A DNA stretch of 64,000 nucleotides from Planctomycetota bacterium (GTDB lineage: Bacteria > Planctomycetota > PLA2 > JAEUHO01). Each line of letters opens with the position of its first letter. Position 1 is the stretch's first letter. The notes beneath the pieces were generated by a model. It worked only from the letters and a program-made list of their open reading frames with translations. It did not search any database and was not told the DNA's origin. The position numbers were made by a program, and so were the translations under genes. This document shows, piece by piece, positions 1-64,000 of this stretch. The stretch lies in the NCBI GenBank assembly GCA_965222115.1, contig CBDCTJ010000007.1, positions 2,452,691 through 2,516,690 of the forward strand, read 5' to 3'.

Positions 1-124
1 TATTTTCTTTGCCGGGCACCAAGCCAAAGTCCAATCCACATCGTTTTGACATATCTCAGCGTTCCAACGAAGTCCCTTGTCGGGACGCTCCGTGACTCGG
101 ATCAGGTAGAGATCCGCATTTTTG

Positions 125-475
125 TCACGACTCCAACGCATTGACAAACGCGATAAACAATGCGACCGACGCAAACAAGCCGAAGATACCAATGCCAAAT
201 GCCACGCGCCGCGATAGCCATCTTGACGTGCTGCTCCCCGACAAAACATAGAGTAGTCCGCTCGCTGCGAACATAAAGAGGCAGATATACGCGAGCGTCC
301 GAATGAGCCTCGTGTCGGGCCTTGGGCCCCAGCTGCCCATATTGCTCATGCCTTGGGCCCAAAGGAAGGCGGTGACGCCAAACAACGCCATCAATAGGGG
401 CACTGTAATGATTGCGACGCCGATCCACGCGCGATTGCGTCGCTTCTTCCTGGAGATTCGATTGGAACGAGACAC
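125..475 (-). CDS. small integral membrane protein, unknown function
   Basis: 116-aa ORF abutting the stop of the 478..2934 gene on the same strand; three hydrophobic segments (IGVAIITVPLLMALFGVTAFLWA, LAYICLFMFAASGLLYVL, FGIGIFGLFASVALFIAFV); no recognisable family. Confidence 0.4.
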   Translation of the reverse strand: MSRSNRISRKKRRNRAWIGVAIITVPLLMALFGVTAFLWAQGMSNMGSWGPRPDTRLIRTLAYICLFMFAASGLLYVLSGSSTSRWLSRRVAFGIGIFGLFASVALFIAFVNALES

Positions 476-477
476 CG

Positions 478-2934
478 TTAGTCGTCCGATTGCTCTGTAA
501 GTGCTATTTCCACATGTTCACCGGGGCGTCCGTTGGCACTTCCTTCGAAGGGCTTGCCCTTAATCTCACAGTAGATGGATATGGGCCATGTTCCGGGCGG
601 TATGTCGAGTATCTCGAATGACCGCTTTGATGTGTTCCACTTAACTCGAAAGGAGACTTCCGCTTCATACTCGCTGAAGTTTGGTCCCAGCGGTCCACCA
701 GGGAGAGATACGAAATGCTCCTCAATATCGGCCAATGAATGGCCATCCGGCGCAATCAACTGCCCGCGAATGGAGTTCGCCAGATGGGTGTCAATGTGAA
801 CCATGTCTGTACTCGGCGTGATGCCTAGCTTGTATCCGCCGCGCCCGCCTGAAAGTCGAAGGACGCACACATTGAACTTCCCGGTGGGGGACACCTCATT
901 GAATGTGGCTACGCCATCCCGATTGATGGGCGCACGTCGAAAGATGGAGAAGCTTCCCACCTGCTGCAGGTATGCCATCTTTCCCCGATCATCCACATTC
1001 CAAGGGTGAAACCGGACGTTGAGTTCGATGGGCAATGCGCCTCGATCCAGCATCAGAGTTACGTTTTTTGCGCCTGCGTCGGCCTTAGCACCTTTTCGGA
1101 CACCGTCCGCCGAGAGCGTGTATTGCCCTTTGCGAAGTCCGACTAATACGAATCGGCCATCGCTGTCGGTACGCGTACCCGGATAACTCACGGTGTAGCC
1201 ATCACTAAGCGACGCCTCCGAATCCCGAGTCGGTACGGTGCCTCCATAGGGCATGCCGTTCCCGATACCCCTAACCCAGATTCCCTTCACCGGCTTGCCA
1301 TCCCTGTCAATTATGCGTCCTGAAATCTGATGGGCGAGGGGCAAGACGAATCGATTTTCGCCGCGATTCCACACTTCCTGAAACACGGGCAACACATCCT
1401 TTCGTCGTGGCGGGGGCTGTATGTCAATGCGGTAGTCCCTATCCGGTAGTAGGCCCCGAAGCTCGGCGACGCCCTCCTCATTTGTCGTGGCTTCACTCTG
1501 TACGTCGGTGCTTCCGCGCGGGAACGTCGCGAAGACTCTAGCGCCTGCGATCGCAATCCCTTGTTCATCTATCACGGTGACCGAGTGCTCTTCGCCTCGC
1601 CTTAGTTCGATGATGAGCTTCTCTTGCCCCGGTGTTGCCCGCAACGAATCGATGCGGCAAAAGGGGCCTGGCGCACCAGATACATCAACTACGTAGGGCG
1701 TGTTGGCAAGACCCTCGAACCGAAACTGCCCCGTGCTATCACTCACACACTCGTGCGAACTGTAGCGCTTCAGTTTTGATGGCTTCCATGCAAGTAACTT
1801 CTCCTCGATTTCGGGAAACGGCATTAGTGCGCGAACCTTGACACCCGGTATGGGGTCGCCGTCAATGGTCTGAACGACGCCGACCAGTTCACATTGTTTC
1901 TTGCGCTGAATCACGGCTTGTGCCAATGGAAATGGGCCGGCAATCTGCTCACCCAGCCCACGCTCCGGGTCGGCGTGTAGGAAGACGAAGTACTTCGCAC
2001 CGGCTACATGCTCGATTCGAGTTGGCGTATTGAACGGGGAGACTCCAAACCATGCGGAACTTGAGTGATGGCTCGACAGAGAGATCAGCGACCCCGAAGA
2101 CGCGACAAGCTGACCGTCTATATCCAGCGTTTGGATCCGAAACACGACCTTGTCCCCAGGTCGCGCGCGCATCATCTGGACGGCAACGTCTTGAGTGCCC
2201 GCTTCTGCCGAAACGTGCCCAGACCAAGCGCCTTCCTTTGACGAACCTAGAACAACAAACGACTTCTTTCCTGACTCTAGCGCGTAAATCGAAAATCTCC
2301 CATCCCCATTCACGTCAAAGTCGGGCCTTGGAACACCTTGCGCTTCTGGCTCTATGAGAATGTCACTCGCATGCAGTCCGGGGGGTAAATCAATGTGACC
2401 ATGAATCGTCAGTCCCGGGGAGAGCGCAACACGAAGCTCGAACTGACCCGGCGAGAGCTTTCTTGGCGTACCTGTATCCCTCTTCGCGATGTAGCGACGT
2501 GCATTGACGAAGAATGAGTCCACACTCGCCCTAACATTGCTAACTCGAAATCGACCCAAAGCGTCCGTCTGGCCCGTGGAGATCCGATAGATAGACTCTC
2601 TCTTAGCGATGCCAACCGATACATGCTGACTGCTGATGGGCGACTTATTGTCCTCGTCTACGAGATATATCGTAACGGTATCCCGGTCGTCACTCGTGGC
2701 GGCCTCTTGCTTCGGCGCGGGTATGGCTTGGCGATTCGATCCGCGAAGCGCCGCTCCCCCGACTTCGACGCGTCTTGTCTTTGTAGTCCTTGATTCGCTA
2801 TTGCGATCTTTGACAGGCGTCGATTCTCCACTTCGACGGTGTCCCGTTGCAAGCACCATCACTCCGATGGTCAACGCAAGTCCAACAACACCGATTACGA
2901 GCAGTCCGTTGCGATTCGTTCCATGTCTATTCAC
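478..2934 (-). CDS. large membrane-anchored protein with repeated carboxypeptidase-regulatory-like (CarboxypepD_reg) beta-sandwich domains
   Basis: 818-aa ORF; N-terminal TM/signal anchor LLVIGVVGLALTIGVMVLA; recurring units of the type TDALGRFRVSNV, GDGRFSIYALESGKK, STGQFRFEGL, SDGRFVLVGLRKGQYTLSA; same repeat architecture as the C-terminal part of the divergent 3727..7062 gene. Confidence 0.55.
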   Translation of the reverse strand: MNRHGTNRNGLLVIGVVGLALTIGVMVLATGHRRSGESTPVKDRNSESRTTKTRRVEVGGAALRGSNRQAIPAPKQEAATSDDRDTVTIYLVDEDNKSPISSQHVSVGIAKRESIYRISTGQTDALGRFRVSNVRASVDSFFVNARRYIAKRDTGTPRKLSPGQFELRVALSPGLTIHGHIDLPPGLHASDILIEPEAQGVPRPDFDVNGDGRFSIYALESGKKSFVVLGSSKEGAWSGHVSAEAGTQDVAVQMMRARPGDKVVFRIQTLDIDGQLVASSGSLISLSSHHSSSAWFGVSPFNTPTRIEHVAGAKYFVFLHADPERGLGEQIAGPFPLAQAVIQRKKQCELVGVVQTIDGDPIPGVKVRALMPFPEIEEKLLAWKPSKLKRYSSHECVSDSTGQFRFEGLANTPYVVDVSGAPGPFCRIDSLRATPGQEKLIIELRRGEEHSVTVIDEQGIAIAGARVFATFPRGSTDVQSEATTNEEGVAELRGLLPDRDYRIDIQPPPRRKDVLPVFQEVWNRGENRFVLPLAHQISGRIIDRDGKPVKGIWVRGIGNGMPYGGTVPTRDSEASLSDGYTVSYPGTRTDSDGRFVLVGLRKGQYTLSADGVRKGAKADAGAKNVTLMLDRGALPIELNVRFHPWNVDDRGKMAYLQQVGSFSIFRRAPINRDGVATFNEVSPTGKFNVCVLRLSGGRGGYKLGITPSTDMVHIDTHLANSIRGQLIAPDGHSLADIEEHFVSLPGGPLGPNFSEYEAEVSFRVKWNTSKRSFEILDIPPGTWPISIYCEIKGKPFEGSANGRPGEHVEIALTEQSDD

Positions 2935-3395
2935 GGTCAGAACAGTAACACGTGCTCATGTTGTGGGCATTGAATTCTGGACGATACAGTGTCGAGACAA
3001 TCCACACCTTACCTTTAATGTGAGCCGCGATTCTTTCCAACGCATTGAAGATCATTGTCCCATGCTCCATATTGCCTATCCATTTGGCGAACAACTACGT
3101 CATGGGGCAGGTTTGAAACGCTTGTTCTTGTTTGTCGAAATGCGTGAAATTTGCCCGTACACCGTATCTTTACGAGCGTTCGACTTGGATGGGTATTCAC
3201 ATCGTCAATGCGATGCACGAACGACTGATCGCGCATATGTGCGCGCGCTGGCATGGCGGTGTCGAGCGTTTCACCGTTCTCACTAAGCACGAGAGCGATG
3301 GAAAAGCGATTGTAGGGGACGCCGCTCATCGACAACGTCTGAGTAGCGGCACCGTTTTCTGACGCCGAAAGCGTCTTGTGAACCAAAAACCGATC

Positions 3396-3533
3396 TTACG
3401 TCGTTGATGGATCCCCATTCTCATCGGCATAGGCGTCGAGCCGCACGCCGCCTCCTCCACCGCCACAGGCGGTGAGTGAGAGCGCAGCGAGCAATACAGG
3501 TAGATAGCAAAGCAGGTTATTTGAGGGATACAT
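3396..3533 (-). CDS. possible small lipoprotein or lipoprotein gene fragment (45 aa)
   Basis: Hand-translated ORF not in the supplied track (<60 aa): MYPSNNLLCYLPVLLAALSLTACGGGGGGVRLDAYADENGDPSTT; signal peptide plus lipobox LTAC followed by a Gly run; lies in the divergent intergenic region. Could be a chance ORF. Confidence 0.2.
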   Translation of the reverse strand: MYPSNNLLCYLPVLLAALSLTACGGGGGGVRLDAYADENGDPSTT

Positions 3534-3726
3534 TGCAGGTCTCCTTGACCCCATCCCCCGGGGTCAGGAGCTACATAGGATTTGCCCGCTGCGGATGGCG
3601 CGAAACTCGGCGAAATTCTTCCGCGCGTCAGCCCTGTCCCCATTTTTAGCGGCTTCGAGTTGCTCCGACCCGCGAAATCCGAAATTTTCCGTACGATGCC
3701 GACCGAAACACGTCTGTACGGGTGTC

Positions 3727-6700
3727 ATGTCAATGGATGCCGAACTACTTGAGCGCTACCGCACGCAGGGGGATCGCGATGCGTTGAACGAACTCTTGGG
3801 GCGTCACTATCCCCACGTGTATCAAGTGGCATTGCGGCTTGTGCACAACGAGTTCGACGCGCGCGATGTTGCGCAGTCCGTGTTCCTCAAGGCGATTCGA
3901 AGTGTTCATCAGGTTCGTAATCCCCGCGCGTTTCGTTCGTGGTTACTCAAGATCACGGTGAATGAGGTGCGTGGGGGGTGGCGCAAGCAGCAACGCGCAC
4001 CGCATCTGGAACAGTTGTTCGGCGAGATCGTGAGGACACAACCCGCCACACAGTCCAAGCAAGCAAGTCGTCGTGAATTCGAGTTGGCGCTTGAGAATAC
4101 TCTCGAATCAATGCCCCCTGAGCTCAAGGCACCTCTTGTGCTGCGCTATTACCAGGCGCTCTCTTTGTCGGAAATCGCGGAGATCTTGGAACTTCCTAAG
4201 TCCACCGCTCAGTTTCGTCTTCAGCGAGGCGTAAGGCGCCTTAGGCGCCGATTCGGTCGTAAACGACTTTCGCTCATGGCGCCATACCTGTCCGAGATAT
4301 CGATTCCTGGAACCGCTTCGGCACTCGTCACGGTGGGAGGGCTTTTCTGTATGAAAACAATCATGATTGGCGTTGGAGCCGTCGCCGTGATCCTTGGCGT
4401 CCTTCTCTTCCTGCTTAAAGCCGAGCCGCCTTCGTTTTACGCGCCATCAACGGCCAAAGGCGAAACCGATTCCCACGAATCGGACGAGGATCGTGACTCT
4501 CCACCAAAGCTAACCGCGAGCACAACGTCGGAGACTACCAGTCAGGAATCGAGTGAGACGATTGCTGACGTCGTTACTACAACGGGCCCTGGTGTGATTG
4601 GAGGCGTGGTCTTGGCGGAGGCTAGGGGACATCCCGTTTCGCACGCGCGTGTGGTGGTTCGATACGCACGCCACCACCGCAACAACTGGGTTACTGACGA
4701 TCACCCCAACGCTTGTGCCAATGTGTACTCAACCGACCGCAACGGTGAGTTTCGATGCCACGAGCTTCCTGTCGACCGCGTTTACGACCTACATGTGTCG
4801 CATCCAGACTTTGGTTATGTCGAACGTTGTGGCGTCACATTGAGCGTGTCGAGTCAACACGTCAATATGGGTGTTGTGGAGTTGCCCGAGCAGCGTGCAC
4901 TTCGTGGCATTGTTCGAGATGTGAACGGCACACCCGTCGCCGGCGTGAACATCTATGCAGGTGACTACGATCGAGCACTGCCCATGCTCTCGCCCACGCT
5001 CTCGTCAACGCTTCGACGGGGCGTGACGACGACAAGTGACCGACACGGGAAGTTCACCCTGCACGGGCTTGCGCCGGGATTCCATCGATTGCTCGCCATG
5101 CATCCGGGGTACGCAAGCACGGTTCGATCGAAGGTTTTCGTGCCACGCACCGCCAAGCCAGCGCACATAGATGTCACACTGAACGCTGTGAACGTTACAT
5201 CGGGCCTGGTATTGGACGAGCAAAAGCACCCCATCGCAAACGCCCTGATCATCGTGAACATCGATGAATTTTTTGAGCGAGGCTCGCGCGGATTTTCGTA
5301 TCGACATCACTGGTCGCGCATTCAGTCGGACGAACGAGGCATATGGCGCGTGACTGATTTCCCCGCCGATGGGCCCTATACCGTGTCGATTCGGATCGAG
5401 AAAGAGGGATATCAACCGAAGGATGTTGAGTACATTGGGCTGGGCTCCAAGTTAATGCCGGTTACCCTCACATCGAGTGATACGAAATTGGGCACCGTTG
5501 TGTCCGGAACCATTGTAGACGATCGAGGCGCACTTGTCGATGCGTCCAACGGCCAAGTGTGGCTTGTTTCCGTAGATAAACCGCGTATCGCGGGCACGTT
5601 TGATTCACTCACAAGTCAATATTCGTTCGAGGGCATAGCGCCGGGTCTCTATTCGATTCATGCGGATCTCTTGGGCTATCGGCGTGGCATCAAGAGTGAC
5701 GTGCGCGTGGCGTCCAGCCCGCTACCTGACATCCGCGTCTCGGTGTTGCGTGGACTCACATTGAATGGTCGAATACTCGATGCCAAGACCGATGAGCCCA
5801 TTCCCGGTGCACAGCTAATCTACCGTGGATTTACGATACACGCCGACACCATGGGTGCCTACGAACTCGGGGGACTGTCGAGCGGACGAACTACAGTCGG
5901 TGCAATCGGGCTGCGCGCTGCCGGTTACTTCGATGCATCGCCGTCATACTTCGCACCAAAGGACGCGCGTCATCACACACTTGACTTCAAGATGATTCCG
6001 GTAGACGAGGGCATCACAGTTCTCGGCAAGATAGTGGATGCATTTGGCAAGCCGATCGCGGGTGCCCACGTGCGCTACAAGACGGTCGACGGTGTGGTTC
6101 GTTCAGTTTCTGCATTTTCGAAGCGTGATGGATCGTTCGAGTTCCCGCCTCAAAAGGCCGATGCTCTCGAATCGACAGTCACGTTGATGGTGACCCACTC
6201 GCGATTTGCACCGTTGGAAGTTGGCGTGCCGAAGGCGGAAGCGCACCTACCGAACACGGTAGTGCTCAATCCAGGCAGATCGGTTGCGGGCACGGTCAAG
6301 GACTCAAGGGGCAAGCGTGTCTCTCACGCGCATGTAACCGCCGTGATCGGTCGAGTGCCCACGCGCCTCAAGGAAGGTGCGTTCGATGATCGCGAGGTGG
6401 CCAGCGCCCGTGAGATTGGGAGCGTCCTAGCCGACGCACGCGGAGACTTCGTAATTGAGCATCTGCCTAGCGAGGCCCTCACCCTGTTGGTCACCGGCAC
6501 CCGTGTGCGTTATACGATGGGGAAGGACCATATCGGACATGTGATTGCCAAGGGTGCCTCCGATGTCGTCGGTGTCTCGGTTCCGATTGAGCGCGAGCAG
6601 ATTGCGGAAGGCGTTGTGGTCTATGGCGATGGAACCCCTGCCCATGACGTGTCCTTACGTGCGTCGTCTACATTTGCGTGGACGCCCGTCCGGGAGGACG

Positions 6701-7062
6701 GGTCCTTTCGCATCGATGGCATCTACGGGCGCGGCGCTCAGCTCAAACTGAACGGAGTTACTGTTCGCCCGCGCGTCGCGCCCATCGAAGTCGCCGATCA
6801 GCCCATGCGCATAGTCGTGGATCGCTGCGGAATCGTTCATGGAACTGTGGGACTATCGGATCGCATACGTGCCGGTGCCGACGTTGTGATCGAGCGTTCC
6901 GATGGTGTGCATGAGCGAGCACCCTTGCAACGAACGGGCGCGTTTCGGTTCACGCGTGTGTTGCCGGGCGACTACGTCCTGCGCCTGGGCCAAATCGAAC
7001 TCGCCGTCAAGGTCAAGGCCGGCGAAACGACCGATCTGGGCGCACTGCGCGTCGAGAAATAG
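3727..7062 (+). CDS. ECF (sigma-70 family) sigma factor fused to a transmembrane segment and a large extracytoplasmic CarboxypepD_reg-repeat domain
   Basis: N-terminal ~190 aa carry sigma-70 region 2 (HVYQVALRLVHNEFDARDVAQSVFLKAIRS, RAFRSWLLKITVNEV) and region 4 (LPPELKAPLVLRYYQALSLSEIAEILELPKSTAQFRLQRGVRRLRRRF); hydrophobic helix LVTVGGLFCMKTIMIGVGAVAVILGVLLFLL; then ~850 aa with at least six units such as GIVRDVNGTPVAGVNIYAG...SDRHGKFTLHGLAPGFHRL and GKIVDAFGKPIAGAHVRYK...SKRDGSFEFP. Start placed at ATG 3727 (MSMDAELLERY); the track ORF opens at 3595. Confidence 0.7.
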   Translation: MSMDAELLERYRTQGDRDALNELLGRHYPHVYQVALRLVHNEFDARDVAQSVFLKAIRSVHQVRNPRAFRSWLLKITVNEVRGGWRKQQRAPHLEQLFGEIVRTQPATQSKQASRREFELALENTLESMPPELKAPLVLRYYQALSLSEIAEILELPKSTAQFRLQRGVRRLRRRFGRKRLSLMAPYLSEISIPGTASALVTVGGLFCMKTIMIGVGAVAVILGVLLFLLKAEPPSFYAPSTAKGETDSHESDEDRDSPPKLTASTTSETTSQESSETIADVVTTTGPGVIGGVVLAEARGHPVSHARVVVRYARHHRNNWVTDDHPNACANVYSTDRNGEFRCHELPVDRVYDLHVSHPDFGYVERCGVTLSVSSQHVNMGVVELPEQRALRGIVRDVNGTPVAGVNIYAGDYDRALPMLSPTLSSTLRRGVTTTSDRHGKFTLHGLAPGFHRLLAMHPGYASTVRSKVFVPRTAKPAHIDVTLNAVNVTSGLVLDEQKHPIANALIIVNIDEFFERGSRGFSYRHHWSRIQSDERGIWRVTDFPADGPYTVSIRIEKEGYQPKDVEYIGLGSKLMPVTLTSSDTKLGTVVSGTIVDDRGALVDASNGQVWLVSVDKPRIAGTFDSLTSQYSFEGIAPGLYSIHADLLGYRRGIKSDVRVASSPLPDIRVSVLRGLTLNGRILDAKTDEPIPGAQLIYRGFTIHADTMGAYELGGLSSGRTTVGAIGLRAAGYFDASPSYFAPKDARHHTLDFKMIPVDEGITVLGKIVDAFGKPIAGAHVRYKTVDGVVRSVSAFSKRDGSFEFPPQKADALESTVTLMVTHSRFAPLEVGVPKAEAHLPNTVVLNPGRSVAGTVKDSRGKRVSHAHVTAVIGRVPTRLKEGAFDDREVASAREIGSVLADARGDFVIEHLPSEALTLLVTGTRVRYTMGKDHIGHVIAKGASDVVGVSVPIEREQIAEGVVVYGDGTPAHDVSLRASSTFAWTPVREDGSFRIDGIYGRGAQLKLNGVTVRPRVAPIEVADQPMRIVVDRCGIVHGTVGLSDRIRAGADVVIERSDGVHERAPLQRTGAFRFTRVLPGDYVLRLGQIELAVKVKAGETTDLGALRVEK

Positions 7063-7182
7063 CCAGCTGGCGGCTTTGAGACCAGGGCGTATCCGGTTCA
7101 TTTGCTTCGTGCACCAACGTAGGGACTAAGTGTGTAAGGGCTTCGCCCATTCGAGCGATTTTCTGCGCTCTGTCGTAGTCTT

Positions 7183-8859
7183 TTGGCGATGGAGCCCGAA
7201 GACGTCCGCTACCTCGCTGCTTTTGACAGCTTCCGCTTACCGCAACACCTCACCGACGTATTGGTGATCGGCACGGGCGTGGCGGGCTACTCAGCGGCGC
7301 TTTGGGCCGCACGTGGCGGCGCGCGCGTCATGGTGTTGGCCAAAGGCGAGCCGGGCGAAAGCAATACCGCCTACGCGCAGGGAGGCATCGCGGCGGTGCT
7401 CGCCGATGCCAAGAGCCGCAGTGATTCTCCCGAGGCTCATGCCGCCGACACAATACGCGTAGGGCACGGCCTGTGCGACGCTACGGTTGTCGAACGCGTC
7501 GCGCGCGAAGCGGCGGATCGCGTCGCGCTGCTTCAGGAACTCGGTGCGGCGTTTGACCTCAATGAAAAGGGCGTGTTGGCACGCGGACTCGAAGGTGGAC
7601 ATAGTCGGCCACGTATTCTTCATGCGCGCGGTGATGCAACCGGCGCCGAGATTCGCGATGTGTTGGCCAATGCCGTGACGTCCCACAAGAATGTAACGCG
7701 CTGGGGCGGTGCATTTGTTGTCGATCTTTTGAGCGACGACGACGGGCGCTGTCGCGGTGCGCTTGTGTTGTCGCGCGGGCATTTGCGTTGCGTTTGGGCG
7801 AGTACGGTCGTTTTAGCAGCGGGTGGCTACGGCCAGATCTATCAAGAGACGAGTAATTATCCCGGTGCATGTGGCGATGGGGTTGCGGCCGCGTTCCGTG
7901 CTGGCTGTGCAGTGCGTGATATGGAGTTCATTCAGTTTCATCCCACCACGCTCTATCTCGCGGGTGTACCGCGTATGCTGATCACCGAAGCGGTTCGCGG
8001 TGAAGGTGCACACATCGTGGATGGTAATGGGGAACGATTCCTAAAAGACGTTCACGAGCAGGCCGAACTTGCCCCGCGCGATGTGCTTTCGCGATCCATT
8101 CTCACTCGCTTGGCGAATCCGGAACATGGCGGGGTGTTTCTCGATCTGCGCCATTTGGATACTGAGAAGATGACGAAGCGCTTTCCGGGTGTGGCACGTT
8201 CGTGTGCGGCGCATGGATTGGATATTGGCGAGCATCGCATTCCCATTCGACCTGCCGCGCACTACACGATTGGCGGTGTGATTGCCGACATTGAGGGGCG
8301 AACGGCAATTCCTGGCCTCCTGGCGTGTGGTGAAGTGTCGTCAACGGGATTGCATGGCGCCAATCGACTCGCTAGCAACTCACTCTTAGAGGGCCTCGTT
8401 GCAGGGCGTCATGCGGGGGAACACGCGGTTCGCGATACGCGCGGAAAGAACGTTCGACCCGTAAAGATTCGAAGCGATGTCGAGCGACCGCGCGAAGGGC
8501 GTATCGATGTGCGCGACCTGCGGATTTCGCTCAAGGCGCTCACATGGCGTGATGTTGGAATTGTTCGAAATGGCGCCGAATTGATGGGGGCAGAAGGCGC
8601 CATCACTGCGTGGGAACGATTCGCGCACCGGGTGGGGAGCGAGGAAGACACGCGTCGCCTGACGCTACTCAATATGCTCTGTGTGGCGCGCCTGGCGAGC
8701 AAAGCGGCCCACATGCGCGAAGAAAGTCGTGGCACACACTTCCGTCTGGATTACAAGAAGCGGGACGACAAGGCGTGGCTTGGACATATCGTTCACGTGC
8801 GCGGCGAAGGAACACGATTTGAACGAATGCAGTCAGCAGACGACGGAAGCCGTGCATGA
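7183..8859 (+). CDS. nadB: L-aspartate oxidase
   Basis: FAD-binding N-terminus DVLVIGTGVAGYSAALWAARGG; SHRPRILHARGDATGAEI, GDGVAAAFRAGCAVRDMEFIQFHPTTLY, LITEAVRGEGAHIVD...ELAPRDVLSRSI, PIRPAAHYTIGGV and GLHGANRLASNSLLEGLV match recalled E. coli NadB motifs closely. Confidence 0.9.
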   Translation: MAMEPEDVRYLAAFDSFRLPQHLTDVLVIGTGVAGYSAALWAARGGARVMVLAKGEPGESNTAYAQGGIAAVLADAKSRSDSPEAHAADTIRVGHGLCDATVVERVAREAADRVALLQELGAAFDLNEKGVLARGLEGGHSRPRILHARGDATGAEIRDVLANAVTSHKNVTRWGGAFVVDLLSDDDGRCRGALVLSRGHLRCVWASTVVLAAGGYGQIYQETSNYPGACGDGVAAAFRAGCAVRDMEFIQFHPTTLYLAGVPRMLITEAVRGEGAHIVDGNGERFLKDVHEQAELAPRDVLSRSILTRLANPEHGGVFLDLRHLDTEKMTKRFPGVARSCAAHGLDIGEHRIPIRPAAHYTIGGVIADIEGRTAIPGLLACGEVSSTGLHGANRLASNSLLEGLVAGRHAGEHAVRDTRGKNVRPVKIRSDVERPREGRIDVRDLRISLKALTWRDVGIVRNGAELMGAEGAITAWERFAHRVGSEEDTRRLTLLNMLCVARLASKAAHMREESRGTHFRLDYKKRDDKAWLGHIVHVRGEGTRFERMQSADDGSRA

Positions 8860-10184
8860 AAATTGATCGCGGACCCAAGGTTCGGCGCGGTGGGGGAGAT
8901 CGCGAGAAAGCGATCCTCGTGGGACTCAAGTTGCCAGGCGATCCTGTGTCGTATCAAAAGCCCCTTGATGAACTCGAACGACTGGCCGATACTGCCGGCG
9001 CCGACACCGTAGACAAAATTGTGCAGTCGCGTGACCGTCCCGATGCCAAGACCTATATTGGGAAGGGCAAAGCCGAGGAAATCGGTGAGTTGCTGGTCGC
9101 CACGGGCGCAGATCTCGTGATCGTCGATCACGACTTGAGTCCGTCGCAGGCACGCAACCTTGAGAAGGTCATCAAAGGACGCGTGATTGACCGCACCGAG
9201 TTGATTTTGGACATTTTCGTGCGTCGTGCGAGTAGTGCGATGGCCAAGGCGCAAGTTGAGTTGGCGCAGATGCAATACAGTTTGCCTCGCCTAAAGCGCT
9301 TGTGGACGCACCTCAATCGGGAGGTGGCAGGCGGACGCGTAGGGATTGGTGTTCGTGGGCCGGGTGAAAAGCAGATTGAGACTGACCGGCGCCTCGTGCG
9401 GAGGCGAATTCGAGACCTGCAACGTGGACTGAAGGAGATGCAAAAGCATCGCGTGCTCCAAACCAAAGCACGCGACAAGTTCTTTACGATCTGTTTGGTG
9501 GGTTACACCAACGCGGGTAAGAGCACCCTGTTGCGTGCATTGACCGGCGCCGACGTGTTCATTCAAGATCGGCTGTTTGCAACGCTCGATACCACCACGC
9601 GGGCCTGGGAAATTGCACCGGGCCGCAAGGTATTCTTGTCGGACACGATTGGTTTCATCCGCGATCTGCCCCACCATCTCGTGAGTAGTTTCCTGGCAAC
9701 GCTCGAAGAAGCGCGGCGCGCGGATCTCCTTTTGCACGTGGTGGATGTCGCCGATCCGGATGCACTGGAACACGTCGATGTCGTTCAAGAGGCGCTGTAT
9801 TCGATTGGTGCCAGTGCGGTGCCGCGCATTACGGTGCTCAACAAGATCGATCGTCAGCGTGATCCCGTAACGCTAAGGTTGCTCGAGGAGCAACGCGCGT
9901 CGTGCGTGCGCACCAGCGCACAAACGGGCCGCGGCATAGACGAGCTACGAGACGCGGTGTATGGCTACGTCACGCGACACCACGTCAACCTCACCCTTTC
10001 GGTCTCCGCAGGCCGGGGCAAGTTGCTCACGCAAATACGGGAGTGGGCCGAAGTTGACGCCATTCGCTATGACGGCGACGACGCCATCCTCGACGTCCGC
10101 ATCGACCGTCCCCATGCCCGCCGCCTCCAGGAGATGGGCGTCCGCGTCCTTGAAGGTGCGGAGCAAATCGCCCTCTCCGAGTAG
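8856..10184 (+). CDS. hflX: GTPase HflX
   Basis: HflX N-domain (ELERLADTAGADTV...) followed by G-domain with P-loop GYTNAGKSTLLRALTG and DTIGFIRDLPHHLV; start overlaps nadB stop (ATGA). Confidence 0.9.
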   Translation: MKIDRGPKVRRGGGDREKAILVGLKLPGDPVSYQKPLDELERLADTAGADTVDKIVQSRDRPDAKTYIGKGKAEEIGELLVATGADLVIVDHDLSPSQARNLEKVIKGRVIDRTELILDIFVRRASSAMAKAQVELAQMQYSLPRLKRLWTHLNREVAGGRVGIGVRGPGEKQIETDRRLVRRRIRDLQRGLKEMQKHRVLQTKARDKFFTICLVGYTNAGKSTLLRALTGADVFIQDRLFATLDTTTRAWEIAPGRKVFLSDTIGFIRDLPHHLVSSFLATLEEARRADLLLHVVDVADPDALEHVDVVQEALYSIGASAVPRITVLNKIDRQRDPVTLRLLEEQRASCVRTSAQTGRGIDELRDAVYGYVTRHHVNLTLSVSAGRGKLLTQIREWAEVDAIRYDGDDAILDVRIDRPHARRLQEMGVRVLEGAEQIALSE

Positions 10185-10198
10185 TCGGCCAACTCTCA

Positions 10199-10269
10199 TG
10201 CGCCAAAAATACCTGGTATTTCTGGCGCACCGCGGAGCACGCGCCACAAAAGGCAGGCCTTTGTGGCGC
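10199..10269. repeat. two adjacent palindromes in the hflX / secDF convergent intergenic region (possible bidirectional terminator or REP-like element)
   Basis: TGCGCCAAAAATACC-T-GGTATTTCTGGCGCA at 10199..10229 (15-bp arms, 1 mismatch) and GCGCCACAAAAGGC-a-GCCTTTGTGGCGC at 10241..10269 (perfect arms); the first unit is the same family as three copies at 43160..43339. Confidence 0.7.
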
Positions 10270-10295
10270 GGGCCATTTCTGGTGGGGCGGGTGAG

Positions 10296-13200
10296 TTAGG
10301 TGGCGGCGGGGGCGAGTTCGGAGTCGCCCTCGACCTTGTGGGTGAGTGCCCAGGGAACGAGCATAACGAGCCCGTAGACGAAGGCGATAGCACCAAACAC
10401 CAGCCACCATGCGAGCCACACAAGGAAGATCACCGGGCTGAGGATCAGGAGCAGCGGATTCTCCAGGCACTTGGCGAGCATGCCCTTGGGCGGCGCGAAG
10501 CCCTTGATCTTCTCCCACAGCCACGGCAAGTAGAGCAGCAGCGGCGACGAGATGGCGATCGTCGAATAGGTACCGATGATCGAACCCAGGATCAGGAGGA
10601 ACGCGAAGCCTTCCAGCACGTTTCGTTGCCCGATGTTGAACGCAAAGAGCGCCAAACACACGAGCAAGAACGTGGCCGACGTCTTGATGGTTCGCGCCAA
10701 CGTCTGATTGATCGACAGGTTGATCAATGGTGCGTCAATATCGGGTCGCTTGCCGCGGTTCTCACGAATACGGTCAAAGATGACCACCGTGTCATTGACC
10801 GAATACCCAACGAGCGTCAGGAACGCGGCCACCATTGCCAGGTTGATCTTGGCATCCACGATTCCGAGCGTATTGGCGATTGCCACCAAGCCGAGCGTAA
10901 TGGCGACGTCGTGGAAGAGACACAACACCGCCGCAAAGCCCATCGCCCGCGAACGGAATCGAATCGCGATGTACACAATGATGCCCAGCAACGACAACAC
11001 GAGTGCCAGCATGGCGTCGTTCTTCAGTCGCTGTGCGACGCTCGAACCAATCACGTCCGTCGAACGGAATGGTGCGCTCAAGCCGAAGTTTTCTTCACTG
11101 AGCCCAGCGTTTCCTACGTCCTTTGCAATCTCGGCGCGGAACTCAGGCCCGTCCAAGTACGCATCCAGTCGATTTTGAAGATCGTGCCAGTCGCCGTCGA
11201 GCGAGTCGCCGTTTGCGGCTGTGGTCTTAATCCAAATGTCAAAGGCGTTGAGTGCAGCAATCGGCTGTTTCGCCGGGCGTACCACCACCGCGCGTTTGAG
11301 TCCCTGGACTTCACTTGGAAGCTTGGGAACGTCTTTCCCATCCTCGAACTGCCAATGCGGAAACTTGGTCTGAAGTAGTGTTTCAAGCACCGTCGGTTTG
11401 ATGAGCTTGTCCGCATCACGAAATCCGATCTGCAAGTGCCATCCGCCATCGACCGCCGCGAGCGCAGGGTCGGCGCCGGCAGCGTCTTCATCGGCGGCCT
11501 TGGGGTGTTCGTATTTGGTGGGGGCCTCGAGAGACGAGTTCGGCATGAGGCGATCGTGGAGCACGCCCTCGATGTACTTCATGAACGCGCGCGACTGGAG
11601 CTCCTCGCTCAACTCGCTTTGCTTCTCATCGAACAGGCGCTGCACCTTAATTTCCGTGGAGCGCCCTTCGGTGCCCACGGCAAGAACTTGGGCACTTGGA
11701 AAGGGCCCAACATTCAGTGTGACGGGGCGCAGCTTGTCTTCGCCCTTCTCGTCTTTGTACTCCTCCTGAATCGTGACTTCGCGGGCCTCGGAGAGCGCCT
11801 GCTTTACATCGTCGACGGATGTTGTCTTGTGAAATGCGGCCTGCGCCTTGTAGCCACCCGTGAAGTCAACGTCATACAGCGTGTACTTATCGGTCCCGGC
11901 AAAGATAACCAACCCGGTAACCACAGCGGCTACGGAGATAGGCAGGAACAGTCGACGAAGCCCAATCCAGTTGGTGCGCGGTGGCACACCGGTGCCGAGC
12001 ATGCCGAGCTTCTTGAGCCAACCCTTGTGCAACATCCACTCAACGATGGTACGCGTTACGAAGATGGCCGTGAACATAGAGACCATCAGGCCGATGGCCA
12101 GCGTGATTGCGAATCCACGCACGGGACCCGAACCAAATTTGAACAGGAAGATGGCCGTAATGATGGACGTTACGTTGGCGTCGATGATGGCGCTCAGTGC
12201 GCGGTCATAGCCTTCGGACACCGCGCGGCGCAGGCTCCGGCCGCCGCGTAACTCCTCACGAATACGCTCGTTAATCAGAATATTCGCGTCCACCGCCATA
12301 CCCACGGTCAACACAATGCCGGCGATACCCGGCAGTGTGAGGACTGCCTGGAAGAACGCCAAAAAGCCCACCAGCAACACAAGGTTGAGCAGCAGCGCGA
12401 TGTTGGCCACCATGCCTGTGGCGCGGTAGTAGATGAACATGAACACAAGCACGAGCAGGAAAGCCACGATGATCGAAAGCAGGCCGCGATTTCGCGACTC
12501 ACCCGCAAGCGAGGCGCCGATTCGCGTCTGCGCTTCCAGCGTGGGCTGTACTTTCAGCGAACCGGTTTGAAGCACTGTAGCAAGCTGCTCGGCTTCCTCC
12601 TGTGTCGACCGGCCAAGCGTGATTTGCACGTTGTCTCGTAGCGTTTCCTGAATCGTGGGTGCGGAGAAGTACTCCTTGTTCAGGATGATGGCCATGGGGA
12701 GCTTCTTGTTCCGACCCGTCCACTCGGCAAACACATTTTGATATTCGTTCTTGACGTTGTAGAGCACGACCCAGCCGGGATTGCTCATATCGGCTGAAGG
12801 CGCCGCAACTGGATTGACCAGGATACGGCCATCAAAGAAATAGCGGTCGCCAGGCCCGCCGGTTTCTTCAAGTACGTGAAACTCGTTGACGTTTGATCCT
12901 GGTGCCCCTTTGGACTTGACGACTCGAAAGCGTTTGTCGGACGGCTTGTATTCGATGCCCTTGTCGCGCGCTGCCTGCCAGAGTTCGACTTCCTTCTTCT
13001 TGAATGCCTCGAATCTTCGTTCGGCGGCTTCGTCTGATTCCGTGGGCGAGAGTTTCGGCCAGACTCCTTTACGCTCGGGGATTTGATCTTCCCTATTTCC
13101 GGCTCTCGCGAGGTACGTGCTGTCCGGCAATACCTCGATTTGAAACCGCAGGTCACCGAGTTGCGTAACGAGGCCCGCAATGTAGTCGGCTCGTGACGCC

Positions 13201-13511
13201 GCGCCCGACGGCAGTGAAATCTCGAACTTGTTGTCACCCAGCGGCGTGATGTTGGTCTCCGCCAACCCGGATGCGTTGATACGTTGGTCGATGACCTTGA
13301 TCGTATCCGTGACGACCTTGACCGGATCGGTCGTAGGTTCAATATCTCCACGCGCAATCGCGCGTTCCAAATCGAGTGAAAATCGTAGGGTCGTTCCACC
13401 CTCCAAGTCTTGCCCGAGTTTGATTCCCGAGGCCAGGAAGGCCCAAATCAAGATGCCGGTGACCGCGAGGATGACCCAGAACCGGCCCTTTAGATCGGAT
13501 TGTTCAATCAT
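10296..13511 (-). CDS. secDF: protein translocase subunit SecDF (fused SecD-SecF)
   Basis: ~1070-aa multi-TM protein with large periplasmic loops and paired 6-TM bundles (FAITLAIGLMVSMFTAIFVTR; NTLGIVDAKINLAMVAAFLTLVGYSVNDTVVIFDRIRE); downstream of yajC. Start placed at ATG 13511 (MIEQSDLKGRF) with GGAG 7 nt upstream. Confidence 0.85.
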   Translation of the reverse strand: MIEQSDLKGRFWVILAVTGILIWAFLASGIKLGQDLEGGTTLRFSLDLERAIARGDIEPTTDPVKVVTDTIKVIDQRINASGLAETNITPLGDNKFEISLPSGAASRADYIAGLVTQLGDLRFQIEVLPDSTYLARAGNREDQIPERKGVWPKLSPTESDEAAERRFEAFKKKEVELWQAARDKGIEYKPSDKRFRVVKSKGAPGSNVNEFHVLEETGGPGDRYFFDGRILVNPVAAPSADMSNPGWVVLYNVKNEYQNVFAEWTGRNKKLPMAIILNKEYFSAPTIQETLRDNVQITLGRSTQEEAEQLATVLQTGSLKVQPTLEAQTRIGASLAGESRNRGLLSIIVAFLLVLVFMFIYYRATGMVANIALLLNLVLLVGFLAFFQAVLTLPGIAGIVLTVGMAVDANILINERIREELRGGRSLRRAVSEGYDRALSAIIDANVTSIITAIFLFKFGSGPVRGFAITLAIGLMVSMFTAIFVTRTIVEWMLHKGWLKKLGMLGTGVPPRTNWIGLRRLFLPISVAAVVTGLVIFAGTDKYTLYDVDFTGGYKAQAAFHKTTSVDDVKQALSEAREVTIQEEYKDEKGEDKLRPVTLNVGPFPSAQVLAVGTEGRSTEIKVQRLFDEKQSELSEELQSRAFMKYIEGVLHDRLMPNSSLEAPTKYEHPKAADEDAAGADPALAAVDGGWHLQIGFRDADKLIKPTVLETLLQTKFPHWQFEDGKDVPKLPSEVQGLKRAVVVRPAKQPIAALNAFDIWIKTTAANGDSLDGDWHDLQNRLDAYLDGPEFRAEIAKDVGNAGLSEENFGLSAPFRSTDVIGSSVAQRLKNDAMLALVLSLLGIIVYIAIRFRSRAMGFAAVLCLFHDVAITLGLVAIANTLGIVDAKINLAMVAAFLTLVGYSVNDTVVIFDRIRENRGKRPDIDAPLINLSINQTLARTIKTSATFLLVCLALFAFNIGQRNVLEGFAFLLILGSIIGTYSTIAISSPLLLYLPWLWEKIKGFAPPKGMLAKCLENPLLLILSPVIFLVWLAWWLVFGAIAFVYGLVMLVPWALTHKVEGDSELAPAAT

Positions 13512-13746
13512 GATGAAACTCCATCTGCCGCTTCCGTGCGTGCAGACCATGGACGGCGGGCCGAAGCCCGACTTCGAAAGAAAGCTCTCGTAGGTTCACT
13601 GAACGACGTTCAGATTGAGATCACGCTTACGAGAATGCGCCCAACGCACACACAGCATTCGTGCATGCGGTTCGAGTCTGCCTTGGCTAGCGCGACGTGC
13701 CGCGTCGAGGCAGTTGGGGACGGGCTAAGCCCCCAATGCATGTGGA

Positions 13747-14169
13747 TCAACAGTGCAAGACGATCGACGCGAGCCGTTCAAGGTCGGTTTGGCAGCGAGA
13801 GTCAAAGCTGTCGCGCGTGGTACGCGCCGCGAGACGTGAGCCATCCAGCGCGCTCAAAGCGGCAGGCCGTTGACCAAAGAAGAATGCGTACACGCTGCTG
13901 CCGGTGAGTTCGGCTCGTACAACGGAACACGTAATGAGGCCGTCGGTAGGTTTGTCGGTACCCAGTTTGGCACTGGCCATCGCCAGCGCCGCATTGACAT
14001 TCGTAATTGCCGAGGCTTCGCGCGCGCTGCTTTCACCATCATCGTTTGCTTGTGCCGGTGATAAGCCAAAGCACACGGGGCTCACGAGTGACAACATGAG
14101 GATGGAAACGAGTCCCATGCGACGCAACCATGTCTCGCGATTCGACATACGTGGTTCGGTAGTTCGCAT
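13747..14169 (-). CDS. hypothetical secreted protein
   Basis: ORF fills the gap between yajC and secDF on the same strand; signal-peptide-like MGLVSILMLSLVSPVCFGLSPAQA; no recognisable family; start uncertain. Confidence 0.35.
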   Translation of the reverse strand: MRTTEPRMSNRETWLRRMGLVSILMLSLVSPVCFGLSPAQANDDGESSAREASAITNVNAALAMASAKLGTDKPTDGLITCSVVRAELTGSSVYAFFFGQRPAALSALDGSRLAARTTRDSFDSRCQTDLERLASIVLHC

Positions 14170-14171
14170 CG

Positions 14172-14528
14172 TTAGGAGGTCGCCCCTTCGGTGCTTCCGC
14201 TCGTTGGGGCGGACTTTCCTGAGGTTTTACTCTCGGACCCATCCAAGACTTGCCAGATGGCGCCTTTGGTAAAGCGCATACGCACACCGCGCTTTTCATC
14301 GACCAACAACGTCACCGAGTCATTGTCCGAGGAAACGACGGTTCCATGAATGCCCGCATTGGTAATGACCTTGGTGTGTTTCTTGATGGAAGCGACTTTG
14401 GCCTCGCGATCCTTCTTTTCTCGAATCCCTGGGCGAATCACCAGGAAGTAGAAGATCATGAATACGATTAAGAGGGGGGCAAGTGCACCGAGAATGCCGC
14501 CGCCGGGTGCTGCGGAATCAGCCGCCAT
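14172..14528 (-). CDS. yajC: preprotein translocase subunit YajC
   Basis: Single TM (ILGALAPLLIVFMIFYFLVIRP) then charged segment and GGI-type region (VITNAGIHGTVVS); immediately upstream of secDF. Start placed at ATG 14528 (MAADSAAPGG). Confidence 0.75.
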   Translation of the reverse strand: MAADSAAPGGGILGALAPLLIVFMIFYFLVIRPGIREKKDREAKVASIKKHTKVITNAGIHGTVVSSDNDSVTLLVDEKRGVRMRFTKGAIWQVLDGSESKTSGKSAPTSGSTEGATS

Positions 14529-14707
14529 CCAGCTACCCAGGGATGCCGTTACCTTGGCTGTGGCTTGAACGCAGTGCAACGCGAAACTCCTGATACGAGC
14601 CCGTCATCCTAGGTAGACAGCACCCGAATCAGTCGAAATTGCTGCCCGCCGTGCGACGATGATCGCGCGGCGAGTCCTTCATTGCATTCACCATCTTTCG
14701 CTGCCAG

Positions 14708-15820
14708 ATGGTCAGGGATCCAGAATCGATGCGCCTGCTTGCCGCCCTCTCCGGAGGGGTTGACAGTGCTGTTGCCGCCGCGCGCGCCATTCAATCGGGC
14801 GCCGACGTTGTGGCTGTACACCTACGAACCGGCGTTGAGCAGGATGGCGCAGCGGCCGGCGGAGCCCGAAGTTGCTGCGGTGCGGACGATGCCCGCGACG
14901 CCCGGGCCATCGCCAGCACGTTGTCGATCCCGTTCTATGTCGTGGACGTTCGCCAATCGTTTGGTCGCGTCATCGATGCCTTTGAACGCGACTATGTGGC
15001 GGGTCGCACGCCGAGCCCGTGCGTGTTGTGCAACCAGTGGGTCAAATTCGGGCGCCTGGTTGAGATTGCCCATGAACTCGGCGCGAGCGCTGTCGTTACA
15101 GGTCACTATGCGCGTACCGAAACCACGACCGACGGACGCATCCGCTTGTTGCGTGGGCGTGATCCGCGTAAGGACCAGAGTTATATGCTCTGCCGACTGA
15201 ACCAAGATCAATTGCGGGCCGCACGGTTTCCGTTGGGTGACACAATCAAAGACGACGTTCGCGACGAAGCTCGTGAGCTTGGCCTTGGCGTTGCCGACAA
15301 GCCCGACAGTCAAGAGCTCTGTTTTCTTCCCGCGGGCGGCGCCCGTGAGTACTTGGCAAAGAAGCGCGCAAACGACAATCGTCCCGGTGTGTTTGTTGAC
15401 GAGCACGGGAACGAAGTCGCGTCACACGATGGCGCGCTGGGTTACACCATGGGTCAACGTAAGGGACTGCCCGCGGTTGGAACGCCACGCTACGTAAAGG
15501 ATGTGTCACCCAGCACCGGCGTCATTCGCATGGCGCCGCGGGAACACCTCATGCACAGTGAAGTCGCCGGTAGCGACGTCAACTGGATTGACTGCGATGC
15601 GCCGAAGAGCGGGTCGATCTTGCATGGGCTTCACGCACGGATTCGCCATGCCTCGCCACCGCAAGCGGGGACGCTTCACATCCAAGGCAACACTGTCACG
15701 TTTCGATTTGACGACCCGGTGTTTGCACCAACGCCCGGACAGGTGCTCGTCGTCTATCGCGAAGACGCCGTAGTGTGTGGCGCCACGATTGAGCCGTCCG
15801 CGGTTGATACGCAGGGCTAG
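14708..15820 (+). CDS. mnmA: tRNA-specific 2-thiouridylase MnmA
   Basis: PP-loop SGGVDSAV; catalytic-Cys regions CVLCNQWVKFGRLVE and SQELCFLP; overall MnmA length and layout. True start may be ATG 14729 (MRLLAALSGG). Confidence 0.9.
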   Translation: MVRDPESMRLLAALSGGVDSAVAAARAIQSGADVVAVHLRTGVEQDGAAAGGARSCCGADDARDARAIASTLSIPFYVVDVRQSFGRVIDAFERDYVAGRTPSPCVLCNQWVKFGRLVEIAHELGASAVVTGHYARTETTTDGRIRLLRGRDPRKDQSYMLCRLNQDQLRAARFPLGDTIKDDVRDEARELGLGVADKPDSQELCFLPAGGAREYLAKKRANDNRPGVFVDEHGNEVASHDGALGYTMGQRKGLPAVGTPRYVKDVSPSTGVIRMAPREHLMHSEVAGSDVNWIDCDAPKSGSILHGLHARIRHASPPQAGTLHIQGNTVTFRFDDPVFAPTPGQVLVVYREDAVVCGATIEPSAVDTQG

Positions 15821-16000
15821 GCACGCGCGTGGTTGTGACGAACACCATGACAACGTCGGCTCTCCATCGGGCGTATAGCTGTGATGCAGGGGAACGCGCC
15901 ACCATGAATGAGGCGCCTCGTGTCACTACCCCGTCTCGTTGGACGCCCGACTGTCACGCGCGTGACGAATCAATTGCCATACGCGCACGAACGAAAGAAC

Positions 16001-16023
16001 CCTCCGGCGCACCGCGCCGGAGG
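16001..16023 (-). terminator. candidate intrinsic terminator downstream of the HU gene
   Basis: Perfect hairpin CCTCCGGCGC-acc-GCGCCGGAGG; on the minus strand it is followed by GTTCTTTCGTT. Lies ~85 nt past the HU stop. Confidence 0.4.
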
Positions 16024-16106
16024 GCTCGGGAAACTCAGTCCGAAACAACTCGGTCAGAAACAACATGGTCTACCCAGTTGCGGAAAGGCTATGCGTTGTG
16101 GAAAGG

Positions 16107-16382
16107 CTACGGCTTGAGCTTTTCCTTGAGGGCTTTCCCCGCCCGGAACGTAACGCCCACGGACGCAGGGATTTGGATGCGCGCCCCGGTTTGGGGATTC
16201 GTACCCATTCGCGCTTTACGCTCGGAGCGGCGGAACGTTCCGAAGCCAAGAATGGCAACATCCCCTCCGCTCACGAGGCCGTGGGTGACGGACTCGACAA
16301 ATGCGTTGAGCGCGCGCTCGGCTTCGGCCTTGCTTGAGCCCAAGCGACCTGCCATCGCCTCTATTACTTCGGCTTTGTTCAT
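16107..16382 (-). CDS. hup: HU family nucleoid-associated DNA-binding protein
   Basis: 91-aa product MNKAEVIEAMAGRLGSSKAEAERALNAFVESV...ILGFGTFRRSERKARMGTNPQTGARIQIPASVGVTFRAGKALKE with the HU beta-arm signature; only the 3' 276 nt of the longer track ORF is real. Confidence 0.9.
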   Translation of the reverse strand: MNKAEVIEAMAGRLGSSKAEAERALNAFVESVTHGLVSGGDVAILGFGTFRRSERKARMGTNPQTGARIQIPASVGVTFRAGKALKEKLKP

Positions 16383-16490
16383 GGATCCTCCAGCGGCGCG
16401 ACCCCGGTGGGGCTCGCGTGACAACCCGAATCCTAGCCAACACTTGGGCCGCGGAGCACCGGAATTCGAGACTGCCCTGAGGTCGCAGGC

Positions 16491-18803
16491 GTGAAGCAAT
16501 GGACGCTGCGGGCCGGCATCCTCCTCTGTGTGGGCCTCGCCCTGGCCGATTTGCAACCAATTCCCATCGGTGACCCACCGCCTCCCAGGCTGATTCTTGA
16601 CGTTTCCGCAAGCATGGGTCCCGCCGCTCAAGAGCATCCGGATGACATAAAATACGGTTATCCAGTAACTTATGTCGCATCCAGGGCGGCGGATATGCGC
16701 CTAGGGCAAGCCCCGCCCCAAGTAGGAACGGGCGCGACGCGGCTCGGAGAGGCCATTCGAAGGGCGCCCGAGGGTACAACCTTGATTTTGGTGAGCGACG
16801 GATTGGATACCGATGGCGATGCCATCATGGCGTCCCGTGACCACCACCAAAAAGGCGGTCGCGTCTTCACACATCCGCCCAAATCCAGCGTTGCAGACGT
16901 GGGTTTGACCTCGCTGCGGGTGATTTCCGAGCGGCCTCGGGCCACATTCGAAGCCGAGCTTCATGCGACGACTTCCGGCGAAGCCCGACTGACACTTCAG
17001 CGTGAAGACCGAATTGCATTGGAGCGGACCCTCTCATTCGTGGCGGGCGAGACGAGGACCGTTGAGTTGGTGGATACCGTGCCCGTTGCCCGGGATGCGC
17101 CGCGAGCGCGCTACCGCGTTCGTCTAACGGTTGGCGCTGAGACGCCCAATGACATCGCCGAAAACGACGAGCTTAACGTTGTGCTTCAAGCCGGGACGCG
17201 ACGCGCCCTGTGGTGGGGCGATCCCAATCTCGATCGCGATGCGTTGGCCCAGCGATCGGATGTCGCCATTCAGGTGGTCGACGTGTTGCGAGCCGCCGAA
17301 GTACGCGCCGCCGATGTTCTCGTAGTCTCGAACATCCCCTACTACGAGATTCGAGGACACACCGACGTCATCGAGTCATTTGTGGCGCGCGGCGGAAGCC
17401 TGCTCATGCTTGGAGGGCCCGACGCTTATGCAGGAGGTGGTTGGGGAGGGACGCACCTCGAGGAGCGTCTGTCGGCGCTGCAATCCAAGCGATCCGATCG
17501 AACCGCATTGGCACTCGTTCTTGCGCTTGATCACAGCGGGAGTATGGCGGGTGGCGCACTCCAGCGATTACGCGAATCGGTGCGGACCGCGGTTGCAGGG
17601 CTCGCACCCGATGAACGGCTTGCGGTCTTGCCTTTCTCTTCCGGTCGCGATGCCACCCTGTTGACGCCGGGGTTCGTTTCGCGCGACGACACGGCGGCGG
17701 TTGAAACGTTGCTGCATGCGCTAGATGGATTGGAGGCGCGAGGGAGCACGCAGTTACTTCGTGCCATACAAGCGTCGGCGGCTCACCTGCGAGATGTGGA
17801 TGCACGCGAGCGACGGGTGGTACTGCTCAGCGATGGCGATCCCGACCACGAGTTGAGTGAATCGGAACTCGAAGCCACACGGAAGATCTTGGTTGAAGAG
17901 CAAATCGGGTTCGGCGCACTTGTCGTGGGCATGAAACGCGTGGCCGATCGCCTTGTGACGTTGTCGTCCAATCCCAAGGATGTGGTGTTGCTGCGCCAGC
18001 CCGGCGCCTTTCCCGATTCGCTCCGACGACAGTTGCAACGTCGTCGTCGCAGTAAGGAACGTGTCAATCCTCCCATCACGCTAGTGATCGATGACGCTAC
18101 TCGTTGTCCCATCGATGCGAAGCTTACGATTCACTTTGCACATCGTCTGAGCGTCCATCCACAAGCCATTCGCATTGCACGGTTGACCGCCGGCCGCGGT
18201 CGAGAGTTGCTTCCCTTTGCCGCAGAGCGGCGGGTGGGGGCGGGCACCGTCGTGTCGGTGGCCTGGGGCCCTGAAGGTGAGCGCTCCATAGACCACGCAC
18301 GCGCCACGGACGCGTTGCTGCCGCTGGTCGTTCGCCTTGCCGCGCGCTCGGATCGCGGTCTCGCGGCCGAGATCAATGGAAACGAACTCATGGTTGTGGC
18401 GCCATTTGCAGCGAGCCTCGGTGTCTTGTCGCTGCTAGATGGCGAAGAACGGCCTGTGGGCGAGCTAATTGAACGTGAACCTGGCATGTTTGTTGGACCC
18501 ATCCCGCTCGCCGACGGACTGTCGATTCGCCATGGGGACGCCCGGCACACACTGCGTCTGCCGGCGCGGCCCGCGCCCGAATTTCGTCGCATTGGCACCG
18601 ACGAGATATCGCTCATGCGCATTGCGGATGCCGGTGGCGGGCGCCTACTGCAACGTGGGCAGTCGCCGCCACGCGCCGAGACGTTTCGCGGTTCCTCGTG
18701 GGCGCCGTGGTTTCTTCTCGCGGCGCTATTGCTCTTCGTGTGGGAACGTCACGAGTCAAACACCGCCAAACGTATGGCGCTTGGTGATGCGCTTGCCGGA
18801 TGA
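16491..18803 (+). CDS. von Willebrand factor A (VWA) domain protein, two VWA/MIDAS modules, signal peptide and C-terminal TM
   Basis: N-terminal signal sequence LRAGILLCVGLALA; MIDAS-like DxSxS motifs LILDVSASMG and LALDHSGSMAG; C-terminal hydrophobic WAPWFLLAALLLFVW; GTG start. Confidence 0.7.
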   Translation: MKQWTLRAGILLCVGLALADLQPIPIGDPPPPRLILDVSASMGPAAQEHPDDIKYGYPVTYVASRAADMRLGQAPPQVGTGATRLGEAIRRAPEGTTLILVSDGLDTDGDAIMASRDHHQKGGRVFTHPPKSSVADVGLTSLRVISERPRATFEAELHATTSGEARLTLQREDRIALERTLSFVAGETRTVELVDTVPVARDAPRARYRVRLTVGAETPNDIAENDELNVVLQAGTRRALWWGDPNLDRDALAQRSDVAIQVVDVLRAAEVRAADVLVVSNIPYYEIRGHTDVIESFVARGGSLLMLGGPDAYAGGGWGGTHLEERLSALQSKRSDRTALALVLALDHSGSMAGGALQRLRESVRTAVAGLAPDERLAVLPFSSGRDATLLTPGFVSRDDTAAVETLLHALDGLEARGSTQLLRAIQASAAHLRDVDARERRVVLLSDGDPDHELSESELEATRKILVEEQIGFGALVVGMKRVADRLVTLSSNPKDVVLLRQPGAFPDSLRRQLQRRRRSKERVNPPITLVIDDATRCPIDAKLTIHFAHRLSVHPQAIRIARLTAGRGRELLPFAAERRVGAGTVVSVAWGPEGERSIDHARATDALLPLVVRLAARSDRGLAAEINGNELMVVAPFAASLGVLSLLDGEERPVGELIEREPGMFVGPIPLADGLSIRHGDARHTLRLPARPAPEFRRIGTDEISLMRIADAGGGRLLQRGQSPPRAETFRGSSWAPWFLLAALLLFVWERHESNTAKRMALGDALAG

Positions 18804-19662
18804 AATGATGGCGAGCGATATGCCACTTCGCGTTCCCACCATCCGCGCGCTCGCGTTCTCGGTTCCAATCGCACTTTTGTTCGTGCTGGCCGGTTGCCAA
18901 TCGGGCTCTGTGGCGGGCAAGGCGGATGGGGAGCTTGAGCGCAAGCCCTCCGATCGCAAGCTGGCAAAGCGCAAGGCTGCGAAGTCGCGATCGTTCTACT
19001 TGGGCTCAAAGGAGACCCAGGCATCGATCGCCCGCGACATTGAAGCGCTCGCCACCGCCTCGCCCGATCAGCATGCGACGATTCACCGTCGGCTTGTGGG
19101 TCGGGGGGAAGCATCCGTGCCCAAGCTCATGAAGGCGCTGACGCACCAAAGTCCACGTATCCGTATGCGCGCAGCGTACTCACTCGGCAGGTTGAACGAC
19201 GTACGATCATTCGATGCATTGGCAGCCGCGCAGCGGGATACCGATCCCGCCGTGGCGTTTGAGGCCGCAACGGCATTGGCTCGCTGCAAAGACGACCGCG
19301 GGTTGCCGCTGTTGATTCGCGGGCTGTCCCATGCGAAGGCCACAACGCGTGCTAGGTGTATGCAAGTACTCAATGAATGCACGGGTGAGACGTTCGGCTT
19401 TGTTGCCAACGACCGCTTGGAGGATCGGGAAGCAGCGATTGCGCGTTGGCAAGGGTGGCTCGACCGACGCCGCTACGAACTCTACGACCACCATCGTGAA
19501 GAAAGTGAGTCGTCACGCGCCAAGCCGGGTGCTTCAGCGAGCGCGGACGCGGATTCAGATGGCCTGGGTCTCCCCATTGCACCGCGTAAAGGTCCATCGA
19601 ACCAACCTGTCGATGAGCCGCCGCCCGTTGTTGGCTACGGCAGCCCGGATGGGGACGGGTAG
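18787..19662 (+). CDS. HEAT-repeat lipoprotein
   Basis: Signal peptide plus lipobox (ALLFVLAGCQSG); HEAT/PBS-lyase-like repeats (SPRIRMRAAYSLGRLND, DTDPAVAFEAATALARCKD, AKATTRARCMQVLNE); acidic low-complexity tail. Start ambiguous (18787, 18805 or 18820). Confidence 0.5.
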   Translation: MRLPDEMMASDMPLRVPTIRALAFSVPIALLFVLAGCQSGSVAGKADGELERKPSDRKLAKRKAAKSRSFYLGSKETQASIARDIEALATASPDQHATIHRRLVGRGEASVPKLMKALTHQSPRIRMRAAYSLGRLNDVRSFDALAAAQRDTDPAVAFEAATALARCKDDRGLPLLIRGLSHAKATTRARCMQVLNECTGETFGFVANDRLEDREAAIARWQGWLDRRRYELYDHHREESESSRAKPGASASADADSDGLGLPIAPRKGPSNQPVDEPPPVVGYGSPDGDG

Positions 19663-19667
19663 GTCCT

Positions 19668-20204
19668 ATGCAATCTCGCGAGCTTGCCATCGTCGTCTGT
19701 TTTGTGTTGGCCTTGTGCATTTCGGCATGCGGTGCAAAGCAAACCGGGCCCAAAAAGTCGCCCGCCGAATGGGTGGAACTCGCCGATCGTTATATGACGG
19801 CTAAGTCATGGCGCGAGGCGGGCAATGCGTATGTCTATGCGTTTCGACTAATCGATCCGGTACCGAGTGCATTGCAAGAAAGAGCGCTGCTTGCATTTCG
19901 GGCTGGCATGTCATTTGGCCGCGAAGCGCGTCACACAGACCCAAAGCTCGCGTTTACTTATGCGCGCGCAGCGTCGTTTTGGTTGACGCATACGTTGCGA
20001 CTGCAGCCCAAGATGCGTCAAGCGCTCTATGAACGAGCGTTGTTGTACGAAACAAAGCTTGAAGGCATCGAAAATGTCGATCACGCCAAGCGCGACTACA
20101 AGGCGTATGTAGAGGCTACGGAGGCGTTGGGTGATGAACTTCCCGAGTCGGAACGTGGTCGAGTGAACCATGCAAGGGAACGGTTGGTGGCGCTGGGGAG
20201 GTAG
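19668..20204 (+). CDS. lipoprotein, unknown function
   Basis: Signal peptide and lipobox (CFVLALCISACG); helical, TPR-like composition. Confidence 0.45.
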   Translation: MQSRELAIVVCFVLALCISACGAKQTGPKKSPAEWVELADRYMTAKSWREAGNAYVYAFRLIDPVPSALQERALLAFRAGMSFGREARHTDPKLAFTYARAASFWLTHTLRLQPKMRQALYERALLYETKLEGIENVDHAKRDYKAYVEATEALGDELPESERGRVNHARERLVALGR

Positions 20205-20224
20205 GCCGCTGGACGCGGCCTGAG

Positions 20225-20545
20225 ATGGGGACGCTGCATTGGGAAGAAGCCTCTCACCAAGGGCAACCGTGGAATGGGGAGCACCCTGTGTAGTCGGTTC
20301 TTGGCCGCGCGCAGAGGCGCAGAGGGCGCAAGCGTTGGGGAGTGCAATTGGCGAGTGCGGATGTTCTTCGATGGCGGGGTATTGGCTGGAGAAAAGGAAG
20401 AAGAAGCTCACACGAAGAACGCTAAGGAACGAAGCGCAGGCGCCGCAGACTAAACATTGAGCGTGCGTGGAATTGCGTTGTAGCGTGCCGCGGCTTGAAG
20501 AAGAAGGGTCTCACCAAGGGCACCAAGTTCACCAAGCGCACTCGT
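20225..20545. repeat. left copy of an imperfect inverted repeat flanking the 20801..22096 gene
   Basis: Reverse complement of 20235..20445 aligns with 22128..22345 (e.g. CGCCTGCGCTTCGTTCCTTAGCGTTCTTCGTGTGAGCT vs CGCCTGCGCTTCGTTTCTTAGCGTTCTTAGTGTGAGCT; CCAACGCTTGCGCCCTCTGCGCCTCTGCGCGCGGCCAAGAACCGACTA vs CAAACGCTTGCGCCCCTCTGCGCCTCTGCGGTCTCTGCGCGCGGCTAAAACCGACTA); internal sub-repeat TCACCAAGGGCA at 20255 and 20510. Confidence 0.8.
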
Positions 20546-20800
20546 TGAAAGGGGCGCTACGTTCCAAGTCGGTCCGATGTAGGAAAATGGCTCCAACGGG
20601 GCCAACGTTGATAGCCCAGGATGCACATCGAGCGCAGCGAGATGAAATCCAGGGTTAATGGCCAAACAAGAAATTCGGCGCCCTGCAGGGGCGCAAGTGG
20701 GCTTGAAGCAACAGACTTGGTGGAATGAGACGCTACGCAGTAGTGTATGGACTGACGTTGAGATTGACTCAACACTATCTAGTCGAGGCCCTTGCGCAAA

Positions 20801-22096
20801 ATGTGGCGACCTAAATGGCCCACCGTTTCCAAATGTGTCAAAGCGGCCTTTGGTGCATTACTTGTGCTGTTCATCGCGTCGTCCTCGGCTTGTGGCGATT
20901 GCAAGAACACCGAGACAGTTGTCGAATTAGAGAGGCACGCGGCGGGCGGCGACTGTTCCTCTGCGTATCAACTCGGTCGCGTTGTGCCTCACGTGGCGAT
21001 GCGTCTATTGCGAAATGCCACCGACAGTTCGATACGACGCACGCTCTTGGAAGGACTTGTTGCCAGCCGCTTCTCGAAACCTGATGGGTACATTCAGTTG
21101 CTAGATGAACTGCTTGACCATGAGGACATTGAGACCACACATGCCGCGTTGCGGGCACTAGCCGTGGCGGGGTACCAACATACGACGGCGCTGGTCGCGG
21201 TGACTCGTGTTGCAGAGAGCGAGACGTATTCTATTTCGTTTCGTATCCGCGCCATTGAGTGGCTAGCGAGGCATGGCAAGCGAGCATCGAGTTTTCATCC
21301 GAAGCCCGAGGTGATCTTCTCAACGAAGCATCCGTACATTGTGCGTGCCTATGCGAAATTGGTTCGTTGGTCTGTCATTGATCACTTGACTCTCGGGAGC
21401 GCTTTCGCTGAGTGGCTCTCACGAAATCCAACTAGTGGCGCCAATCCAACATCACTATTTTTTGAGCACTTGCCTGACAATTCAAACTCAAGGCTTGTCG
21501 AGTTGGCGCTTGACTACTTGTCGCGAGGACATCCCGTGGATGTTGTTGCAGCCTTGTACTTCGCGCGACGATCCCGGGTATTGCGACGAAAGGCAAAGCG
21601 TCAGATAGAACTAAAGATGGATGGCGGGGACGCACTTGCATTGGCTGCTGCGGAAGCAAGTGCGGACTTCGATCGTCCGCGGGCGCTAAAATTCTTGAAA
21701 GACGTAGTGCGCGTAGACAAGCAACTGCCCCCGGGCTACGTCGTGGATGCGATCGGACAACTGACTCGATTGTTGGAGCCCAGCGAGTTGGCCGAGTTCC
21801 TTGAAACGGTCACAAGTCCCAGCCCGTGGGTACGAATCAGGATTGCGGTTGCGCTGGCGAATGCGGGCTCGACGCCTGCGTCATCTGCAATAAACGCGCT
21901 CGTCGGGGAGATTCTGAAGCCCGCCCCCAGGAGAACGCCGTTTAACGCTAGTCAAGCGGGGCTCGTTCTAGAGTGCCTGGCATTGACGAATCTTCAGTCA
22001 ACGGATCTCGTACCACTCATCAAGCTCCGTTGCAAAGTCGATCCGTATGTCAGAGAAGCCATTACTGAGCTAGTCATCGACGTGGCGCATCGGTAG
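20801..22096 (+). CDS. lipoprotein with HEAT/ARM-like helical repeats; lower GC than neighbours
   Basis: Signal peptide and lipobox (AAFGALLVLFIASSSACGDC) from ATG 20801; helical repeats (ETTHAALRALAVAG, PWVRIRIAVALANAG); first 69 nt are ~51% GC against ~62-65% elsewhere, with TTA/CTA/ATA codons. Confidence 0.5.
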   Translation: MWRPKWPTVSKCVKAAFGALLVLFIASSSACGDCKNTETVVELERHAAGGDCSSAYQLGRVVPHVAMRLLRNATDSSIRRTLLEGLVASRFSKPDGYIQLLDELLDHEDIETTHAALRALAVAGYQHTTALVAVTRVAESETYSISFRIRAIEWLARHGKRASSFHPKPEVIFSTKHPYIVRAYAKLVRWSVIDHLTLGSAFAEWLSRNPTSGANPTSLFFEHLPDNSNSRLVELALDYLSRGHPVDVVAALYFARRSRVLRRKAKRQIELKMDGGDALALAAAEASADFDRPRALKFLKDVVRVDKQLPPGYVVDAIGQLTRLLEPSELAEFLETVTSPSPWVRIRIAVALANAGSTPASSAINALVGEILKPAPRRTPFNASQAGLVLECLALTNLQSTDLVPLIKLRCKVDPYVREAITELVIDVAHR

Positions 22097-22127
22097 CGTC
22101 CAGACCTCCGCTCGTTTCGGCCCGCTA

Positions 22128-22450
22128 CGCCTGCGCTTCGTTTCTTAGCGTTCTTAGTGTGAGCTATTTCTTCAAGCACCGTTCCGCCACCTCCAAACAC
22201 CCGCATTCACCGACTGCCATCCCAAACGCTTGCGCCCCTCTGCGCCTCTGCGGTCTCTGCGCGCGGCTAAAACCGACTAAACAAGAAACTCCTCGTTCTC
22301 CGGTTGCGCTTGGTGATCTTGGTGTCCTTCGTGAGAACCTTCTTCTTCAAACGGCGCCACACAACCAATCACGTACGCTCCCGCCAAACAACGCACCCCA
22401 ACGCTTGCGCTCCTCTGTTTGGCGCACAAAGAAACCCGGCCTCCCCAACG
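22128..22450. repeat. right copy of the imperfect inverted repeat flanking the 20801..22096 gene
   Basis: See left copy; contains a 9-bp internal duplication (GGTCTCTGC) and a second partial unit CCCCAACGCTTGCGCTCCTCTG at ~22396. Confidence 0.8.
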
Positions 22451-22508
22451 GGAAGACCGGGTGCGGTTCGATTCACACTGCGCGAGCGCAGCGACGAAAC
22501 TGTGTCAA

Positions 22509-23090
22509 CTAAAAGATGCGCGGGGCATTGCACTGTTCGTGAATGCTGTTGCACACTTCCGGTTGTAGGCGCAGGCCGTGGGCGAGTTGCTTGAGGTACT
22601 GCGCTTCTTTGTTCTGATCGAGGTCCAGAGTCAGTAGCGAGAAACCGTAGACCTGCTGCTCAAGTCCAAGCGGGATTTCCCAGGCGAACTCTTTGACGTC
22701 GAGCGGGCGAGCGAATTCTTCGCGCAGGAACTGCACTTCGGCTTCGGTGACGTCACCGAGTTGCTTCAGAATCGCGGTCTGCTCATTGTCGTCGAGCTTG
22801 CCATCGGACTTGGCGGCGTTCACCATGGCGCGCACAAGAATTTTGGCCTGTGCGTTATCAAGCTCGCTCTTTGGGTGTGCGGGTGCCTGAGGTGCGCCAC
22901 GGCTTTGCTCGTAGCGCGAATACGCGTCACGGGCCACACGACCAAAGTCGTCGCGTTGACGCGGCTGTGCCGGAGGAGCCGCCGCTGCTTTCTTATCGCC
23001 GCCCAAAAGGCCTTCGAGGATCTTTCCAATGCCGCCGCCGGATTGGGACTTCTTCTTGAGAAGACCACCGAGAATTTCTGCCATATCCAT
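22509..23090 (-). CDS. DUF533/TerB-like protein
   Basis: Gly-rich N-terminus (ILGGLLKKKSQSGGGIGKILEGLLGG) and C-terminal TerB-like helical region (AKILVRAMVNAAKSDGKLDDNEQTAILKQLG); family assignment from memory of architecture only. Confidence 0.45.
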   Translation of the reverse strand: MDMAEILGGLLKKKSQSGGGIGKILEGLLGGDKKAAAAPPAQPRQRDDFGRVARDAYSRYEQSRGAPQAPAHPKSELDNAQAKILVRAMVNAAKSDGKLDDNEQTAILKQLGDVTEAEVQFLREEFARPLDVKEFAWEIPLGLEQQVYGFSLLTLDLDQNKEAQYLKQLAHGLRLQPEVCNSIHEQCNAPRIF

Positions 23091-23532
23091 TTCGTACGTA
23101 CTCCAATGACGTTCAGGTCCGTCGCGCAGATTCGCGTGACGTGCTCGTTACTGTATGTCCGCTCCGGGTCCGGGGTGGGATTTGTGCATTTCTCATTTTC
23201 TAGGGCAAGTGCTTGTTCGCCGGGCGTGGGTCACCTCACGCAGAGGCGCTATGTGGCAAAGGCGCAAGGGGAAATCGGTGCCGTCTCCTACGTGGCCAGG
23301 TTTGAGGGGCCCAACTCCGCAAAGAACGAGATCCACACTCGTGACTACCGTCATCTTCGGAGGCTGAGCAACCGGGTCGGGCAATGGATCGGGCGACAGA
23401 TTAAGAATCAGCAAAACGTCCAGTTGAGCATCGCTTCGCTCCACTACATGCATCGCTCTGCGCCTCTGCAACGCGGCGTCTCCGCGTGAGGTAAATCGCG
23501 TCCAACGACCGCACTTCCCTCGCAAGCCGAAC

Positions 23533-24702
23533 CTATGAGGAACCGCCGTCCTCAACCGTTTCATAGATCCGGTACCGCTTCGTGATCATGCCACCGATGG
23601 CCTCAATCCCGGCGCGCATCTTCGCATTGTCTTCCAGCACCCAGCCACACTCGGCGCCAACGACCTTAGAGGCGCGACCACCGAGGAGGCCGCGCGTGAT
23701 GAGGGCCTCAGCAATCGCGGAACCGCGGGCCTCCGGAACGACGCCGAGAAGTACGCAGCGCGTTCGACGAACGTTTTTGAGCCCGCGCAAGAGCTTGAAC
23801 CACATGACCGGGAGCATGCGACCTCGGCCGCGATGAAGAATTCGATTGATGTCGCGCAGGAACACGCTGAAGCCCACCGGGACGCCCTTGCGCTCGGCGA
23901 CGCCGGACATGTTGGGGTCGATCAGCATCTTGAGATCCTTGGCGGCATGATCGAATTCCGCATCGGTCGTCGGGACGAAGCCCCAGTTCTTTTCCCAAGA
24001 ACGATTGTAGAGACTTCGAATGATCTTGATTTCGCTGTCGAAATTGTCGGTGTCAATGGCGCGAATCACTATGCCTTTGCGAACAAGCTGGCGATCGATG
24101 ACGCGTTTGAAGCGAGGTGGCAGAGGGAGCGACGTGGGGCACCAGTAACTTATGAGGTCCTTCACACCCACGAGGCCGGCACCCGTAACCAGCAAGTCGT
24201 AGTCCGGTCGATTGTAGGGCATCAGAATGGCCGGCGGCTCGCCGAACCCCTGAACGAGGATGCCGCAACTGTCATTCGTCGAGTAGTTGACCGGTCCGCG
24301 CATGGGCGAGAGGCCGCGTGCGTCGCACCACGCCTTGGCCGCATTGAGCAAAGCCTTTGCGGTTTCTACGTCTTCGTACGCCGCTACGTCAAAGAACCCG
24401 AAGAAGCCAATGCGATCTTCGTGGATTTCATTGTGACGTCGATTTTCGATCGCAGCAATGCGCCCGACGATCTCATTGCCGCGCCACGCAAGAAAGTGCT
24501 GTGCGTCGGCGTGCAAGAAGAAGGGGTTCTTTTTCTGGTCCATGAGCGCGGCTTCGACCATCCGGAGCGGCGGTACATAGTCGGGCCACTTCGCATTGAT
24601 CTTGTAGGTAAAGTCGATGAATGCCTTGCGCTCACGACGCCCCTGCTCGGGACGTACGACAACGGGCGTGGTGGACGGAGCATCCATGGAAGAGTCGCTC
24701 AC
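23533..24702 (-). CDS. putative N-acyltransferase, candidate bacterial ceramide synthase by context
   Basis: 389-aa soluble protein 44 nt downstream of the SPT-like gene on the same strand; no motif I can assign confidently; call rests on gene context. Confidence 0.35.
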   Translation of the reverse strand: MSDSSMDAPSTTPVVVRPEQGRRERKAFIDFTYKINAKWPDYVPPLRMVEAALMDQKKNPFFLHADAQHFLAWRGNEIVGRIAAIENRRHNEIHEDRIGFFGFFDVAAYEDVETAKALLNAAKAWCDARGLSPMRGPVNYSTNDSCGILVQGFGEPPAILMPYNRPDYDLLVTGAGLVGVKDLISYWCPTSLPLPPRFKRVIDRQLVRKGIVIRAIDTDNFDSEIKIIRSLYNRSWEKNWGFVPTTDAEFDHAAKDLKMLIDPNMSGVAERKGVPVGFSVFLRDINRILHRGRGRMLPVMWFKLLRGLKNVRRTRCVLLGVVPEARGSAIAEALITRGLLGGRASKVVGAECGWVLEDNAKMRAGIEAIGGMITKRYRIYETVEDGGSS

Positions 24703-24745
24703 GAGTCGCTCACAAATCGCTCACATGGAAATGGGATGCCGGTCG

Positions 24746-25948
24746 CTACGCCTTGACCAGTTGAAATTGCTGCGCGACGCTCCTGAACGCCTGAAGCACG
24801 AGGTCCAAATCCTCGTCGGTGTGCGTGGCCATGTACGACGTGCGCAGGAGACTTTGGCCGGGAGGTACGGCCGGGGGCAACACCGGATTGACGAATACGC
24901 CCTGCTCAAAGAGCGCGCGGTTGAACTTGAGAGTGGGTTCTTCTTCGCCAATCACCACACTCAGAATCGGGCTGCCGCCGTCGTGAATCACGTCAAGGCC
25001 CATGGCTTCAAAGCCTGCCTTCATCTTGGCCACGTTCTTCCACAGGGCTTTGCGCCGTTCAGGTTCGTCGCGAATGACGTGCAGGCACGCAAGCACGGTC
25101 GCCACACTCGACGGCGTCATGCTTGCTGAAAAAATGATCGATCGGCTGACGTGCTTGAGGAAGTGAATGACATCGGCAGGGCCGGCGATGAATCCGCCAA
25201 GGCACGCAAAGGACTTGCTAAACGTGCCAACGACGATGTCTACGTCGTCCATGACACCAAAGTGTTCGGCGGTGCCACGGCCATGTTCACCGAGGACGCC
25301 CAGAGCATGGGCATCGTCGACAATGACGCGCGCTGGGTACTGTTTCGCCAAGCGAACGATTTCAGGTAGCGGCGCGAGATCGCCCAGCATGGAAAACACA
25401 CCATCCGTAATGATGATGCGACCGCCGCATTCGGGGATTTCGGTAATCGCCAGCACGCGCTCCAGGTCATCCACGTCGTTGTGTCGATATTTCAAGAGCT
25501 TGGCGAATGACAGCCGGCAACCATCGATGATGGATGCGTGATTGTCTCGGTCGCCAAAGATGATGTCGTCACGACTGGCAATGGCAGAGATGAGGCCGAG
25601 ATTGGTTTGAAAGCCCGTGCCCGATGTAATGCACGCCTCTTTGCCAAGAAAGCGCGCGAGTTCCTCTTCCATTTCTTCATGGAGACTTAATGTGCCGTTG
25701 AGGAAGCGGCTTCCGGTGCACCCCGAACCAAACTTTGAGATGGCTTCACGGGCCGCTTCCAACACACGCGGTTCGTGCGTGAGACCGAGGTAGTTATTGG
25801 AGCCGGCCATGACGAGTTCGCGCCCGTCGATGTTGACACGCGTACCGCGTCTACTTTCCGAGATGGCCCGGAAGTAGGGGTAGATGCCCGCGGCCTGCAG
25901 GTCTTTCGCCCGCGCGTAGCGTTCGGCCTTCTCAAACGGGTCTAGCAC
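24746..25948 (-). CDS. spt: PLP-dependent alpha-oxoamine synthase, most similar to serine palmitoyltransferase
   Basis: PLP-lysine motif VVGTFSKSFACLGG (SPT-type GTFSKS); FGSGCTGSRFLNGT, DNHASIIDGC and YRHNDVDDLERVL resemble recalled Sphingomonas SPT more than Kbl or BioF; alpha-oxoamine synthase family itself is near certain. Confidence 0.65.
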   Translation of the reverse strand: MLDPFEKAERYARAKDLQAAGIYPYFRAISESRRGTRVNIDGRELVMAGSNNYLGLTHEPRVLEAAREAISKFGSGCTGSRFLNGTLSLHEEMEEELARFLGKEACITSGTGFQTNLGLISAIASRDDIIFGDRDNHASIIDGCRLSFAKLLKYRHNDVDDLERVLAITEIPECGGRIIITDGVFSMLGDLAPLPEIVRLAKQYPARVIVDDAHALGVLGEHGRGTAEHFGVMDDVDIVVGTFSKSFACLGGFIAGPADVIHFLKHVSRSIIFSASMTPSSVATVLACLHVIRDEPERRKALWKNVAKMKAGFEAMGLDVIHDGGSPILSVVIGEEEPTLKFNRALFEQGVFVNPVLPPAVPPGQSLLRTSYMATHTDEDLDLVLQAFRSVAQQFQLVKA

Positions 25949-26167
25949 AGGCGTCCTCGCGCGGCGGTTTCATCGAATCGCCCGGCTGCGCTCGATGGAA
26001 GGGGCATACTTGGATCTAGCGAGACGTGGGACCTTCGCCCAGCCCCGCCACGGGCTCGGTAAGTCTACCGATGCCGGGAGACCATGACGGCAGGCGTGCG
26101 ACCCGGCGGCGCGAATTCTGTCCGACGTCCATTGGGGACAAGCCCACCTCGGCGCGATAGTCCCTCC

Positions 26168-27157
26168 ATGCGCGTACTTGTCACCGGTGGACATGGATTC
26201 GTGGGTCAGCACCTCGTTCGCTCTCTGTTGGGGGCGGGGCATGCGGTTTCCATCCTCTACCGGCACAGCGGTCGGCCTGCCAGTCTCGACGGGCTCGACG
26301 TCGAGGTCGTCCATGGCGATTTGAACGACGGGCGAGGATTGGATGCGGCCGTCGCGGACCGAAAACGCATCTTTCATCTCGCCGGTCTGACCCGCAGCGT
26401 CACGCGCAGCCAAATGCTGCGCACAAACGTGGATGGAACGGCGCGGCTCCTCGCGGCGGCGCGCCGATCCGGATTTCGAGGGCGATTCGTATTCTGCAGT
26501 TCGCTGGCTGCGTGTTCGCCCAGTTTGGACGGCACGCCGTTGACTGAGCTGACCGCAACCATGGCGCCGCTCACGTGGTACGGCGAAAGCAAGCGCAAGG
26601 CCGAGTCACTTGTACGTCGGTGTGTCGGCGAATTCGACACATCCATCGTTCGCCCACCCGCCGTGTACGGCCCCGGTGATCGCGATTTTTTGACCTTCTT
26701 CGACAGCGTTGCTAAGGGCGTGGCGCTCGTTCCTGGCCGTCGCACGACCGCGCTGTGCAGTTTGATCTTCGCGCCGGATCTTGCCGAGGCTTTGATGGCA
26801 GTGGGGGACTCGCCGGCCACGATCGGCAAGACCTACTTCGCCGCCCATCCGGAGATTGTGTCGGTAGACGACATGATTCGTGCCGCTGAGGCGTCTATGG
26901 GTCGTAGATCCAGGCGACTGCGACTGCCCACCTCCCTTCTCAGACTCACGGGGAAGGTTACGGATCTCGTGACACAGATTACGGGTCGTGCCTCGCTCCT
27001 CGGAAGCCAGCGAATTCGAGAGGTCGCCAGTGCACATTGGGTGTGCAGCCCGGAACGCGTTCAGCGCGACACGAGTTGGCGCGCATCCACGCCGATTGCC
27101 CGTGGCTTCCCGGAGACTGTTGCGGTGTACCGCGCGCGCGGGCAGCTCAAAATTTGA
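26168..27157 (+). CDS. NAD(P)-dependent epimerase/dehydratase-family (extended SDR) protein; candidate ceramide reductase by context
   Basis: Rossmann motif MRVLVTGGHGFVGQHLV, catalytic YxxxK (WYGESKRKAE); divergent from the spt-like gene. Start placed at ATG 26168. Confidence 0.6.
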   Translation: MRVLVTGGHGFVGQHLVRSLLGAGHAVSILYRHSGRPASLDGLDVEVVHGDLNDGRGLDAAVADRKRIFHLAGLTRSVTRSQMLRTNVDGTARLLAAARRSGFRGRFVFCSSLAACSPSLDGTPLTELTATMAPLTWYGESKRKAESLVRRCVGEFDTSIVRPPAVYGPGDRDFLTFFDSVAKGVALVPGRRTTALCSLIFAPDLAEALMAVGDSPATIGKTYFAAHPEIVSVDDMIRAAEASMGRRSRRLRLPTSLLRLTGKVTDLVTQITGRASLLGSQRIREVASAHWVCSPERVQRDTSWRASTPIARGFPETVAVYRARGQLKI

Positions 27158-27210
27158 GTTTCGCCGGATGATTCGTGCGCCAACGCTGAGATCGTCCTTC
27201 CGGAACCGAT

Positions 27211-27738
27211 TTGGACGTCGTGTTTGACCTTGCTTGGGTCCGCCCCGAGAATGCGACGGTGCTACCGAATGCTCGACCCCCTCGCCGCGGACTGACGCGC
27301 TTGCGCAAACTCGCTTGCGGGCCGCTGCTGTTGCTGATCCTTTGTGTATTGGGGGGGTGTCAGAGTGAAGAAGCATTTGCGCCGCGGCCTTTGGATCAAG
27401 CGATCAAGCATCCCAGTCCCGGCGTTCGCGTGGCCGCGGTGCAGCGTGCGATACAGTCCGGTGACACAAGCGAGGTGCCGGAACTTATAGAAATGCTCGA
27501 CGATGAGGACCCAACAGTGCGGATGCTTGCATCGTCATCGCTCAAGCGCATCACGGGTCGAGACACCGGCTATCTGCCGTATGCATCCCCAGAAGTTAGG
27601 CGTTCGCAGCGGGATGCGTGGCGTTTGTGGTGGGCGTCACAACAGCAAATCGGTGACTCGGCGAGTTCGCCTCCCCTGTATCCAGTCTCAAAGCCAATGA
27701 CCATGGATTCGCCACATGGGGAGGGCATGGGTGAGTGA
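27211..27738 (+). CDS. small HEAT-repeat lipoprotein
   Basis: Signal peptide and lipobox (LACGPLLLLILCVLGGCQSEE); HEAT-like repeats (HPSPGVRVAAVQRAIQSGD, DEDPTVRMLASSSLKRITG). Start uncertain (TTG 27211, GTG 27259 or TTG ~27301). Confidence 0.5.
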   Translation: MDVVFDLAWVRPENATVLPNARPPRRGLTRLRKLACGPLLLLILCVLGGCQSEEAFAPRPLDQAIKHPSPGVRVAAVQRAIQSGDTSEVPELIEMLDDEDPTVRMLASSSLKRITGRDTGYLPYASPEVRRSQRDAWRLWWASQQQIGDSASSPPLYPVSKPMTMDSPHGEGMGE

Positions 27739-28168
27739 GCCGCAACAAATCCAGACAGAGCGGCTTGAGACTTCTCTCACCTCCAATCCACGGTGGCTTC
27801 CCGTCGTGCGTGGCATAGTGAGCGAAGCCGCCGGCGTGGTGGGACTCGATCGCGAGGCACAAGAGTCAATCGCTTTGGCGGTCAATGAAGCGTGGACCAA
27901 CGTGATTCGACACGTGTACGGCGGGCGCGAAGACGCACGCATTGACCTGGCAATTGAACTGCACCCCGACCGCCTCGCGACGTATATTACCGACTACGGC
28001 ACGTTTGTGGATCCCGGAACCATTCGGTCACGGAGGCTCGAGGACGTACGCCCCGGCGGCATTGGTGTTCACCTTATCAAGACCACCATGGACGACGTGG
28101 AGTACAAGTTGAACGAGCACGGGGGAACAACATTGTCCATGGTTCGCTATCTCGAATCGCATGCGTAG
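27716..28168 (+). CDS. anti-sigma regulatory factor / serine protein kinase (RsbW/SpoIIAB-like GHKL ATPase)
   Basis: HATPase_c layout: N-box ALAVNEAWTNVIRHVYGG, G-boxes ITDYGTFVDPGT and RPGGIGVHLIKTTMDDVEY; ~150 aa as for RsbW. Confidence 0.7.
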   Translation: MGRAWVSEPQQIQTERLETSLTSNPRWLPVVRGIVSEAAGVVGLDREAQESIALAVNEAWTNVIRHVYGGREDARIDLAIELHPDRLATYITDYGTFVDPGTIRSRRLEDVRPGGIGVHLIKTTMDDVEYKLNEHGGTTLSMVRYLESHA

Positions 28169-28225
28169 CAATTCGGCTACGTAGCGAATCGGTTGGCGCA
28201 CGCCACATGCTATGAAGGAAACCCC

Positions 28226-28567
28226 ATGAAAGTCACCAGCGAATCCCACGGGAACGGATCCGTATTTGTCGTTGAAGGTCACTTGGACATGGGGTCTACC
28301 TCAACGCTGCGCAATGAGTTGCGCGGCGCGCTCAAGCGCAAAAGCACACCGTTGGTCGTGGATCTCACGGATGTCGCGTTTATTGATTCAAGCGGCCTCG
28401 CCACGTTGATTGAGGCGCTGCAGTCGGTCTCGCACTATGGGGGTCGCATGTGCCTGTGTGGTTTGCGGCCTGAAGTCAAGCGCCTATTTGAACTTGCCCA
28501 TCTCGGAAGCATTTTCGAGGTAAAGGAAACCCGCGACCAAGCGCTTGGTCTCACGGGCCCCGCGTAG
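28226..28567 (+). CDS. STAS-domain anti-sigma factor antagonist (RsbV/SpoIIAA-like)
   Basis: STAS fold with phosphorylatable-Ser motif VDLTDVAFIDSSGLATLIEAL; good SD (GAAGGA) before ATG 28226. Confidence 0.75.
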   Translation: MKVTSESHGNGSVFVVEGHLDMGSTSTLRNELRGALKRKSTPLVVDLTDVAFIDSSGLATLIEALQSVSHYGGRMCLCGLRPEVKRLFELAHLGSIFEVKETRDQALGLTGPA

Positions 28568-28685
28568 CCATTTTCAAAATCGATTTAGATCAGGGGCAGA
28601 GAGAAACCGCCGAGTGAACTTGTGTAAGGAGTAGCGTTTTGCCGCACGGTCGCTCGCGCGTTCCGCTCGGGAAGGGACCACACTC

Positions 28686-29498
28686 GTGGCGGTCGTAGGC
28701 GGCATAGGGCGGTGGATTGAGGCCCTTGGTGGAACGGTTCTAGGGACGGTCCAGTTCCTTGGCGGCCTCGGGCTGATGGTGCGCCAGAGTGTGGGCCATC
28801 TTGTGTTGGGTCCCTTTCGCGGCCAAGGTGTACCGCGTCGCGCGTTCATGACGCAGGCTGTGCGCGCCGGCCCCAAGTCGTTGTTCATCGTATGCATCAT
28901 TAACTTCTTCGTCGGCGTGATTCTCGCGTTGATCGGTGGCGACATTCTCAATCTGCTCGGATTCAAAGAGTATGTGGGCGACCTCATCGGCGTGGGAATC
29001 GTCATGGAACTCGGCCCGCTGCTAACAGGCATCATTATGACCGGCTACATCGGGGCGGCGTTCGCTGCCGAGATTGGGACCATGGTGGTGTCGGAGGAGA
29101 TTGTCGCCTTGCGCACCATGGCGCTCAATCCCGTGCGTGTCATCGTTGCGCCACGCATGTTGGCCGTGCTCTTTATGGTTCCCTGCGTGACGATTATCGG
29201 AAATGCCGTGGGCATTCTCGGCGGCGCAAGCGTGGCTCATTCCGTGTTGGATGTATCCCCCAATACGTTTTGGGAGCATGTGTGGGCCACGTTGGCGCCG
29301 CGTCAAGTTTGGCGTGGACTCGCCAAGAGCGTGGTATTTGCGCTTCTCATCGGCGCCATTGGTTGTTTTAAGGGCTTCCGGGTGTCGGGCGGTGCGGAGG
29401 GCGTGGGCCGGGCCACCACCAGCGCGGTGGTGACTACCATTATCAGCATTGTGATCAGCGATGGGATCCTAAACTATTTGCTGCTCTATCGTTTGTAG
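28686..29498 (+). CDS. mlaE: MlaE-family ABC transporter permease
   Basis: MELGPLLTGIIMTGYIGAAFAAEIGTMVVSEEIVALRTMALNPVRVIVAPRMLA and GRATTSAVVTTII align with recalled E. coli MlaE (RELGPVVTALLFAG, MAVDPLRRVVAPRF, SRATTRTVV). Confidence 0.85.
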   Translation: MAVVGGIGRWIEALGGTVLGTVQFLGGLGLMVRQSVGHLVLGPFRGQGVPRRAFMTQAVRAGPKSLFIVCIINFFVGVILALIGGDILNLLGFKEYVGDLIGVGIVMELGPLLTGIIMTGYIGAAFAAEIGTMVVSEEIVALRTMALNPVRVIVAPRMLAVLFMVPCVTIIGNAVGILGGASVAHSVLDVSPNTFWEHVWATLAPRQVWRGLAKSVVFALLIGAIGCFKGFRVSGGAEGVGRATTSAVVTTIISIVISDGILNYLLLYRL

Positions 29499-29516
29499 GG
29501 CACGCGGAGCACAACC

Positions 29517-30956
29517 GTGTCGATGTACACAAAGAACGCCGAGTTCAAGGCCGGGGTCGTGGTCCTGCTTGCCATTCTTGGGTTCTTGGCCTTCCTGTAC
29601 TTCGCCGGTGGATCCGAGAGCCCGTGGCGCGACTACCGCTATGTGCAGTTGCGCTTTCAACCGGGTTTCCTCGCACCCCGTCCTGGCGATCCCGTTCAAA
29701 TGAATGGCGTTACGGTGGGGCGCGTTCACCATGTGAAGCAGCGGGAAGAGGTCCGTCGCAATGAGCAGTTGACGGTTGCCGATCGACGCAAGTTGGGCTT
29801 GAGGGCGGATGAGCCGGGCGAAGTGCGCGAAATGTATGTGCTGGCGACCGTAAAGATGCCCGCCGATCAGGTAATACCGCAGGGCTCGGCGGCACTGATC
29901 GATCAGAACATTGCGGGTGTGCGTCAACTGTCCCTTTTGCCGGGTGCCTCCACGGAAAACCTCACCGACGAACAGACCGCGTCGTCGCCGCTTCCGGCCA
30001 GCGAAGCGCCAGGCATCAAAGACGTCACCACCAATCTCAATGAACTGGTTGGCAAGTTGGACACGTTGGTGGTGAGTGCCGACGAAGTGTTGGTGGAGGC
30101 GCGCGACCTCATCGCGACCGTGCAGGAAAAGGTGGACGCGCTCGACACCGCCACAGTCAACGATGAAGTGAAGGTCATCGCCAAGGCGGTGCGCGAAGCC
30201 ATTGAGTCGTTGAAGGCTCGATTGGAGAGAATCGGTGCCAACATCGAAGAGGCGTCCGTTGATGCCAAGGCGATGACCAAGTCGGGCGTCGAGACGGTGG
30301 ACGCCATTCGCGATGGGTTGGACAAGAATCTCGCTTCCCTCGAAGGCGTTATCACTCGACTCGACAAGATTATTGCCAAGGCCGAACCGCAGGTCGATAG
30401 CTTTCTTGTGAGCATGAACAACATGTCGCGCGACATGGAATCGGCCGCTAAGAACTTCAAATCTTTGTCCACCGAGTTTGCTGGAATCGGGCCCGACGCG
30501 AGGCGCATACTCAATGATCTCGGCGTCGAGTTTGACGATGTAGTCAATACGTTGGGTGACATGGCGCGCAATCTGCTCGACGCCTCCGAGGATTTACGCG
30601 CCCGGCCCTGGCTGCTCACCAATAAGCCCGATCCGGGCGAGATCGCGTTCGACAACTTGCGCGCGGCGTCTCGCAACTACATGAAGGCGATGGCCGGTGC
30701 GCAACGTGCCATGGTCAAACTGAGTCAGTTGCTGGCGCGCCCCGATGTCCACGATCCGCGTGTGCGCGCCATGATTCACGCCGCCATGCAGAACTACCAG
30801 GCATCCCTGGAGAAGTACCGCCGCGACGAAGCGCGCTGGACTCGCCTTTTTGAGACGGCGCCCAAGGGCGAGGGTGCCCGTGTCCCCCCACGCAATCCGG
30901 CACGCAGTGCACACCCCGGAAATGCAAACCCCGGGAATGGCCAGCCGGGACGTTGA
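29517..30956 (+). CDS. mlaD: MCE-domain protein (MlaD/Mce family) with long C-terminal coiled-coil extension
   Basis: N-terminal TM (AGVVVLLAILGFLAFLYFAG) then MCE domain; ~300 aa of helical, coiled-coil-like C-terminal sequence; directly downstream of mlaE. Confidence 0.75.
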   Translation: MSMYTKNAEFKAGVVVLLAILGFLAFLYFAGGSESPWRDYRYVQLRFQPGFLAPRPGDPVQMNGVTVGRVHHVKQREEVRRNEQLTVADRRKLGLRADEPGEVREMYVLATVKMPADQVIPQGSAALIDQNIAGVRQLSLLPGASTENLTDEQTASSPLPASEAPGIKDVTTNLNELVGKLDTLVVSADEVLVEARDLIATVQEKVDALDTATVNDEVKVIAKAVREAIESLKARLERIGANIEEASVDAKAMTKSGVETVDAIRDGLDKNLASLEGVITRLDKIIAKAEPQVDSFLVSMNNMSRDMESAAKNFKSLSTEFAGIGPDARRILNDLGVEFDDVVNTLGDMARNLLDASEDLRARPWLLTNKPDPGEIAFDNLRAASRNYMKAMAGAQRAMVKLSQLLARPDVHDPRVRAMIHAAMQNYQASLEKYRRDEARWTRLFETAPKGEGARVPPRNPARSAHPGNANPGNGQPGR

Positions 30957-31135
30957 CTCGGATTCTCCCGAATCAGAACCATCGGACCCGAGACATCAGG
31001 ACGCGGCATCGATGATCGATTCGGCCGTGGTATCGGCGAGACGATTGTTGTGCATCTCGTACGGGGTTCTATGCTCCCAAGCCGATGAACGCCCTCACGA
31101 GGGTGCATCGATCCAACATCAACAAGGAGAGCGCA

Positions 31136-32068
31136 ATGCGCAAGGTAGGCATGATCGGCGGTGGCAATGTAGGTGCCACATGCGCGTATCAAATCGCATC
31201 CGCCGGAATGGCCGACGTGGCGATTTACGACATTTTGGAAGGCGTCCCCGCTGGCAAAGCGCTGGACATGTCGCAAGTTGGTCCGGTCTTCGGATTTGAC
31301 GGCGCGATCACCGGAAGCCACGACGTGTCCATCATTGAGGGCTCCGAAGTTGTGGTGGTAACGGCAGGCTTTCCTCGCAAGGCCGGCATGGATCGTATGG
31401 ACCTCCTGCGAAAAAACGTCGCGATTGCGCGCGCGAGCGGTGAAGCACTCAAGAAGTACGCACCCAACGCTGTGGTGATCGTGGTCACCAATCCACTTGA
31501 TGTCATGACGTGGGTCATTCAGCAGTCCAGCGGTTTTCCGGCCGAGCGTGTCATCGGCATGGCGGGCGTGCTCGATTCTTCCCGATTCTCAACATTCATT
31601 CGCATGGAACTTGGCGTGACGCCTAAGGATGTGAAAGCGATGGTGCTTGGTGGGCACGGCGACAGCATGGTTCCGCTTCCGCGGTTTAGTACCGTGAACG
31701 GTGTTCCGATCACCGAACTCATGTCGGCCGAGCGCATTGAGGCGCTTAGCGACCGCACGCGTAAGGGCGGCGCCGAGATCGTGAAGCTACTTGGTACGGG
31801 AAGTGCGTTTTATGCGCCTGGTGCCAGCGCGGCCATCATGGCCGAGGCCGTACTCAATGACAGCAAGCGCTTGCTTCCCTGCAGTTGTTGGCTCAGCGGT
31901 CAGTACGGCATCAACGACGTCTACCTCGGCGTGCCTGCCAAGCTCGGCAAGGGCGGCGTCGAGGAGATCATCGAACTCGACCTTCGTGACGACGAACTGA
32001 AGGCGCTCAAAGCATCGGCGGCAACAGTGGCCAAGGGCATTTCCGACGTTCAATCGTTGGATGCGTAG
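31136..32068 (+). CDS. mdh: malate dehydrogenase (LDH-like family)
   Basis: NAD-binding KVGMIGGGNVGATCA; VVVTAGFPRKAGMDRMDLL; IVVTNPLDVMT; AAGGAG SD upstream of ATG 31136. Confidence 0.9.
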   Translation: MRKVGMIGGGNVGATCAYQIASAGMADVAIYDILEGVPAGKALDMSQVGPVFGFDGAITGSHDVSIIEGSEVVVVTAGFPRKAGMDRMDLLRKNVAIARASGEALKKYAPNAVVIVVTNPLDVMTWVIQQSSGFPAERVIGMAGVLDSSRFSTFIRMELGVTPKDVKAMVLGGHGDSMVPLPRFSTVNGVPITELMSAERIEALSDRTRKGGAEIVKLLGTGSAFYAPGASAAIMAEAVLNDSKRLLPCSCWLSGQYGINDVYLGVPAKLGKGGVEEIIELDLRDDELKALKASAATVAKGISDVQSLDA

Positions 32069-32084
32069 CGAGAGTTTCTGAATC

Positions 32085-33110
32085 ATGATTCGTGCCGTCA
32101 TTCTCGGTGGGACCGGCTATGGCGGCATGGAACTGCTGCGCTACTTGCTGGGTCACGCAGACGTGGAGGTTGTGGCGCTCACGAGCCGAACCGACGAGCG
32201 TCCGGTCGGTGAGCGCTACCCACATTTGCGTGGGCTGACGGATCTTCACTTTACGAAGGAATCCGAAGGCGCACTTGAGACGTTGGCGGACGCATGCGAC
32301 GTCGTGTTTTCGGCCAAGCCACACGGCGTTGGTTGCCATGAATTGCCGGCGCTCTTAGCCGCAGCACCCGAAGTGCGCGTGATCGACCTCTCAGGCGACT
32401 TTCGACTTCGAGACGCGGCGCTGTATCCAACGTGGTACGACTACGAGCATCCGTACCCCGCATGGTTGAGCAAGTCGGTGTATGGCCTCGCCGAGTGTGG
32501 ACTGCGCGACGCGATTTCGCGCGCGCGACTGGTCGCCAATCCCGGGTGCCACGCAAGCGCAACGGTGTTGGCGCTTTGGCCCGCGGTGGACGCCGGGCTG
32601 GTGAAGGGGCGCGTATCGGTTGTGAGTGTGACAGGATCGTCCGGTTCGGGGAGTTCCCCCAAAGCGGGCACGCACCATCCCGAGCGGTTTTCCAACTTTA
32701 AGGCGTATCGTCCGCTCAAACATCAACACCTGCCCGAAGTCGTTCAAGCGTTGGGTGGCGATACTCCCGTTGACTTCGTTCCCCACTCGGCGCCGGTTGC
32801 GCGGGGCATACATGTGACGGCCTTTTTGCCGGTGGACAACGCGAATCTAGAGACCGTCATGTCGGCGTACGACGACCGCTACGCCGAGGAACCGTTCATG
32901 CGTTTACGTGAAGGCACGGTTGAGTTGCGCGCCTCCATGGGTACAAACTTCGTGGACATTGGCGTTACCGTGGCAGATGGCATTGCGGTGATTGCACTCG
33001 CGCAGGACAATCTCGGCAAGGGGATGGCCGGTTCAGCCGTGCAAAATATGAACATTATGTTCGGCCTTCCTGAAATGAGCGGCCTGGATCGCGGAGGACC
33101 TGGACTTTGA
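32085..33110 (+). CDS. argC: N-acetyl-gamma-glutamyl-phosphate reductase
   Basis: N-terminal Rossmann ILGGTGYGGMELLRYL; active-site Cys region LVANPGCHASATVLAL; arg operon context. Confidence 0.85.
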   Translation: MIRAVILGGTGYGGMELLRYLLGHADVEVVALTSRTDERPVGERYPHLRGLTDLHFTKESEGALETLADACDVVFSAKPHGVGCHELPALLAAAPEVRVIDLSGDFRLRDAALYPTWYDYEHPYPAWLSKSVYGLAECGLRDAISRARLVANPGCHASATVLALWPAVDAGLVKGRVSVVSVTGSSGSGSSPKAGTHHPERFSNFKAYRPLKHQHLPEVVQALGGDTPVDFVPHSAPVARGIHVTAFLPVDNANLETVMSAYDDRYAEEPFMRLREGTVELRASMGTNFVDIGVTVADGIAVIALAQDNLGKGMAGSAVQNMNIMFGLPEMSGLDRGGPGL

Positions 33111-34369
33111 CCGCGAAGACCAATGAACCGTTGAATCCAAACGAGTCTCTGGATCCAAGAGGGGCGCGCCAACAGTTGGAAGGCGCCATTGGCGCCCTTC
33201 CACAAGAAACGCCGGCCGTCACCGCCTTGGAAGATCGCTATCAAATAAAGACCTACGCCAAGTGGGGCTTGGCGCTTGCCGCAGGCAAAGGTGCGTGGGT
33301 GGAAGACGTCACAGGGCGACGATTCCTGGACTTGTACGGCGGGCACTGCGTGGCCCTCGTGGGGCATTGCCATCCCACCCTTGTTACCGCGGTGCAGGCC
33401 CAGTGCGAGCGGTTGATGTTTTATAGCAATGCGGTCTACAGCGATGTGCGCGCGGTTGCAGTGGAGCGACTCTGCCAGTTGGCACCGGAACCACTGCAGT
33501 CGGTGTTTCTTTGCAACTCAGGTGCCGAAGCCAATGAGACCGCCCTCAAGATGGCGCGTAAGTTTACGGGGCGCCGCAACGTCGTTTCCATGAACGAGAG
33601 CTTCCATGGACGCACGCTCGGGTGCCTTGGCGCTACCGGAATTGCCAAGTATCGCGATGCCGCGTACCCGATTCCGACCGAACATCGCTACATACCGCAC
33701 GGCGACATGGACGCGGCCAAAGCGGCGGTGGGCAACGACACGGCGGCAGTCATACTCGAACCGATTCCCTCCATGGGTGGCATTCAGTGCGCGCCCGATG
33801 GCTACCTGCCGGCCCTTCGTGCGCATTGCGATGCCGTCGGCGCGCTGCTGATCTTCGATGAAGTGCAAACGGGCTTTGGGCGCACCGGAACGATATTCTT
33901 TGGCGAACACGAGCACGTCGTGCCGGATCTGATTACGGGCGCCAAAGGACTTGCCGGTGGATTCCCGGCGGGCGTTACGTTTGTGCACGAACGCATCGCT
34001 CGCACAGTGAAGAACGGCGACCAGGGAACGACATTTGGTGGGGGCCCGCTTGCGAGTGCCGCGATCGCGGCTACCGCCACTTTGATTCGCACGTTGGATC
34101 TACCCAAGAATGCCGCACACGTTGGCAAACTCCTGTCCCGCGAGCTCAGCGCACTTGAGGGCGTTCAAGCCGTAACGGGTCGCGGTCTTCTGATCGGCAT
34201 CGATTTGAATCGGCCGGCCAAGGCCATCGCGTCGGCTCTCTTCGATGCGGGCATTCTTGTTGGCACGGCGGGAGGGCGTCTCAACCAACTGCGTCTCTTG
34301 CCTCCACTGACCCTGACAGAAGGCGAAGCCTCAATGTTGATTCCCGCACTTCGTGACGCCTTGGCGTAG
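33107..34369 (+). CDS. argD: acetylornithine aminotransferase (class III PLP aminotransferase)
   Basis: LIFDEVQTGFGRTG PLP-lysine region; class-III aminotransferase layout; within arg operon. Confidence 0.8.
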   Translation: MTAKTNEPLNPNESLDPRGARQQLEGAIGALPQETPAVTALEDRYQIKTYAKWGLALAAGKGAWVEDVTGRRFLDLYGGHCVALVGHCHPTLVTAVQAQCERLMFYSNAVYSDVRAVAVERLCQLAPEPLQSVFLCNSGAEANETALKMARKFTGRRNVVSMNESFHGRTLGCLGATGIAKYRDAAYPIPTEHRYIPHGDMDAAKAAVGNDTAAVILEPIPSMGGIQCAPDGYLPALRAHCDAVGALLIFDEVQTGFGRTGTIFFGEHEHVVPDLITGAKGLAGGFPAGVTFVHERIARTVKNGDQGTTFGGGPLASAAIAATATLIRTLDLPKNAAHVGKLLSRELSALEGVQAVTGRGLLIGIDLNRPAKAIASALFDAGILVGTAGGRLNQLRLLPPLTLTEGEASMLIPALRDALA

Positions 34370-34465
34370 AGTTTCGCCATGAGCTACCGTGCACACCGAC
34401 GACGACACAGGCGCTAAGCCACTATTTTTTTCCGTCCTGTCGTCGAATCTCCTTTGGTGTGAATC

Positions 34466-35509
34466 ATGAAGCCCGCTCCTGCCACGCTCCGGCACGTCCT
34501 AAACCTCTATGATATGGATTCAGCGCGCTGGAATCGCCTACTTGATCTCTCTGAGTGCATGGCGGGTCCACTGGGTCGCGTCCATCACTTGCGCGGTAAA
34601 CGTGTAGCGATGGTCTTTTTCAATGCGTCGCTACGAACGCGGACCGCACTGGAAGTTGCGTGCTTTGATTTAGGCGCGCACGCCATCAATCTCAACGTGG
34701 GCGGTGGTTTGTGGAGCCTCGAGCATCGCGATGACGTCGAGATGGATGGGCCGCACGCGGAGCATGTGCGTGAAGGTTTTGGTGTGCTTGGTTGCATGAC
34801 GGATGCCGTGGGCGTGCGCGTGTTCGCCTCGTTGACGGATGCCACGGAAGACGTGCGCGATCCCGCACTGAATGCCATTGCAGGCGCGTCCCCGGTACCC
34901 GTGCTCAATCTCGAGTCGGCCATGACCCATCCGCATCAGGGCTTGGCGGATGCGCTTACGGTGCGTCGCCGCTATCCCGGTGAACGTGTTCGTATCGCTC
35001 TCACGTGGGCACCTCACATCAAGCCACTCCCACTCGCTGTGGCTCAGTCTGCGCTCATGGCATTTGCTCGTGAAGGTCACGAGGTGGTAGTGGCTCATCC
35101 CAAAGGCTATGACCTCGCATCGAGCGCTGTGGAACACGCCAAGCGAATTGCAATGTCGTCGGGCGGAAGTGTGGCGGTTACGCATCAGCAAGACGAAGCA
35201 TTGAACGGTGCGCGCGTGGTCTATGCCAAGAGTTGGGGGTCGCCGCAGTTCTACGGCGACGTGGACGCTTCGAAGGCTTCGTTGAGATCGCACGCCGATT
35301 GGAAGGTGAATCGTTCCAAGATAGCACGGGGCCAAGATGCGGTATTCATGCACTGTCTACCCGTTCGCCGTGGCGTCGTTGTGGATGCCGATGTGCTCGA
35401 TAGCGAAGCGAGTGTTGTTTTGGCGCAAGCCGAAGCACGTTTGCATGTTCAGAAAGCAACCCTCATGGACATCTTTGGTGTGGACGTGGGTCGAGGCCAA
35501 ACGATATGA
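34466..35509 (+). CDS. argF: ornithine-carbamoyltransferase-family enzyme, possibly N-acetyl/N-succinyl-ornithine carbamoyltransferase
   Basis: Carbamoyl-phosphate binding SLRTR, HPHQ and HCLP motifs present; the canonical ornithine-binding DxxxSMG loop is not evident (VYAKSWGSP in the equivalent region). Confidence 0.7.
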   Translation: MKPAPATLRHVLNLYDMDSARWNRLLDLSECMAGPLGRVHHLRGKRVAMVFFNASLRTRTALEVACFDLGAHAINLNVGGGLWSLEHRDDVEMDGPHAEHVREGFGVLGCMTDAVGVRVFASLTDATEDVRDPALNAIAGASPVPVLNLESAMTHPHQGLADALTVRRRYPGERVRIALTWAPHIKPLPLAVAQSALMAFAREGHEVVVAHPKGYDLASSAVEHAKRIAMSSGGSVAVTHQQDEALNGARVVYAKSWGSPQFYGDVDASKASLRSHADWKVNRSKIARGQDAVFMHCLPVRRGVVVDADVLDSEASVVLAQAEARLHVQKATLMDIFGVDVGRGQTI

Positions 35510-36426
35510 AAGACATTGGTATTCTTCGCGAAGCGCTGCCTTACTTGCGCCGCCACCGACGTCAGACCGTCGTTGTCAAGCTCGGCGGTGAAATAGCGGC
35601 CAATCCGCAAGCCTTGGACATGTTGGCCAAGAGCATTTCGTTGCTCACGCATGTCAACATTCGCATCATTACCGTGCATGGCGGTGGTCCGCAGGCCACC
35701 AAGCTTTCGGAGAAGCTCGGGCTCGAAACCAAGATGGTGCAGGGGCGTCGAATCACGGACGCAGCCACACTCGAGGTAGCCAAGATGGCATTTGCGGGGC
35801 AGATCAATGTGGACATTCTCGGTGCCCTGCGCGTTGCTGGCGTGCGCGCCGTGGGCCTGTCGGGGATCGACGCCGACATACTCATGGCCAGGCGCCGTCC
35901 ACCTTCCGAGGTGCAAGACGTGGCTACGGGGCGTAAGGAGATTGTGGACTTTGGGCACGTGGGCGACATTGTGGAGGTGAACACCGAGTTGCTTTCCCTG
36001 TTGGTGGAGCACGGCTATGTCCCGGTGATTTCGTCGCTGGGTTGTGATGACGATGGCAACGCGCTGAACGTAAACGCCGATACCGTTGCAATGGAGATCG
36101 CGCGGGACCTGCGAGCAAGCAAGCTGATTTCGCTTACAGGCGTCCCTGGGCTCCTGAAAGACAAAGACGATCCCACCAGCGTGATTTCACGATTGAGTCT
36201 GAGTGAGGCACGCACGGCGCTCAGCGATGGAACGATCCAAGGCGGAATGATTCCCAAGGTGAAGACACTGATTGACGCCGTTGAAGGCGGCGTTCGCGCT
36301 GGCATCATATTGTCGGGCCTCGATCACGACGCGCTCCTCGCCGAACTGTTTACGGACCGTGGTGTGGGCACGTTGATCGAGCGAGATGTTGATGAGAAGT
36401 CCGCGAGCCTCGGAGCCCCCGCGTGA
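35506..36426 (+). CDS. argB: acetylglutamate kinase
   Basis: Amino-acid kinase fold: VVVKLGG, ITVHGGGPQ, NVNADTVAMEIA. Confidence 0.9.
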   Translation: MKDIGILREALPYLRRHRRQTVVVKLGGEIAANPQALDMLAKSISLLTHVNIRIITVHGGGPQATKLSEKLGLETKMVQGRRITDAATLEVAKMAFAGQINVDILGALRVAGVRAVGLSGIDADILMARRRPPSEVQDVATGRKEIVDFGHVGDIVEVNTELLSLLVEHGYVPVISSLGCDDDGNALNVNADTVAMEIARDLRASKLISLTGVPGLLKDKDDPTSVISRLSLSEARTALSDGTIQGGMIPKVKTLIDAVEGGVRAGIILSGLDHDALLAELFTDRGVGTLIERDVDEKSASLGAPA

Positions 36427-37493
36427 AGAACGTGACGGAACTACTTCAGGCGATCGTACGCATTCCCTCCGTTTCTGGGGAAGAGCACGCGTGCCGCGAC
36501 TTTCTCGTTGACTGGCTAAAAGACCAGGGCGTCAAGGCGTGGTCGTCGGGGCGTAATGTCTTGGCGACCGTGGAGGGCAAGCCATCCGCCCGTGATCGTG
36601 GCCTTCTATTGCTTACCCACATCGACGTGGTTCCTGTGGGGGATGGGTGGACACGAGATCCATGGGATGGCGCGCTTGAGGACGGATTCGTGTTCGGTCG
36701 TGGTTCCAACGACGCCAAGTCAAGCGCTGCGTCGATGGCGTGGGTCGCGGCTCATGTCGACCCGGCACACATTGAGGGCCGCTTGGTTGTTGCGCTGGTT
36801 TGCGATGAGGAAACGGGCGGCGAAGGCATTGAAGTGTGTCGCGACGAGTTGCCTGCGTTCCAAGCGAGTGTGGTGGGGGAACCTACGGAACTCGATGTAT
36901 GTCCGGGGCAACGTGGTTTGTTTCGCGCAACGATTGTTGAACGCGGCAAACAGTGTCATGCAAGTCGGCCTTGGGAGGGCGCCAACGCAATTGACATGGC
37001 TGCTCGCGATATTGCCGCCATACACGAAATGGACTTGGGTGCCGCCGACGATCTGTTGGGTCCGGCAACGCTTCAAGTGACGGTGATCCAAGGTGGTACG
37101 CGACCCAATGTGTTGCCGGGAGAATGCACATTGGAACTCGACGGTCGCCCGTCGCCCACGTTTGACAATCAGGCGATGGAGCGTGCATTGAACGAAATCG
37201 CGAAGGGTGACGTGACCATTCGCAGCAATCGCTTTTTTCCGGTGCGTACGGCCAATGATGAGGAAATCGTTCGTATTGCTGTTGAGTCAAGTCCCACGGG
37301 TAACGTCCGTGGGTTCGGCGGCGTGTCGGATCTCTTTCATGTGAGCCATCATCCCGGTGTCGTCATGGGCCCCGGCACCAGTGCGGCGAGTCATGCTGCC
37401 GATGAGTCGGTCGCCGTAGAACAGCTCGATAAGGCTGTCGTCGCATACGAAAGCATCGTTCGTGCATACTTGGCCCCGGGAGGGCGCGCATAG
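36423..37493 (+). CDS. argE: M20-family metallopeptidase, acetylornithine (or acetylcitrulline) deacetylase-like
   Basis: M20 metal-binding regions LLLLTHIDVVPVGDGW, GRGSNDAKSS, ALVCDEETGGEGIE; arg operon context; substrate not resolvable by eye. Confidence 0.6.
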   Translation: MKNVTELLQAIVRIPSVSGEEHACRDFLVDWLKDQGVKAWSSGRNVLATVEGKPSARDRGLLLLTHIDVVPVGDGWTRDPWDGALEDGFVFGRGSNDAKSSAASMAWVAAHVDPAHIEGRLVVALVCDEETGGEGIEVCRDELPAFQASVVGEPTELDVCPGQRGLFRATIVERGKQCHASRPWEGANAIDMAARDIAAIHEMDLGAADDLLGPATLQVTVIQGGTRPNVLPGECTLELDGRPSPTFDNQAMERALNEIAKGDVTIRSNRFFPVRTANDEEIVRIAVESSPTGNVRGFGGVSDLFHVSHHPGVVMGPGTSAASHAADESVAVEQLDKAVVAYESIVRAYLAPGGRA

Positions 37494-38920
37494 TGGCTGT
37501 CGAGCGATCAAAGAAACGATCAAAGAAACGATCGACGAAGAAGGGCGATCCCTTGCGAGGACGGTTTTCTGAACACACGGCCGAGGCGCTCGATCGCATC
37601 AATCGGTCCTACCCCATCGATCGTCGCCTCTGGCGCGAAGACATTGAGGGCTCGCTCGCTCATGCGCGCATGCTGGGTGCAAAGGGCATTTTGAGTCAGG
37701 CATCGGTGAAACGCATCGTGAAAGGCCTCCTAACGATTCACGGGGAGTTTGAAGCCCGTACGTTCAAGGCGTGTGCAACCGACGAGGACATTCACATGGC
37801 CGTCGAACGTCGCCTCGTCGAGTTGATTGGCGACGACGGTGCACGTCTCCATACGGGTCGCAGCCGCAACGATCAAGTGGCGACGGATTTGGAATTGTAC
37901 TGCGCGCGGGCTGCCAAGCGTATTCAGGACGGGATTCGCGACGTGCAGGCGGCATTGGTTTCCGCCGCGACGGACGTGGATGACGCACTGGTGCCGTTCT
38001 ATACCCATATGCAACGTGCCCAGCCCATCGTCATGGCTCACGTGTTGCTTGCCTACGTAGAAATGCTTCAGCGTGATACGGACGCGTGTGCGTATGACCT
38101 CAATGCGTGCCCACTCGGGTCCGGCGCCGGGGCGGGCACAACCTATCCAATCGACCGCGCCATGACCGCCAAAGCGCTCGGTTTCCGTGGACCGTCTCGC
38201 AACAGTCTTGTTGGCGTGTCGTCGCGGCAAAATCTTGCCCGGCTACTATCAGGCTTTGCCGCGACCGCTACGACGCTGTCGCGCCTGGGTGGCGACATCA
38301 TTTTATGGACGACGCGCGAGTTCGGTTTTGCTCGTCTTGGTGACGATGTGTCAACGGGCTCAAGCATCATGCCGCAAAAGCGCAATCCCGATGGCGCGGA
38401 GCTTCTGCGAGGCAAGGCATCGCGAGTGATTGGCGCACTTCAGCGCGTGTTTGAGATTCAACGCGGGTTGCCGATGGGGTACTTCAAAGATCTCCAAGAA
38501 GACAAAGCGGCGCTCTTTGATGCTGAAGACACATTGCTCGACATGTTGGCCGTGGCATCCGCGATGATGCGCAGCATCGACTTTGATCGAGTGCGCATGG
38601 AGGCCGCGGTAGCGGAACCATCGGGGTATCTCATGGCGACGGAAGCCGCGGACTACCTTGTGTCTCGCGGTGTGTCCTTTCGCGAAGCCCATGAAGCGGT
38701 TGGCGCCCTCGTTCGTCTGGCCGAGACTCGGGACGTAGGGCTGGAAGCGCTCGACATCGACGACTTTAGGCGGCTGCATAGGAAGTTTGATGACGAGGTA
38801 TTCACGGTATTGGATCCCTTGACCGCCGTTAGACGTCGTCGAGCGATTGGGGGACCCTCCCCAGCCAACGTGCGTCGCGAACTTGCTCGTTGGCGCAAAC
38901 GAATTGCCTCCTCCCACTAA
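37493..38920 (+). CDS. argH: argininosuccinate lyase
   Basis: Fumarate-lyase signature GSSIMPQKRNPDGAEL; LRGRFSE aligns with the canonical LWGGRF N-terminus; the track ORF adds a Lys-rich 20-aa leader (GTG overlapping argE stop); a TTG at the L of PLRGRF would give a canonical N-terminus. Confidence 0.9.
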   Translation: MAVERSKKRSKKRSTKKGDPLRGRFSEHTAEALDRINRSYPIDRRLWREDIEGSLAHARMLGAKGILSQASVKRIVKGLLTIHGEFEARTFKACATDEDIHMAVERRLVELIGDDGARLHTGRSRNDQVATDLELYCARAAKRIQDGIRDVQAALVSAATDVDDALVPFYTHMQRAQPIVMAHVLLAYVEMLQRDTDACAYDLNACPLGSGAGAGTTYPIDRAMTAKALGFRGPSRNSLVGVSSRQNLARLLSGFAATATTLSRLGGDIILWTTREFGFARLGDDVSTGSSIMPQKRNPDGAELLRGKASRVIGALQRVFEIQRGLPMGYFKDLQEDKAALFDAEDTLLDMLAVASAMMRSIDFDRVRMEAAVAEPSGYLMATEAADYLVSRGVSFREAHEAVGALVRLAETRDVGLEALDIDDFRRLHRKFDDEVFTVLDPLTAVRRRRAIGGPSPANVRRELARWRKRIASSH

Positions 38921-39041
38921 GCAGGGCCCTTGGACTCATCGACGCGCAATCGATAGGTCCTCGACGCGGACTCGACAATGACGGAGACGCCCTTCACCTC
39001 GTGCATCTTGGCGTACACTGGGGACTGGAGACGACGTCCCG

Positions 39042-40586
39042 ATGCGATCCACACAATCCTCATCCCCTGCCATTCGTAGCGGGCGCCTCTTGCTGGTGTC
39101 GCTTCAGGTGGTTTTGGCGGCAACCCTCGCTGCCTGCGGTGGCGGAGGTGGTGGGAGCGCAGATGTCATCACCTTCTACTTGGCCGACACCACGCCTCGT
39201 GATGGCCACGTCAATGTACCGACCAATCAGATCATTAGTTTGGTCTTCAACAAAGACGTTGATCCGCTGACGGTTACTCCCTCGTCACTGTCTATCGTTG
39301 CCAACGATGCCGGGGCGATTCAGGGAACGCTAACGCAGTCACAGACTCGGCCCCGAGAACTGCGGTGGGTGCCGTCCGAACTCATGGTGGCAGGGGAACG
39401 TCACTTTTGCACCGTGTCGAGCGGGTTACGTTCCGTCGATGGCGAGGCGCTTTCCGGTGCCACGCAGTTTGAGTTCCATACCATTGGCGGTTCGACCGGC
39501 CCCCCGATCCCCGATCCAACGCGGCTTCGGCGAACCATTGGATCGATGAACGAAGGCCGGCAGTCACACCGCGCCACGCTACTAACTGATGGCCGCGTTT
39601 TGGTTACGGGTGGTTTCGATAGCGGATCGCACGCAACCGATACGGCCGAGTTGTATCTGCCGTTCAACGACACGTTTATCAATACGTCCAACGAGATGCT
39701 GACTGAACGCGCGAGCCATGCATCCGTACGACTTGCAAATGGACATGTGCTCATTTGCGGTGGATTCCGTCAGCAGAGTGGAAGTACGTTGACCGCCCTG
39801 GCGACGGCCGAGGTATACAATCCTGCGTCCAACACGTTTGCGCCGGTGGGCGACATGGCGGTGGAACGCGCCAACCACACGGCAACACTGTTGGACGATG
39901 GGCGCGTGCTGATCGCCGGCGGAAGCACCTACGTGTCGGGCTCGTTGACCGACCACATTACTGCCGAGATCTACGATCCCGGAACGTCAACATTTGCGCT
40001 CTTATCCGAAGACATGCTGCACACACGCAGCAGCCATGTGGCGCTGAAACGATCCGACGGTGACGTTGCACTCTTTGGCGGAAGCCAAGGCGACCTGCGC
40101 GTGGGTGTCTTTGATCCCACCACCGATTCGTTTACCAGCTTGGGAATTCCACCATCGGCGTCGGCACAGTTTGGTGCCGCGGCAGCCCTGTTCCCGAGCG
40201 GCGGTATTTCCGTTGCAGGTGGCAGCGTGCGCGGCGATGTCTTTCATTTGCGTGACGGTGAGACCTTTGTCTTCAATACCGGTAGCCCGCTGTGGCGTGC
40301 ACGCTCGTATGCGACGTCCAGTGTGATTGCACCCGACACGCTCATGGTTGTGGGTGGCATCGACTTTTCACGCGGTGGTTTGATTGAGTCGTCGGTAGAT
40401 ATCATTGTTGAAGGCGGCGTTGGCGGTAGTCGCACCTACGCCACGAGTATGCGTTTCCCAACAGGCATGGCGGCACATACGGCGACGAAACTGGCGAATG
40501 GTGATGTGCTTTTCTGTGGCGGACTCGATCCAGCGGGCGTGGCAAGTTACAACGCCGCATATATTTACGAAGTGCCAACCGAGTAG
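39042..40586 (+). CDS. Kelch-repeat beta-propeller lipoprotein with N-terminal Ig-like domain
   Basis: Signal peptide and lipobox (LAATLAACGGGGGG); repeated Kelch-like blades (RQSHRATLLTDGRVLVTGG, RASHASVRLANGHVLICGG, RANHTATLLDDGRVLIAGG, RSSHVALKRSDGDVALFGG). Confidence 0.65.
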   Translation: MRSTQSSSPAIRSGRLLLVSLQVVLAATLAACGGGGGGSADVITFYLADTTPRDGHVNVPTNQIISLVFNKDVDPLTVTPSSLSIVANDAGAIQGTLTQSQTRPRELRWVPSELMVAGERHFCTVSSGLRSVDGEALSGATQFEFHTIGGSTGPPIPDPTRLRRTIGSMNEGRQSHRATLLTDGRVLVTGGFDSGSHATDTAELYLPFNDTFINTSNEMLTERASHASVRLANGHVLICGGFRQQSGSTLTALATAEVYNPASNTFAPVGDMAVERANHTATLLDDGRVLIAGGSTYVSGSLTDHITAEIYDPGTSTFALLSEDMLHTRSSHVALKRSDGDVALFGGSQGDLRVGVFDPTTDSFTSLGIPPSASAQFGAAAALFPSGGISVAGGSVRGDVFHLRDGETFVFNTGSPLWRARSYATSSVIAPDTLMVVGGIDFSRGGLIESSVDIIVEGGVGGSRTYATSMRFPTGMAAHTATKLANGDVLFCGGLDPAGVASYNAAYIYEVPTE

Positions 40587-40788
40587 GCCGTCTCTGCACC
40601 TTCCCGTATCCGTCTCTGAATCTTAATCTGTAGCCTGACCCTTTCCTTCTCCCGCAGCGATCGCGTACGCCGATGGGTCCGGCGCAAGGTCAGGAGAAAG
40701 AATCAGTGGCAGAATAGGAACAGGCTGCCGTAGCGCGCGGCTCCAGCTTGCGTGATGAATGTTGACGAGTCGAGAGTAGGATCCTCGC

Positions 40789-42966
40789 ATGCGGCGCCAA
40801 AAGACCCTCACCGTCATGTTCACCGATATCTCGGGGTTTACGAAGCACACCGAGACCGTTACGCGCGATGAATTGATGGCGCGGCTCGACGAGCACAACG
40901 CCCTACTCATGCCCATTGTGCGCCACTTTGAAGGTCGTATTGTGAAGTCCATTGGCGATGCGCTCATGATCGTCTTCGAAAGTCCAACGAACGCCGTGCA
41001 ATGTGGGATGTTGATGCAACATCGATTGGCGCGCCACAACCGTGGCAGGGTTGAATTCGAACAGATACACATCAAGGTTTCGCTCAACGCTGGCGAAGTC
41101 ACAGTAACCGAGAACGATGTCTTTGGCGATTGCGTCAATGTGGCGGCAAAGATTGAGAAGGCCACACGGCCCGACGAAATCTACTTCACGGAATCGGTCT
41201 TCCTCGCCATGAACAAAGCGGAGGTGCCCAACGTCTTCGTAAAGAACTTTCGACCTAAGGGTGAACAGAGCCATGAGATCAAGCTCTACAAGGTCATCCA
41301 AGATGTAACCAACGAACAGTACGCACGTCTTATCCGCGATACGGACATTAAGGACGACGATCCATCCGACGCGCTTGAGCTATCGGATCTTGCAGGCAGC
41401 GATCTTCCTAGCGGCCACGACTCCTTGGCGGAACTCATTGCCGACGAACGGGCACGTTCGCGAAAGAACCTTTTGCTGGCAACGGCCTTAGGCGCCTTGT
41501 TGCTCGGCGGGCTCGTCGTAGGGGGACTGGCGCTGTTTAGTGGCAGCAAAGGCCCCACCGCTGCCGATCGTACGACCGACGCCGTTCGTGCCTACTTGGC
41601 CAAAGGCAATGTGGAGGGCGCCCGATCCGCGATCGCCAATTTTGGAGCCGACGGCGGGAGTCAAGAACGCATTGCGCAGTTGCAGCGCGAGATTCACGCC
41701 TATCAGGGTGGTGAATCGGTAAAGCGCATCAAGGCGCTACTTGCCGACGACAACGTGGACGATGCCCGTTCACTTGTCGGTAGCAATCGCGAGTTCATTC
41801 CGACCGCGTTGCTGACTCACATCGATGCGCTAGCGGCGGCGGAACAGGCGCTACGCGACGGCGACGCGGAGGCGGCGCGTAAGGGCTTGCAGGGTGCGGA
41901 CCCGACGTTCACTCCGAGGAACGCCTACGCGGCGTGCAAGAAGCGAATCGAGGCCATCGATACCGCGTGGCACGTGCATGAACACTCGGAATCGGTCGAT
42001 GACGCAGAGCGAGCAATCGAGGTCCTGTCGGGGGCATTCGGAGACGACACCCATCATCCTGTGGCCACGCGTATTTTGGGCGACATGATCATTCGTTCTG
42101 TTGGCATGACAGCTCGGACGAGTGGGCGCAAGGCGATCCGCGAGCACTTTGACGCGCTCATGAAACGCTTTCCAGGTATCAAAGATCGCACGCGTATTCG
42201 CCGCGAAGTGCAGCTCCACGCGCTGTGGTTTTACACGAGTGACTACGAGGCTCGACGTCGCTGGCGCGGTCGATTTGACAGCCAGAGTCAACGGGAGATT
42301 GCTACGCTTCGCGAGCTGGGCAAAGGCGATGCCGACTTTTTGTTTCGACTTGGCGTCACGCGCCACCGGATTTCGCGAAAGAACGGACTCGGCATATCGG
42401 ATGGCGCGCAAGACATTGAGAGCGCCATGAAGTTGGATCCGCGCCTCATTGAAACGCGTGCCGACGAGTTGTACCCGATTGCGATCGATTGGCTACGTTG
42501 GGTGTCGTCTCCCGATTCACTGGCCCACAAGCTCGTTACGGGCCCCTTCAAAGAGCGTGCGCGCGAGCATCTTTTTGCCCGTGCCTTTGCTCCCTACGGT
42601 GGCAAGCGCGACGACGCACCGCGGCCTGAAGAACGCGCCAATGCTGTTGCGGCGTTGGTTGCCATGAATGCACCGATCGAAACCGAACAAGCCGTGGAGT
42701 TTGTGACCAACAACTGGAAGACCGTGCTCACGGGTCGCAATCCGATCATTTCCATCGATGTCTTTGCTGCTCTCTTTGCCCGCAAGGACATGGCCTACGA
42801 GTACTTCGAACGCTTGGCAGGCGACATCAAACGGATCCAAACCGAACTGGGCGCCAAGCGAGGCAAGTTCAGCGCCTACAAGCACGCCCGCGATCGCATC
42901 CTCGCTCTCCGCCGCACCCTCATCGACGCCCACCCCGCTCACGCCAAACGCTTCGCCGCAAACTAG
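40789..42966 (+). CDS. class III adenylate/guanylate cyclase: N-terminal catalytic domain, single TM, large C-terminal helical domain
   Basis: Cyclase motifs LTVMFTDISGFT, VKSIGDALMIVF, GDCVNVAAKIE; hydrophobic helix LLLATALGALLLGGLVVGGLALF at ~aa 225-250; ~470 aa of helical/TPR-like sequence after it. Confidence 0.75.
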   Translation: MRRQKTLTVMFTDISGFTKHTETVTRDELMARLDEHNALLMPIVRHFEGRIVKSIGDALMIVFESPTNAVQCGMLMQHRLARHNRGRVEFEQIHIKVSLNAGEVTVTENDVFGDCVNVAAKIEKATRPDEIYFTESVFLAMNKAEVPNVFVKNFRPKGEQSHEIKLYKVIQDVTNEQYARLIRDTDIKDDDPSDALELSDLAGSDLPSGHDSLAELIADERARSRKNLLLATALGALLLGGLVVGGLALFSGSKGPTAADRTTDAVRAYLAKGNVEGARSAIANFGADGGSQERIAQLQREIHAYQGGESVKRIKALLADDNVDDARSLVGSNREFIPTALLTHIDALAAAEQALRDGDAEAARKGLQGADPTFTPRNAYAACKKRIEAIDTAWHVHEHSESVDDAERAIEVLSGAFGDDTHHPVATRILGDMIIRSVGMTARTSGRKAIREHFDALMKRFPGIKDRTRIRREVQLHALWFYTSDYEARRRWRGRFDSQSQREIATLRELGKGDADFLFRLGVTRHRISRKNGLGISDGAQDIESAMKLDPRLIETRADELYPIAIDWLRWVSSPDSLAHKLVTGPFKERAREHLFARAFAPYGGKRDDAPRPEERANAVAALVAMNAPIETEQAVEFVTNNWKTVLTGRNPIISIDVFAALFARKDMAYEYFERLAGDIKRIQTELGAKRGKFSAYKHARDRILALRRTLIDAHPAHAKRFAAN

Positions 42967-43159
42967 GCTCTGTCTGAAAGCTCCTCTACTGCGCAATCCG
43001 ATCCTCTCGCTGCGAGTCGCGTCCCTTCGAAATTGCCGTCCTCGACGTGAACAGACCACGCCTGCGGGCCAATTTCTTGGTCCATCGACTCTCGCATCGG
43101 TCTCCCGCGTTTATTGAAGAGACACGGGCTCGTCACGAGGCTTTTCAGGCAGGGCCTAA

Positions 43160-43339
43160 TGCGCCACAAATACCAGGTATAGTTGGCGCACGGGCCCGTA
43201 GACGCCCATTCGTTGGGCTCGCCCCGGCGCGCGATACTCGTCGTGCGCCACAGAAACCAGGTATTTTTGGCGCATGCCGATAGGCGAGCGCGCTACGCGA
43301 CATGGCGGTGCGCCAGAAAAACCAGGTATTTTTGGCGCA
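43160..43339. repeat. three tandem copies of a ~31-bp palindromic repeat in the cyclase / lpdA convergent intergenic region
   Basis: TGCGCCACAAATACCAGGTATAGTTGGCGCA (43160..43190), TGCGCCACAGAAACCAGGTATTTTTGGCGCA (43244..43274), TGCGCCAGAAAAACCAGGTATTTTTGGCGCA (43309..43339); same family as 10199..10229. Confidence 0.8.
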
Positions 43340-43343
43340 CGGA

Positions 43344-44753
43344 TTAGGGGTTGAGAATGTGGATGGCTTTGCCGTGAACGGCTTCGGCGGCTTCCATGAG
43401 GGATTCGGGCCAGGTGGGGTGGGCGTGGACCGTGAGGGCAATGTCTTCGCTAGTGGCGCCCATTTCGATGGCGAGCGCGGCTTCGGCGATGAGGTCGGAA
43501 GCTTGGTAGCCAACGCCGGACACGCCCAGTACTTCATCGGTTTCGGGATCCGCAATGATCTTTACGAATCCGTCGGTGGCACTCACGGAGAGCGCGCGAC
43601 CCAAGGCTGTGAACGGGAACTTGCCCACCTTTACGTTACGCCCCGCTTCTTTGGCCTCGTGTTCCTGTAGTCCTACGGTTGCGACTTCGGGATGGGTGAA
43701 CGTTGCGGCGGGCATGGCACGCACGTCGTAGACGCTACTCGTGTTCCCGGCCGCGTGCTCGGCTGCCACAATGCCTTCCTTGCTTGCCTTGTGGGCCAGC
43801 CACGGCAATCCGGCGACGTCACCAATCGCGTAGATGTGTGGCACATTGGTCTGTCGGCTTTCGTTTACGGCGAAGTGACCCGTGTCGTCGATTTGTAAGC
43901 CGGCCGCATCGCGACCCACGCGATCGGAATTGGGTTTGAAGCCAATCGCACACAGGACGACTTCGGAGGGTATCGACAGTTCTTTCCCCTTCTTATCCTT
44001 TGCTTTCACGATGAGGTTTTTGCCGGTGCCTTCGATGGCTGTGGCACCGGTTTCCTTATGAATCTTCCCCTTGAGTTTCTTGATCGACTTCTCGACCACC
44101 TTTACGAGGTCGGGATCCGTACCGGGAAGGAGCGACTTGGTCAGCTCAATCACGGTCAACTTGGAACCCAAGCGCTGGAAGACAGTCCCTAGCTCTAGGC
44201 CAATCACGCCGCCGCCAATTACCGTGAACGAATCCGGCACCCAATCGATGTCGAGCGCCTCGCGATAGGTCATGACATTGCCGCCGATGGGCAGAAACGG
44301 CAGGGTGGCCGCACGTGCTCCGGTAGCCACAATGCACTTGTCAAATGATACCGCCTGCGTCTTGCCGTCGCTGTCCTTCACAGCGAGAGCCTTCGGCGAC
44401 GTGAACTCGGCATGTCCGTGAATCGTGGTCACGCCGTTCTTACTAAGCAAGAAACCAACACCTGTTGTGAGGCGATTGACGATGCCCGACTTCCACTCCT
44501 GGAGCTTCTTCCCGTCTACCTCGACATCACCAACGACAACGCCCATGGCATCGGCCTTGCGAATCTTGTCCACCAAGCCACTTGCGTAGATCAAGCTCTT
44601 TGAGGGAATGCAACCCACATTGAGACACACGCCACCAATCTTGTCCTCTTCGATGACGGCAGTCTTGAGTCCGAGTTGACCTGCACGAATGGCGGCCACA
44701 TAGCCGCCCGGCCCAGATCCAATCACGACAAGATCAAAGTGTTGATCAGCCAT
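43344..44753 (-). CDS. lpdA: dihydrolipoyl dehydrogenase (E3)
   Basis: FAD motif DLVVIGSGPGGYVAA; redox disulfide GGVCLNVGCIPSK; C-terminal HAHPTWPE interface motif. Confidence 0.9.
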   Translation of the reverse strand: MADQHFDLVVIGSGPGGYVAAIRAGQLGLKTAVIEEDKIGGVCLNVGCIPSKSLIYASGLVDKIRKADAMGVVVGDVEVDGKKLQEWKSGIVNRLTTGVGFLLSKNGVTTIHGHAEFTSPKALAVKDSDGKTQAVSFDKCIVATGARAATLPFLPIGGNVMTYREALDIDWVPDSFTVIGGGVIGLELGTVFQRLGSKLTVIELTKSLLPGTDPDLVKVVEKSIKKLKGKIHKETGATAIEGTGKNLIVKAKDKKGKELSIPSEVVLCAIGFKPNSDRVGRDAAGLQIDDTGHFAVNESRQTNVPHIYAIGDVAGLPWLAHKASKEGIVAAEHAAGNTSSVYDVRAMPAATFTHPEVATVGLQEHEAKEAGRNVKVGKFPFTALGRALSVSATDGFVKIIADPETDEVLGVSGVGYQASDLIAEAALAIEMGATSEDIALTVHAHPTWPESLMEAAEAVHGKAIHILNP

Positions 44754-44807
44754 TGAGAACTCCTCACGCGACGCGCGTAGCGCCTCGTGCATGAAAGAAC
44801 AGATTCG

Positions 44808-46010
44808 TTAGACCGGAAGATCGCCCGCCAAACGCTCTTCTTGATCGCGAAGTTGCGCCGGTTTTTCGTGCCATACATCGGTGAAGAGTGTGGCGGGAGA
44901 AACGGCACTCGCGGCCTCCACCTGGGCAATGGTCTCACTGATGGTCTTGCCCGACGCGGCGAGAAAGTCTTCTTCGCGCCCTGCGTCCCACTCACCCTTG
45001 CTCTCGAGCCATGTGCGAAGACGCAGTAGGGGATCACGTTTGATCCACATCGCGGCTTCACGTTCATCGCGATACTTGGTGGGGTCATCGGAAGAACTGT
45101 GACCGCCCAATCGGTAGGTCAAACACTCAATAAATGTTGGGCCTTCACCATTTCGCGCGCGATCGACGGCCGCCTTGGTGGCGATGTAGCACGCGAGTGC
45201 ATCGTTGCCGTCCACACGAATGCCAGGCATCCCGTAGGCGCGTGCCTTGATGGCCAGTGTTTCGCTCGCCGTTTGCATCGAAAGCGGAACTGAGATGGCC
45301 CACTGGTTGTTTTGGCACACAAACACAACCGGCGCCTTCCACACGCCGGCGAAATTGAGCCCGGCATGGAAGTCGTTCTCGGATGTGGCCCCGTCACCCA
45401 GATAACCGCCAACAACGCGATCGGTTTCGCCTCGAACTTGCATGGCACGCGCAGCACCGACGGCCTGCGAAACCTGCGTAGCAATGGGCGAGCTGAGCGT
45501 GACGAAGTGATTGGCCGGATCTGAGTAGTGACATGGCATTTGCCGGCCTTTGGTGGGATCGGCATCGTTGGCAAAGCACTGGGCGATGTAGTCGGCCAAG
45601 GGCATGCCGCGCCAAAGCGCTATCGCGCCTTCGCGAAGGGCGGGGAAGAGCCAGTCGTCGGCTTCAAACGCTGCACCCGAACCAAGTGCTGCGCCCTCTT
45701 GTCCCTTGGCGGTTCCGTAGAAACCGATTCGACCCTGCCGCTGCAGGTTCAGCATGCGCTGATCGAGCGCTCGTTGAAACAACATGGCCTCAAGCAAGCG
45801 TGCGGCGAGTCCCTTTGGCAAGGACGGGAGCGTGCCTACTTCCTTGCCGTTTTCATCCACAAGCTGATAGAGCCCGAGCGGTCCGACCTCGTAAGGATCG
45901 AGCGCGCCACGCGGCGCCTTCTTGCTTGCGCGTTTTTTTGCAGGGGTTCGCTTCTTGGCGGCCATAGCATCCGACTTCTTGGTGGTGGATCCGGTGGACT
46001 CTGGCGTCAC
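44808..46010 (-). CDS. 2-oxoacid dehydrogenase E1 component alpha subunit, paralog 2, with Lys-rich N-terminal tail
   Basis: TPP-binding GDGATSENDFHAGLNFAGVWKAPVVFVCQNNQWAISVP and phospho-loop region YRLGGHSSSDDP; N-terminal TTKKSDAMAAKKRTPAKKRASKKAPRG. Confidence 0.8.
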   Translation of the reverse strand: MTPESTGSTTKKSDAMAAKKRTPAKKRASKKAPRGALDPYEVGPLGLYQLVDENGKEVGTLPSLPKGLAARLLEAMLFQRALDQRMLNLQRQGRIGFYGTAKGQEGAALGSGAAFEADDWLFPALREGAIALWRGMPLADYIAQCFANDADPTKGRQMPCHYSDPANHFVTLSSPIATQVSQAVGAARAMQVRGETDRVVGGYLGDGATSENDFHAGLNFAGVWKAPVVFVCQNNQWAISVPLSMQTASETLAIKARAYGMPGIRVDGNDALACYIATKAAVDRARNGEGPTFIECLTYRLGGHSSSDDPTKYRDEREAAMWIKRDPLLRLRTWLESKGEWDAGREEDFLAASGKTISETIAQVEAASAVSPATLFTDVWHEKPAQLRDQEERLAGDLPV

Positions 46011-46013
46011 GAG

Positions 46014-47321
46014 CTACACGCCTTCTATCAGCATCAAACCGGGTTGCTCAAGCAAACGAATGAGCTCATTCATGAACCGAGCGGCTGTAGCGCCGTCCAC
46101 GATTCGGTGATCAAGTGTGATGGAAAGATTGCACATCTTCCGAATCACAATCTCACCGTCGCGCACGACCGGTGTGTCGGCAATCTTATACACACCAAGA
46201 ATACCTACTTCGGGGTAGTTGAGAATTGGCGTGGCCAAGATGCCACCGATGCTTCCCGCACTTGTAATCGTAAACGTGCTACCTTTGAGATCTTCGACCG
46301 CAATCTTCTTGTTACGTGCAGCCTCGGTCACGCGCTGAAGCTCGGAAGCAATCTGCAAGATGCTGAGGCGATCGACTTCCTTGATGACGGGTACCGTGAG
46401 GCCCAAGGGGGTATCCGTGGCAATGCCTATGTTGTAGTCGCCCTTCACGATGTAGCTGTTGTTGTTGTCGTCTACCAATGCATTGACGGTGGGGAACTTA
46501 CGGAAGCACGAAACCAATGCCTTGATGATGAACGGCAGGTAGGTGAGCTTGACGCCTTCCGCAGCTGCGGCGGCCTTGGCTTCCTTGCGGAGCTTAGCCA
46601 AGTTGGTCATGTCGCATTCGTCGGCGAACGTGAAGTGCGGCGAGAACTGTTTCGAGCGCACCATTTGTTCGGCAATCTTTCCGCGCAAACCTCGCAGTGG
46701 AACCACCTGGTCTTCGCGACGCGCGGCGACAGGCGGAAGTTCGACCCGTGCGCGAGGTGCACTCGCCGCAACGGGCGCGGGCACAACCCCTGGTGCACCG
46801 CCGCCGCGATAGTTTTCCACGTCCTTGCGTGTCACCCGGCCACGTTCGCCGGTTGCGGGAATCGCGTTCAGATCATAGCCACGCTCGCGGGCGAGTTTGC
46901 GTACGGCGGGCGCCGCCAGAGTGCGTTCGCGAAGCACCGAAGTCGTGGATCCGTTCGAGGAAGAGATCGGCGCGGCCGCAACGGGAGTTGGTGCCGCCTT
47001 GGGTACGCTCGCGGTAGGTGTCTGCGTTGATGCTGGAGCCGGCGCTTCGGCTTTCGTGTCGCCGCCGCCTGCAGTTCCGCCACCCTTCCCGTTGTCGATC
47101 ACAACCATGATCGATCCTACAGGAATGGTCTCGCCTTCCTGCGCCTTGATGCTCTTGATGGTGCCCGCGCACGGTGAGGTGATCTCAACCGTCGCTTTGT
47201 CCGTCATGACTTCAACCATCGGCTGATCGTCTTTGACGACGTCACCTTCTTTGACGAGCCACGTAACGACTTCGCCTTCAGTCAGTCCTTCGCCAATGTC
47301 GGGGAGCTTGAATTCGTACAT
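46014..47321 (-). CDS. dihydrolipoamide acyltransferase (E2)
   Basis: Lipoyl domain with EVMTDKATVEITSP; Ala/Pro-rich linker; E3-binding domain; catalytic DHRIVDGATAARF. Confidence 0.85.
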   Translation of the reverse strand: MYEFKLPDIGEGLTEGEVVTWLVKEGDVVKDDQPMVEVMTDKATVEITSPCAGTIKSIKAQEGETIPVGSIMVVIDNGKGGGTAGGGDTKAEAPAPASTQTPTASVPKAAPTPVAAAPISSSNGSTTSVLRERTLAAPAVRKLARERGYDLNAIPATGERGRVTRKDVENYRGGGAPGVVPAPVAASAPRARVELPPVAARREDQVVPLRGLRGKIAEQMVRSKQFSPHFTFADECDMTNLAKLRKEAKAAAAAEGVKLTYLPFIIKALVSCFRKFPTVNALVDDNNNSYIVKGDYNIGIATDTPLGLTVPVIKEVDRLSILQIASELQRVTEAARNKKIAVEDLKGSTFTITSAGSIGGILATPILNYPEVGILGVYKIADTPVVRDGEIVIRKMCNLSITLDHRIVDGATAARFMNELIRLLEQPGLMLIEGV

Positions 47322-47380
47322 AGAGTCTCTCGTGTCGATTCGAATGGTGTGTTTGCAGGATGGGGGCGCCTCGTGATTGG

Positions 47381-48358
47381 CTATTCCCAGCGCGCCGTGT
47401 ACTCAATGGCATTGAGTACACGTGCCTTGTCGGGCTTGTACACATGCTCAAGCGCATAGGGGAAGGGCGTGTCGAATCCTGCAACACGAGCGATGGGCGC
47501 TTCGAGATACTCGATGGCTTTCTCGGCAACTGTTGCAGACACTTCGGAAGCGAAACCACACGTGCGTGGTGCTTCCTGAACGGCCACACAACGCCCGGTC
47601 TTCTTTACGCTTTCAACTACTGACGCAGCGTCCCACGGAAGCAAGCTGCGAAGATCAATGATCTCAGCGTCGATGCCCTTTTCTGCGGCCTCCGCCGCCG
47701 CAGCCTCAACGATGGGCACCATAGCGCCCCACGTGACAACCGTGATGTCGTTGCCGCTGCGCACCGTGCGTGCCTTGTCGAGCTCAACGGTGAAGTAGCC
47801 CTCGTCCACGTCTTGTTTGCCATGGCGATAAAGTGCTTTGGGCTCTAAGAACAGCACCGGGTCATCGCAAAAGATGGATGAGAGCAACATGCCCTTCGCG
47901 TCAGACGGTGTGCTTGGCATGACCACGCGCAAGCCGGGTGTGTGGGCAAAGTAGGCCTCACTTGACTGCGAGTGATAGTGACCGCCGCGAATGCCTCCAC
48001 CGGACGGCGAACGAATCACCATGGGGCAGGTGAAGTGACCGCCGGAGCGATAGCGCATTTTCGCGGCCTCGGAAACGATTTGGTCAAAGCCGGGATAGAT
48101 AAAATCTAAGAATTGAATCTCTGGCACCGGTCGCAACCCGTAGAGCGCCATGCCAATGGCTGTGCCCATGATGCCGCACTCTGAAAGCGGCGTATCCATC
48201 ACGCGCAGGTCGCCGTACTTGTTGTGAAGTCCGTCGGTGGCGCCAAATACGCCACCTTTCTTGCCGATATCTTCACCCAACATCACAACGTCGCCATCGC
48301 GATCCATCGCGAGATGCAGGGCGTCGTTGATGGCTTGCAGCATGGTCATCTGAGGCAT
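47381..48358 (-). CDS. 2-oxoacid dehydrogenase E1 component beta subunit
   Basis: Transketolase-like pyrimidine-binding and C-terminal domains (VVMLGEDIGKKGGVFGAT, ITVVTWGAMV); ~325 aa. Confidence 0.85.
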   Translation of the reverse strand: MPQMTMLQAINDALHLAMDRDGDVVMLGEDIGKKGGVFGATDGLHNKYGDLRVMDTPLSECGIMGTAIGMALYGLRPVPEIQFLDFIYPGFDQIVSEAAKMRYRSGGHFTCPMVIRSPSGGGIRGGHYHSQSSEAYFAHTPGLRVVMPSTPSDAKGMLLSSIFCDDPVLFLEPKALYRHGKQDVDEGYFTVELDKARTVRSGNDITVVTWGAMVPIVEAAAAEAAEKGIDAEIIDLRSLLPWDAASVVESVKKTGRCVAVQEAPRTCGFASEVSATVAEKAIEYLEAPIARVAGFDTPFPYALEHVYKPDKARVLNAIEYTARWE

Positions 48359-48430
48359 GAGCTGATTCCTGAATGCGTGTCGAATGGGATTCGACGAAAT
48401 ACGGGTATTGAAACGAAGGCGAGCGAACGT

Positions 48431-49555
48431 TTAGAGCGGGAACGCGCCGCCCGTGTCTTCAATGTCGCCGCTGCGCTTGATCTGATCCATCAACGCGTCG
48501 CGCTGCTCACGGAGCTGGGCGGGCATCTCGTGCCACACGTCATCAAAGAGCGTCTCTACCGCCGGCTGGGGCGTGCTCTCAGCGGCTTCGACCGCCGCGG
48601 CGATGTCGGCCTGGATCGTTTCGGTAAGCTCCTTCTCCCAAGCCTCTGTCCAGAGCTTCTTCGTCTTGAGCCACGCACGGAAACGATCAATTGGGTCCTT
48701 CTTCTGCCAGGATTCGAATAGTTCTTTGGCTTGATAGCGGGACGGATCGTCACTTGACGAGTGGGGACCCATGCGGAAGGTCACCGTTTCGATCAGCGTG
48801 GGACCTTCTCCCTTTACTGCGCGTTCGCGAGCTTCCTTCGCGGCTTCGTACACTGCGAGCACGTCATTGCCATCGACACGCACGCCGCGCATGCCGTAGG
48901 CGATGGCCTTGTCGGCAAACGTTGTGGACGCGGTCTGTTGTTCCTGGGGAACTGAGATCGCCCAGTGGTTGTTCTCACACATGAACACGCACGGCGATTT
49001 CCATACACCCGCGAAATTGAGCCCCGCATGGAAGTCGTTGGATGACGTTCCACCATCGCCAAACCATGCCCACACGACTTTCTTGTCGCCGCGAATCTGT
49101 GCCGCACGCGCTGCACCTGCGGCCTGGCTAATCTGCGTGCCGATGGGCGAACTGATGCTTACCCAGTTGATATCGGGTATCGCAAAGTGGTTGGGCATCT
49201 GGCGACCCTTGACGAGGTCGGTGGCATTGCCCCAAAGTTGGTCGTAGAGCACCTTAAGTGGCACGTTCTTGAGCAGTGCGATCGAATGCGTGCGATACGA
49301 CGGGAAGAGTACGTCCTCATCGCCAAATGCATAGGCGGCACCAATCTGGCTCGCTTCCTGGCCTTTCGAGGGCACGAAAAATCCGATTCTGCCCTGACGC
49401 TGAAGGTTCATGCCCCGCTGATCAAAGAGGCGCGTCATCAGCATGGCGCGAAAGAGGGACTTGAAATCCTCGTCCTTGAGGCCCGCAGGCGCGCGGCCCT
49501 TGGCCTTTCCCTTCGCTTCCATGACCGAGTGCATAGGTGGGGGTGCCGTGGTCAT
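48431..49555 (-). CDS. 2-oxoacid dehydrogenase E1 component alpha subunit, paralog 1
   Basis: TPP-binding GDGGTSSNDFHAGLNFAGVWKSPCVFMCENNHWAISVP, FRMGPHSSSDDP; start at ATG 49555 (MTTAPPP) with AGGAG upstream. Confidence 0.8.
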   Translation of the reverse strand: MTTAPPPMHSVMEAKGKAKGRAPAGLKDEDFKSLFRAMLMTRLFDQRGMNLQRQGRIGFFVPSKGQEASQIGAAYAFGDEDVLFPSYRTHSIALLKNVPLKVLYDQLWGNATDLVKGRQMPNHFAIPDINWVSISSPIGTQISQAAGAARAAQIRGDKKVVWAWFGDGGTSSNDFHAGLNFAGVWKSPCVFMCENNHWAISVPQEQQTASTTFADKAIAYGMRGVRVDGNDVLAVYEAAKEARERAVKGEGPTLIETVTFRMGPHSSSDDPSRYQAKELFESWQKKDPIDRFRAWLKTKKLWTEAWEKELTETIQADIAAAVEAAESTPQPAVETLFDDVWHEMPAQLREQRDALMDQIKRSGDIEDTGGAFPL

Positions 49556-49649
49556 GAAAACTCCTCTTTCGTGTGTCTCCGTCGCAACGAACAACCCGAG
49601 AGACGCCAAGCGAACGCGAAGGATACGCCGTCTCGAACTCGCCTCCAAG

Positions 49650-49715
49650 CGGCGTAGGTAGACCTACTCGCATTTGATTGCTATATGCAAATAAATCGAT
49701 CAAAGTGTACTTGTC
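49650..49715. promoter_or_regulatory. candidate operator/promoter upstream of the 2-oxoacid dehydrogenase operon
   Basis: Perfect palindrome GTAGGT-ag-ACCTAC (49655..49668) followed by an AT-rich imperfect palindrome ATTTGATTGC-TATAT-GCAAATAAAT, a conspicuous low-GC island in the divergent intergenic region. Confidence 0.3.
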
Positions 49716-49895
49716 TGTTGCCCAGCAAGGCACCACGCGCCGTACAGACAGCCCAAAAAATGGGGAGATGCGTGCATTCGATGGCGCTTTGAGGGTCGTC
49801 CGTGCGTACTACGATGCCGACGTCTTTTTGGAGTCTACACCTTGCCGTCACCATACTTACAGCGGTTCGTGCACGCTCAACGCACCCGCCTGGCA

Positions 49896-50360
49896 ATGAG
49901 CTGCTTCCTGGCCCTATTGCTTGTGGCTTGCGGCGGGAATGACACGTCCCTTTCCCGCGAAACAAGCAAATCGATGTCGGGCACCAAGACACCCGCACAG
50001 GTGCTAACGCGCCTCCGCACGGTCCTGAAGGACGGCCAAGGGCTGGCCAACGCGAATTGGCAGGAAGACATCGAAGCGGTAGTCAATGCCCTATGGCCCG
50101 ATGCGCCCACCTCCGAGCCCGCCATGCTGCACCGTCGATTGAGCATGATTACGGCCGACACAGCGCGCTGGCTTGCCCGCGGCAATGACGCGCGCATTGA
50201 ATGGGAATTGAGATACCCGCTCGACGTCGCCATTCACGATGGATATCTGAAAGCGACCGGCATGGGCCCGGATGCGTACAAGGCGTGGTGCACCAGTGAA
50301 GGTGCCATGCTGCTCGACAAGAAGATTCGCGAGCAGATGCGCGAAGCCAAGAATCGATAG
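49896..50360 (+). CDS. lipoprotein, unknown function
   Basis: Signal peptide and lipobox MSCFLALLLVACGGN from ATG 49896 (track ORF opens at TTG 49842). Confidence 0.4.
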   Translation: MSCFLALLLVACGGNDTSLSRETSKSMSGTKTPAQVLTRLRTVLKDGQGLANANWQEDIEAVVNALWPDAPTSEPAMLHRRLSMITADTARWLARGNDARIEWELRYPLDVAIHDGYLKATGMGPDAYKAWCTSEGAMLLDKKIREQMREAKNR

Positions 50361-50401
50361 ACTCGGTTTGCCAATCTTAGTCATGTCTGGCGGGGGCAAT
50401 C

Positions 50402-50947
50402 ATGTTTGAAGCATTTCGAGAAGACGAATGGGCGAACGCGCTTTCGTGGTACGACTATCTGAAGACGGTTAAGACGAAAGAAGACATTTGGGCGAGCTAT
50501 GAGAAGCGCGCACGTGTGTCAGAACTAGCAGCATCACGATTGAAGGCACTGCCCGGGAGACGTAGGGCGCTGGTGTTGACCGAAGATTGGTGCGGCGACG
50601 CAGCGCGTTCCGTGCCACAGCTTCAAGCCATCTTTGATGCGACGGATCTCGTTGAGGCGCGGTACTTGTTGTCGGACGATCATCCAGATGTACTTTCGCG
50701 CTACACGTCGCACGGCGGTCGTGCTATTCCGATGTGCATCATTCAAGACGAGAAGAACAACGTGTTGGGTGTGTGGGGGCCACGACCGGCAGCGTTGCAG
50801 ACAGTCATGCGGGCACGCAAAGTTGAGTTGGGGCCTTCGACGAAGGAGAATTTGGCCGAGTGGTACTCGCCTATTCTGGCGTGGTATGCGAAAGACAAGG
50901 GCGAGGCGGTGACGGATGAGATTCTGTTGGTTTTGGAGCGGGGGTAA
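50402..50947 (+). CDS. thioredoxin-fold protein (single-Cys variant)
   Basis: Thioredoxin-like region ALVLTEDWCGDAARSVPQL with only one Cys where CxxC would sit; ~180 aa. Confidence 0.45.
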   Translation: MFEAFREDEWANALSWYDYLKTVKTKEDIWASYEKRARVSELAASRLKALPGRRRALVLTEDWCGDAARSVPQLQAIFDATDLVEARYLLSDDHPDVLSRYTSHGGRAIPMCIIQDEKNNVLGVWGPRPAALQTVMRARKVELGPSTKENLAEWYSPILAWYAKDKGEAVTDEILLVLERG

Positions 50948-51037
50948 TGGTTGATTGATGATCCCGCAAGTTCTATCGTCGAGACGGACTCCTACTCGTG
51001 CTACTGGTTCGAGCGAACAAGTGCCGAGCATCAATCT

Positions 51038-52459
51038 CTAGTCGATAATCTCAAGTCGGACAAGAGCCTCTGCTTCGCCGCCCGCTCTATTCAGAATGAG
51101 ATCTGCACGACCCACTGGCACACCTGGCATCGGAGGAATAGTGAATGTGGCTCGCGTGGGCGAATGGACCGTGAGCACATAGTCGCGAGCCTCCCCACTG
51201 TCTGGGTGGCTACTGTCGAATGGGAATAGCACTGCGACATTGACGGTTGTGTCGAACTTGAAACCCTCGAGGCTTACAACCGCTCCCGCTGCGCGGCTCA
51301 CGGCACGTGGCGAGATGCTGGTAATCGACACTCCACGTGGTTTGACATCGATCCTGTCCTGGATGTCCTTGGAGCCAGAAATGCAAAGGGCGAGAGTCTG
51401 GCCGAACTGGAATGGCGTGCTCGACTTCAAAGTGGATTCAGTCTGTCCAGCTACGTGAGAGTCCGATGCAAGGTTCGTTATTTTGTCACCTTGTGCGTTC
51501 ATGCTCCAGAGTTCGAACGATGTCGAAGGTGGGCCGACGATTCTGATCGTGGTCTCGCCCACAAGGGCAGGCCATATGAAATAAGGAGACGCCTCATCGG
51601 ACTCGAGCACATCATTCCTCACTGTCTGTTGCTCATCCGCACGCCCATCGCCATCCGTGTCGCGAACACGCAAGTCTTCGAAGACTGTACCTACCATCGC
51701 GGGGTCATCACGATAGAGGCAAAGGCACTTGTCCGCCGTGTTGAACTCGATGACTCTGGTCTCCTTAAGCTCGTGCGTCTTTGTTGAGTCGAGAAAAACT
51801 GTCGCTGACAGGGCGTCGGGAACCCTGTCACCATTCCTGTCTGTCACGCGGCGAATTTCGTAGTTGCGCGTGTCGAACACGTAGCACTCCCCTGAGATAG
51901 TAGGAGCCACGCTTGTCCAGCGTGCTCCTCCTGCAGGCGGGCTCGGATCCTCAATCGTAGCAACCAACTCATTTGCGGTGAAATGTCCGTCGTCGTTGGC
52001 GTCCCTGTAGTATTCAAGTCGGCCCTGGATGACTCCCACGATCTCAACATCGCCAACGATGCCGAGCAACAATCGGTCATCCGTCGATCGGTTGTACACG
52101 ACGAATTCGTGAATCAGCGTGTAGTCAGTGGCAAGGGACGTTGGATTCTGTGGAGGCAACGAATGGGGTGCGCATTCGATCGTTGATGCACCTACTAGAA
52201 AATAATCCGCCTCAACTGCGGCACCGTGTGGATCTAGGATGCCAAACTGCATACCAAGGAGCGGAATTACGACTTCTGATGAGGTTGGCGGCAATGCTGC
52301 CTGGGCATTGAACGGCACCCACGGCGTATACACATCTGTTTCGTCTAGATGCGGATCATCGGCTGAGGATCCGCAGGAGACGAGCATGATCGCGCATACC
52401 AGGCCGACAGCCAGTCGGTACGCGTACGAGATTAGGGACTTAGACATACCGCGCTTCAT
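51038..52459 (-). CDS. lipoprotein with Ca-binding-like and Ig/TIG-like regions, unknown function
   Basis: Signal peptide and lipobox (LAVGLVCAIMLVSCGSS) from ATG 52459; DTDGDGRAD-type acidic loop; beta-rich C-terminus; lower GC (~52-54%) than flanks. Confidence 0.5.
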   Translation of the reverse strand: MKRGMSKSLISYAYRLAVGLVCAIMLVSCGSSADDPHLDETDVYTPWVPFNAQAALPPTSSEVVIPLLGMQFGILDPHGAAVEADYFLVGASTIECAPHSLPPQNPTSLATDYTLIHEFVVYNRSTDDRLLLGIVGDVEIVGVIQGRLEYYRDANDDGHFTANELVATIEDPSPPAGGARWTSVAPTISGECYVFDTRNYEIRRVTDRNGDRVPDALSATVFLDSTKTHELKETRVIEFNTADKCLCLYRDDPAMVGTVFEDLRVRDTDGDGRADEQQTVRNDVLESDEASPYFIWPALVGETTIRIVGPPSTSFELWSMNAQGDKITNLASDSHVAGQTESTLKSSTPFQFGQTLALCISGSKDIQDRIDVKPRGVSITSISPRAVSRAAGAVVSLEGFKFDTTVNVAVLFPFDSSHPDSGEARDYVLTVHSPTRATFTIPPMPGVPVGRADLILNRAGGEAEALVRLEIID

Positions 52460-52696
52460 CGTATCAATCGGAGAGGCGATGTACGGATCGATTGTGAATC
52501 TCGCGGGCGACAAATTGGCGGACTGATGTTCGACCATGAACGAATAGGGTCAGGCAACAGATTAGGATTCGGATTCAGACGCGGAAAGAGTTTGTGGTCA
52601 CATTGTCTCCTTCCTGCACAATCTCCTTCGAAGTGATTCAGCACGCAATCATTCGCGTCGAGTTACGGTGTAGATGACTCATCGTAGGAGCAGGGT

Positions 52697-53659
52697 ATGC
52701 ACCGACTCATAACCTTCGTCCGCGCGAGCCTAGATCTCTTCGTCAAGACCCTCGCGATCTTCGCATTGGCGAACGTGTTGATCGCGGCCGTAGCGCCGTC
52801 CTACGCCTGCAACTGGTTGTGGATTCAGGGATCGCCGGTGCCGTCGGGTCTGGTGACGCTCATTCTGATTGGCTTCGGCCTGAGTACTTTGTTGAGAACA
52901 AAGGCCGCGCGAGGGTTTACGTTCGCAGTTGCGGGGATCTGCTTGCTGGATGCAATCTCGTATTGGTCATTGCTTGACCGCGGCGAGATCCAATCGTCCG
53001 TCGGCGTGCCCATGAGTGCTGGTATTGCGGCGCTCCTGCTGGGAGGTGTCGTCTTTCCGCGCATGGTCATACGAGGGCGTGCGCGTCGGTGGCTGGGGCG
53101 GGTTGCGGTTGTCGCCGCGGTGTCGATGATGCTGGTCAGTTGCGTGTGGGTGCATTTGACCTGCTTTGGTGAAAGTAACTACCGACGCGAGGCCGACGCC
53201 GCGGTGGTGTTTGGGTGCAAGGTGAATGTCGATGGACGGCCAAGCGGCGCGCTGCTCGATCGCACGCGCACTGCCTGCGATCTATACAACCGAGGACTTG
53301 TTTCGCAGTTGGTGTTTTCCGGTGGACACACGCCCGGCACGGCGTTGAGTGAACCCGAGTGCATGAAACGCATCGCGGTGCGTGCCGGCGTACCGGAGCA
53401 TGCAATTGTGCTCGACCTCAAAGGCGCAACCACGAGGGATACGCTGGATGAAGTCGCGCGCCTGTCCAAGCACAACGATTGGACGCGCGTTCTCATGGTG
53501 AGCCACGACTATCACTTGGCGCGCATCAAGCTCGCTTGCAAACGACGTGGGATCGCTGGCTATACCGTTCCCGCAGTCGAAACGGTTCCGTGGCCCGGTA
53601 AGCCCTTGGCCGTCATGCGTGAGATTACCGCGTTCGGGTGGTACGTAATTAAGGCGTAG
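52697..53659 (+). CDS. membrane protein with C-terminal DUF218 (ElyC/SanA/YdcF-like) domain
   Basis: Four N-terminal TM segments then AVVFGCKVNVDGRPSGALLDRTRTACDLYNRGLVSQLVFSGG, typical of DUF218. Confidence 0.6.
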   Translation: MHRLITFVRASLDLFVKTLAIFALANVLIAAVAPSYACNWLWIQGSPVPSGLVTLILIGFGLSTLLRTKAARGFTFAVAGICLLDAISYWSLLDRGEIQSSVGVPMSAGIAALLLGGVVFPRMVIRGRARRWLGRVAVVAAVSMMLVSCVWVHLTCFGESNYRREADAAVVFGCKVNVDGRPSGALLDRTRTACDLYNRGLVSQLVFSGGHTPGTALSEPECMKRIAVRAGVPEHAIVLDLKGATTRDTLDEVARLSKHNDWTRVLMVSHDYHLARIKLACKRRGIAGYTVPAVETVPWPGKPLAVMREITAFGWYVIKA

Positions 53660-54776
53660 TCTCAAGTCTGCGCGACACGTGTGCACGCATGGCTTTGTGG
53701 GCATCGGCGAGCGAAAACTGTTCTACCAGTCGATCGAATAGCGCTTGTCCCAACGCCGCATGGGCTCCAGGGGCTTGACTGAGCACTAGCATGAGACGAT
53801 TTCGAAGTGCTTGCATGTCGCCCGCTGGAACGGTGTTGCCTAGATCACCCAAGACTTCGGGTATTCCGCCGGCATTCGAGGCGACGATTGGTCGCTTTGC
53901 GGCCATGGCCTCCAAGAGCACCATGCCAAAACCCTCCTCGTGGCTGGGATGCACAAACACGTCAAAGGCGCGCATGAACTTGTGCGCCTCGGGGATGTGT
54001 CCCATCCACGTTACGCGGTTGGCAATGCCGAGCCGCCCTGCTTGGGCCTCAAGCGCTTCGCGTTCTGGGCCGTCTCCCAGGATGACCAACTGCGACTCTC
54101 GAAATTCGTCGCTGCTCAAGGCGTCGAGCAACGTGTGGATGCCCTTGCCGGGAACGAGGCGTGACACTACGCCCAGTATGCGCCCATCAAACTCGTCAAT
54201 TCCCAGTGCCGCGCGAGCTTCTTCGCGATCGAGCTGCGCGTTTCGAATGGCTTCTACATCCAACGCGTTGGGAATGATCTCGATTCGATCCTTGTCGATG
54301 CCGTGTTCGATGAGATCGGTTTGCACGGCGTTGGAAATGGCCACGAATGACCAGCGATCATCGAGAAACTTGCGAACGCGTGTCTTTCTACGACGTTTGC
54401 GCATGGTCCCACGACCATGCACGACGACGATGCCGGTCTTGTACTCACTAGCCAGCGCGCGACTCGCGAGAATGGCGCCACGCATGCGATGGGCAATTAT
54501 GCAATCGAACGGTTGCTTATTCGTATGTACCTCAAGGGCCTCGCGCATGGCGCGTTCGAGCACAGTCCGCCGCGATCCCTTGAGGTTCGCTTTCTGCGCA
54601 TTCAGGCAGATGCCTTCCCTTTGCGCACCTTTGCCTTCCTGATGGGGGGCGAGCAAGTAAAGCGGGAGCGAGGCGTATTCTGGCGGCGCGAACGCATCGA
54701 GCAGTCGATACGCCAAGTTGTTTACATCGGGATCGTACCGAAACGAAATGTGCAGGATGTGGGGTGGCTTAGACAC
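53649..54776 (-). CDS. glycosyltransferase family 4
   Basis: GT4 C-terminal EX7E region FVHPSHEEGFGMVLLEAMAAKRPIVASNAGGIPEV; GTG start at 54776 overlapping the upstream GT9 stop. Confidence 0.75.
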   Translation of the reverse strand: MSKPPHILHISFRYDPDVNNLAYRLLDAFAPPEYASLPLYLLAPHQEGKGAQREGICLNAQKANLKGSRRTVLERAMREALEVHTNKQPFDCIIAHRMRGAILASRALASEYKTGIVVVHGRGTMRKRRRKTRVRKFLDDRWSFVAISNAVQTDLIEHGIDKDRIEIIPNALDVEAIRNAQLDREEARAALGIDEFDGRILGVVSRLVPGKGIHTLLDALSSDEFRESQLVILGDGPEREALEAQAGRLGIANRVTWMGHIPEAHKFMRAFDVFVHPSHEEGFGMVLLEAMAAKRPIVASNAGGIPEVLGDLGNTVPAGDMQALRNRLMLVLSQAPGAHAALGQALFDRLVEQFSLADAHKAMRAHVSRRLETTP

Positions 54777-55659
54777 GGTGCAGCAATCGGTGGAGTGCTC
54801 TGTGAACGCGCAAGGCACTCAGGTTGAACTTCCATTGCTTCACACCCATGCGTGTGGGCAGTGAAAAGCGCGGCGCCACGACTTCACCCGGTGCAAAGGC
54901 GGGTCGCCAATAGCACGCACTGCTCTGTTTTCGGAAGATCGAGAGCGTGGGGGTCCCCAGCGCGGAGGCAAGGTGACCCACGCCTGAGTCGACGGCGACG
55001 AGTGCGCGAACTGACGCGAGAACGCGTGCGAGATCCATGAGCGTAGGCGTGGGTGCGACGTTGATGTCGGCTCCGAGCGCAGATTTCAATGCGTCAACCT
55101 GTTCGTGCGCCGCGATCCACTCGACATCGAAGCCATCGTCGGCTAGTCGATTACTCAATCGACGATAGCCGGTCATGCGCCAGTCCTTTACCTTGTGGGC
55201 GCTCATGGGATGGATCGCAATCACATTTGCGCGTCGCGTATCCCAATTGGGTGGTGCATTGATGCCGGACGTGTAGGGCTCTTCGAGCCCAAACCCCCAA
55301 GCCTGGATCATGCGCGCGCTGAGGCTTGCCAAGTGATGCACGGTTCGATTGCCGTAGCGCTTGCGATAAAGAATGCGCTGATCGTTCGGTGGTAGATCCG
55401 CCTCCGCAGAAACGTAGCTCTTGCTGCCCACGAATACGCGTCCAGATGAATGGACGATGGCTTGCAGGGATTCGCCGAGGGGCGTGGGCTCAATCGTGTG
55501 GTTCGGGTAGAGTGCCGCGGTAGGCAGGAGTGCGTTTGAGTAGACCACCGACGCATGGCCGAGGTCGCGCGCACGTTCGGCCATCGCCATGGTGAGCACT
55601 GCGTCGCCCAGCCCCTGCGCGCAGAGAAATTGAATCGGAGGCGACGATTCGTTCGTCAT
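54769..55659 (-). CDS. glycosyltransferase family 9 (heptosyltransferase-like)
   Basis: N-terminal GLGDAVLT and C-terminal DSGVGHLASALGTPTLSIF resemble WaaC/WaaF-type motifs; shorter (296 aa) than typical. Confidence 0.6.
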   Translation of the reverse strand: MTNESSPPIQFLCAQGLGDAVLTMAMAERARDLGHASVVYSNALLPTAALYPNHTIEPTPLGESLQAIVHSSGRVFVGSKSYVSAEADLPPNDQRILYRKRYGNRTVHHLASLSARMIQAWGFGLEEPYTSGINAPPNWDTRRANVIAIHPMSAHKVKDWRMTGYRRLSNRLADDGFDVEWIAAHEQVDALKSALGADINVAPTPTLMDLARVLASVRALVAVDSGVGHLASALGTPTLSIFRKQSSACYWRPAFAPGEVVAPRFSLPTRMGVKQWKFNLSALRVHRALHRLLHRV

Positions 55660-55759
55660 GGCACACGCCGATGAGCACGCGACGCCTCAAAGGCGGGCGT
55701 CGCGAAACTCAAGATCAAGCGCTGAGCGGCAGTGTTGAGGTGCGGGTTGAGGTGCTGAG

Positions 55760-55987
55760 TTAGCGACCGCGCGGGCGACACACGCGGCGCTCGGTCTCGT
55801 TGCAACCGGGCCAGTTGGTCGTGTAGGTGCCGTCGAGAATGTCGCACTCTTTGTAGTAGCCCCAGCCGTCTTCACAGCGCGCGCAACATCCGGTCATCGC
55901 ACCGCCGAGCAGCGCGAGAACGAGAACGCAGACTGTCTTGCCAATGAATGCTCTGCCTAGGAATGCTTGGTTGAACATGGACCGCAT
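55760..55987 (-). CDS. small secreted Cys-rich lipoprotein (75 aa)
   Basis: MRSMFNQAFLGRAFIGKTVCVLVLALLGGAMTGCCARCEDGWGYYKECDILDGTYTTNWPGCNETERRVCRPRGR; signal peptide, lipobox MTGC, six further Cys. Confidence 0.35.
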   Translation of the reverse strand: MRSMFNQAFLGRAFIGKTVCVLVLALLGGAMTGCCARCEDGWGYYKECDILDGTYTTNWPGCNETERRVCRPRGR

Positions 55988-56125
55988 CGGTGCCTCCTCC
56001 GAAGTAGGCCTGCAGCAATGAAACCGCCGCCTATCTATGCCCTTCGGCTGGATTTGGTCCCGACCAAAGCCCGTTTGCCCATTGCCAGCGTCCATTTCCC
56101 CATTATTGGGGTGTCTTGAGGCTAC

Positions 56126-56434
56126 CTACGCCTTTTCCATGGACGCCACGAGTGGAAATCCACGGGGTCGGGCCAGCGAGCGAACTTGCTCCACATAGAG
56201 CTCGGCGCGCTCAAAATTCGTAACCACGATCAGCGCCGACCCGGTGTGATGAATCTCATAGGTGAGCCGCACGGCCTCGGCCTGGGCTTTGTGGAAGATC
56301 TTCTTGAGCAAGGAAATGACGAACTCGATCGTGGTCACGTCGTCGTCGTGGAGCAAGACCTTCCACTGTGGCGCAAGAGCGGTTTTCTCTTCCGTTTCCG
56401 ACTCGGGGACCAGGACCGGGGCTTCAGTACTCAC
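56126..56434 (-). CDS. clpS: ATP-dependent Clp protease adaptor ClpS
   Basis: WKVLLHDDDVTTIEFVISLLKKIF...EIHHTGSALIVV matches the recalled E. coli ClpS core ([24 protein letters not shown]). Confidence 0.85.
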   Translation of the reverse strand: MSTEAPVLVPESETEEKTALAPQWKVLLHDDDVTTIEFVISLLKKIFHKAQAEAVRLTYEIHHTGSALIVVTNFERAELYVEQVRSLARPRGFPLVASMEKA

Positions 56435-56473
56435 GCCACCGACTATAGCGGATTGGGGGCCCTGGTGGGGAAA

Positions 56474-58870
56474 TCACATGTCAATCTCTACGCCCACCAC
56501 GATGTTGCGGCCGGGTTCGTTCTGGCCCGAGCCGTGAACGCGGTAGTACTCGTCGAGGATGTTCTCGACGCCCGCCGTGATGTAGAGGTTGTCCTGTACG
56601 CGATAGCCAGCGCGCAAATTGAGGATATTCCAGCTCGGCGTGCCGCCGGGAGGGATGCGGCGTGTGTCGGCTCTGTCGCGAAGCGACAGGCGGTCTTCCT
56701 TCGCAGAGGCAAACCACTCTAGCTGCGCGAAGAGGTCGCCGTTCTTGTAGGGGTCGTAGCGCAACGCCACCATGCCGCTGAGCGGTTTCATACGGCTGAG
56801 GGGACTGTCTACGAGATCCCCGGAGGCGGCGTCAAACTCCTGCACCTCAGCATCCATGTACGAGACGTGACCGAAGAGCGTGAATGCGGGATGAAAGCGC
56901 CACGCGGCCTCGACATCGATGCCATACGCCCATCCGTCTCCGATGTTGTCCTTGCGGACTTCCGGGACGCCGTCAATGAGTGCACCGGTGGGGGAGCGGA
57001 TGATCGTGTTGTCCAAACCGGTATACCAAAGCGCCGTTCGTAGACGCGCATTGTCCGTCGTTACTCGATGCCCCAACTCAACTGACCACATATCCTCTGC
57101 GTCAAGATCCGGAGCGGGCGTCTCTACCACGCTGCTGCTTTCTAACGACGTCAAGTCGTGCAGGGAAGGTGGGCGAAAGCCCGTGGATGCGCGCGCATAG
57201 AATTCACGGCCACAGCCGAGGTTGTAGTCCACACCCAGCGAGCCGGTCAGCTGCGACCATGACCCATCGACGGAAATGATGTTGCCCGGTGTAAGCGGAT
57301 CGGCTCCGGCCACGGCCGGATTATCTACGCGATCGGCGTTGGCGGAGGCATACGTAAAGCGAAGTCCGCCAATGAACGTCCAGCGACCGTAGGGAATCTT
57401 TTGCTCGACAAACGCGGCAAGTAGGTCGTAACTTGCGTCGTCACCCATCGGACCCTGAACATTGCGAGCGGGGGCGCTGCCCGGCCGGAAGTCGGTACGA
57501 AACGTGTCGGCATCATCGTGGTAATACGACAAGCCATACGTCAGCGGGCCGATGCCGGTACGCTGTGTGACGTAGGTTTCCAATCCAATCTGTTGCAGTG
57601 TAAAACTCGAGAGATCACGTCGTCCGCCCGTACGAAGTCGATCTCGTTCTTCCTCGTGGTGGTGAAAACTCAGGCGAATGTCGGCCTCTTGAATGAACCC
57701 TCGTGTTGATGGTGCTTCGTAGTGAGCCGACGTATACGCCAGGATGCGCCGTTGGTCGTGATCGCGCTTGAGTTCGGATCCGACCGATGTGCCTTTGAAC
57801 GAAATCGCATCGACTGTGCGTTCCGTGCGCGGCGCGTCGGTTTGATTGAGGTACTGAAAGCCTGCCGCGACATGCCATCCGCCGCCAATGAGCCCGTCAA
57901 CTCGAAAGTCGGCGGCGTGTTCATCGGCCCCACCGGTACCCGGCAATCGAGTGTCATCGCCTGCGACGATATCCCCATACACCTTGCGTGTGTAGCCAGC
58001 AAACCAACCGAAGTTGCCACAGTTGCCCTCGCGCTCCATGCGGTCATAGAACGCGCGTTCCGCGGACGCGTATCGCATGATATTTCGCGTGTTCGTGTGG
58101 CGACCGGGTTCGAAACTACGGCGCTGTTTGGGCGTGACGCGAATCGTGCCGCCCCAGGCGTCACTTCCGTAACGCACGGAATGGGGTCCGCGGTCGATGT
58201 CGATGCGCTCAATGCTGTAGGGATCGATGGTGCTCCAGTACTGCACGGGGCCGGCTCGAAATGCGCTGTTGTTTAGACGCAGGCCGTCTATCAACATCAC
58301 GTTCTTGTAGCCTGTGAAGCCACGAACGAAAGGCGAGGCCTGGAGGGGTGCTGTTTTTTGAATCAACACGCCTGGTACGCGGGAAAGAGCGTCGGGGACC
58401 GAGCGCACCATGACCTCGCGCGTGAGCACTTGTTCCGACATCGCGTCAACAAGTGCCGGTGATGGAGTACTCGTGGCAGGAGCCGGTTGGGGCGCGGGTG
58501 TAGTGGGCGCTGCGAGAGGCGTGGGCTGTGCAGGTGCCGGAGACGCTTGGGGTTCCACATAGGGCCCTGGTGGCAAGGCGTAGGGTGTGGTCGGCGACGG
58601 CCCGATGGTGGTGGGCGGTATGCGCGGCGCCTCGATTTCGATGGGATCCAACTCTTGAGGGGCGAAATCTTGAGAAGCCAAATCTTGAGAATGCTGTGTC
58701 GGCGCAGATTCCGACGTCGTCTCGTCGCCATATCCGGTCGACCCAAAGGAACCAAGCACCAGAATCGCGAAGCATGCGCACCGGAGGCGAAATCCACATC
58801 TCGGGTACGATTGCTCGCCGTAGTCTCGCAGCACCTGCTGTCCCTCCCGGACGGTTGCTTGTGTACGCAA
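56474..58870 (-). CDS. TonB-dependent outer-membrane receptor with Pro-rich N-terminal extension
   Basis: Plug domain VRGFTGYKNVMLIDGLRLNN...IERIDIDRGPHSVRYGSDAWGGTIRV; ~600-aa beta-barrel region rich in Y/G/D; Pro/Ala/Thr-rich N-terminal linker; N-terminal start uncertain. Confidence 0.8.
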   Translation of the reverse strand: MRTQATVREGQQVLRDYGEQSYPRCGFRLRCACFAILVLGSFGSTGYGDETTSESAPTQHSQDLASQDFAPQELDPIEIEAPRIPPTTIGPSPTTPYALPPGPYVEPQASPAPAQPTPLAAPTTPAPQPAPATSTPSPALVDAMSEQVLTREVMVRSVPDALSRVPGVLIQKTAPLQASPFVRGFTGYKNVMLIDGLRLNNSAFRAGPVQYWSTIDPYSIERIDIDRGPHSVRYGSDAWGGTIRVTPKQRRSFEPGRHTNTRNIMRYASAERAFYDRMEREGNCGNFGWFAGYTRKVYGDIVAGDDTRLPGTGGADEHAADFRVDGLIGGGWHVAAGFQYLNQTDAPRTERTVDAISFKGTSVGSELKRDHDQRRILAYTSAHYEAPSTRGFIQEADIRLSFHHHEEERDRLRTGGRRDLSSFTLQQIGLETYVTQRTGIGPLTYGLSYYHDDADTFRTDFRPGSAPARNVQGPMGDDASYDLLAAFVEQKIPYGRWTFIGGLRFTYASANADRVDNPAVAGADPLTPGNIISVDGSWSQLTGSLGVDYNLGCGREFYARASTGFRPPSLHDLTSLESSSVVETPAPDLDAEDMWSVELGHRVTTDNARLRTALWYTGLDNTIIRSPTGALIDGVPEVRKDNIGDGWAYGIDVEAAWRFHPAFTLFGHVSYMDAEVQEFDAASGDLVDSPLSRMKPLSGMVALRYDPYKNGDLFAQLEWFASAKEDRLSLRDRADTRRIPPGGTPSWNILNLRAGYRVQDNLYITAGVENILDEYYRVHGSGQNEPGRNIVVGVEIDM

Positions 58871-59358
58871 TTATTGCGCATACGCGCAACGTAACGAAGA
58901 TCCTAATTGGGGGTTCGCAACGTGACTCACCCCGACACGATTCTTGAGCCCATCCGTGTCCACCGCGATGGCGTGGATACAGGCGCATTGGCAGCCGGCA
59001 CACCCGGCATGCCGAGGCGCTTTCATTGGCGAAATCAAACGTACGACGTTGTTGAAGTGGGTCAGGCGGGCAAGACCACGGGTCCCTGTCGGAATGGAAG
59101 CGCTGAGCGTTACGTGCGACGACATTGGGCAGTTGTTCGTGTGAACTCGGGTGACGTCATGCGATTGACTGCCGAGCGCGGTGGGCGTCGCGGGTCGTCT
59201 CGCTGGTGGATTACGCATCGGTGGCCTGCGGGTACCAACGAATCCCTGCGTGGCCTCGAGGCTACGAGGTAGTAGCCGCCTGTTAATTGCTGGTTTCGTT
59301 CGGTCGATAGGGGGCGCGAACCTCTGCGGAAGAACCGCGATTTCGTGCGGAGTCCCCC

Positions 59359-60279
59359 ATGTCGATTGTGTTTCGTGTAACTACGGGTCTCGCGGCGGTC
59401 CTGTTTTTCGGAACGTCGGTGTATGCCAAGTCATTTGACGTCGACGACGCGGGCGTCAAATTCAATCTACCTCTTGGATACTCATTCGCACAGTGCACAA
59501 CGGGTGGCGGTACCTGAGGACGCTCCTCCACCCGTTCGTTGAACGGATTGAAGGTAGAGGGCCAGCCTTCCGTATACATCTACACCGGACCGAATGATTC
59601 GGGGTTTGTCTTGATCAAGGCCGATCTTGACTCGGGTGACGATGGTCCGAGTCGCGACCAGTTTCGAACCAAGCTGGAACAGGGTGCGAAGAAGGCAGAA
59701 GATAGCGGTCAACTTGCGGATGTGCGGGTCGTATCTCGCACGATCAAGGGTGCCGGTGGCCCCGCATTTGAAGTTGTTGGGACCGGCGAGCAACTCGGCG
59801 AAACGATGACACTTCGGACGTTGGCCGTGCTCTCAAACGACCGGGCCTACGTGTTCATTGCGACGGGCGACTCCGACACGAGCCTGGTTGCTGAACACGA
59901 ATGGAGTTCGTTTCTCGCGAGTCTTGAAGTGAACACCGACAGCGGCATCCTTCCCCCGTGGGCACTCTACGGATTGGGCGGACTCGCCCTGCTTGGATTG
60001 TTGCTCTTGCTGCAAGGCAAAGGCTCGCCCTCGACGCGTCCCTACGTCGCTTCTCGGGCTTCATCGGCGGTTTCCAATGGGGGCGCCCGATCGCGCGCGA
60101 CGGATGGATTGCCGAGGTACGACGGAGGCCCCTTGCAACGTCCCCATCTAGATTCACATCCGAGTGCGTTGCCTACACAGCGTCCGCTTGGGGTTGCGCG
60201 CACGTTACCGCCCCTCAAGCCATCGCGTCCGACGCCCCCTGGACTCTCGCGCACCATTCCCAGCCAAGACGGTCCATAG
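59359..60279 (+). pseudogene. single-pass membrane protein gene interrupted by an in-frame TGA (possible pseudogene or recoding)
   Basis: ATG 59359 encodes MSIVFRVTTGLAAVLFFGTSVYAKSF...AQCTTGGGT then TGA at 59515..59517; the same frame continues as the 59539..60279 ORF (LNGLKVEGQPSVYIY..., C-terminal TM ALYGLGGLALLGLLLLL). Confidence 0.35.
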
Positions 60280-60353
60280 TTCCCAACGAAGCAACACCAT
60301 CGAGGATCCCCAAGACCGCGGTACCATGTCGTTATCGAACTGGAGGTGTCCTC

Positions 60354-60830
60354 ATGGCCCGTCATCCGTGGATCTTGTTACTCGTCGCCTGTTTCTTCGT
60401 GCCTCAACTTGCGGGTTGCGGTAGTGACGAGGCGAGTGCCTACACCGAAGCCGAGCAACAGGCGATTCGTGAGGCCGATGCGAAGCGCGATATCGGATTG
60501 CCCGTGTGGTGCAAGGTTCGTAAGAAGGGTTGGGTCGATGGCGAGCCTGCCCAGTGCCCAGCGTGTGTTCAACAGGCGCTCAAGGAACTCTCCGACAAGA
60601 AAGACGCCGCGAAGATTGCCTCCAAGGCTGCGGAAGAAGCGCGTGGCCCGAAGTGCAGTTGCGAGAGTTGCGAATCGGGTAAGACGAATCCGGAAACGCA
60701 TGCGAAACAAGAGTTCTACGATGGGTTCAGGATCCCCACGACTGAGGATGCCAAGACCGACACGCAAGCGGAACCCAAGAACAAGGCCGAATCCAAGAAC
60801 AAGGACGATGCGTCCTCGGTTGACGAGTAG
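60354..60830 (+). CDS. lipoprotein with Cys-pair (zinc-ribbon-like) motifs and Lys/acidic tail
   Basis: Signal peptide and lipobox (ILLLVACFFVPQLAGCGS); CKVRKKG...CPAC and CSCESCESG Cys clusters. Confidence 0.45.
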   Translation: MARHPWILLLVACFFVPQLAGCGSDEASAYTEAEQQAIREADAKRDIGLPVWCKVRKKGWVDGEPAQCPACVQQALKELSDKKDAAKIASKAAEEARGPKCSCESCESGKTNPETHAKQEFYDGFRIPTTEDAKTDTQAEPKNKAESKNKDDASSVDE

Positions 60831-60859
60831 GGCGTGACGAGACTGCACGCATTTCATCG

Positions 60860-61807
60860 ATGAGCGGCGGCCCGCCCGAACCTTCGTGGTTTCGCACCCA
60901 GTTCGCCGATGTCATAAAAGCGGCGGAAGCAGCCGGGTGGACGATTCAAGAGAATCGATCAATCGCCTACGGTCGCCTTACGCGCTGGATTGACCCCGGT
61001 GGAGGCAAGGCCACCCTCGCGTGCTACTTCGGCAAGAAGGGGTTTCGCGCGGTTCCGGGCGGCGCCCAGGGGAACACGCTCGCTGCCGTTCTTGAACTCG
61101 ACGGAGCTAAGCCCAAGAGTGCGTCAACCAAGCGCAGGGTTGAATCTGAGACCGATCCCTTCGACGCGGGCTTCCCGCGTATCGGTGCCGATGAATCGGG
61201 CAAAGGCGACTACTTCGGTCCGTTGGTTGTGGCGTCCTTCTATTTGGAAGCACACGTTGTTCCCGAACTTGCCAAACTTGGGGTGACCGACAGCAAGGCG
61301 CTCTCGGATCGACGAATACAAAGCATCGCAGGCGTGCTGGAACGCATAGGGGCTTGTGAAGTTCGCGTGCTGCAACCGGTGGAGTACAACCCGGCCTATG
61401 ACGACATTCGAAACATCAATACGCTGCTGAGTCAGGAGCACGGCGCGTGCATCTCTGCGCTTGCAAAGCAAGCAAACGTGCGTCCTGCGTCGATCGTGGT
61501 GGACCGCTACAGTGTGAAAACGAAGCCCCTGGAGTCCGCGATCCAACTTCCCGGCGCGACGTCATGGCCTCGCCTCATCACAGAACCTAAGGGCGAGCGG
61601 GATCCAGCCGTTGCGGCGGCGAGCATCTTGGCCCGCGCAGCATTCTTAGATGGCCTGAGCGACCTCAACAACGAGTACGGCGTCACGTTTCCTCCCGGCG
61701 CCGGCGCTCCCGTCCTCAAAGCGGGGAAGGCTTTCGTGCGCGACTTCGGACGCGAGCGATTGCATGGTGTGGCGAAAGTTCATTTCAAAACGACGCAGCA
61801 ATTGTAG
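60860..61807 (+). CDS. rnhC: ribonuclease HIII
   Basis: ~110-aa N-terminal domain then RNase H-fold core beginning IGADESGKGDYFGPLVVA; length 315 aa fits RNase HIII rather than HII. Confidence 0.7.
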   Translation: MSGGPPEPSWFRTQFADVIKAAEAAGWTIQENRSIAYGRLTRWIDPGGGKATLACYFGKKGFRAVPGGAQGNTLAAVLELDGAKPKSASTKRRVESETDPFDAGFPRIGADESGKGDYFGPLVVASFYLEAHVVPELAKLGVTDSKALSDRRIQSIAGVLERIGACEVRVLQPVEYNPAYDDIRNINTLLSQEHGACISALAKQANVRPASIVVDRYSVKTKPLESAIQLPGATSWPRLITEPKGERDPAVAAASILARAAFLDGLSDLNNEYGVTFPPGAGAPVLKAGKAFVRDFGRERLHGVAKVHFKTTQQL

Positions 61808-61821
61808 GTATCCGTTCAACG

Positions 61822-62451
61822 CTACGTATTCGTTGCGCGTTCAATCAACTTTGCGAGGCGGTGCTCCTTGGTGTGGGCGTAGAGATCGAACGCGATCTTG
61901 ATCAGTACGAGTATGACCAAAACGCCTGACGCGCCGCCGACGGTCATCACAAAGAATCCACCGAAAATGAGCGCGACGTGCATGGCAACTACGCGCAGGT
62001 AGGCCCTCGTCATCACATCGAACGTGGACAGGTTTTGAGCTTCCTTGCCTCGTAAGAAATTGAGCACGAACGATATGCCATGACTGGCAAACATGGCGCC
62101 GAGTACGAAGGACCAATGCGGTTTGAGGGCGCCCAATTGCTTTGGTATGACATCCCATGGCGCGAAGGTCATGCCCTCCTCTGAGGTAAACTGCCCCAGA
62201 AAGGCGGCGTGGACGAACATGAACAGGCCAAAGTGCACGCAGAAGAATGGTATGAGCGCGATGGACGACCAGCCCGCGACGAATGGCAGTTTGAGTATGG
62301 CGTAAAACCCAATGATGACGGTTTCTGCCCAGTACAGATGCAGCACCATTCCGATGTCCCACCCTTGAAACAGCACGCCGTAGATCGGTATGAGATTGAC
62401 TAGAATGAGCGAGAGAATGGCGAACGGGTGAGAGCCACGCGCATTGGGCAT
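61822..62451 (-). CDS. integral membrane protein, unknown function
   Basis: Start placed at MPNARGSHPFAILSLILVNLIPIYG; about six hydrophobic helices; no recognisable family. Confidence 0.4.
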   Translation of the reverse strand: MPNARGSHPFAILSLILVNLIPIYGVLFQGWDIGMVLHLYWAETVIIGFYAILKLPFVAGWSSIALIPFFCVHFGLFMFVHAAFLGQFTSEEGMTFAPWDVIPKQLGALKPHWSFVLGAMFASHGISFVLNFLRGKEAQNLSTFDVMTRAYLRVVAMHVALIFGGFFVMTVGGASGVLVILVLIKIAFDLYAHTKEHRLAKLIERATNT

Positions 62452-62470
62452 GAGGAGTTCCAGAAATTCG

Positions 62471-63970
62471 CTAAGCGGCGTACTCGCTATACAGGCGGCA
62501 GTATACACCTTGTTTCGCCAACAATTCGCTGTGTGTGCCGCGTTCCACAATGCGACCGGATTCCATGACCAGAATCTGATCCGCCTCTTTGATGGTAGAG
62601 AGCCGGTGGGCAATGACCACGGTCGTTTGCTGCGCCGCGAGCTTCTTCATGGCTTCGAGTATGGTGGCCTCCGTTCGCGTATCGACCGCACTGGTAGCTT
62701 CGTCAAAGATGAGCAGCGAGGGTCGCGCAAGCAGTGCGCGCACGAAACACACGATCTGTCGCTCACCCTCGGAGAGATTCGCGCCGCGTTCTCCAACATC
62801 GGTCGCCAGTCCCTTCACAAAGCGGTCGAGCACATGGCGGCATCCGAGTTGTTCGAATCCTTCAAGCGCCTCAGCCTCTGATAGGTCCGGCGCGACGAAG
62901 CGCAGGTTTTCGAGCACCGTGCCCGCGAACAGGAAGTTGGACTGCAACACGATACCGGTTTGGCGATGCAACGCTTCCAAGGTGATGTCCTGAATGTCGC
63001 TGCCGTCGAGCAAGACCTGCCCTTTGGATGTTTCGTAAAAGCGTGCCAACAGGTTGATCACGGACGTCTTGCCCGCGCCGGTATGGCCCACCAACGCAAC
63101 GGTCTTGCCGGGCTCCACGACGAAGTTGACGTCTTCCAACTGCCAGCCGTCCTTTCCTTCCGGGTCGTAGCTGAAGAAGACGTCGCGGAATTCAATATGC
63201 CCGCGCAGGCGTCCGGGATCAGTAGCCGTGTCGCGATCGGCGACTTCCGGGTCGGTATCCAACAGTAAGAAAATGCGCTCCGCGGCCGCACCGGCCACCA
63301 GACACTCGTTGTAGAGACCGCCCAGTCCCTCAATGGGGCCAAGCACAAAGCCCAACAAGAGTATGAACTCAAGGAGTCCGCCAATGCTGAGGGCCCCGGA
63401 AGCAACTTCTCCGCTGCCGACCCAAAGAACAATGACCAGCACCATGTGATAGGCGATGCCGAGACTCGGCCAGTACATGCCCGACACGCGCGCGCCACGC
63501 ATGACTTCCTTGCGATAGCTCTGTTGGAGTCCCCCGAGTTTCTCTCGCTCGCGATCCTCTGCGCGGAATGCCTGGATCACGCGTACCCCGGTAATGGACT
63601 CCGCCACATGGGCGGTGATCGCCGACTGCGCCTCGCGGATGCGACGGTACGCCGGAAACGCGAGATGATGAAATACACGCGTGATCACGAAGACAAGTGG
63701 CAGCGCGGCCACCAACCAAAGCGCAAGGCCAGCATTGAGCGAGATCAATCGGGCGATTGCCACCGTCAAACTCACAATCGCCATGGACACGATGATTGGA
63801 CCCCAGAACAAAAGTTGTTCTAGGGAATCCACATCGCGGTCGGCGCGCGCAATGATGCGCCCTTGTTTGGTGCGATCGAAGTAACGCATGCTAAGGCGTT
63901 GCACATGATCGAATACATCGCGTCGGACGTCGTGGAGCACGTTTACGCCGAGGGCGGTGGACGCGCGCAA
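62471..63970 (-). CDS. ABC exporter, fused permease-ATPase (MsbA/multidrug type), N-terminus beyond window end
   Basis: C-terminal NBD with Walker A LVGHTGAGKTSVINLL, signature LSEGERQ, Walker B LLIFDEATSAVD; TMD upstream; ORF runs off the 3' end of the window. Confidence 0.85.
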   Translation of the reverse strand: MRASTALGVNVLHDVRRDVFDHVQRLSMRYFDRTKQGRIIARADRDVDSLEQLLFWGPIIVSMAIVSLTVAIARLISLNAGLALWLVAALPLVFVITRVFHHLAFPAYRRIREAQSAITAHVAESITGVRVIQAFRAEDREREKLGGLQQSYRKEVMRGARVSGMYWPSLGIAYHMVLVIVLWVGSGEVASGALSIGGLLEFILLLGFVLGPIEGLGGLYNECLVAGAAAERIFLLLDTDPEVADRDTATDPGRLRGHIEFRDVFFSYDPEGKDGWQLEDVNFVVEPGKTVALVGHTGAGKTSVINLLARFYETSKGQVLLDGSDIQDITLEALHRQTGIVLQSNFLFAGTVLENLRFVAPDLSEAEALEGFEQLGCRHVLDRFVKGLATDVGERGANLSEGERQIVCFVRALLARPSLLIFDEATSAVDTRTEATILEAMKKLAAQQTTVVIAHRLSTIKEADQILVMESGRIVERGTHSELLAKQGVYCRLYSEYAA

Positions 63971-64000
63971 CTCAATGCGTGTATTGAATGAGCGGAAGCC

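Follow-up and report, generated by a model that had tools for sequence, protein, structure and literature searches.

Can a sigma factor, a membrane span and a large envelope domain operate as one protein, and does such a protein need its neighbor? This question is raised by gene A, a membrane-tethered ECF sigma factor gene (3727..7062, plus strand, stop codon included) in the 64-kb stretch of DNA analyzed here, which we call the window. The initial annotation had proposed a sigma/anti-sigma device in a single polypeptide, accompanied by a sigma-less neighbor, gene B. Comparison with its sequence relatives shows A to be a true ECF sigma factor that is tethered to the membrane by a single span and is conserved.

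Reading frame and domain architecture of gene A

The uninterrupted reading frame extends over 3595..7062, and gene A starts within it at ATG 3727. The exact 1111-aa product of this start has already been called in NCBI/ENA (P0001), the homologues all align from the same ATG, and the upstream codons (3595-3726) had a non-coding score of -0.30 log-odds per codon.

The N-terminal part of the product consists of sigma region 2 (aa 1-90, 3727..3996, plus strand), which matched Pfam Sigma70_r2 (PF04542, E 7.5e-14), and sigma region 4 with a helix-turn-helix (aa 110-178, 4054..4260, plus strand), which matched Sigma70_r4_2 (PF08281, E 2.2e-11) and also PF04545 (E 2.2e-8). Against the NCBIfam model TIGR02937 (sigma70-ECF), A scored 87.8 bits (cut-off, 42.9), and aa 3-175 aligned with the solved AlgU, SigW, SigE, and RpoE. 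No match to Sigma70_r3 or r1 was found in Pfam at E<=0.1. The AlphaFold2 model of the sigma and transmembrane (TM) part, built from a 45-sequence alignment, placed sigma2 and sigma4 at pLDDT 92-98 (93-98 within region 4), joined by a disordered linker of 19 residues and followed by a single long helix (aa 197-231). With region 2, region 4, a short linker, and neither region 1.1 nor region 3, A is an ECF (group 4) sigma-70 factor.

Region 4 is followed by a cytoplasmic juxtamembrane segment (aa 179-211, about 33 aa; 4261..4359, plus strand) that had no Pfam match and contains a short helix at aa 182-189; its residues P186 and G205 are invariant across 7 close homologues. Next comes a single transmembrane helix (aa 212-230, 4360..4416, plus strand; Kyte-Doolittle peak 2.97), which is the only peak in the hydropathy profile (1111-aa numbering) and lies inside the modeled helix 197-231. 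Thus, Pfam, TIGR02937, hydropathy, and AlphaFold agree with the earlier reading of one frame that carries sigma regions 2 and 4 and a hydrophobic helix. The interpretation of this frame as a sigma/anti-sigma device did not hold, since the roughly 33 residues between sigma4 and the TM helix are too few for an anti-sigma domain, no anti-sigma family of Pfam or NCBIfam matched A, and AlphaFold placed one short helix only before the TM helix. As no anti-sigma domain is present, A is a tethered sigma factor and not a sigma/anti-sigma hybrid.

The C-terminal part beyond the TM helix comprises 881 aa. It begins with an acidic, Ser/Thr/Pro-rich low-complexity linker (aa 231-287, 4417..4587, plus strand; pLDDT <50) that is predicted to be periplasmic, and continues as an array of CarboxypepD_reg modules, about nine transthyretin-like beta sandwiches (aa 288-1111, 4588..7059, plus strand) recognized by Pfam and AlphaFold. 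CarboxypepD_reg (PF13620) matched eight stretches of A with 180 bits (cut-off, 32.3), and the full-length AlphaFold model was all-beta over aa 289-1107 at pLDDT 70-90. The array had been noted before as at least six units; its presence was borne out, and the count proved an underestimate. A Foldseek search with the ectodomain model returned tandem beta-sandwich proteins only. Given the predicted topology, the linker and the beta-sandwich rod must be periplasmic.

Conservation of the fusion

A trivial explanation of this architecture would be an assembly or frameshift error that merged two independent genes, one for a sigma factor and one for an envelope protein. Both GC content and codon score stay uniform through the sigma/TM junction of gene A, and the same unbroken architecture was found in 32 sigma-domain relatives from independent assemblies (NCBI, ENA, JGI, and Logan). 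The fusion is therefore not an artefact, and conservation across these sequences effectively refutes such an error.

Sigma70_r2, region 4, and CarboxypepD_reg were present in all 32 of the nearest sigma-domain relatives scanned, most of which are 900-1180 aa long, and a hydrophobic peak just past sigma4 (aa 200-255) was present in 31 of them. The layout proposed for A, namely sigma domain, TM helix, and an extracytoplasmic region of about 880 aa in one polypeptide, is thus kept in its relatives. A query with the sigma and TM part alone retrieved 29 clusters (50% identity) at E<=1e-30, again mostly of 900-1180 aa. Seven full-length homologues (28-32% identity) are collinear with A over the whole length, including the arrays, and the closest annotated full-length homologue comes from a Planctomycetota MAG. 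Across the family, identity is about 59% in sigma2 and 62% in sigma4, 14% in the linker, and 19-33% in the ectodomain modules; nine of the 32 relatives have a C-terminal PDZ domain. Because the extension type is kept in 32/32 nearest relatives and the spacing from sigma4 to the TM helix is constant, the fusion is an old one that has been maintained. A recognizable anti-sigma gene adjoining the sigma fusion was found neither here, as the initial annotation had stated, nor in 10 related loci.

Promoter-like elements upstream of gene A and orf57

A promoter-like element of the family, P1 (3668..3716, plus strand), precedes gene A. It consists of an upstream part (GAAAT..GAAATTTT), the -35-like CGTACG (3690-3695), a 15-nt spacer, and the -10-like CGTCTG (3711-3716), and the ATG of gene A lies 10 nt downstream. 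In 11 of 11 family loci, all from independent assemblies, CGTACG-N15-C(A/G)TCT ends 6-10 nt before the start codon, in register. Within the window, the exact core CGTAC-N16-CRTCT occurs at P1 only (strict core, 2.3e-5 per position).

A second copy, P2 (3137..3182, plus strand), consists of GAAAT..GAAATTT, CGTACA (3156-3161), a 15-nt spacer, and CGTTCG (3177-3182), with an ATG 6 nt on. It shares its upstream half with P1 and is one of three matches to CGTAC-N16-C[AG]T in the window. Directly downstream lies orf57 (3189..3362, plus strand; 57 aa), which NCBI/ENA list in identical form as a called protein (P0196) and whose codon score (0.128) is inside the coding range. No family or PDB match was found for orf57.

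ECF promoters are typically autoregulated, with an AAC motif in the -35 element and a CGT motif in the -10 element (PMC8103513). The family element agrees with this hallmark in form and spacing, but has GTAC where GAAC is expected. A search for an ECF-type -35/-10 sequence upstream of both genes, as proposed initially, gave a candidate for A, CGTACG-N15-CGTCT with GTAC in place of GAAC, and no family motif for B. Judged by sequence, the element before the family genes resembles an ECF-type promoter that serves its own sigma gene and yields a transcript almost without leader, and it is a finding new in this analysis. It was present only before sigma genes and orf57, with no wider regulon in about 400 kb of sequence searched on both strands, and a metagenome scan gave chance matches only.

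The element might instead serve as the operator of a repressor that binds as a dimer, or as a promoter for another sigma factor. Several loci contain ATCGTACGAT and TCGTACGA palindromes, the core TCGTACGA being palindromic itself, and the sigma factor that reads the element is one that we infer. However, the C(A/G)TC half-site lies outside the palindrome, yet its 15-nt spacing is fixed in 11/11 loci, the start codon always follows at 6-10 nt, and no sigma-70-type promoter was found in the intergenic region. Since fixed half-site spacing and a fixed start-codon distance are typical of bipartite promoters, we favor such a promoter and regard the operator or foreign promoter as unlikely.

Comparison with known systems

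Fused, membrane-spanning ECF sigma factors have already been described, including IutY, ECF52/53, and planctomycetal ECFs with long extensions. The family of A is conserved but unstudied, and its kind is already known from Planctomycetes genomics. Long C-terminal extensions of planctomycetal ECFs include the WD40-like repeats of ECF57 (PMC8999054, PMC7671368, PMC7826278). Like these proteins (the ECF57 group and the duplicated clusters described by Pinto and da Fonseca in 2020), A has an N-terminal sigma2-sigma4 module followed by a very long repeat extension, and no adjoining anti-sigma gene. WD40-bearing ECFs (P0011, P0018, and P0024) were among the more distant matches of A, with sigma domains about 27-30% identical. 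Unlike ECF57, the extension of A is a CarboxypepD_reg beta-sandwich array, with PDZ in some members, and not WD40 propellers; no WD40 match was found in A or in the best 25 of 34 Pfam families for the 32 nearest relatives. In ECF57, sigma2 and sigma4 are also linked by a pair of conserved cysteines (PMC8999054); residues 1-200 of A contain none, and the family lacks a conserved Cys position.

IutY of Pseudomonas putida (ECF243) resembles A in having an N-terminal ECF sigma domain, a single span, and a periplasmic C-terminal part in one chain. Release of such a sigma factor through regulated intramembrane proteolysis has its experimental precedent in IutY, a sigma/anti-sigma hybrid activated via Prc and RseP (PMC8999054). 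Unlike A, IutY has a FecR-type anti-sigma domain and a TonB-dependent siderophore receptor as partner; no receptor gene of this type was found alongside gene A. In ECF52, ECF53, and ECF48 of Actinobacteria (e.g., SCO4117), the sigma domain is likewise fused to membrane spans and an extracytoplasmic domain, and proteolytic activation has been predicted for these groups (PMC8999054; PMC5826349). Unlike A, they have an anti-sigma module of the zinc-finger (ZAS-like) type between sigma and TM, and their outside part is a proline-rich region with a carbohydrate-binding domain. By sequence, AlgU, SigW, SigE, and RpoE are nearest to the sigma domain of A, and the logic proposed for A, in which a signal at the envelope triggers proteolysis and frees the sigma factor, would be that of the classical pairs RpoE-RseA and SigW-RsiW. 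The membrane protein of these pairs is an anti-sigma factor encoded apart from sigma, which it binds through an anti-sigma domain, whereas in A the sigma factor is itself the membrane protein.

Proposed mechanism and alternative explanations

The best explanation of these results, to which we assign a probability of about 55%, is that A is a conserved tethered ECF sigma factor without an anti-sigma domain, expressed from its own promoter and freed from a pro-sigma form by proteolysis, and that B is a separate protein and not an obligate partner. The element, described as a -35 GTAC, a 16-nt spacer, and a -10 CGTC/CATC, would be read by the sigma domain of A itself. Such self-recognition would make A its own positive regulator and give an mRNA with no leader or hardly any, and P2 would drive orf57 as a second target of A. 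Less certainly, full-length A may be a pro-sigma factor whose membrane tether holds sigma off most promoters. The ectodomain, in which a subset of relatives has a C-terminal PDZ domain, might be trimmed in response to a periplasmic cue that acts on it, and intramembrane cleavage, as for IutY, RseA, and RsiW, could then yield a free sigma fragment of about 20-25 kDa. We found no site-1 or site-2 protease gene in the window and identified no cleavage motif. Two points stand against release: without an anti-sigma domain, tethered A has no evident cause of inactivity, and a directly fused sigma factor could be degraded rather than released after site-2 cleavage.

Alternatively, sigma might never be released. 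Full-length A, a one-component system resembling ToxR or CadC, would then recruit RNA polymerase while still in the membrane and be switched by changes in its ectodomain (ligand binding or oligomerization); its own gene, undergoing translation and membrane insertion of the product, would be the nearest target. ToxR and CadC likewise combine, in one chain, a DNA-targeting module in the cytoplasm, one TM helix, and a sensor in the periplasm; as winged-helix activators they act together with the housekeeping holoenzyme, whereas the tethered module of A is a sigma subunit. Consistent with activity at the membrane, A has neither an anti-sigma domain nor a conserved cleavage motif, the linker of about 33 aa with the conserved Pro186 and Gly205 could be a flexible tether, and a promoter of leaderless geometry abutting a membrane-protein gene would hold this locus close to the membrane. 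Nevertheless, a tether of 33 residues is short for a sigma factor buried in the holoenzyme, our literature search gave no precedent for a sigma factor active while tethered, and IutY, the sole characterized fused ECF, is proteolytically released (PMC8999054). We therefore consider activity in the tethered state rather unlikely, although it is the strongest competitor of proteolytic release.

The fusion could also be fortuitous, a duplicated sigma2-sigma4 cassette having been inserted before an envelope gene with a TM helix and CarboxypepD_reg modules, so that the ectodomain would be structural or adhesive and not a sensor. Planctomycetal ECF extensions are of multiple origins, and an insertion mechanism has been proposed for them (Pinto and da Fonseca 2020, PMC7671368). 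Sigma-less proteins with a TM helix and repeats exist, namely B and the 988-aa protein described below, and the distant sigma domains of P0009, P0013, and P0023 also bear CarboxypepD_reg arrays (29-31% identity to A, with the best local alignments over the sigma region only, 16-18% of the query). Retention of the extension in every one of the nearest relatives, at constant distance from sigma4, and full-length collinearity of the arrays in seven close homologues argue against this scenario, which moreover accounts for the origin of the fusion and not for its present function; we regard it as quite improbable.

Gene B and its surroundings

Gene B (478..2934, minus strand; 818 aa) encodes an N-terminal signal-anchor or signal peptide followed by about eight beta-sandwich modules, without a sigma domain. 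As described initially, it combines a hydrophobic segment (one, N-terminal, aa 11-29, nt 2848-2904) with repeats, CarboxypepD_reg matching three significant stretches (E 1.7e-24; 86.4 bits against a cut-off of 32.3). Genes A and B lie on opposite strands, 792 bp apart. Because orf57 lies between them, B is divergent from orf57 and not, as had been stated, directly from gene A.

The initial model, in which B acts together with A as a decoy or co-receptor for its ectodomain, draws on this proximity and on a check of large ORFs in the window, among which no CarboxypepD_reg array was found outside A and B. Their arrays are remotely homologous and collinear (hhalign probability 97.4%, 17% identity over 631 columns), although tandem-repeat arrays easily align collinearly, and in one related locus (L007) a loosely similar sigma-less protein (988 aa) is encoded two genes downstream of the sigma fusion. 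Between A and B, BLASTP gave 25% identity (E 3e-4), which points to remote homology of domain arrays and shows no recognizable duplication of the kind that the word paralog implies. Furthermore, B has one relative, a distant one, in 5.8 billion clusters, a B-like gene next to the sigma fusion is absent in 9 of 10 related loci, and the family promoter motif was not found upstream of B. Joint action of A and B thus seems very unlikely, and on these comparisons B is probably a separate, remotely related envelope protein and not an obligate partner of A.

A 116-aa ORF with three predicted TM segments (125..475, minus strand) follows gene B. Its Pfam matches were weak and sub-threshold only. Its start codon lies 2 nt past the stop codon of B, and it is therefore probably co-transcribed with B.

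Domain architecture of the gene A product

Gene A (3727..7062, plus strand) encodes a protein of 1111 aa and lies within an uninterrupted open reading frame at 3595..7062 (plus strand). The ATG at 3727 is the start of the gene, since the 1111-aa product is called in NCBI/ENA (P0001, on a 3.07-Mb contig), the homologues all align from that methionine, and the 44 upstream codons look non-coding, with a codon score of -0.30 log-odds per codon, where gene A itself reaches +0.19 to +0.24. The initial annotation described sigma regions 2 and 4, a hydrophobic helix and repeats in this one frame, and Pfam, the NCBIfam model TIGR02937, hydropathy, and AlphaFold2 all agree with this description. In particular, Pfam matches were obtained for Sigma70_r2 (E 7.5e-14), Sigma70_r4_2 (E 2.2e-11), and CarboxypepD_reg (180 bits in eight stretches; cut-off 32.3), and the general ECF model TIGR02937 scored 87.8 bits (cut-off 42.9). 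The solved structures of AlgU, SigW, SigE, and RpoE align end to end with residues 1-175, and the only hydropathy peak of the protein is found at aa 212-230.

In the AlphaFold2 model for which a 45-sequence alignment was used, sigma2 (aa 1-90, pLDDT 92-98) and sigma4 (aa 110-178, pLDDT 93-98) are joined by a disordered linker of 19 residues and followed by a short helix (aa 182-189) and a long helix (aa 197-231), which contains the TM segment and beyond which the chain is disordered. The full-length AlphaFold model is all-beta with pLDDT 70-90 over aa 289-1107, and this region comprises about nine modules of 80-100 residues each. The CarboxypepD_reg repeats were thus correctly recognized in the earlier description, which had counted at least six units, too few for this model. 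The modules were delimited with the AlphaFold model and the recurring GxVxDxxGxP motif; jackhmmer, run only on the products of genes A and B, placed the repeat boundaries poorly and was dropped. Foldseek with the gene A model returned only tandem beta-sandwich proteins (e.g., pilins, TIE proteins, and macroglobulin-domain arrays) and no enzyme fold. Basic residues precede the TM helix and an acidic Ser/Thr/Pro-rich stretch follows it. Based on these flanking charges, and because the sigma domain must be cytoplasmic to function, the repeat array is placed in the periplasm, where, at a rough estimate, it would form a rod about 30 nm long.

Conservation of the fusion among relatives

Seven full-length homologues from independent assemblies, with 28-32% identity, are collinear with gene A all the way from the sigma domain through the last module. 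When the sigma part alone was used in a word-indexed search, the matches were all ordinary short ECFs and no family member was among them, so that an exhaustive HMMER search was required; with the sigma and TM part only as the query, this yielded 29 clusters (50% identity) at E<=1e-30, the majority with lengths of 900-1180 aa. A scan of the genome collection found one true relative (locus L001). Sigma70_r2, Sigma70_r4, and CarboxypepD_reg occurred together in all 32 of the nearest relatives scanned, and a hydrophobic peak at residues 200-255, directly after sigma4, in 31 of the 32. The fusion thus characterizes a family of proteins, and an assembly or frameshift artefact is excluded for practical purposes by the conserved architecture; gene A encodes one real protein. 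Within the close family, identity is about 60% for sigma2 and sigma4 and 19-33% for the modules, and the TM segment and linkers are poorly conserved. The fusion has been kept as a unit since its origin, and it is unlikely to be purely accidental and unselected.

A PDZ domain is found at the extreme C-terminus of nine of the 32 relatives, namely P0057, P0062 (aa 967-1033 of 1049), P0068, and six others; the gene A product has none. The position of this domain at the far end of the rod fits a ligand-contacting tip.

The neighbors of the sigma fusion differ in all ten related loci. In the two more distant loci L010 (3921-5741) and L011 (4970-7615), a gene for an FG-GAP repeat protein lies directly downstream of the sigma fusion and may represent a subfamily-specific partner or target; no counterpart of it was found in the window. 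Many other signalling genes occur near the sigma fusion in L004 (1-3954 and 11782-15606) and L009 (6680-9060), including those for PF07638-type ECF sigma factors beside large Ser/Thr kinase proteins that contain WD40 or FGE-sulfatase domains.

Comparison with known fused or extended ECF sigma factors

Membrane-spanning ECF fusions, which are common in Planctomycetes and Actinobacteria, and planctomycetal ECFs with long and varied extensions have both been established by comparative genomics (PMC7671368, PMC8999054, PMC7826278). According to reviews, the only one of these fused membrane-spanning ECFs with a demonstrated activation mechanism is IutY, the sigma/anti-sigma hybrid of Pseudomonas putida, which contains an anti-sigma domain and is freed by intramembrane cleavage, as demonstrated with Prc and RseP (PMC8999054). 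The initial annotation had likewise proposed a sigma/anti-sigma device in a single polypeptide for gene A. This proposal did not hold, as no anti-sigma family was matched by Pfam or NCBIfam, sigma4 and the TM helix are separated by only ~33 residues, and the AlphaFold model contains no extra folded domain in between. The gene A protein is a tethered sigma, not a sigma/anti-sigma hybrid. It thus differs from IutY and the ECF52/53 proteins, in which a FecR-type or zinc-finger anti-sigma module is present (PMC8999054; PMC5826349), and from the planctomycetal group ECF57, whose WD40 repeats and conserved cysteine pair (PMC8999054) it also lacks.

For planctomycetal ECF extensions, Pinto and da Fonseca proposed an insertion scenario (PMC7671368), which fits the origin of the gene A family well and is supported by the existence of sigma-less TM-plus-repeat proteins such as the gene B product and of distantly related sigma domains bearing the same repeat type. 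Literature searches turned up nothing specific on an ECF fused to a carboxypeptidase-regulatory-like domain or on a membrane-tethered sigma; apart from the ECF classification's supplementary group tables, we found no account of the family of ECFs with CarboxypepD_reg arrays or of its promoter. Such a family would not surprise a specialist, and it offers a clean example, open to testing, of a sigma that is tethered but lacks an anti-sigma module.

A promoter-like element upstream of the family genes

Comparison of the DNA upstream of the family genes revealed a common element, which consists of a T-rich or GGAAT/GAAAT stretch, CGTACG, exactly 15 variable nt, C(A/G)TCT, and 6-10 nt before the start codon. 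CGTACG is exact in nine of 11 loci; L011 has CGGACG in its place. The register is kept in L012, a locus of low GC content, where the two parts read CGTTTA ... CATTTA. Three loci have been annotated with a start a few codons too early, and there the element is in register with the MKTD-type start. The strict core has a frequency of 2.3e-5 per position in the window, and the element stands at one fixed place in every locus; therefore, it is not due to chance. Read as a -35 GTAC, a 16-nt spacer, and a -10 CGTC/CATC, it has the form and spacing of ECF promoters, the hallmarks of which are AAC and CGT (PMC8103513). No Shine-Dalgarno-like sequence is present in the 6-10 nt before the start codon, and for this reason the mRNA of the family genes would be leaderless or nearly so. 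No sigma-70-type promoter was found in the intergenic region between genes B and A. Positive autoregulation by the encoded sigma is inferred as the simplest reading of the element; its core TCGTACGA is palindromic, so that a repressor site is also conceivable.

In the 792-bp intergenic region between genes B and A, the element occurs a second time on the plus strand (P2, 3137-3182; GTCGAAATGCGTGAAATTTGCC-CGTACA-N15-CGTTCG, with GAAAT..GAAATTT in its upstream half), and the upstream half of this copy is common to P1, the copy before gene A. Six nt after P2 is the ATG of orf57 (3189..3362, plus strand), whose 57-aa product is identical to a called protein in NCBI/ENA (P0196). The codon score of orf57 is within the coding range and those of the antisense ORFs in the same region are lower; no family, PDB, or locus homologue of orf57 was found. 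The orf57 gene is a candidate second target of the sigma factor and possibly encodes a small modulator of it. One antisense ORF, at 3396..3554 (minus strand, codon score 0.003), begins with a lipoprotein-like signal (lipobox LSLTAC in LLAALSLTAC-GGGGGG), and the other follows in the same frame after the TAA at 3396-3398, at 3015..3386 (minus strand, codon score 0.041). Neither is called as a gene or matched by Pfam, and with their low codon scores they are probably spurious or the remains of a decayed gene.

Other search patterns were less useful. The canonical ECF pattern AAC-N15-19-CGT gave three loose matches upstream of gene A and none in five homologue upstream regions, and the family motif was preferred. 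A 51-nt position-weight matrix run over the window and 12 loci recovered its training sites only and was too strict, missing P2, which was found by consensus search. A metagenome scan with AATCCGTCGTACG-N15-CATCT gave 25 matches, all by chance and none before a sigma gene, most of them one human-gut sequence seen repeatedly.

Possible modes of activation

A family without an anti-sigma module raises the question of how a bare tethered sigma is kept off and switched on. The conserved promoter-like element, of which the window has two copies, provides a ready reporter and a motif for regulon searches in complete genomes, which opens this question to experiment. The architecture and its topology, the conservation of the whole fusion, the absence of an anti-sigma domain, and the conserved upstream element are established. 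In the proposed route, the full-length protein would be a pro-sigma held at the membrane and the element its own promoter. A periplasmic event on the repeat rod would lead to trimming of the ectodomain, plausibly within the disordered acidic linker, and intramembrane cleavage would then free the sigma domain, as for IutY with Prc and RseP (PMC8999054). The main rival to this release by proteolysis is that the sigma is active while tethered, in the manner of ToxR, and the lack of an inhibitory module makes tethered activity more plausible here than for other fused ECFs.

A bolder reading, to which we give little credence, takes these proteins as a sigma class that needs no anti-sigma module, with the anchor and beta-sandwich rod acting as an envelope ruler or mechanosensor. 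Contact with outer layers, or its loss, would gate either the release of the sigma or membrane-localized transcription; the leaderless self-promoter would link transcription of the sigma's own gene to its translation and to membrane insertion, making a local positive-feedback switch, and the 57-aa protein, under the same control, would serve as a new small modulator, e.g., a NepR-like soluble anti-sigma.

Gene B and other neighboring genes

Gene B (478..2934, minus strand; 818 aa) had been regarded as a sigma-less paralog with the same TM-plus-repeat architecture, divergent from the sigma gene. Its product has three significant CarboxypepD_reg stretches in Pfam and a single N-terminal hydrophobic segment (aa 11-29); owing to the ambiguous charges that flank it, this segment could be either a signal-anchor or a long signal peptide. 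The relationship to gene A appears to be a remote homology of domain arrays, with 25% identity (E 3e-4) to the gene A product by BLASTP and, with the gene A family profile, 97% probability over 631 collinear columns at only 17% identity. As orf57 lies between the two genes, gene B is divergent from orf57, not from gene A.

Nothing supports the suggested role of gene B as a decoy or co-receptor. A database of 5.8 billion clusters contained one distant relative, and among the ten related loci a B-like neighbor was found in L007 only, two genes downstream of the sigma fusion P0007, where a 988-aa sigma-less protein (4801-7767) with an N-terminal hydrophobic segment and CarboxypepD_reg resembles gene B at the domain level only. 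In annotation, a partnership of the 818-aa gene with gene A should not be taken for granted. A 116-aa ORF with three predicted TM segments (125-475, minus strand) starts 2 nt past the gene B stop and, for that reason, is probably co-transcribed with gene B in one operon; its Pfam matches (DUF3040, DUF7139) were sub-threshold only.

The genes downstream of gene A look like housekeeping genes. By eye from the translation, they include an L-aspartate oxidase-like gene (7183..8859), an HflX-like GTPase overlapping it by 4 nt (8856..10184), and a fused SecDF-like protein of 1084 aa (10296..13550, minus strand). Additionally, Pfam identified a VWA protein (16491..18803), HEAT-repeat proteins further downstream, an adenylate/guanylate cyclase domain protein (40789..42966), and a TonB-dependent receptor (56474..58870, minus strand) in the window.

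Follow-up and report, generated by a model that had tools for sequence, protein, structure and literature searches.

What kind of element is the palindrome that lies between the converging 3' ends of hflX and secDF in this Planctomycetota bacterium, and what could it do for the two genes that end there? The first-pass annotation had placed it once at this junction, beside a second perfect palindrome, and three times in tandem between a cyclase gene and lpdA, and had proposed a REP/BIME-like element or a dimeric protein-binding site rather than a simple intrinsic terminator. We analysed the whole 64-kb stretch of DNA (the window), related loci and public sequence collections.

Five palindromes form one repeat family

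A 31-nt palindrome, (T)GCGCCA-N17-TGGCGC(A), occurs five times in the 64-kb window (starts at 10199, 10240, 43160, 43244, and 43309), and the copies form one real, discrete repeat family. The 31-mer TGCGCCAAAAATACCNGGTATTTTTGGCGCA matched, with up to three mismatches, at 10199–10229, 43160–43190, 43244–43274, and 43309–43339, while the same search of dinucleotide-preserving shuffles (n = 100) gave 0.00 matches. The palindrome is thus present and located as first described, in four near-identical copies and one variant. With the looser frame GCGCCA-N17-TGGCGC we obtained five matches against 0.01 expected, the fifth being 10241–10269. Of nine occurrences of the half-motif GCGCCANAAA in the window, eight fall within the palindromes, and of five occurrences of ACCWGGT in the 64 kb, four belong to the element; isolated arms or half-sites are not enriched in the window. 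A covariance model built from the five copies (R1) and run on the whole 64 kb with filters off scored the copies at 47–52 bits and the next-best window match at 14 bits, and revealed neither degenerate extra copies in the 64 kb nor copies inside genes of the window. The five copies are:

10199..10229, minus strand (in family-consensus orientation): copy 1, 52.2 bits, 14 nt past the hflX stop codon
10240..10270, plus strand: copy 2, CGCGCCACAAAAGGCAGGCCTTTGTGGCGCG, a diverged subfamily member, 47.6 bits
43160..43190, plus strand: copy 3, 47.8 bits, 193 nt past the cyclase stop codon
43244..43274, plus strand: copy 4, 49.8 bits, −11.1 kcal/mol
43309..43339, plus strand: copy 5, 51.5 bits, −14.8 kcal/mol, z −4.35, ending 4 nt short of the lpdA stop codon (complement of 43344–43346)

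Searches of public collections returned only look-alikes. An 18-base pattern, GCGCCA-N5-ACC-N-GGT-N5-TGGCGC, had at least 103 single chance matches in GTDB genomes, all in G+C-rich genomes, and the two best look-alikes among the matches listed lie inside open reading frames. A strict 22-base pattern had no match in JGI metagenomes, where a looser outer-arm pattern gave 71 matches, all unrelated; a strict 20-base pattern had no match in IMG/VR, where a loose pattern matched only once per contig. The repeat is so far seen only in this window. The JGI search also brought up an unrelated hairpin repeat with the approximate consensus AGAAACCGGCGCCATAAATCGACTCCATTTTTGGCGCCGGTTTCT, which occurs in both orientations on at least 17 contigs of about 41–48% G+C from related metagenome samples (Ga0056114/123/129/131/132, Ga0209681, Ga0209788; contigs L106, L107, L110, L138–L141, L144, L149, L154, L158, L165, L170–L172, and L176).

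Sequence anatomy and descent of the copies

The family consensus is TGCGCCA-S-AAA-W-ACC-A-GGTATTTT-TGGCGCA, with a unit of 31 nt, lengthened to as much as 35 nt in the closest pair of copies. Written in one orientation, the sequence of the four core copies is TGCGCCA-S-A-R-A-W-ACC-A-GGTAT-(TTT or AGT)-TGGCGCA; the outer 7-mers, the central ACCAGGTAT, and the ACCWGGT tip are invariant among them. The four also deviate from perfect symmetry in the same ways: at position 8/24 T faces G or C, and the central base is A. This common asymmetry points to one ancestral sequence and not to terminators that arose independently, and, judged by alignment, shows the copies to be descendants of a single ancestral sequence. 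Similarity between copies ends 0–4 nt outside the 31-mer, and all flanks and spacers are unrelated; in the same alignment the repeat unit is the palindrome by itself.

Copy 1 is 30/31 identical to copy 5 when reverse-complemented and 27/31 in forward orientation, and the similarity of this pair stretches to 35 nt at 97% (BLAST). Its orientation is opposite to that of copies 3–5, and GC skew is positive over almost all of the window, which argues against a replication-strand rule. With the four core copies brought into one orientation, their aligned flanks were searched for a conserved GTAG or CGTC tag, and none was found: CGTC borders copy 4 alone, and GTAG lies near copy 3 alone, at a distance of 8 nt.

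The neighbour of copy 1, which had been reported as a second, perfect palindrome, exists as a palindrome but is not perfect, with arms of 14 and 13 nt and hence a one-base bulge. Nor is it a separate thing: its outer arms (GCGCCAnAAA/TTTnTGGCGC) are identical to those of the other copies at equal spacing, and it is for this reason better described as a diverged fifth member, copy 2. It lies 10 nt from copy 1 and 25 nt from the secDF stop codon, retains the outer arms and 17-nt frame of the family, differs in the apical part, and is 21–23/31 identical to the other copies. Its apparently inverted orientation relative to copy 1 rests on 22 versus 21 identities.

At the cyclase/lpdA locus three copies do run in the same direction, as had been claimed, but they do not constitute a tandem array, being separated by unrelated spacers of 53 and 34 nt; with the 10 nt between copies 1 and 2, spacing between neighbours is irregular throughout. 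Tandem Repeats Finder reported no array at this locus, and this null result together with the unrelated spacers and flanks excludes a tandem array or segmental duplication. A scenario of the DNA-uptake-sequence kind was ruled out, as single arms are not enriched, and no skew was found that would indicate avoidance of, or selection for, CCWGG restriction sites.

Gene context in the window

The genes flanking the two loci are:

8856..10184, plus strand: hflX (GTPase), left gene of junction 1 (Pfam GTP-bdg_N, GTP-bdg_M, MMR_HSR1)
10296..13550, minus strand: fused secDF, right gene of junction 1 (Pfam SecD_SecF_C, SecDF_P1_head)
40789..42966, plus strand: adenylate/guanylate cyclase-domain protein gene, left gene of junction 2 (Pfam Guanylate_cyc)
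43344..44792, minus strand: lpdA (dihydrolipoyl dehydrogenase), right gene of junction 2 (Pfam Pyr_redox_2, Pyr_redox_dim)

Their Pfam-confirmed identities and strands bear out that both loci are convergent 3' junctions, and within the window the copies are, as first proposed, confined to convergent gene ends (5/5 in two such spacers). About eight convergent junctions were counted in the window on a crude map of open reading frames corrected by Pfam and inspection, and two of them carry the element. Window HflX is 100% identical to database protein P0001. The gene lpdA is the final gene of a 2-oxoacid dehydrogenase operon on the minus strand, with an E1 component gene upstream at 44808–46010. 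Its true start probably lies 13 codons inside the open reading frame 43344–44792, at about 44753; a 100% identical database LpdA (P0122) has 469 aa, compared with 482 aa for the longest open reading frame in the window.

RAYT genes are usually single-copy per genome. Pfam detected no transposase, Y1_Tnp/RAYT, integrase, or cas domains among about 35 window proteins, and the proteins scanned are housekeeping or unannotated.

Several further features of the window were recorded. The 193 nt between the cyclase stop codon and copy 3 (42967–43159) hold no convincing open reading frame and have no similarity to any sequence compared. A unique palindrome in the convergent mnmA/HU spacer (15997–16027; GAACCCTCCGGCGC-ACC-GCGCCGGAGGGCTC, 14-nt arms with one mismatch) is followed on the minus strand by TTTCGTT and looks like an ordinary bidirectional terminator. 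At this site mnmA occupies 14708–15820 (plus strand) and a HU-type gene about 16107–16382 (minus strand), the latter concealed in a longer open reading frame; the 221-aa plus-strand open reading frame 15829–16494 is probably spurious. A perfect palindrome with 13-nt arms at 47396–47422 (CGTGTACTCAATG-G-CATTGAGTACACG), A/T-rich for this genome and unrelated to the 31-nt family, overlaps the final codons of the gene for E1-beta (transketolase-like) in the 2-oxoacid dehydrogenase operon (47381–48358, minus strand). A classical-looking terminator at 22433–22472 on the minus strand (ACCCGGTCTTCCCGTTGGGGAGGCCGGGTT followed by TCTTTGT, −24.7 kcal/mol) stands in a 664-bp gap between plus-strand open reading frames and suggests an unannotated minus-strand gene or small RNA there. 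The crude map has other long gaps of 620–685 bp (61808–62470, 59273–59957, 2935–3594, and 13551–14171); the position of the last is occupied by a gene of about 110 aa in relatives, and the others contain stable hairpins, e.g., at 3447–3486, 3534–3573, and 59498–59537.

Predicted hairpins

Folded as RNA, each copy is predicted to form a stem of up to 14 bp closed by a C-W-G triloop. The 1-nt centre noted earlier is accurate as the geometric centre of the palindrome; the loop of the predicted hairpin has 3 nt. The core copies fold at −11 to −19 kcal/mol and copy 2 at −21.8 kcal/mol, with z-scores down to −6.8. The lowest z-score belongs to the minus strand of copy 1, which forms the full 14-bp stem at −19.1 kcal/mol, and copy 3, with three uncompensated mid-stem mismatches, folds at −12.0 kcal/mol. 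Pairing holds in 88.6% of stem cells over the five copies. Pairs changed on both sides number three, all in copy 2, and the mid-stem changes in copies 3–5 are uncompensated, which suggests either weak selection for pairing or that the copies are young. Global folds of the three-copy cluster gave alternative long-range pairings between arms and carry no information on function.

U-tracts are absent on both strands at both loci, and a terminator scan reported no sites; the sequences 3' of the stems are CCGCGG, TGAGAG, CGGGCC, TGCCGA, and CGGATT. Given the lack of a U-tract, the hairpins are not canonical intrinsic terminators. A promoter scan found no promoter-like sites at either locus, and Rfam returned no match at gathering thresholds, nor at E<=1.

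The same junctions in related Planctomycetota

Homologues of HflX and LpdA carry Planctomycetota names, the closest being 75% (HflX) and 87% (LpdA) identical. Five relatives with HflX 67–75% identical keep the gene order in which nadB-hflX converges on secDF-x-yajC and mnmA on HU; the G+C content of these five contigs is 66–68%, compared with 58.7% in the window. The hflX/secDF spacer measures 29–47 bp and is free of the element in the four relatives with intact gene calls, compared with 111 bp in the window. These 111 bp consist of the 72-bp doublet of copies 1 and 2 plus 39 bp, which is the size expected of an insertion into a short ancestral spacer. From spacer length we infer that the element inserted at hflX/secDF in this lineage, the relatives being too distant for base-level alignment. 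The fifth relative (L264, 10001–14606) was left out of the measurement, since its hflX is called at 534 aa, its secDF is split, and small open reading frames overlap; this disruption looks like indel errors of a long-read assembly.

Model R1 had no match in 134 kb from seven related contigs (103 kb of the five hflX loci and 31 kb around lpdA in two). In the two relatives with LpdA 85–87% identical, a different gene lies downstream of lpdA and the element is absent. In one relative (L268) an arginine-biosynthesis cluster and lpdA are about 5 kb apart with other genes between them, an arrangement that places the cyclase/lpdA junction in a segment which is variable and has been rearranged.

At hflX/secDF, three of the four relatives possess unique hairpins that are strong (−35 to −45 kcal/mol, z −2.5 to −5.2) and unrelated to one another, which suggests that a hairpin is kept there by position and not by sequence. 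This argues that the junction needs a 3'-end hairpin, which in the window the repeat would supply; the mnmA/HU junction of the window likewise has a unique hairpin of its own. The initial contrast with a simple intrinsic terminator therefore holds as regards the missing U-tract and was drawn too sharply in view of these hairpins at the same junction. The hairpins are located at 11294–11325 (L104), 11306–11342 (L265), and about 11335–11362 (L266); those of L104 and L265 extend across the hflX stop codon.

Comparison with known repeat systems

REPs are elements of Proteobacteria, and families with a GTAG tag have also been described in planctomycetes, namely Rhodopirellula baltica, Planctomyces brasiliensis, and P. 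limnophilus (Di Nocera et al. 2013, PMC3733652). REPs lie mainly between unidirectional and convergent open reading frames, a head-to-tail arrangement is rare among tagged ones, GTAG-family stems measure 6–13 bp, and G-T oppositions in the stems suggest transcription (PMC3733652). The window repeat resembles these REPs in being an imperfect, extragenic, and lineage-specific palindrome of 20–40 bp, downstream of open reading frames at convergent junctions. Copies likewise stand alone, form a close and apparently inverted pair, or gather in a small cluster; complementary changes in the stem set subfamilies apart, and the stem contains G-T oppositions. It is unlike them in that it has no GTAG/CGTC tag, a 14-bp stem at the long end of the 6–13 bp range, and head-to-tail clustered copies, and in that a RAYT gene was not seen in the window.

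Untagged REP-like families are known from Mycobacterium tuberculosis, Deinococcus radiodurans, Bordetella, Brucella, and Cyanobacteria (PMC3733652). With these the window repeat shares the form of a stem-loop palindrome that has neither a terminal tag nor a known dedicated transposase. It has no sequence relationship to them and comes from another phylum, and it was defined from 64 kb whereas those families were defined genome-wide.

The REP/BIME elements of Escherichia coli, which act as attenuator-stabilisers in 3'UTRs and as bidirectional terminators (bioRxiv 10.64898/2026.03.23.713779), are similar in their position between convergent genes, their serial hairpins, and the absence of a canonical U-tract. 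Occupancy of convergent junctions is also comparable, at roughly one quarter to one third: REPs are found in 207/704 convergent spacers of E. coli (bioRxiv 10.64898/2026.03.23.713779), and the window repeat in 2 of about 8. REP325 of E. coli acts as a partly Rho-dependent attenuator and as a stabiliser of upstream mRNA (bioRxiv 10.64898/2026.03.23.713779). The window repeat differs from these elements in having neither alternating orientation nor defined linker motifs, and its function here is a putative one. With intrinsic terminators, finally, the repeat has in common a G+C-closed hairpin soon after stop codons, and it departs from them in having no U-tract, in carrying A and T runs within the stem, and in being repeated in sequence between loci.

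A probable untagged REP-like repeat and its alternatives

Taken together, these observations are best read as a lineage-specific untagged REP-like repeat that may have spread into 3' intergenic DNA, where its hairpins would limit read-through or degradation; we give this reading a probability of roughly 0.55. The repeat is a short stem-loop palindrome (31 nt, where REPs span about 20–40 bp), it is extragenic and downstream of open reading frames in all five copies, located in two convergent 3' spacers. High copy number, with tens to hundreds of copies dispersed per genome, is the hallmark of REPs; the 64 kb show five copies at two loci 33 kb apart. The REP part of the original proposal is supported by an extragenic, conserved palindrome family of common descent that is absent from the relatives' shorter spacer; the unpaired GTAG/CGTC that tagged REPs carry at one end is missing. 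A pairing of the REPIN/BIME kind could be represented by copies 1 and 2, 10 nt apart and apparently inverted (22 versus 21 identities), but the alternating architecture of BIMEs was not seen at the three-copy locus, where copies 3–5 stand head-to-tail.

A selfish or neutral palindromic repeat without host function is an unlikely but serious alternative. It holds that convergent 3' ends are the only places where an insertion of 31 nt harms neither promoter nor gene. The uncompensated mid-stem substitutions of copies 3–5, whose stabilities have decayed to between −11 and −12 kcal/mol, speak for it, as do the relatives without the element and the piling up of three copies at one site, which is expected where insertion is tolerated. 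Two loci are too few to tell tolerance from function, and both the invariance of the outer arms and ACCWGGT tip in four copies and the unrelated strong hairpins that relatives retain at hflX/secDF, where a hairpin consequently seems selected, count against it.

Duplex-DNA sites for a putative dimeric protein (nucleoid-associated, topology-related, or a regulator), with TGCGCCA/TGGCGCA half-sites around an ACCWGGT centre, are a distinctly doubtful explanation. E. coli REPs bind gyrase and IHF, and the blocky conservation of the family, with outer 7-mers and ACCAGGTAT fixed in four copies while the A/T-rich mid-stem varies uncompensated, would suit such sites, as would the concentration of ACCWGGT in the element (4/5 in 64 kb). 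Both loci, however, lie between stop codons and have no promoter-like sites, so that the palindrome is at neither locus at or near a promoter, where the operator of a dimeric transcription factor would be expected. The orthologous loci of relatives lack the sites, the spacing between copies is irregular (10, 53, and 34 nt), isolated half-sites are not enriched, copy 2 changes the centre and keeps the outer arms and pairing, and the shared asymmetry indicates copying and not convergence onto a binding consensus.

That the copies are ordinary gene-specific bidirectional terminators that merely resemble each other is very improbable. Stable hairpins do stand at convergent ends, 4–25 nt from three stop codons, and relatives have hairpins at the same junction, but 27–30/31 identity over loci 33 kb apart, including shared non-palindromic positions, has a chance expectation of 0; moreover, there is no U-tract on either strand, the terminator scan was null, and the other hairpins of the window are all unique in sequence. 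We attach next to no credence to a degenerate mini-CRISPR array, integron attC cluster, or MITE remnants, which the three direct 31-nt repeats with short spacers at 43160–43339 might recall, as the repeats are not identical (27–29/31), in place of the identical direct repeats, uniform spacers, and nearby cas genes or leader of a CRISPR array the spacers are unequal (53 and 34 nt) and no cas, integrase, or transposase domains were found in the neighbouring genes, two more copies, one inverted and one a variant, are located 33 kb away, Rfam gives no match (including CRISPR-DR) even at E<=1, and, with similarity stopping 0–4 nt from the 31-mer and no common flanking direct repeats, there is no larger unit with the terminal inverted repeats and target-site duplications of a MITE (about 50–500 bp).

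Possible role and significance

As an untagged REP-like repeat, the element would spread by insertion or duplication into gene-end spacers, for which a RAYT-type or other transposase acting on single-strand hairpins would be the obvious candidate enzyme, and copies would persist at gene ends, where insertion may be harmless or useful. Once transcribed, the palindromes would form part of the 3' end of each convergent mRNA, and their hairpins could act as barriers to 3'-to-5' exonucleases and reduce read-through towards the gene opposite, a role that has been shown for REPs between convergent genes in E. coli. Any termination would presumably be leaky, Rho-assisted or of the roadblock type, given the lack of a U-tract. 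A role as exonuclease barrier and leaky read-through block appears most likely by analogy with E. coli and in view of the hairpins that relatives keep at the same position. Liang, Rudd and Deutscher reportedly found in 2015 that REP hairpins no more than about 15 nt away from a stop codon affect translation termination in E. coli; copies 1 and 5 lie within this distance (14 and 4 nt).

It is also conceivable, though rather improbable, that the repeat represents a Planctomycetota-specific untagged class that accumulates head-to-tail, propagates without RAYT, and has replaced ancestral unique hairpins, i.e., a mobile 'plug-in' bidirectional 3'-end module.

The repeat opens no new kind of biology. 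On the practical side, repeats of this kind break short-read assemblies and indicate operon ends in genomes where terminator predictors based on U-tracts fail. If confirmed genome-wide, the repeat would extend the untagged REP-like families to a little-studied lineage of Planctomycetota, and a single convergent junction that holds unique hairpins in relatives and a repeated palindrome in the window would offer a clean natural comparison. The hflX/secDF comparison bears on the possible recruitment of REP-type repeats as interchangeable 3'-end hairpins.

Follow-up and report, generated by a model that had tools for sequence, protein, structure and literature searches.

MITEs are non-coding, intergenic sequences of 100-400 nt that can pair around genes, each copy having terminal inverted repeats and target-site duplications. 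In mobile insertion cassettes and composite transposons, such as MIC231 of Bacillus cereus, inverted repeats bracket a passenger gene that has no transposase with it. Invertible switches and shufflons (fimS, hin, Bacteroides invertons) rely on near-identical repeats of ~10-30 bp and a tyrosine or serine recombinase encoded close by, while in the staggered-break model, known from Drosophila inversions, inverted duplications flank the inverted segment. REPs are stem-loops of 20-40 bp which are tagged GTAG or CGTC, occur in many copies and are associated with RAYTs (Di Nocera et al. 2013, PMC3733652). REP, BIME and REPIN sequences are non-coding and intergenic, often lie 3' of genes, are clustered and present in both orientations, and may flank genes; their proposed roles are in termination, mRNA stability or recombination (PMC3733652).

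In the window analysed here, a stretch of 64,000 nucleotides (64 kb) of planctomycete DNA, two non-coding arms in inverted orientation enclose a gene for a HEAT-repeat protein. Our verdict is that the arms are an ordinary rearrangement scar or a pair of interspersed repeats. The fuller reading that we prefer, and to which we give a little less than an even chance, is that they are diverged copies, with partial tandems, of a ~255-nt non-coding intergenic repeat, which would be interspersed and would have been deposited around the arrival of the HEAT gene.

Results

Homology and anatomy of the arms

The locus is a convergent junction between a secreted-protein/lipoprotein gene block and a GNAT/arginine-biosynthesis block (Table 1). 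Smith-Waterman alignment of 20205-20800 with the reverse complement of 22097-22510 gave a score of 139, as against 20.6 +/- 2.3 (maximum 27) for 200 shuffles and 24 for a direct-orientation control, so that the inverted similarity claimed by a first-pass annotation of this DNA was borne out in formal alignment. Two blocks were resolved by blastn, block A (20254-20442 against 22316-22128; 72.8% over 202 columns, E=3e-27) and block B (20459-20540 against 22380-22305; 82.9% over 82 columns, E=2e-16), with identity in the ungapped columns of 149/174 (85.6%) and 68/76 (89.5%) respectively. Since the similarity continues at these E values through the non-motif body, the arms are true homologs which have more than a motif in common. 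The left arm reads A then B and the right arm rcA then rcB; thus, while the inverted similarity of the proposed ~300-bp repeat pair is real, its blocks are not colinear as a single repeat, because each arm consists of one ~255-nt unit together with a partial tandem copy. The longest exact matches between the arms are 17 nt (the m2 core) and then about 15 nt, and conservation is highest at the inner end, in m3 (91% over 46 nt). The extra 9-bp unit that had been noticed in the right copy, CGCAGAGAC, was recovered in the alignment, as were sub-repeats within the arms (families D1-D3 and D8, and period-8/9 arrays).

Table 1. Features of the junction, in window coordinates
Feature	Position	Strand	Description
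Left outside gene, lipo178	19668..20204	+	178-aa lipoprotein, canonical lipobox ISAC, no Pfam family
Left arm, unit U1	20205..20458	+	purine-rich strand on +; GC skew +0.23 to +0.28
Module m1 of U1	20242-20267	+	GGAAGAAGCCTCTCACCAAGGGCAAC; then body
Module m2 of U1	20301-20340	+	CGCAGAGGCGCAGAGGGCGCAAGCGTTGGGG
Module m3 of U1	20396-20442	+	GAAGAAGAAGCTCACACGAAGAACGCTAAGGAACGAAGCGCAGGCG
Left arm, truncated second tandem unit U2	20459..20575	+	pre + m1 (CACCAAG x3) + start of body
Unique region 5' of HEAT gene, inside the repeat pair	20576..20800	+	no similarity elsewhere in the window
Enclosed HEAT gene	20801..22096	+	431-aa HEAT-repeat protein; N-terminal signal peptide, lipobox-like SSAC
Right arm, full unit U'	22128..22380	-	purine-rich strand on -; GC skew -0.26
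Modules of U'	m3 22173-22128, m2 22270-22221, body, m1 22345-22305, pre 22380-22346	-	m2 with one extra 9-mer
Right arm, fragment U0	22381..22433	-	m2-like piece 22417-22396 (AGCGCAAGCGTTGGGG) in small hairpin
Terminator-like hairpin	22434..22462	-	13-bp stem and T-rich tail, downstream of DUF533
Right outside gene, DUF533/TerB-like, with 106-bp upstream region	22509..23196	-	gene 22509-23090; Pfam DUF533 at 2.5e-36
Third intergenic region	23217..23508		small inverted pair that shares the arms' motif class

The unit is composed of modules of the 'GAAGAAG-CTCAC-(9-mer)n' type, the first of which begins 39 nt past the lipo178 stop codon, and GAAGAAG-N3-CTCAC stands in direct orientation at both ends of the unit, in m1 and in m3. 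The closest match to the outer portion of the right arm is the truncated unit U2, and the hairpin in U0 has its arms at 22382-22401 and 22405-22424. Within the unique region, the palindrome GCGCCCTGCAGGGGCGC (20677-20694) was terminator-like on the minus strand in our scan. The small pair in the third intergenic region (23217-23266 and 23459-23508) is 50 nt long and 72% complementary, with the two pieces 192 nt apart and a core of ACCTCACGCrGAGrCGC; the piece at 23454-23470 (-) is the m2 core with 2 mismatches, and similarity to the arms is marginal (z=4.7). The partial units U2 and U0, together with this related pair in the next intergenic region, make up a pattern that is typical of interspersed or clustered repeats.

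Other copies of the unit and a wider motif class

No further copies of the ~255-nt unit were found in the 64-kb window or in 33 kb of related contigs. An exact-pattern scan for m1 in 185,579 genomes, the source genome not being among them, gave 34 single chance matches in unrelated phyla that agreed in the pattern only, and a scan for the exact m3 pattern gave 0 matches in JGI metagenomes. Matches to the m1 pattern in viral contigs were dismissed as chance matches within coding sequence. A profile of two arm ORFs searched against 1.84e9 protein representatives returned one spurious, repetitive match and no arm-like ORF. As the searches found no other copies, the term interspersed is conjectural rather than demonstrated for the ~255-nt unit, and the copies could be purely local.

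At least 120 metagenome contigs, with GC contents of 36-76%, contain the 17-mer at the core of the modules, CGCAGAGGCGCAGAGGG. Of the occurrences of this 17-mer, 34/55 lie 1-70 nt past a stop codon on the same strand, next to assorted housekeeping genes, and some contigs hold several. Placement after stop codons, the number of contigs and the several occurrences per contig indicate that class members behave elsewhere as interspersed intergenic elements. Pfam searches with 142 ORFs adjoining the motif in metagenome loci gave 127 families, mostly housekeeping, none of them with more than 2 members; on these counts the idea that 9-mer arrays accompany GxxExxY or four-helix-bundle genes was rejected. 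We defined the 9-nt-periodic class 'tCAC-(CGCNGAGGN)n' by at least 2 units of CRCNRAGRN after (C/T)TCAC or TAAC, often with an AAG-rich run before them, the purine-rich strand lying downstream of a same-strand stop codon. Modules m1, m2 and m3 all fall within this definition, and their orientation to lipo178 and DUF533 also fits. The arms have no more than 22-32 nt in common with the widespread class, which speaks for membership of a motif class and not for homology of the whole unit. The class has no Rfam entry and no description that we could find in the searchable literature, and is thus apparently both widespread and undescribed.

It is quite unlikely that the arms are large, gene-separated members of this class and work either as a hot spot for recombination or insertion or as cassette ends for mobilisation in trans. 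Under such a reading the HEAT gene would sit in the 'loop' of a giant element, whose marks would be an AAG-rich run, (C/T)TCAC, tandem CRCNRAGGN units and, often, hairpins after stop codons. If true, it would explain the capture of an orphan gene and the inversion of a neighbour at such sites. A recurrent layout with a gene in the loop is unsupported, with 7 distant inverted partners among the 120 loci listed, mostly in element-rich contigs.

The arms are non-coding and unstructured

Folding energies, computed for both strands of both arms, were no better than those of shuffled sequences (z = +0.85, +0.11, -0.57 and -0.01), and the arms had no match in Rfam, either at the gathering threshold or at E<=1. 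Wobble bias between the arms was absent (10 vs 7), and transversions made up 16/33 of the substitutions. A structured RNA was rejected on these values, there being no compensatory bias either. Hidden coding sequence or a pseudogene was likewise rejected: NCBIfam assigned no protein family to 10 arm ORFs, the eight indels in block A (of 1, 1, 2, 2, 3, 4, 8 and 9 nt) are not confined to multiples of 3, and the mismatches, at 13/5/7 by alignment position mod 3, are not focused on one position. The indels, the spread of the mismatches and the lack of wobble bias also mark the arms as decaying.

On its pyrimidine strand m3 forms a small hairpin, GCGCT-N9-AGCGT and then TCTT, which is conserved and lies 32 nt past the stop codon of the HEAT gene, and ~30% of the occurrences of the wider motif class form hairpins of a purine arm, a loop and a pyrimidine arm. 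Both observations could be taken to favour a cis-acting RNA, in which the left arm, as 5' UTR, would pair with the right arm, as 3' UTR, of the HEAT mRNA in a long duplex and thereby control stability or translation, or in which antisense transcription from the right arm would run into the HEAT gene; with read-through from lipo178, both arms would indeed lie on one plus-strand transcript. We regard this as very unlikely, as neither strand has a G-U-compatible bias, the eight indels break the pairing register, folding is on a par with shuffles, and no promoter-like sites were found in a scan whose models do not cover planctomycete promoters.

The enclosed gene

The 431-aa protein matches Pfam HEAT_2 at 1.2e-8, and a search for homologs among 5.8 billion proteins (5.8e9) retrieved only the protein itself. 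A single-sequence AlphaFold2 model is all-alpha with ~25 helices, at low confidence (pLDDT 60). The earlier description of the product as a lipoprotein is plausible: a signal peptide and a lipobox-like motif are present, while the motif itself is non-canonical. PADLOC models of defence systems gave nothing beyond generic HEAT matches, and tblastn and blastn searches against plasmids gave no match that would point to a foreign, plasmid-borne origin. We also considered orthology to the HEAT_2 genes that adjoin GNAT in outgroups, and rejected it, since the enclosed gene has no BLASTP similarity to them. It is HEAT291, and not the enclosed gene, that weakly matches these outgroup genes.

The atypical codon usage of the HEAT gene is real and moderate. 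Its GC3 of 58.1% is the lowest of the 39 window genes, its CAI-like value of 0.625 is the second-lowest codon adaptation in the window, and the TTA/CTA/ATA codons, reported before as rare codons used in this gene, reach 32.5 per 1000 (median 10.2), a load that is exceeded in one gene only out of 38. The GC content of ~51% given for the gene holds approximately for 21200-21599 only (~52%), while the gene overall has 55.2% and the window 58.7%. The gene appears to carry its own upstream region of 360 bp within the repeat pair.

Comparison with relatives

The closest available relative (L041), in which the flanking proteins are 83-93% identical, has the gene order lipo178 - 232 bp - DUF533 - GNAT, with neither the arms nor the HEAT gene, and thus lacks the entire segment 20205-~22433 (2.2 kb). 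Its lipo178 ortholog is 70% identical over 96 aa, and nucleotide homology with the window stops at ~20183. DUF533, which has 93% amino acid identity to the L041 copy, differs between the window and L041 in its orientation relative to GNAT, according to both the gene table and blastn. The inverted segment is 770 bp long, the terminator-like hairpin next to U0 marks its approximate left end, and L041 also has an analogous hairpin after DUF533. A Smith-Waterman search of the L041 spacers for arm-like remnants gave z <= 1.8, bar one match of z=3.9 near the terminator. The outgroups L042 and L044 have HEAT_2-HEAT_2-GNAT without DUF533 or lipo178, and DUF533 homologs elsewhere stand in other gene contexts. 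The differences between these relatives and among the DUF533 contexts mark the junction as a variable spot. The idea of a gene inserted between repeat copies, as a cassette present in one genome and absent from another, is supported by the lack of arms and gene in L041, by the orphan status of the gene and by its codon usage.

That the 2.2 kb moved whole, as a non-autonomous mobile cassette with the HEAT gene as passenger and with arms that serve as the inverted ends for a transposase from another locus, is unlikely. The whole segment is indeed absent from L041, DNA specific to the window begins at ~20190-20204 and stops at ~22433, in each case no more than about 10-30 nt from where the arms end on the outside, and the passenger would be an orphan with atypical codon usage. 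However, arms that fill the intergenic spaces make this coincidence of boundaries trivial, and they are too decayed to be recent. The outer ends are not the best conserved and the outer blocks are tandemly rearranged; no target-site duplication or other direct repeat flanking the arm ends was visible by eye, the ends being ill-defined through the partial tandem units and divergence; and a second copy of gene or cassette was absent from the 5.8e9 proteins, plasmids and metagenomes. Pfam scans of 55 window ORFs detected no integrase, resolvase or transposase domain, and no recombinase or transposase domain was present in any ORF of at least 180 aa or in the ten gap ORFs scanned, the ORFs of 27158-28685 being annotated via synteny with L041 only, in agreement with the earlier remark that such enzymes are missing from the 64-kb window. 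The suggestion of a non-autonomous cassette in the first-pass annotation thus finds no positive evidence, there being no clean outer TIRs, no target-site duplication visible by eye, and no transposase or second copy.

The same annotation had offered an invertible segment, and a programmed flip of the DNA between the arms by a site-specific recombinase, switching expression, could be envisaged since the inverted repeats enclose the gene of a surface or secreted type of protein and an evolutionary inversion lies next door. We find this proposal unsupported and consider it extremely improbable. Identity between the arms is 73-86%, with many indels, which is unlike short, near-perfect crossover sites; the window lacks a recombinase; and the inversion of DUF533 is a fixed difference between species-level relatives, which is not evidence of switching. 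Moreover, as the 360-bp upstream region is inside the pair, a flip would not obviously uncouple the gene from its promoter.

The inversion of DUF533 also bears on the view that the arms are a by-product of rearrangement, namely an inverted duplication of one local sequence that arose, with no dispersed family involved, in the same inversion or insertion events by which DUF533 was flipped and the HEAT gene came to its place. The route could be a staggered-break inversion, or a template switch at a palindrome lying between the two convergent genes. Copies of the unit are known at this locus only, the inverted segment is directly adjacent, it is bracketed by a weak inverted match (26 nt, 73%), and the surrounding spacers cannot be aligned with L041, whereas at least one other spacer (25949-26083) falls in an aligned block. 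Against this, the arms enclose the HEAT gene and not the segment shown to be inverted, L041 has no trace of the sequence supposedly duplicated, and neither the partial tandem units on both sides nor the small pair in the third intergenic region would be predicted; two genomes are also too few to reconstruct the order of events. On balance we consider such a by-product somewhat unlikely.

Discussion

The homology and anatomy of the arms, their non-coding and unstructured nature, their absence from L041, the flipped neighbour and the lack of enzymes are shown by the results above, whereas we infer that the ~255-nt unit is, or was, an interspersed element without a present function, as well as the order of events that follows. 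Under the reading we prefer, that of diverged repeat copies, the junction would be a recombination-prone spot at which genes are gained, lost and inverted, and the copies would have landed there as interspersed intergenic elements, with behaviour like that of REPs, BIMEs or MITEs, near the time at which the HEAT gene arrived. The arms have a strong purine/pyrimidine skew, and in each copy the purine-rich strand runs outward from where the adjoining outside gene stops, lipo178 (+) on the left and DUF533 (-) on the right, as is usual for the wider motif class. Because lipo178 and DUF533 converge, the copies look like an inverted repeat around the intervening DNA, namely the orphan, lineage-specific gene for the HEAT-repeat protein and what appears to be its own upstream region. 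The arm copies would now be in passive decay. In appearance the locus is a trace left passively by the gain of a gene and by inversion, and not an active mobile cassette or a DNA switch. The coincidence of the adjacent inversion with the arms suggests a mechanism of rearrangement over one of element insertion, and so counts against the preferred reading. That the inner end, m3, is the best-conserved portion is a further observation which interspersed repeats do not account for, and it counts in the same direction.

Taken alone, the locus is of little importance. It records a variable, rearrangement-prone junction in a poorly sampled, Pirellulales-like planctomycete, with the gain or loss of a secreted orphan protein of the HEAT-repeat type, the flip of a neighbour, and diverged inverted non-coding copies left behind. 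If the unit proves to be mobile or recombinogenic, it would offer a handle on gene acquisition and shuffling without classical IS in the orphan-rich genomes of planctomycetes. The 9-nt-periodic class is a candidate terminator-like or REP-like family across phyla, and merits a systematic study of its own.

Comparison with known systems

The arms resemble REP and BIME sequences in that they are non-coding, intergenic and flank a gene, and the wider 9-nt-periodic class forms hairpins right after stop codons. In contrast to REPs and BIMEs, however, the arms are ~255-nt units without a significant local palindrome, their inverted partners are 1.7-2 kb apart, and the window holds neither a RAYT/Y1-transposase domain nor a further copy of the unit. 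Where the left body has GTAG (TGTGTAGTCGG), the right copy has TTAG, and no such tag adjoins a palindrome. With MITEs the units share their size, their non-coding and intergenic nature and the bracketing of a gene by a pair, whereas the unit ends m1 and m3 are direct and not inverted, the sole inverted pair inside a unit being the 20-nt hairpin at 22382-22424, and no parent IS is known.

Like a mobile insertion cassette, the HEAT gene has inverted repeats around it and no transposase, and is present or absent between related genomes. The locus differs in having no IS-type ends, in tips that are less conserved than the inner m3, and in arms that are long, decayed and tandemly rearranged; the inversion of DUF533 in L041 and the unalignable spacers prevent the reconstruction of a clean empty site. 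Inverted repeats around a gene for a surface-associated protein recall the invertible switches, while the near-identical short repeats and the recombinase of those systems are missing from the locus and the window respectively. Finally, although the strong pair flanks the neighbouring HEAT gene, and the inverted DUF533 segment has the 26-nt weak match only, the locus is like the products of the staggered-break model in that inverted, duplicated non-coding DNA lies near a fixed inversion between close relatives.

Two diverged inverted copies of one repeat unit

The non-coding sequences on either side of HEAT431, the enclosed gene, are related in inverted orientation, as the first-pass annotation had proposed. 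A Smith-Waterman local alignment of 20205-20800 with the reverse complement of 22097-22510 scored 139, compared with 20.6 +/- 2.3 in 200 shuffles and 24 in direct orientation, far above chance. When the left arm was compared with the right arm by blastn, two significant inverted blocks were found, block A (20254-20442 with 22316-22128, 72.8% over 202 columns, E=3e-27) and block B (20459-20540 with 22380-22305, 82.9% over 82 columns, E=2e-16), with ungapped-column identities of 85.6% and 89.5%, respectively. Block A contains eight indels (1, 1, 2, 2, 3, 4, 8 and 9 nt), the 9-nt one being an additional CGCAGAGAC unit and thus the 9-bp duplication earlier noticed in the right copy. No further copies of the arms were detected by blastn in the 64-kb window; from zero extra copies in ~62 kb of window sequence, and assuming random placement in a ~7-Mb genome, we estimate, as a loose bound, that the source genome carries a few hundred units at most.

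Blocks A and B are not colinear as a single inverted repeat, the left arm reading A, B and the right arm rcA, rcB. Multiple alignment yielded a ~255-nt unit, ordered pre, m1, body, m2, mid and m3, which accounts for this block order. The short modules m1 and m3 start alike, with GAAGAAG-N3-CTCAC followed by 9-nt-periodic units such as CACCAAGGN and CACGAAGAA CGCTAAGGA, while m2 reads CGCAGAGGC GCAGAGGGC GCAAGCG. One strand of each arm is strongly purine-rich (GC skew +0.28 left, -0.26 right), and matches to a regular expression of two consecutive units were confined to the arms across the whole window (shuffle expectation 0.17). A small inverted pair in the style of the arms, 72% complementary over 50 nt, lies at 23217-23266 and 23459-23508, between DUF533, the gene right of the pair, and GNAT, the next gene beyond it.

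Features of the repeat pair and the enclosed gene (window positions)
Feature	Position	Strand	Basis or remark
HEAT431	20801-22096	+	431 aa, signal peptide, lipobox-like SSAC
Left unit, near-full	20205-20458		multiple alignment
Left second unit, truncated	20459-~20575		multiple alignment
Right full unit	22380-22128	-	multiple alignment
Right m2-only fragment	22433-22381	-	multiple alignment
Motif-class site	20301-20340
Motif-class site	22221-22270
Motif-class site	23232-23272
Motif-class site	23452-23490

The arms as RNA, coding sequence or switch

Structured RNA was rejected on folding z-scores of +0.85, +0.11, -0.57 and -0.01, and the arms matched no Rfam family, either at gathering score or with the cut-off relaxed to E<=1. 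A coding origin was rejected likewise, every frame being broken by indels and mismatches not being concentrated at one position in three; no ORF of the arms matched a protein family. Selection for RNA pairing was also discarded, the 33 substitutions comprising 10 compatible with G-U pairing in the plus transcript, 7 in the minus transcript and 16 transversions. A Pfam search of 55 window ORFs (every one that reaches 180 aa, plus the principal ORFs in the gaps) found no integrase, resolvase or transposase, in agreement with the absence of such enzymes noted at first; the ORFs are those of a core chromosome (SecDF, YajC, HflX, NadB, MnmA, the arginine pathway, a 2-oxoacid dehydrogenase complex, a TonB-dependent receptor and RNase HII). 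The substitution pattern, indels, fold statistics and lack of a recombinase jointly argue against an RNA-level role of the arms, which we regard as very unlikely, and against a programmed invertible switch, to which we give almost no credence.

A widespread 9-nt-periodic motif class

The exact m1 pattern gave 34 single matches in 185,579 species genomes; these fall in unrelated phyla and their similarity stops at the pattern itself, and they are therefore attributed to chance. The exact m3 pattern had 0 matches in JGI metagenomes. The 17-mer core of m2, CGCAGAGGCGCAGAGGG, was matched in at least 120 metagenome contigs (L046-L165). Among the matches listed, contig GC ranged over 36-76%, the 17-mer was preceded by TCAC, TTAC or ATAA, often after an AAG-rich run, and was followed by more CGC[A/G/T]GAG units. 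These define a very widespread, intergenic motif class, consisting of an AAG-rich run, (C/T)TCAC or ATAA, and tandem 9-nt CGC[A/G/T]GAGGN units. Again among the matches listed, the nearest upstream same-strand ORF ended 1-70 nt before the motif in 34/55, the adjoining genes were assorted housekeeping genes, and a complementary partner lay within 240 nt downstream in 38 of 128 occurrences as against upstream in 8 of 129; the partners form hairpins, in ~30% of occurrences, whose variable positions co-vary between the hairpin arms. No Rfam family covers the class, and its sequence strings were not found by full-text search of the literature.

The arms and the metagenome loci have just 22-32 nt of sequence in common; the arms are members of the class and not whole-unit homologues of those loci. 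The purine strand of the left arm begins 39 nt past the stop of lipo178, the left neighbour gene, and that of the right arm, on the opposite strand, ~90 nt past the DUF533 stop, just beyond a terminator-like hairpin. With respect to its outside gene, each arm is thus oriented as is typical of the class. This motif class is a more intriguing lead than the locus itself.

A variable spot between relatives

Judging by the names of homologous proteins, the organism belongs with the Pirellulales-like planctomycetes. The closest relative among available sequences was a 28-kb ENA contig, L041 (protein identity 83% for GNAT and 93% for DUF533). By blastn, the window is colinear with it from 34518 down to 23570, beyond which L041 has the DUF533 segment (22508-23196) reversed, then lipo178 and its neighbour HEAT291 (20183-19363). 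The order in L041 is lipo178(+) - 232 bp - DUF533(+) - 184 bp - GNAT(-), and in the window lipo178(+) - left arm - HEAT431(+) - right arm - DUF533(-) - 442 bp - GNAT(-). DUF533 is inverted together with its promoter region and terminator (window 22434-23196, L041 11293-11981), being convergent with GNAT in L041 and co-directional in the window, and no arm-like sequence was found in the L041 spacers. Two outgroups (GNAT 61-63% identical) read HEAT_2 - HEAT_2 - GNAT, with DUF533 and lipo178 absent from this position; DUF533 homologues at 70% identity lie in unrelated contexts. The stretch from the HEAT291 ortholog to the 3' end of GNAT therefore varies between genomes. The window and L041, the two close genomes compared, are separated by an inversion and a 2.2-kb indel at the least, in either direction and in either order.

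The arms are genuine, and their explanation is ordinary: at a locus that varies, they represent a repeat that is new and specific to the lineage, of a general kind already known. For their origin we tentatively favour a non-coding intergenic repeat of the interspersed type, present in two copies that are decaying. Each copy would trail one of the two convergent outside genes, lipo178 and DUF533, with the lineage-specific orphan HEAT431 in between and the junction itself prone to recombination. The main rival, in which the rearrangements behind the DUF533 flip also gave rise to the two copies, as an inverted duplication confined to this locus, appears unlikely. A cassette mobilised in trans, one of the possibilities first raised, is more doubtful still, its sole positive evidence being the presence or absence of the 2.2 kb.

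Elsewhere, a 107-nt intergenic sequence (42998-43104) is 82% identical to non-syntenic intergenic L041 7383-7488 and absent from the syntenic window position (~27160-27349); it had no Rfam match at gathering score and could be a small RNA gene of the lineage or else a small dispersed element of another type. Between an adenylate-cyclase-domain gene (40789-42966, +) and a dihydrolipoamide-dehydrogenase-like gene (43344-44792, -), a palindromic unit, GTGCGCCA-N-AAACCAGGTATTTTTGGCGCAC, recurs three times at intervals within 43150-43345 (about 43160, 43244 and 43309); the copies have the look of REP-like stem-loops.

The enclosed gene and its neighbours

HEAT431 matched Pfam HEAT_2 (1.2e-8), and its single-sequence AlphaFold2 model, of low confidence (pLDDT 60), was all-helical and had ~25 helices. 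Among 5.8 billion proteins its only homologue was itself; no paralogue was found in the window or fetched loci, and no plasmid match. The gene is moderately atypical in composition, with the lowest GC3 of 39 genes (58.1%), the second-lowest codon-adaptation score and a TTA/CTA/ATA load of 32.5 per 1000 (median 10.2), which bears out the rare codons first remarked upon. Its GC is 55.2% (window, 58.7%), so that the earlier figure of ~51% does not apply to the gene overall and fits 21200-21599 alone (near 52%).

In the unique region upstream of HEAT431, a perfect-stem palindrome (GCGCCC-TGCA-GGGGCGC, 20677-20694) scans as intrinsic-terminator-like; the site is on the minus strand, which is not expected to carry a gene there. 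Between MnmA and a VWA protein, a 221-aa ORF (15829-16494, +) is unusual in composition, with GC2 (0.649) above GC1 (0.554), and no other gene of the window scores lower in codon adaptation; it has no Pfam family, its exact sequence is absent from the protein collection, and either the call itself or its start may be wrong.

The two genes upstream of HEAT431, HEAT291 (lipobox LAGC) and lipo178 (ISAC), encode secreted proteins or lipoproteins, and HEAT431 therefore fits the local theme, though an orphan in sequence. They belong to a run of secreted or lipoprotein genes at 16491-20204 (a VWA-domain protein of 770 aa, the HEAT_2 protein of 291 aa and the 178-aa lipoprotein). This run resembles Bat/aerotolerance-type VWA-TPR/HEAT clusters, and so HEAT431 may have joined the run as a fast-evolving addition.

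Follow-up and report, generated by a model that had tools for sequence, protein, structure and literature searches.

The window analyzed here, a 64-kb stretch of planctomycete DNA, contains three neighboring genes that are predicted to code for an alpha-oxoamine synthase, an N-acyltransferase, and a reductase. All three ORFs named in the original prediction for this locus are present. The spt-like gene (24746–25948, minus strand) codes for a 400-aa PLP-dependent alpha-oxoamine synthase, predicted to be a serine palmitoyltransferase (SPT), that matches Pfam PF00155 (Aminotran_1_2), and its translation carries each of the four motifs that had been quoted for it, namely FGSGCTGSRFLNGT, DNHASIIDGC, YRHNDVDDLERVL, and GTFSKS. 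The bcerS-like gene (23533–24702, minus strand), predicted to code for a tandem-GNAT N-acyltransferase, is 389 aa in length when read from a GTG codon. The protein is probably 384 aa with an ATG start at 24687, and the deposited version is a 384-aa protein that begins at this Met6 residue. It was correctly recognized that the acyltransferase ORF lies closely downstream from the synthase gene, but the reported spacing of 44 nt is in error. The distance from the synthase stop codon to the GTG start is 43 nt, or 58 nt if Met6 is the true start.

The third gene (26084–27157, plus strand) is cerR-like and codes for an extended SDR/epimerase-family reductase, whose predicted substrate is 3-ketoceramide or 3-ketosphinganine. 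As had been proposed, it is divergent from the synthase gene. Its ORF is 357 aa in length, and the true start is probably at 26168, which would yield a protein of 329 aa. This shorter form is favored because the Rossmann motif starts directly after Met29 of the 357-aa ORF, because more distant SDR homologs are 326–341 aa long, and because the 357-aa form was not found in the protein collection. The closest relative of this SDR is annotated at 356 aa. Depending on the cerR start, the divergent intergenic region (25949–26167) is 135–219 nt in length, and both promoters are presumed to reside there. A scan of the region for the sigma-70 consensus, which is uninformative for this lineage, revealed nothing, and a promoter and terminator scan of positions 23000–27400 likewise yielded nothing over shuffled expectation. 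The spt and bcerS genes are probably co-transcribed, with cerR transcribed divergently.

Relationship of the synthase to SPTs

When phmmer was used to search PDB proteins with the synthase, SPTs ranked at the top. The Sphingobacterium multivorum enzyme scored 427 bits, compared with ~250 bits for Kbl and ~215 bits for BioF. This SPT (PDB 3A2B and 8GUH), which is acyl-CoA-dependent and of the Bacteroidota type, is ~52% identical to the window synthase over 386 aligned residues. Alphaproteobacterial SPTs scored 291–310 bits, and the window enzyme is thus nearer to the Bacteroidota type. In the alignment, Arg378 of the Sphingomonas PPATP loop is absent from both the window synthase, which has Leu, and the S. 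multivorum enzyme, which has Val.

Though most like S. multivorum SPT, the synthase scores below the cut-off of the curated CFB-type SPT equivalog NF047600, which is its best NCBIfam model (510.8 bits, cut-off 640). The scores for NF047599 (Beta SPT; 416.8 bits, cut-off 500) and NF047603 (Alpha SPT; 345.3 bits, cut-off 670) also are below their thresholds. Because the protein falls under all three SPT equivalog cut-offs, it lies outside these curated NCBIfam subfamilies and, judged by its sequence, is a member of an uncurated SPT-like lineage for which serine specificity is predicted.

The active sites of the window synthase and S. multivorum SPT are nearly identical. Using a published list of SPT active-site residues (PMC10196870), we found that 15 of 16 are shared between the two proteins. 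The sixteenth, Met271, is replaced by Ile in the synthase, as it is in other SPTs. Residues His137, Asp211, His214, and Lys245 of the synthase, the last of which resides in GTFSKS, align with His138, Asp210, His213, and Lys244 of the S. multivorum enzyme. Moreover, the pocket residues that contact the carboxylate and hydroxyl groups of serine in S. multivorum SPT (Asn52, Gly80, Ser81, His138, and Ser243) are all conserved. These comparisons provide residue-level evidence that an uncurated SPT-like lineage keeps a serine-binding active site.

The conserved serine contacts bear on the possibility that the three genes make a sphingolipid-like compound from an amino acid other than serine. The amino acid could be alanine or glycine, which would lead to 1-deoxy- or 1-desoxymethyl-ceramides; cysteate, which would lead to capnine or sulfonolipid; or some other, with the same N-acylation and keto reduction to follow. 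Such a product would be compatible with the position of the synthase under every curated SPT cut-off, and there is precedent for flexibility in related enzymes: the use of alanine in place of serine by the same enzyme set leads to 1-deoxyceramides (ISME J 2024 supplement), and S. multivorum SPT is reported to accept both Ala and Gly, although inefficiently (PMC10196870). A phmmer search also detects a solved cysteate-C-fatty acyltransferase as a relative of the synthase, but its 254 bits are no better than the score for Kbl and are far below the score for SPT. Given this difference and the intact contacts for serine, we consider a product built on a different amino acid unlikely.

According to a different reading, the locus serves threonine catabolism: the synthase would be Kbl (glycine C-acetyltransferase), the SDR would be a GalE-like L-threonine 3-dehydrogenase, and the GNAT protein would be unrelated. 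Genes for Kbl and SDR-type Tdh do adjoin in some bacteria, for example on a Ralstonia megaplasmid, and the NCBIfam Kbl model NF005394 scores the synthase at 381.9 bits. However, this value is under the cut-off of 460 for that model and under the scores from the SPT models NF047600 and NF047599, and a second Kbl model, TIGR01822, gives only 320.8 bits against a cut-off of 493. Kbl proteins also diverge from SPTs at Gly80, Ser81, Ala212, and Ser243 (S. multivorum SPT numbering). Specifically, both Kbl proteins that were compared carry Ser-Val and Gly where the SPTs and the window synthase carry Gly-Ser and Ser.

Phylogenetic analysis leads to the same assignment and agrees with the expectation that the synthase would group with characterized SPTs and not with Kbl or BioF. 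A neighbor-joining tree of 76 sequences, the only type of tree constructed, places the window synthase in a clade of 68 taxa, supported by a bootstrap value of 75%, with GNAT-linked synthases and four reference SPTs. Three of these references, those of S. multivorum, S. paucimobilis, and S. wittichii, are from solved PDB structures, and the fourth, Spt of E. coli BL21, was taken from the genome of that strain. Kbl, ThAOS, BioF, HemA, and CqsA, the other reference families covered, all reside outside the SPT clade in this tree, whose deep nodes are weak (15–40%). Readings of the synthase as BioF, HemA, or CqsA were rejected in view of the scores and the tree.

Relationship of the flanking genes to bCerS and CerR

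Comparison of the 389-aa protein with bacterial ceramide synthases revealed a full-length homolog, as anticipated by the original prediction. The protein is 35% identical over 367 residues (E 3e-66) to YghO of E. coli BL21 (ECD_02850). YghO is the published ortholog of the Caulobacter ceramide synthase bCerS/Aca (CC_1154/CCNA_01212), to which it is 44% identical with 98% coverage and an E value of 1e-107 (Table S2, PMC9386255). The homology of the window protein to CC_1154 is therefore reached indirectly, with YghO as the bridge. The 389-aa protein is modeled as a tandem GNAT fold, which is that of a GNAT-superfamily acyl-CoA N-acyltransferase. The Pfam match to GNAT is weak (24.4 bits), and neither a sequence search of solved structures nor a search of NCBIfam models returned a match to this protein.

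The SDR matches the Pfam families Epimerase (PF01370, 112 bits) and 3Beta_HSD (86 bits), and its PDB matches include NDUFA9/NUEM-type SDRs. Within the 357-aa ORF, the NAD(P) motif GxxGxxG is present as GGHGFVG at residues 34–40, and the YxxxK motif is present as YGESK. The protein is 32% identical (E 2e-38) to ECD_02852, the E. coli BL21 ortholog of epi/CerR, and 34% identical (E 2e-43) to the SDR of a Rubrobacter AOS-GNAT-SDR operon. Its homology to Caulobacter CC_1164 (CCNA_01222) is again reached indirectly, through ECD_02852, which is 34% identical to CC_1164 (E 7e-38, 94% coverage). This level is similar to that observed between the window SDR and ECD_02852. Caulobacter CerR is reported to be periplasmic. 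Inspection by eye of the N-terminus of the window SDR, whose start codon is uncertain, revealed no hydrophobic signal-like segment.

The threonine catabolism reading can also be judged from the SDR. This protein scores only 38.5 bits with the SDR-type threonine dehydrogenase of Ralstonia, compared with 127–139 bits with CerR-type SDRs, and it is thus a homolog of CerR/Epi orthologs rather than a protein of the threonine-dehydrogenase type. Furthermore, a role in threonine catabolism would leave unexplained the tight linkage, across phyla, to a YghO-family GNAT gene. We regard this reading as extremely improbable and in effect already refuted.

Linkage across phyla and a predicted ceramide pathway

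The association of the three genes extends well beyond the window. We examined 80 related loci from at least eight named phyla, including Planctomycetota, Bacteroidota, Actinomycetota, Chloroflexota, Acidobacteriota, Gemmatimonadota, and Rhodothermota. An SPT-like gene is located no more than 600 bp from the GNAT gene in 64 of these loci. An SDR gene is found within 4 kb of the GNAT gene in 42 loci, and both partners are present in 40. Because the trio is kept in 14 of 18 Planctomycetota loci despite divergence of the GNAT protein to ~50% identity, these sequences imply that the genes are under purifying selection in this phylum.

Such retention, along with three intact ORFs and conserved catalytic residues, argues against the idea that the genes are homologous to those for ceramide enzymes but are silent or have a minor, condition-specific role, such that little or no sphingolipid is made. 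The presence of a complete cluster in E. coli BL21 lends this idea some plausibility, yet we judge it to be very unlikely for the window locus.

Overall, the homology of the three proteins and the recurrence of the trio in many phyla support the original assignment of spt, ceramide reductase, and bacterial ceramide synthase functions. We estimate a probability of roughly 0.8 that the trio codes for the core of a bacterial ceramide pathway. The homology of these proteins, the conservation of the active site, the fold, and the cross-phylum linkage are demonstrated here, and the substrates, reaction order, product, and expression are predictions. In the proposed pathway, Spt, a soluble PLP enzyme, would join L-serine with a long-chain acyl-CoA to form 3-ketosphinganine. 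The tandem-GNAT homolog of bCerS would N-acylate the amino group by using an acyl thioester, and the extended SDR, as a CerR homolog, would reduce the 3-keto group with NAD(P)H to produce dihydroceramide. On the Caulobacter model, acylation probably occurs before reduction.

The original prediction also stated that no ACP or acyl-ACP synthetase gene is adjacent, and this proves true throughout the window. tblastn searches of the entire 64 kb with the sphingolipid AcpR and the fatty acyl-AMP ligase of E. coli BL21 recovered no homolog, even at E ≤ 10, with no match under E 0.5, and only one of the 80 related loci has an FAAL gene nearby. According to PMC9386255, ACP and acyl-ACP synthetase genes characterize the clusters of alpha-, beta-, and gammaproteobacteria, and therefore the lack of these genes leaves the ceramide reading unweakened. 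Because neither a dedicated ACP gene nor an acyl-ACP synthetase gene lies nearby, and because the closest enzyme is the acyl-CoA-using Sphingobacterium SPT, acyl-CoA would be the donor. We thus infer that the arrangement is of the acyl-CoA type and differs from the five-gene proteobacterial (“Rhodobacteria”) system composed of spt, acpR, aasR, epi, and aca.

Additional genes accompany the trio in some lineages. In Saprospiraceae loci it adjoins genes for a sphingolipid delta-4 desaturase (PF08557), a PAP2_3-family protein, and myo-inositol-1-phosphate synthase, and PAP2_3 genes also adjoin in Acidobacteriota and Gemmatimonadota loci. These candidates were picked from the 80 loci by a greedy clustering of ORFs, which is noisy due to spurious long ORFs in GC-rich DNA, and were then checked by using Pfam. 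No head-group, kinase, or desaturase gene was found near the trio in the window.

Comparison with known systems and genomic context

The Caulobacter crescentus pathway, with Spt (CC_1162/CCNA_01220), bCerS/Aca, and CerR/Epi, draws on the same three enzyme families as the window, as established via the E. coli BL21 orthologs. The predicted chemistry of condensation, N-acylation, and keto reduction is also the same. Unlike Caulobacter, the window carries no dedicated AcpR or AasR. In addition, the window genes are contiguous, whereas the Caulobacter bcerS gene is apart from spt, as the locus tags suggest (CC_1154 versus CC_1162–1165). The E. coli BL21(DE3) cluster yghO-aasR-epi-acpR-spt (ECD_02850–02854) codes for YghO, Epi, and Spt proteins that are 35%, 32%, and 42% identical to their counterparts in the window, and its GNAT gene likewise is divergent from or beside the remaining genes. 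However, this cluster has five genes, including those for an ACP and a fatty acyl-AMP ligase that the window lacks, and it is flanked by lptF and lptG paralogs. In sphingolipid-producing Bacteroidota the three genes are unclustered (PMC11334938), whereas in the window they are adjacent.

Our result is confirmatory: earlier publications describe this pathway, show that it is widespread, and predict that it occurs in Planctomycetota. A study of Black Sea metagenomes found Spt-like proteins in 138 Planctomycetota MAGs (Ding et al., ISME J 2024; PMC11334938). The same study described a wider group of Spt-like proteins, “clade B,” which extends past the known SPTs and was defined largely by the presence of CerR and bCerS nearby on the same scaffold. 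The window locus appears to be one more case of this Spt-like/bCerS/CerR type; the earlier study contains no enzyme-level analysis of the planctomycete proteins. With this locus, in which spt, bcerS, and cerR form a clean, contiguous set, a planctomycete is added to the growing number of bacteria predicted to make ceramides. The envelopes of planctomycetes are unusual, and the literature searched yielded no report of sphingolipids measured in a cultured planctomycete. The locus lends itself readily to study by heterologous expression or lipidomics.

Within this lineage of planctomycetes, cerR is always followed by genes for a HEAT-repeat protein, an RsbW-like kinase, a STAS protein, an MlaE permease, and a 479-aa MCE-like protein. 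There is no ABC ATPase gene in this downstream block. It is conceivable that these genes and the trio form one unit for dedicated ceramide trafficking that is regulated by partner switching, by analogy with the LptF/G paralogs that recent work has linked to the transport of sphingolipids in Caulobacter, and we consider this quite unlikely. The conserved block also includes mdh and arginine-biosynthesis genes, and thus the synteny reflects shared ancestry. For this reason, the Mla-like neighbors were left out as members of the system. The sole rearrangement of this gene order, seen in three loci, is explained by a single inversion.

The synthase and reductase assignments

The proposed ceramide core comprises three ORFs, all located where they were originally predicted to be. 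On the minus strand are a 389-aa GNAT ORF (23533-24702), whose Pfam GNAT match is weak (24.4 bits), and a 400-aa alpha-oxoamine synthase (AOS) ORF (24746-25948; Aminotran_1_2, 188 bits) whose translation contains all four motifs previously quoted for it. A 357-aa SDR ORF occupies 26084-27157 on the plus strand (Epimerase, 112 bits; 3Beta_HSD, 86 bits). The synthase and GNAT genes are indeed adjacent, but the gap of 44 nt reported earlier is 43 nt when counted from the GTG start, and the Met6 start of the deposited 384-aa protein P0001 would widen it to 58 nt. For the SDR, the true start is probably Met29 (26168), because a GxxGxxG motif directly follows this residue, more remote homologues are 326-341 aa long, and the 357-aa form is absent from the protein collection, although the nearest relative is annotated at 356 aa.

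The top NCBIfam model for the synthase is the CFB-type SPT equivalog (510.8 bits), with lower scores for betaproteobacterial SPT (416.8), a BioF/Kbl subfamily model (399), Kbl (381.9), and BioF (381.6); the curated cut-off is reached for none of these. Among PDB sequences, S. multivorum SPT matches best (427 bits), ahead of S. wittichii SPT at 310 and S. paucimobilis SPT at 291. The Thermus broad-specificity enzyme ThAOS (chain 8s1y), deposited as 8-amino-7-oxononanoate synthase/2-amino-3-ketobutyrate CoA ligase, scores 292 bits, and the values for cysteate acyltransferase, Kbl, and BioF are 254, ~250, and ~215 bits.

We built a neighbor-joining tree of 76 sequences: the window synthase, 63 GNAT-adjacent synthases, four SPT references, a Rubrobacter plasmid synthase that also adjoins a GNAT gene, and non-SPT references (E. 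coli and Ralstonia Kbl, ThAOS, two BioF, HemA, and CqsA). The window synthase and all SPT references share one 68-member clade (75% bootstrap), and every Kbl, ThAOS, BioF, HemA, and CqsA sequence falls outside it. The phylogeny therefore places the enzyme with SPTs, as had been proposed. Planctomycete synthases form a subclade with 100% support; internal deep nodes are weak. The S. multivorum SPT active site has been described by sixteen residues (PMC10196870); 15 are identical in the window synthase, and the sole exception, Met271, is replaced by an Ile shared with the other SPTs. Kbl proteins depart from SPT at Gly80, Ser81, Ala212, and Ser243.

The original prediction had weighed, and set aside, a reading of the locus as kbl with an SDR-type threonine dehydrogenase. 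We likewise consider it very unlikely, given that Kbl falls outside the clade holding the synthase and that the SDR scores only 38.5 bits against the Ralstonia threonine dehydrogenase whose gene adjoins kbl. The SDR is 32% identical to the Epi/CerR orthologue of E. coli BL21 (E 2e-38), a level of similarity equal to that between Caulobacter CC_1164 and this orthologue (E 7e-38), and 34% identical to the SDR of a Rubrobacter AOS-GNAT-SDR operon (E 2e-43). Its PDB matches are generic extended SDRs, NDUFA9/NUEM-type proteins among them, and none is described as a threonine dehydrogenase.

Gene linkage across phyla

Scanning species-representative genomes with a GNAT alignment yielded 320 relatives, and the best 80 of these loci were analyzed. 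They derive from Planctomycetota, Bacteroidota (mostly Saprospiraceae), Actinomycetota (Solirubrobacterales), Chloroflexota, Acidobacteriota, Myxococcota, Gemmatimonadota, Rhodothermota, and others. In this set, the GNAT gene has an SPT-like gene within 600 bp in 64/80 loci and a CerR-like SDR within 4 kb in 42/80; 40/80 loci have both, and 11 of the 80 are incomplete on one flank.

Genes neighboring the trio in other lineages provide an independent functional association. Saprospiraceae loci (L028:4022-6715, L032:10405-11730, L026, L030, L035, and L043) carry, beside the trio, a myo-inositol-1-phosphate synthase gene together with genes for a PAP2_3-family membrane protein and a sphingolipid delta-4 desaturase (matching both PF08557 Lipid_DES and FA_desaturase), which suggests clusters for unsaturated inositol-phosphoceramides. 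PAP2_3, the Pfam family of inositol-phosphorylceramide-synthase-type enzymes, also flanks the trio in Acidobacteriota and Gemmatimonadota. In these phyla and some Saprospiraceae, a PAP2_3-family gene of ~300 aa immediately adjoins the GNAT or SDR gene (L036:10111-11229, L045:5466-6371, L049, L054, L037, L040, L041, and L052), and its product may be a ceramide head-group transferase. Among the window's larger ORFs, none was found for head-group addition or modification, and thus the locus encodes only the proposed ceramide core.

The cultured actinobacterium Rubrobacter radiotolerans carries its AOS-GNAT-SDR operon on the 191-kb plasmid 1 (NZ_CP007515.1, 14230-19822; L090). The AOS is 52% identical to the window synthase, the GNAT is annotated "hypothetical protein," the operon also includes a gene for an LTA-synthase/sulfatase-family protein, and type I-D CRISPR-Cas genes adjoin it. 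In all 12 Actinomycetota loci (Solirubrobacterales; L038, L048, L055, L058, L060, L068-L070, L079, L081, L083, and L084) the SPT-like and GNAT genes nearly abut and are divergently oriented; none has a CerR-like SDR within 4 kb, and these loci may rely on another reductase or have it encoded elsewhere. None of the six Myxococcota loci (L050, L059, L061, L063, L077, and L086) has an SPT-like gene beside the GNAT homologue. In L050, a fatty acyl-AMP ligase homologue, 34% identical to that of E. coli, is adjacent and divergent to the GNAT gene. Two loci (L073:8001-10350 and L053:938-3400) apparently contain tandem YghO-family GNAT genes, because the window GNAT and E. coli YghO, the bCerS orthologue, match different adjacent positions. 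In L073, the nearest synthase shares just 35% identity with the window synthase, and the tree groups it with HemA.

Relation to known ceramide pathways

The trio is a known system, correctly called, in a lineage for which it had been predicted before: the ceramide pathway was defined in Caulobacter, and its bioinformatic extension to Black Sea metagenomes identified 138 Planctomycetota MAGs that encode Spt-like proteins, frequently close to bCerS and CerR (PMC11334938). The nearest relatives of the window proteins are MAGs labeled Planctomycetota; our literature search turned up no experiments reporting sphingolipids from cultured planctomycetes.

By analogy with the Caulobacter reaction order (bioRxiv 10.1101/2023.11.08.566215; PMC11087976), Spt would form 3-ketosphinganine by condensing L-serine and acyl-CoA, N-acylation of this product would fall to the bCerS homologue, and the CerR homologue would then reduce the 3-keto group to yield dihydroceramide. 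We infer the substrates and product as well as the order. Dedicated ACP and acyl-AMP ligase genes co-occur with spt in alpha-, beta-, and gammaproteobacteria (PMC9386255), and the five-gene proteobacterial version includes ACP and the synthetase, whereas the window locus has neither. Their absence, noted earlier for adjacent genes, extends to the full 64-kb window, where no homologue was detected even at E <= 10. Taken with the synthase's similarity to the Sphingobacterium enzyme, which uses acyl-CoA, this absence suggests an acyl-CoA-dependent SPT. The Bacteroidota arrangement is dispersed, in contrast to the contiguous window trio.

Genomic surroundings of the trio

Directly after cerR, on the plus strand (27211-30956), are genes for a HEAT-repeat protein, an RsbW-like HATPase_c_2 protein, a STAS protein, an MlaE permease (235 bits), and a 479-aa coiled-coil protein whose MlaD/MCE match is sub-threshold (20.2 bits versus a cut-off of 25.1); this block contains no ABC ATPase gene. 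Next come mdh (31085-32068) and a contiguous plus-strand arginine-biosynthesis cluster (32085-38920), syntenic with relatives, with Pfam matches to ArgC-like, acetylornithine-aminotransferase-like, OTCase, amino-acid kinase, M20 deacetylase-like, and argininosuccinate lyase proteins. Across 15 Planctomycetota loci, most of the block after cerR keeps this order, with no RsbW-like gene detected in one of them, L023. In L012, L016, and L024, the MlaE and MCE-like genes instead sit downstream of the GNAT gene, which is explained by one inversion. Because the conserved block also holds obvious housekeeping genes, this synteny is not evidence of function, and we consider it improbable that the Mla-like neighbors serve dedicated ceramide transport.

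A DUF533/TerB-like protein is encoded just downstream of the GNAT gene (22509-23090, minus strand); this placement is shared by L003, the closest relative, but is lost in planctomycete loci that are less closely related. Farther away, a 1155-aa plus-strand ORF (3595-7062) combines N-terminal ECF-type sigma-70 regions 2 and 4 with a long C-terminal extension bearing several CarboxypepD_reg repeats, which its 818-aa neighbor (478-2934, minus strand) likewise contains. Minus-strand genes for GT4 and GT9 (heptosyltransferase-family) glycosyltransferases and an MsbA-like fused ABC transporter (53649-55659 and 62471-63970) suggest an LPS-core region ~30 kb from the ceramide genes. In E. coli BL21(DE3) (2989282-2997066; L001/L002), genes annotated lptG and lptF, presumably extra copies, directly follow the sphingolipid cluster, an arrangement that fits the title of a 2026 preprint linking LPS-transport homologues to sphingolipid transport in Caulobacter.
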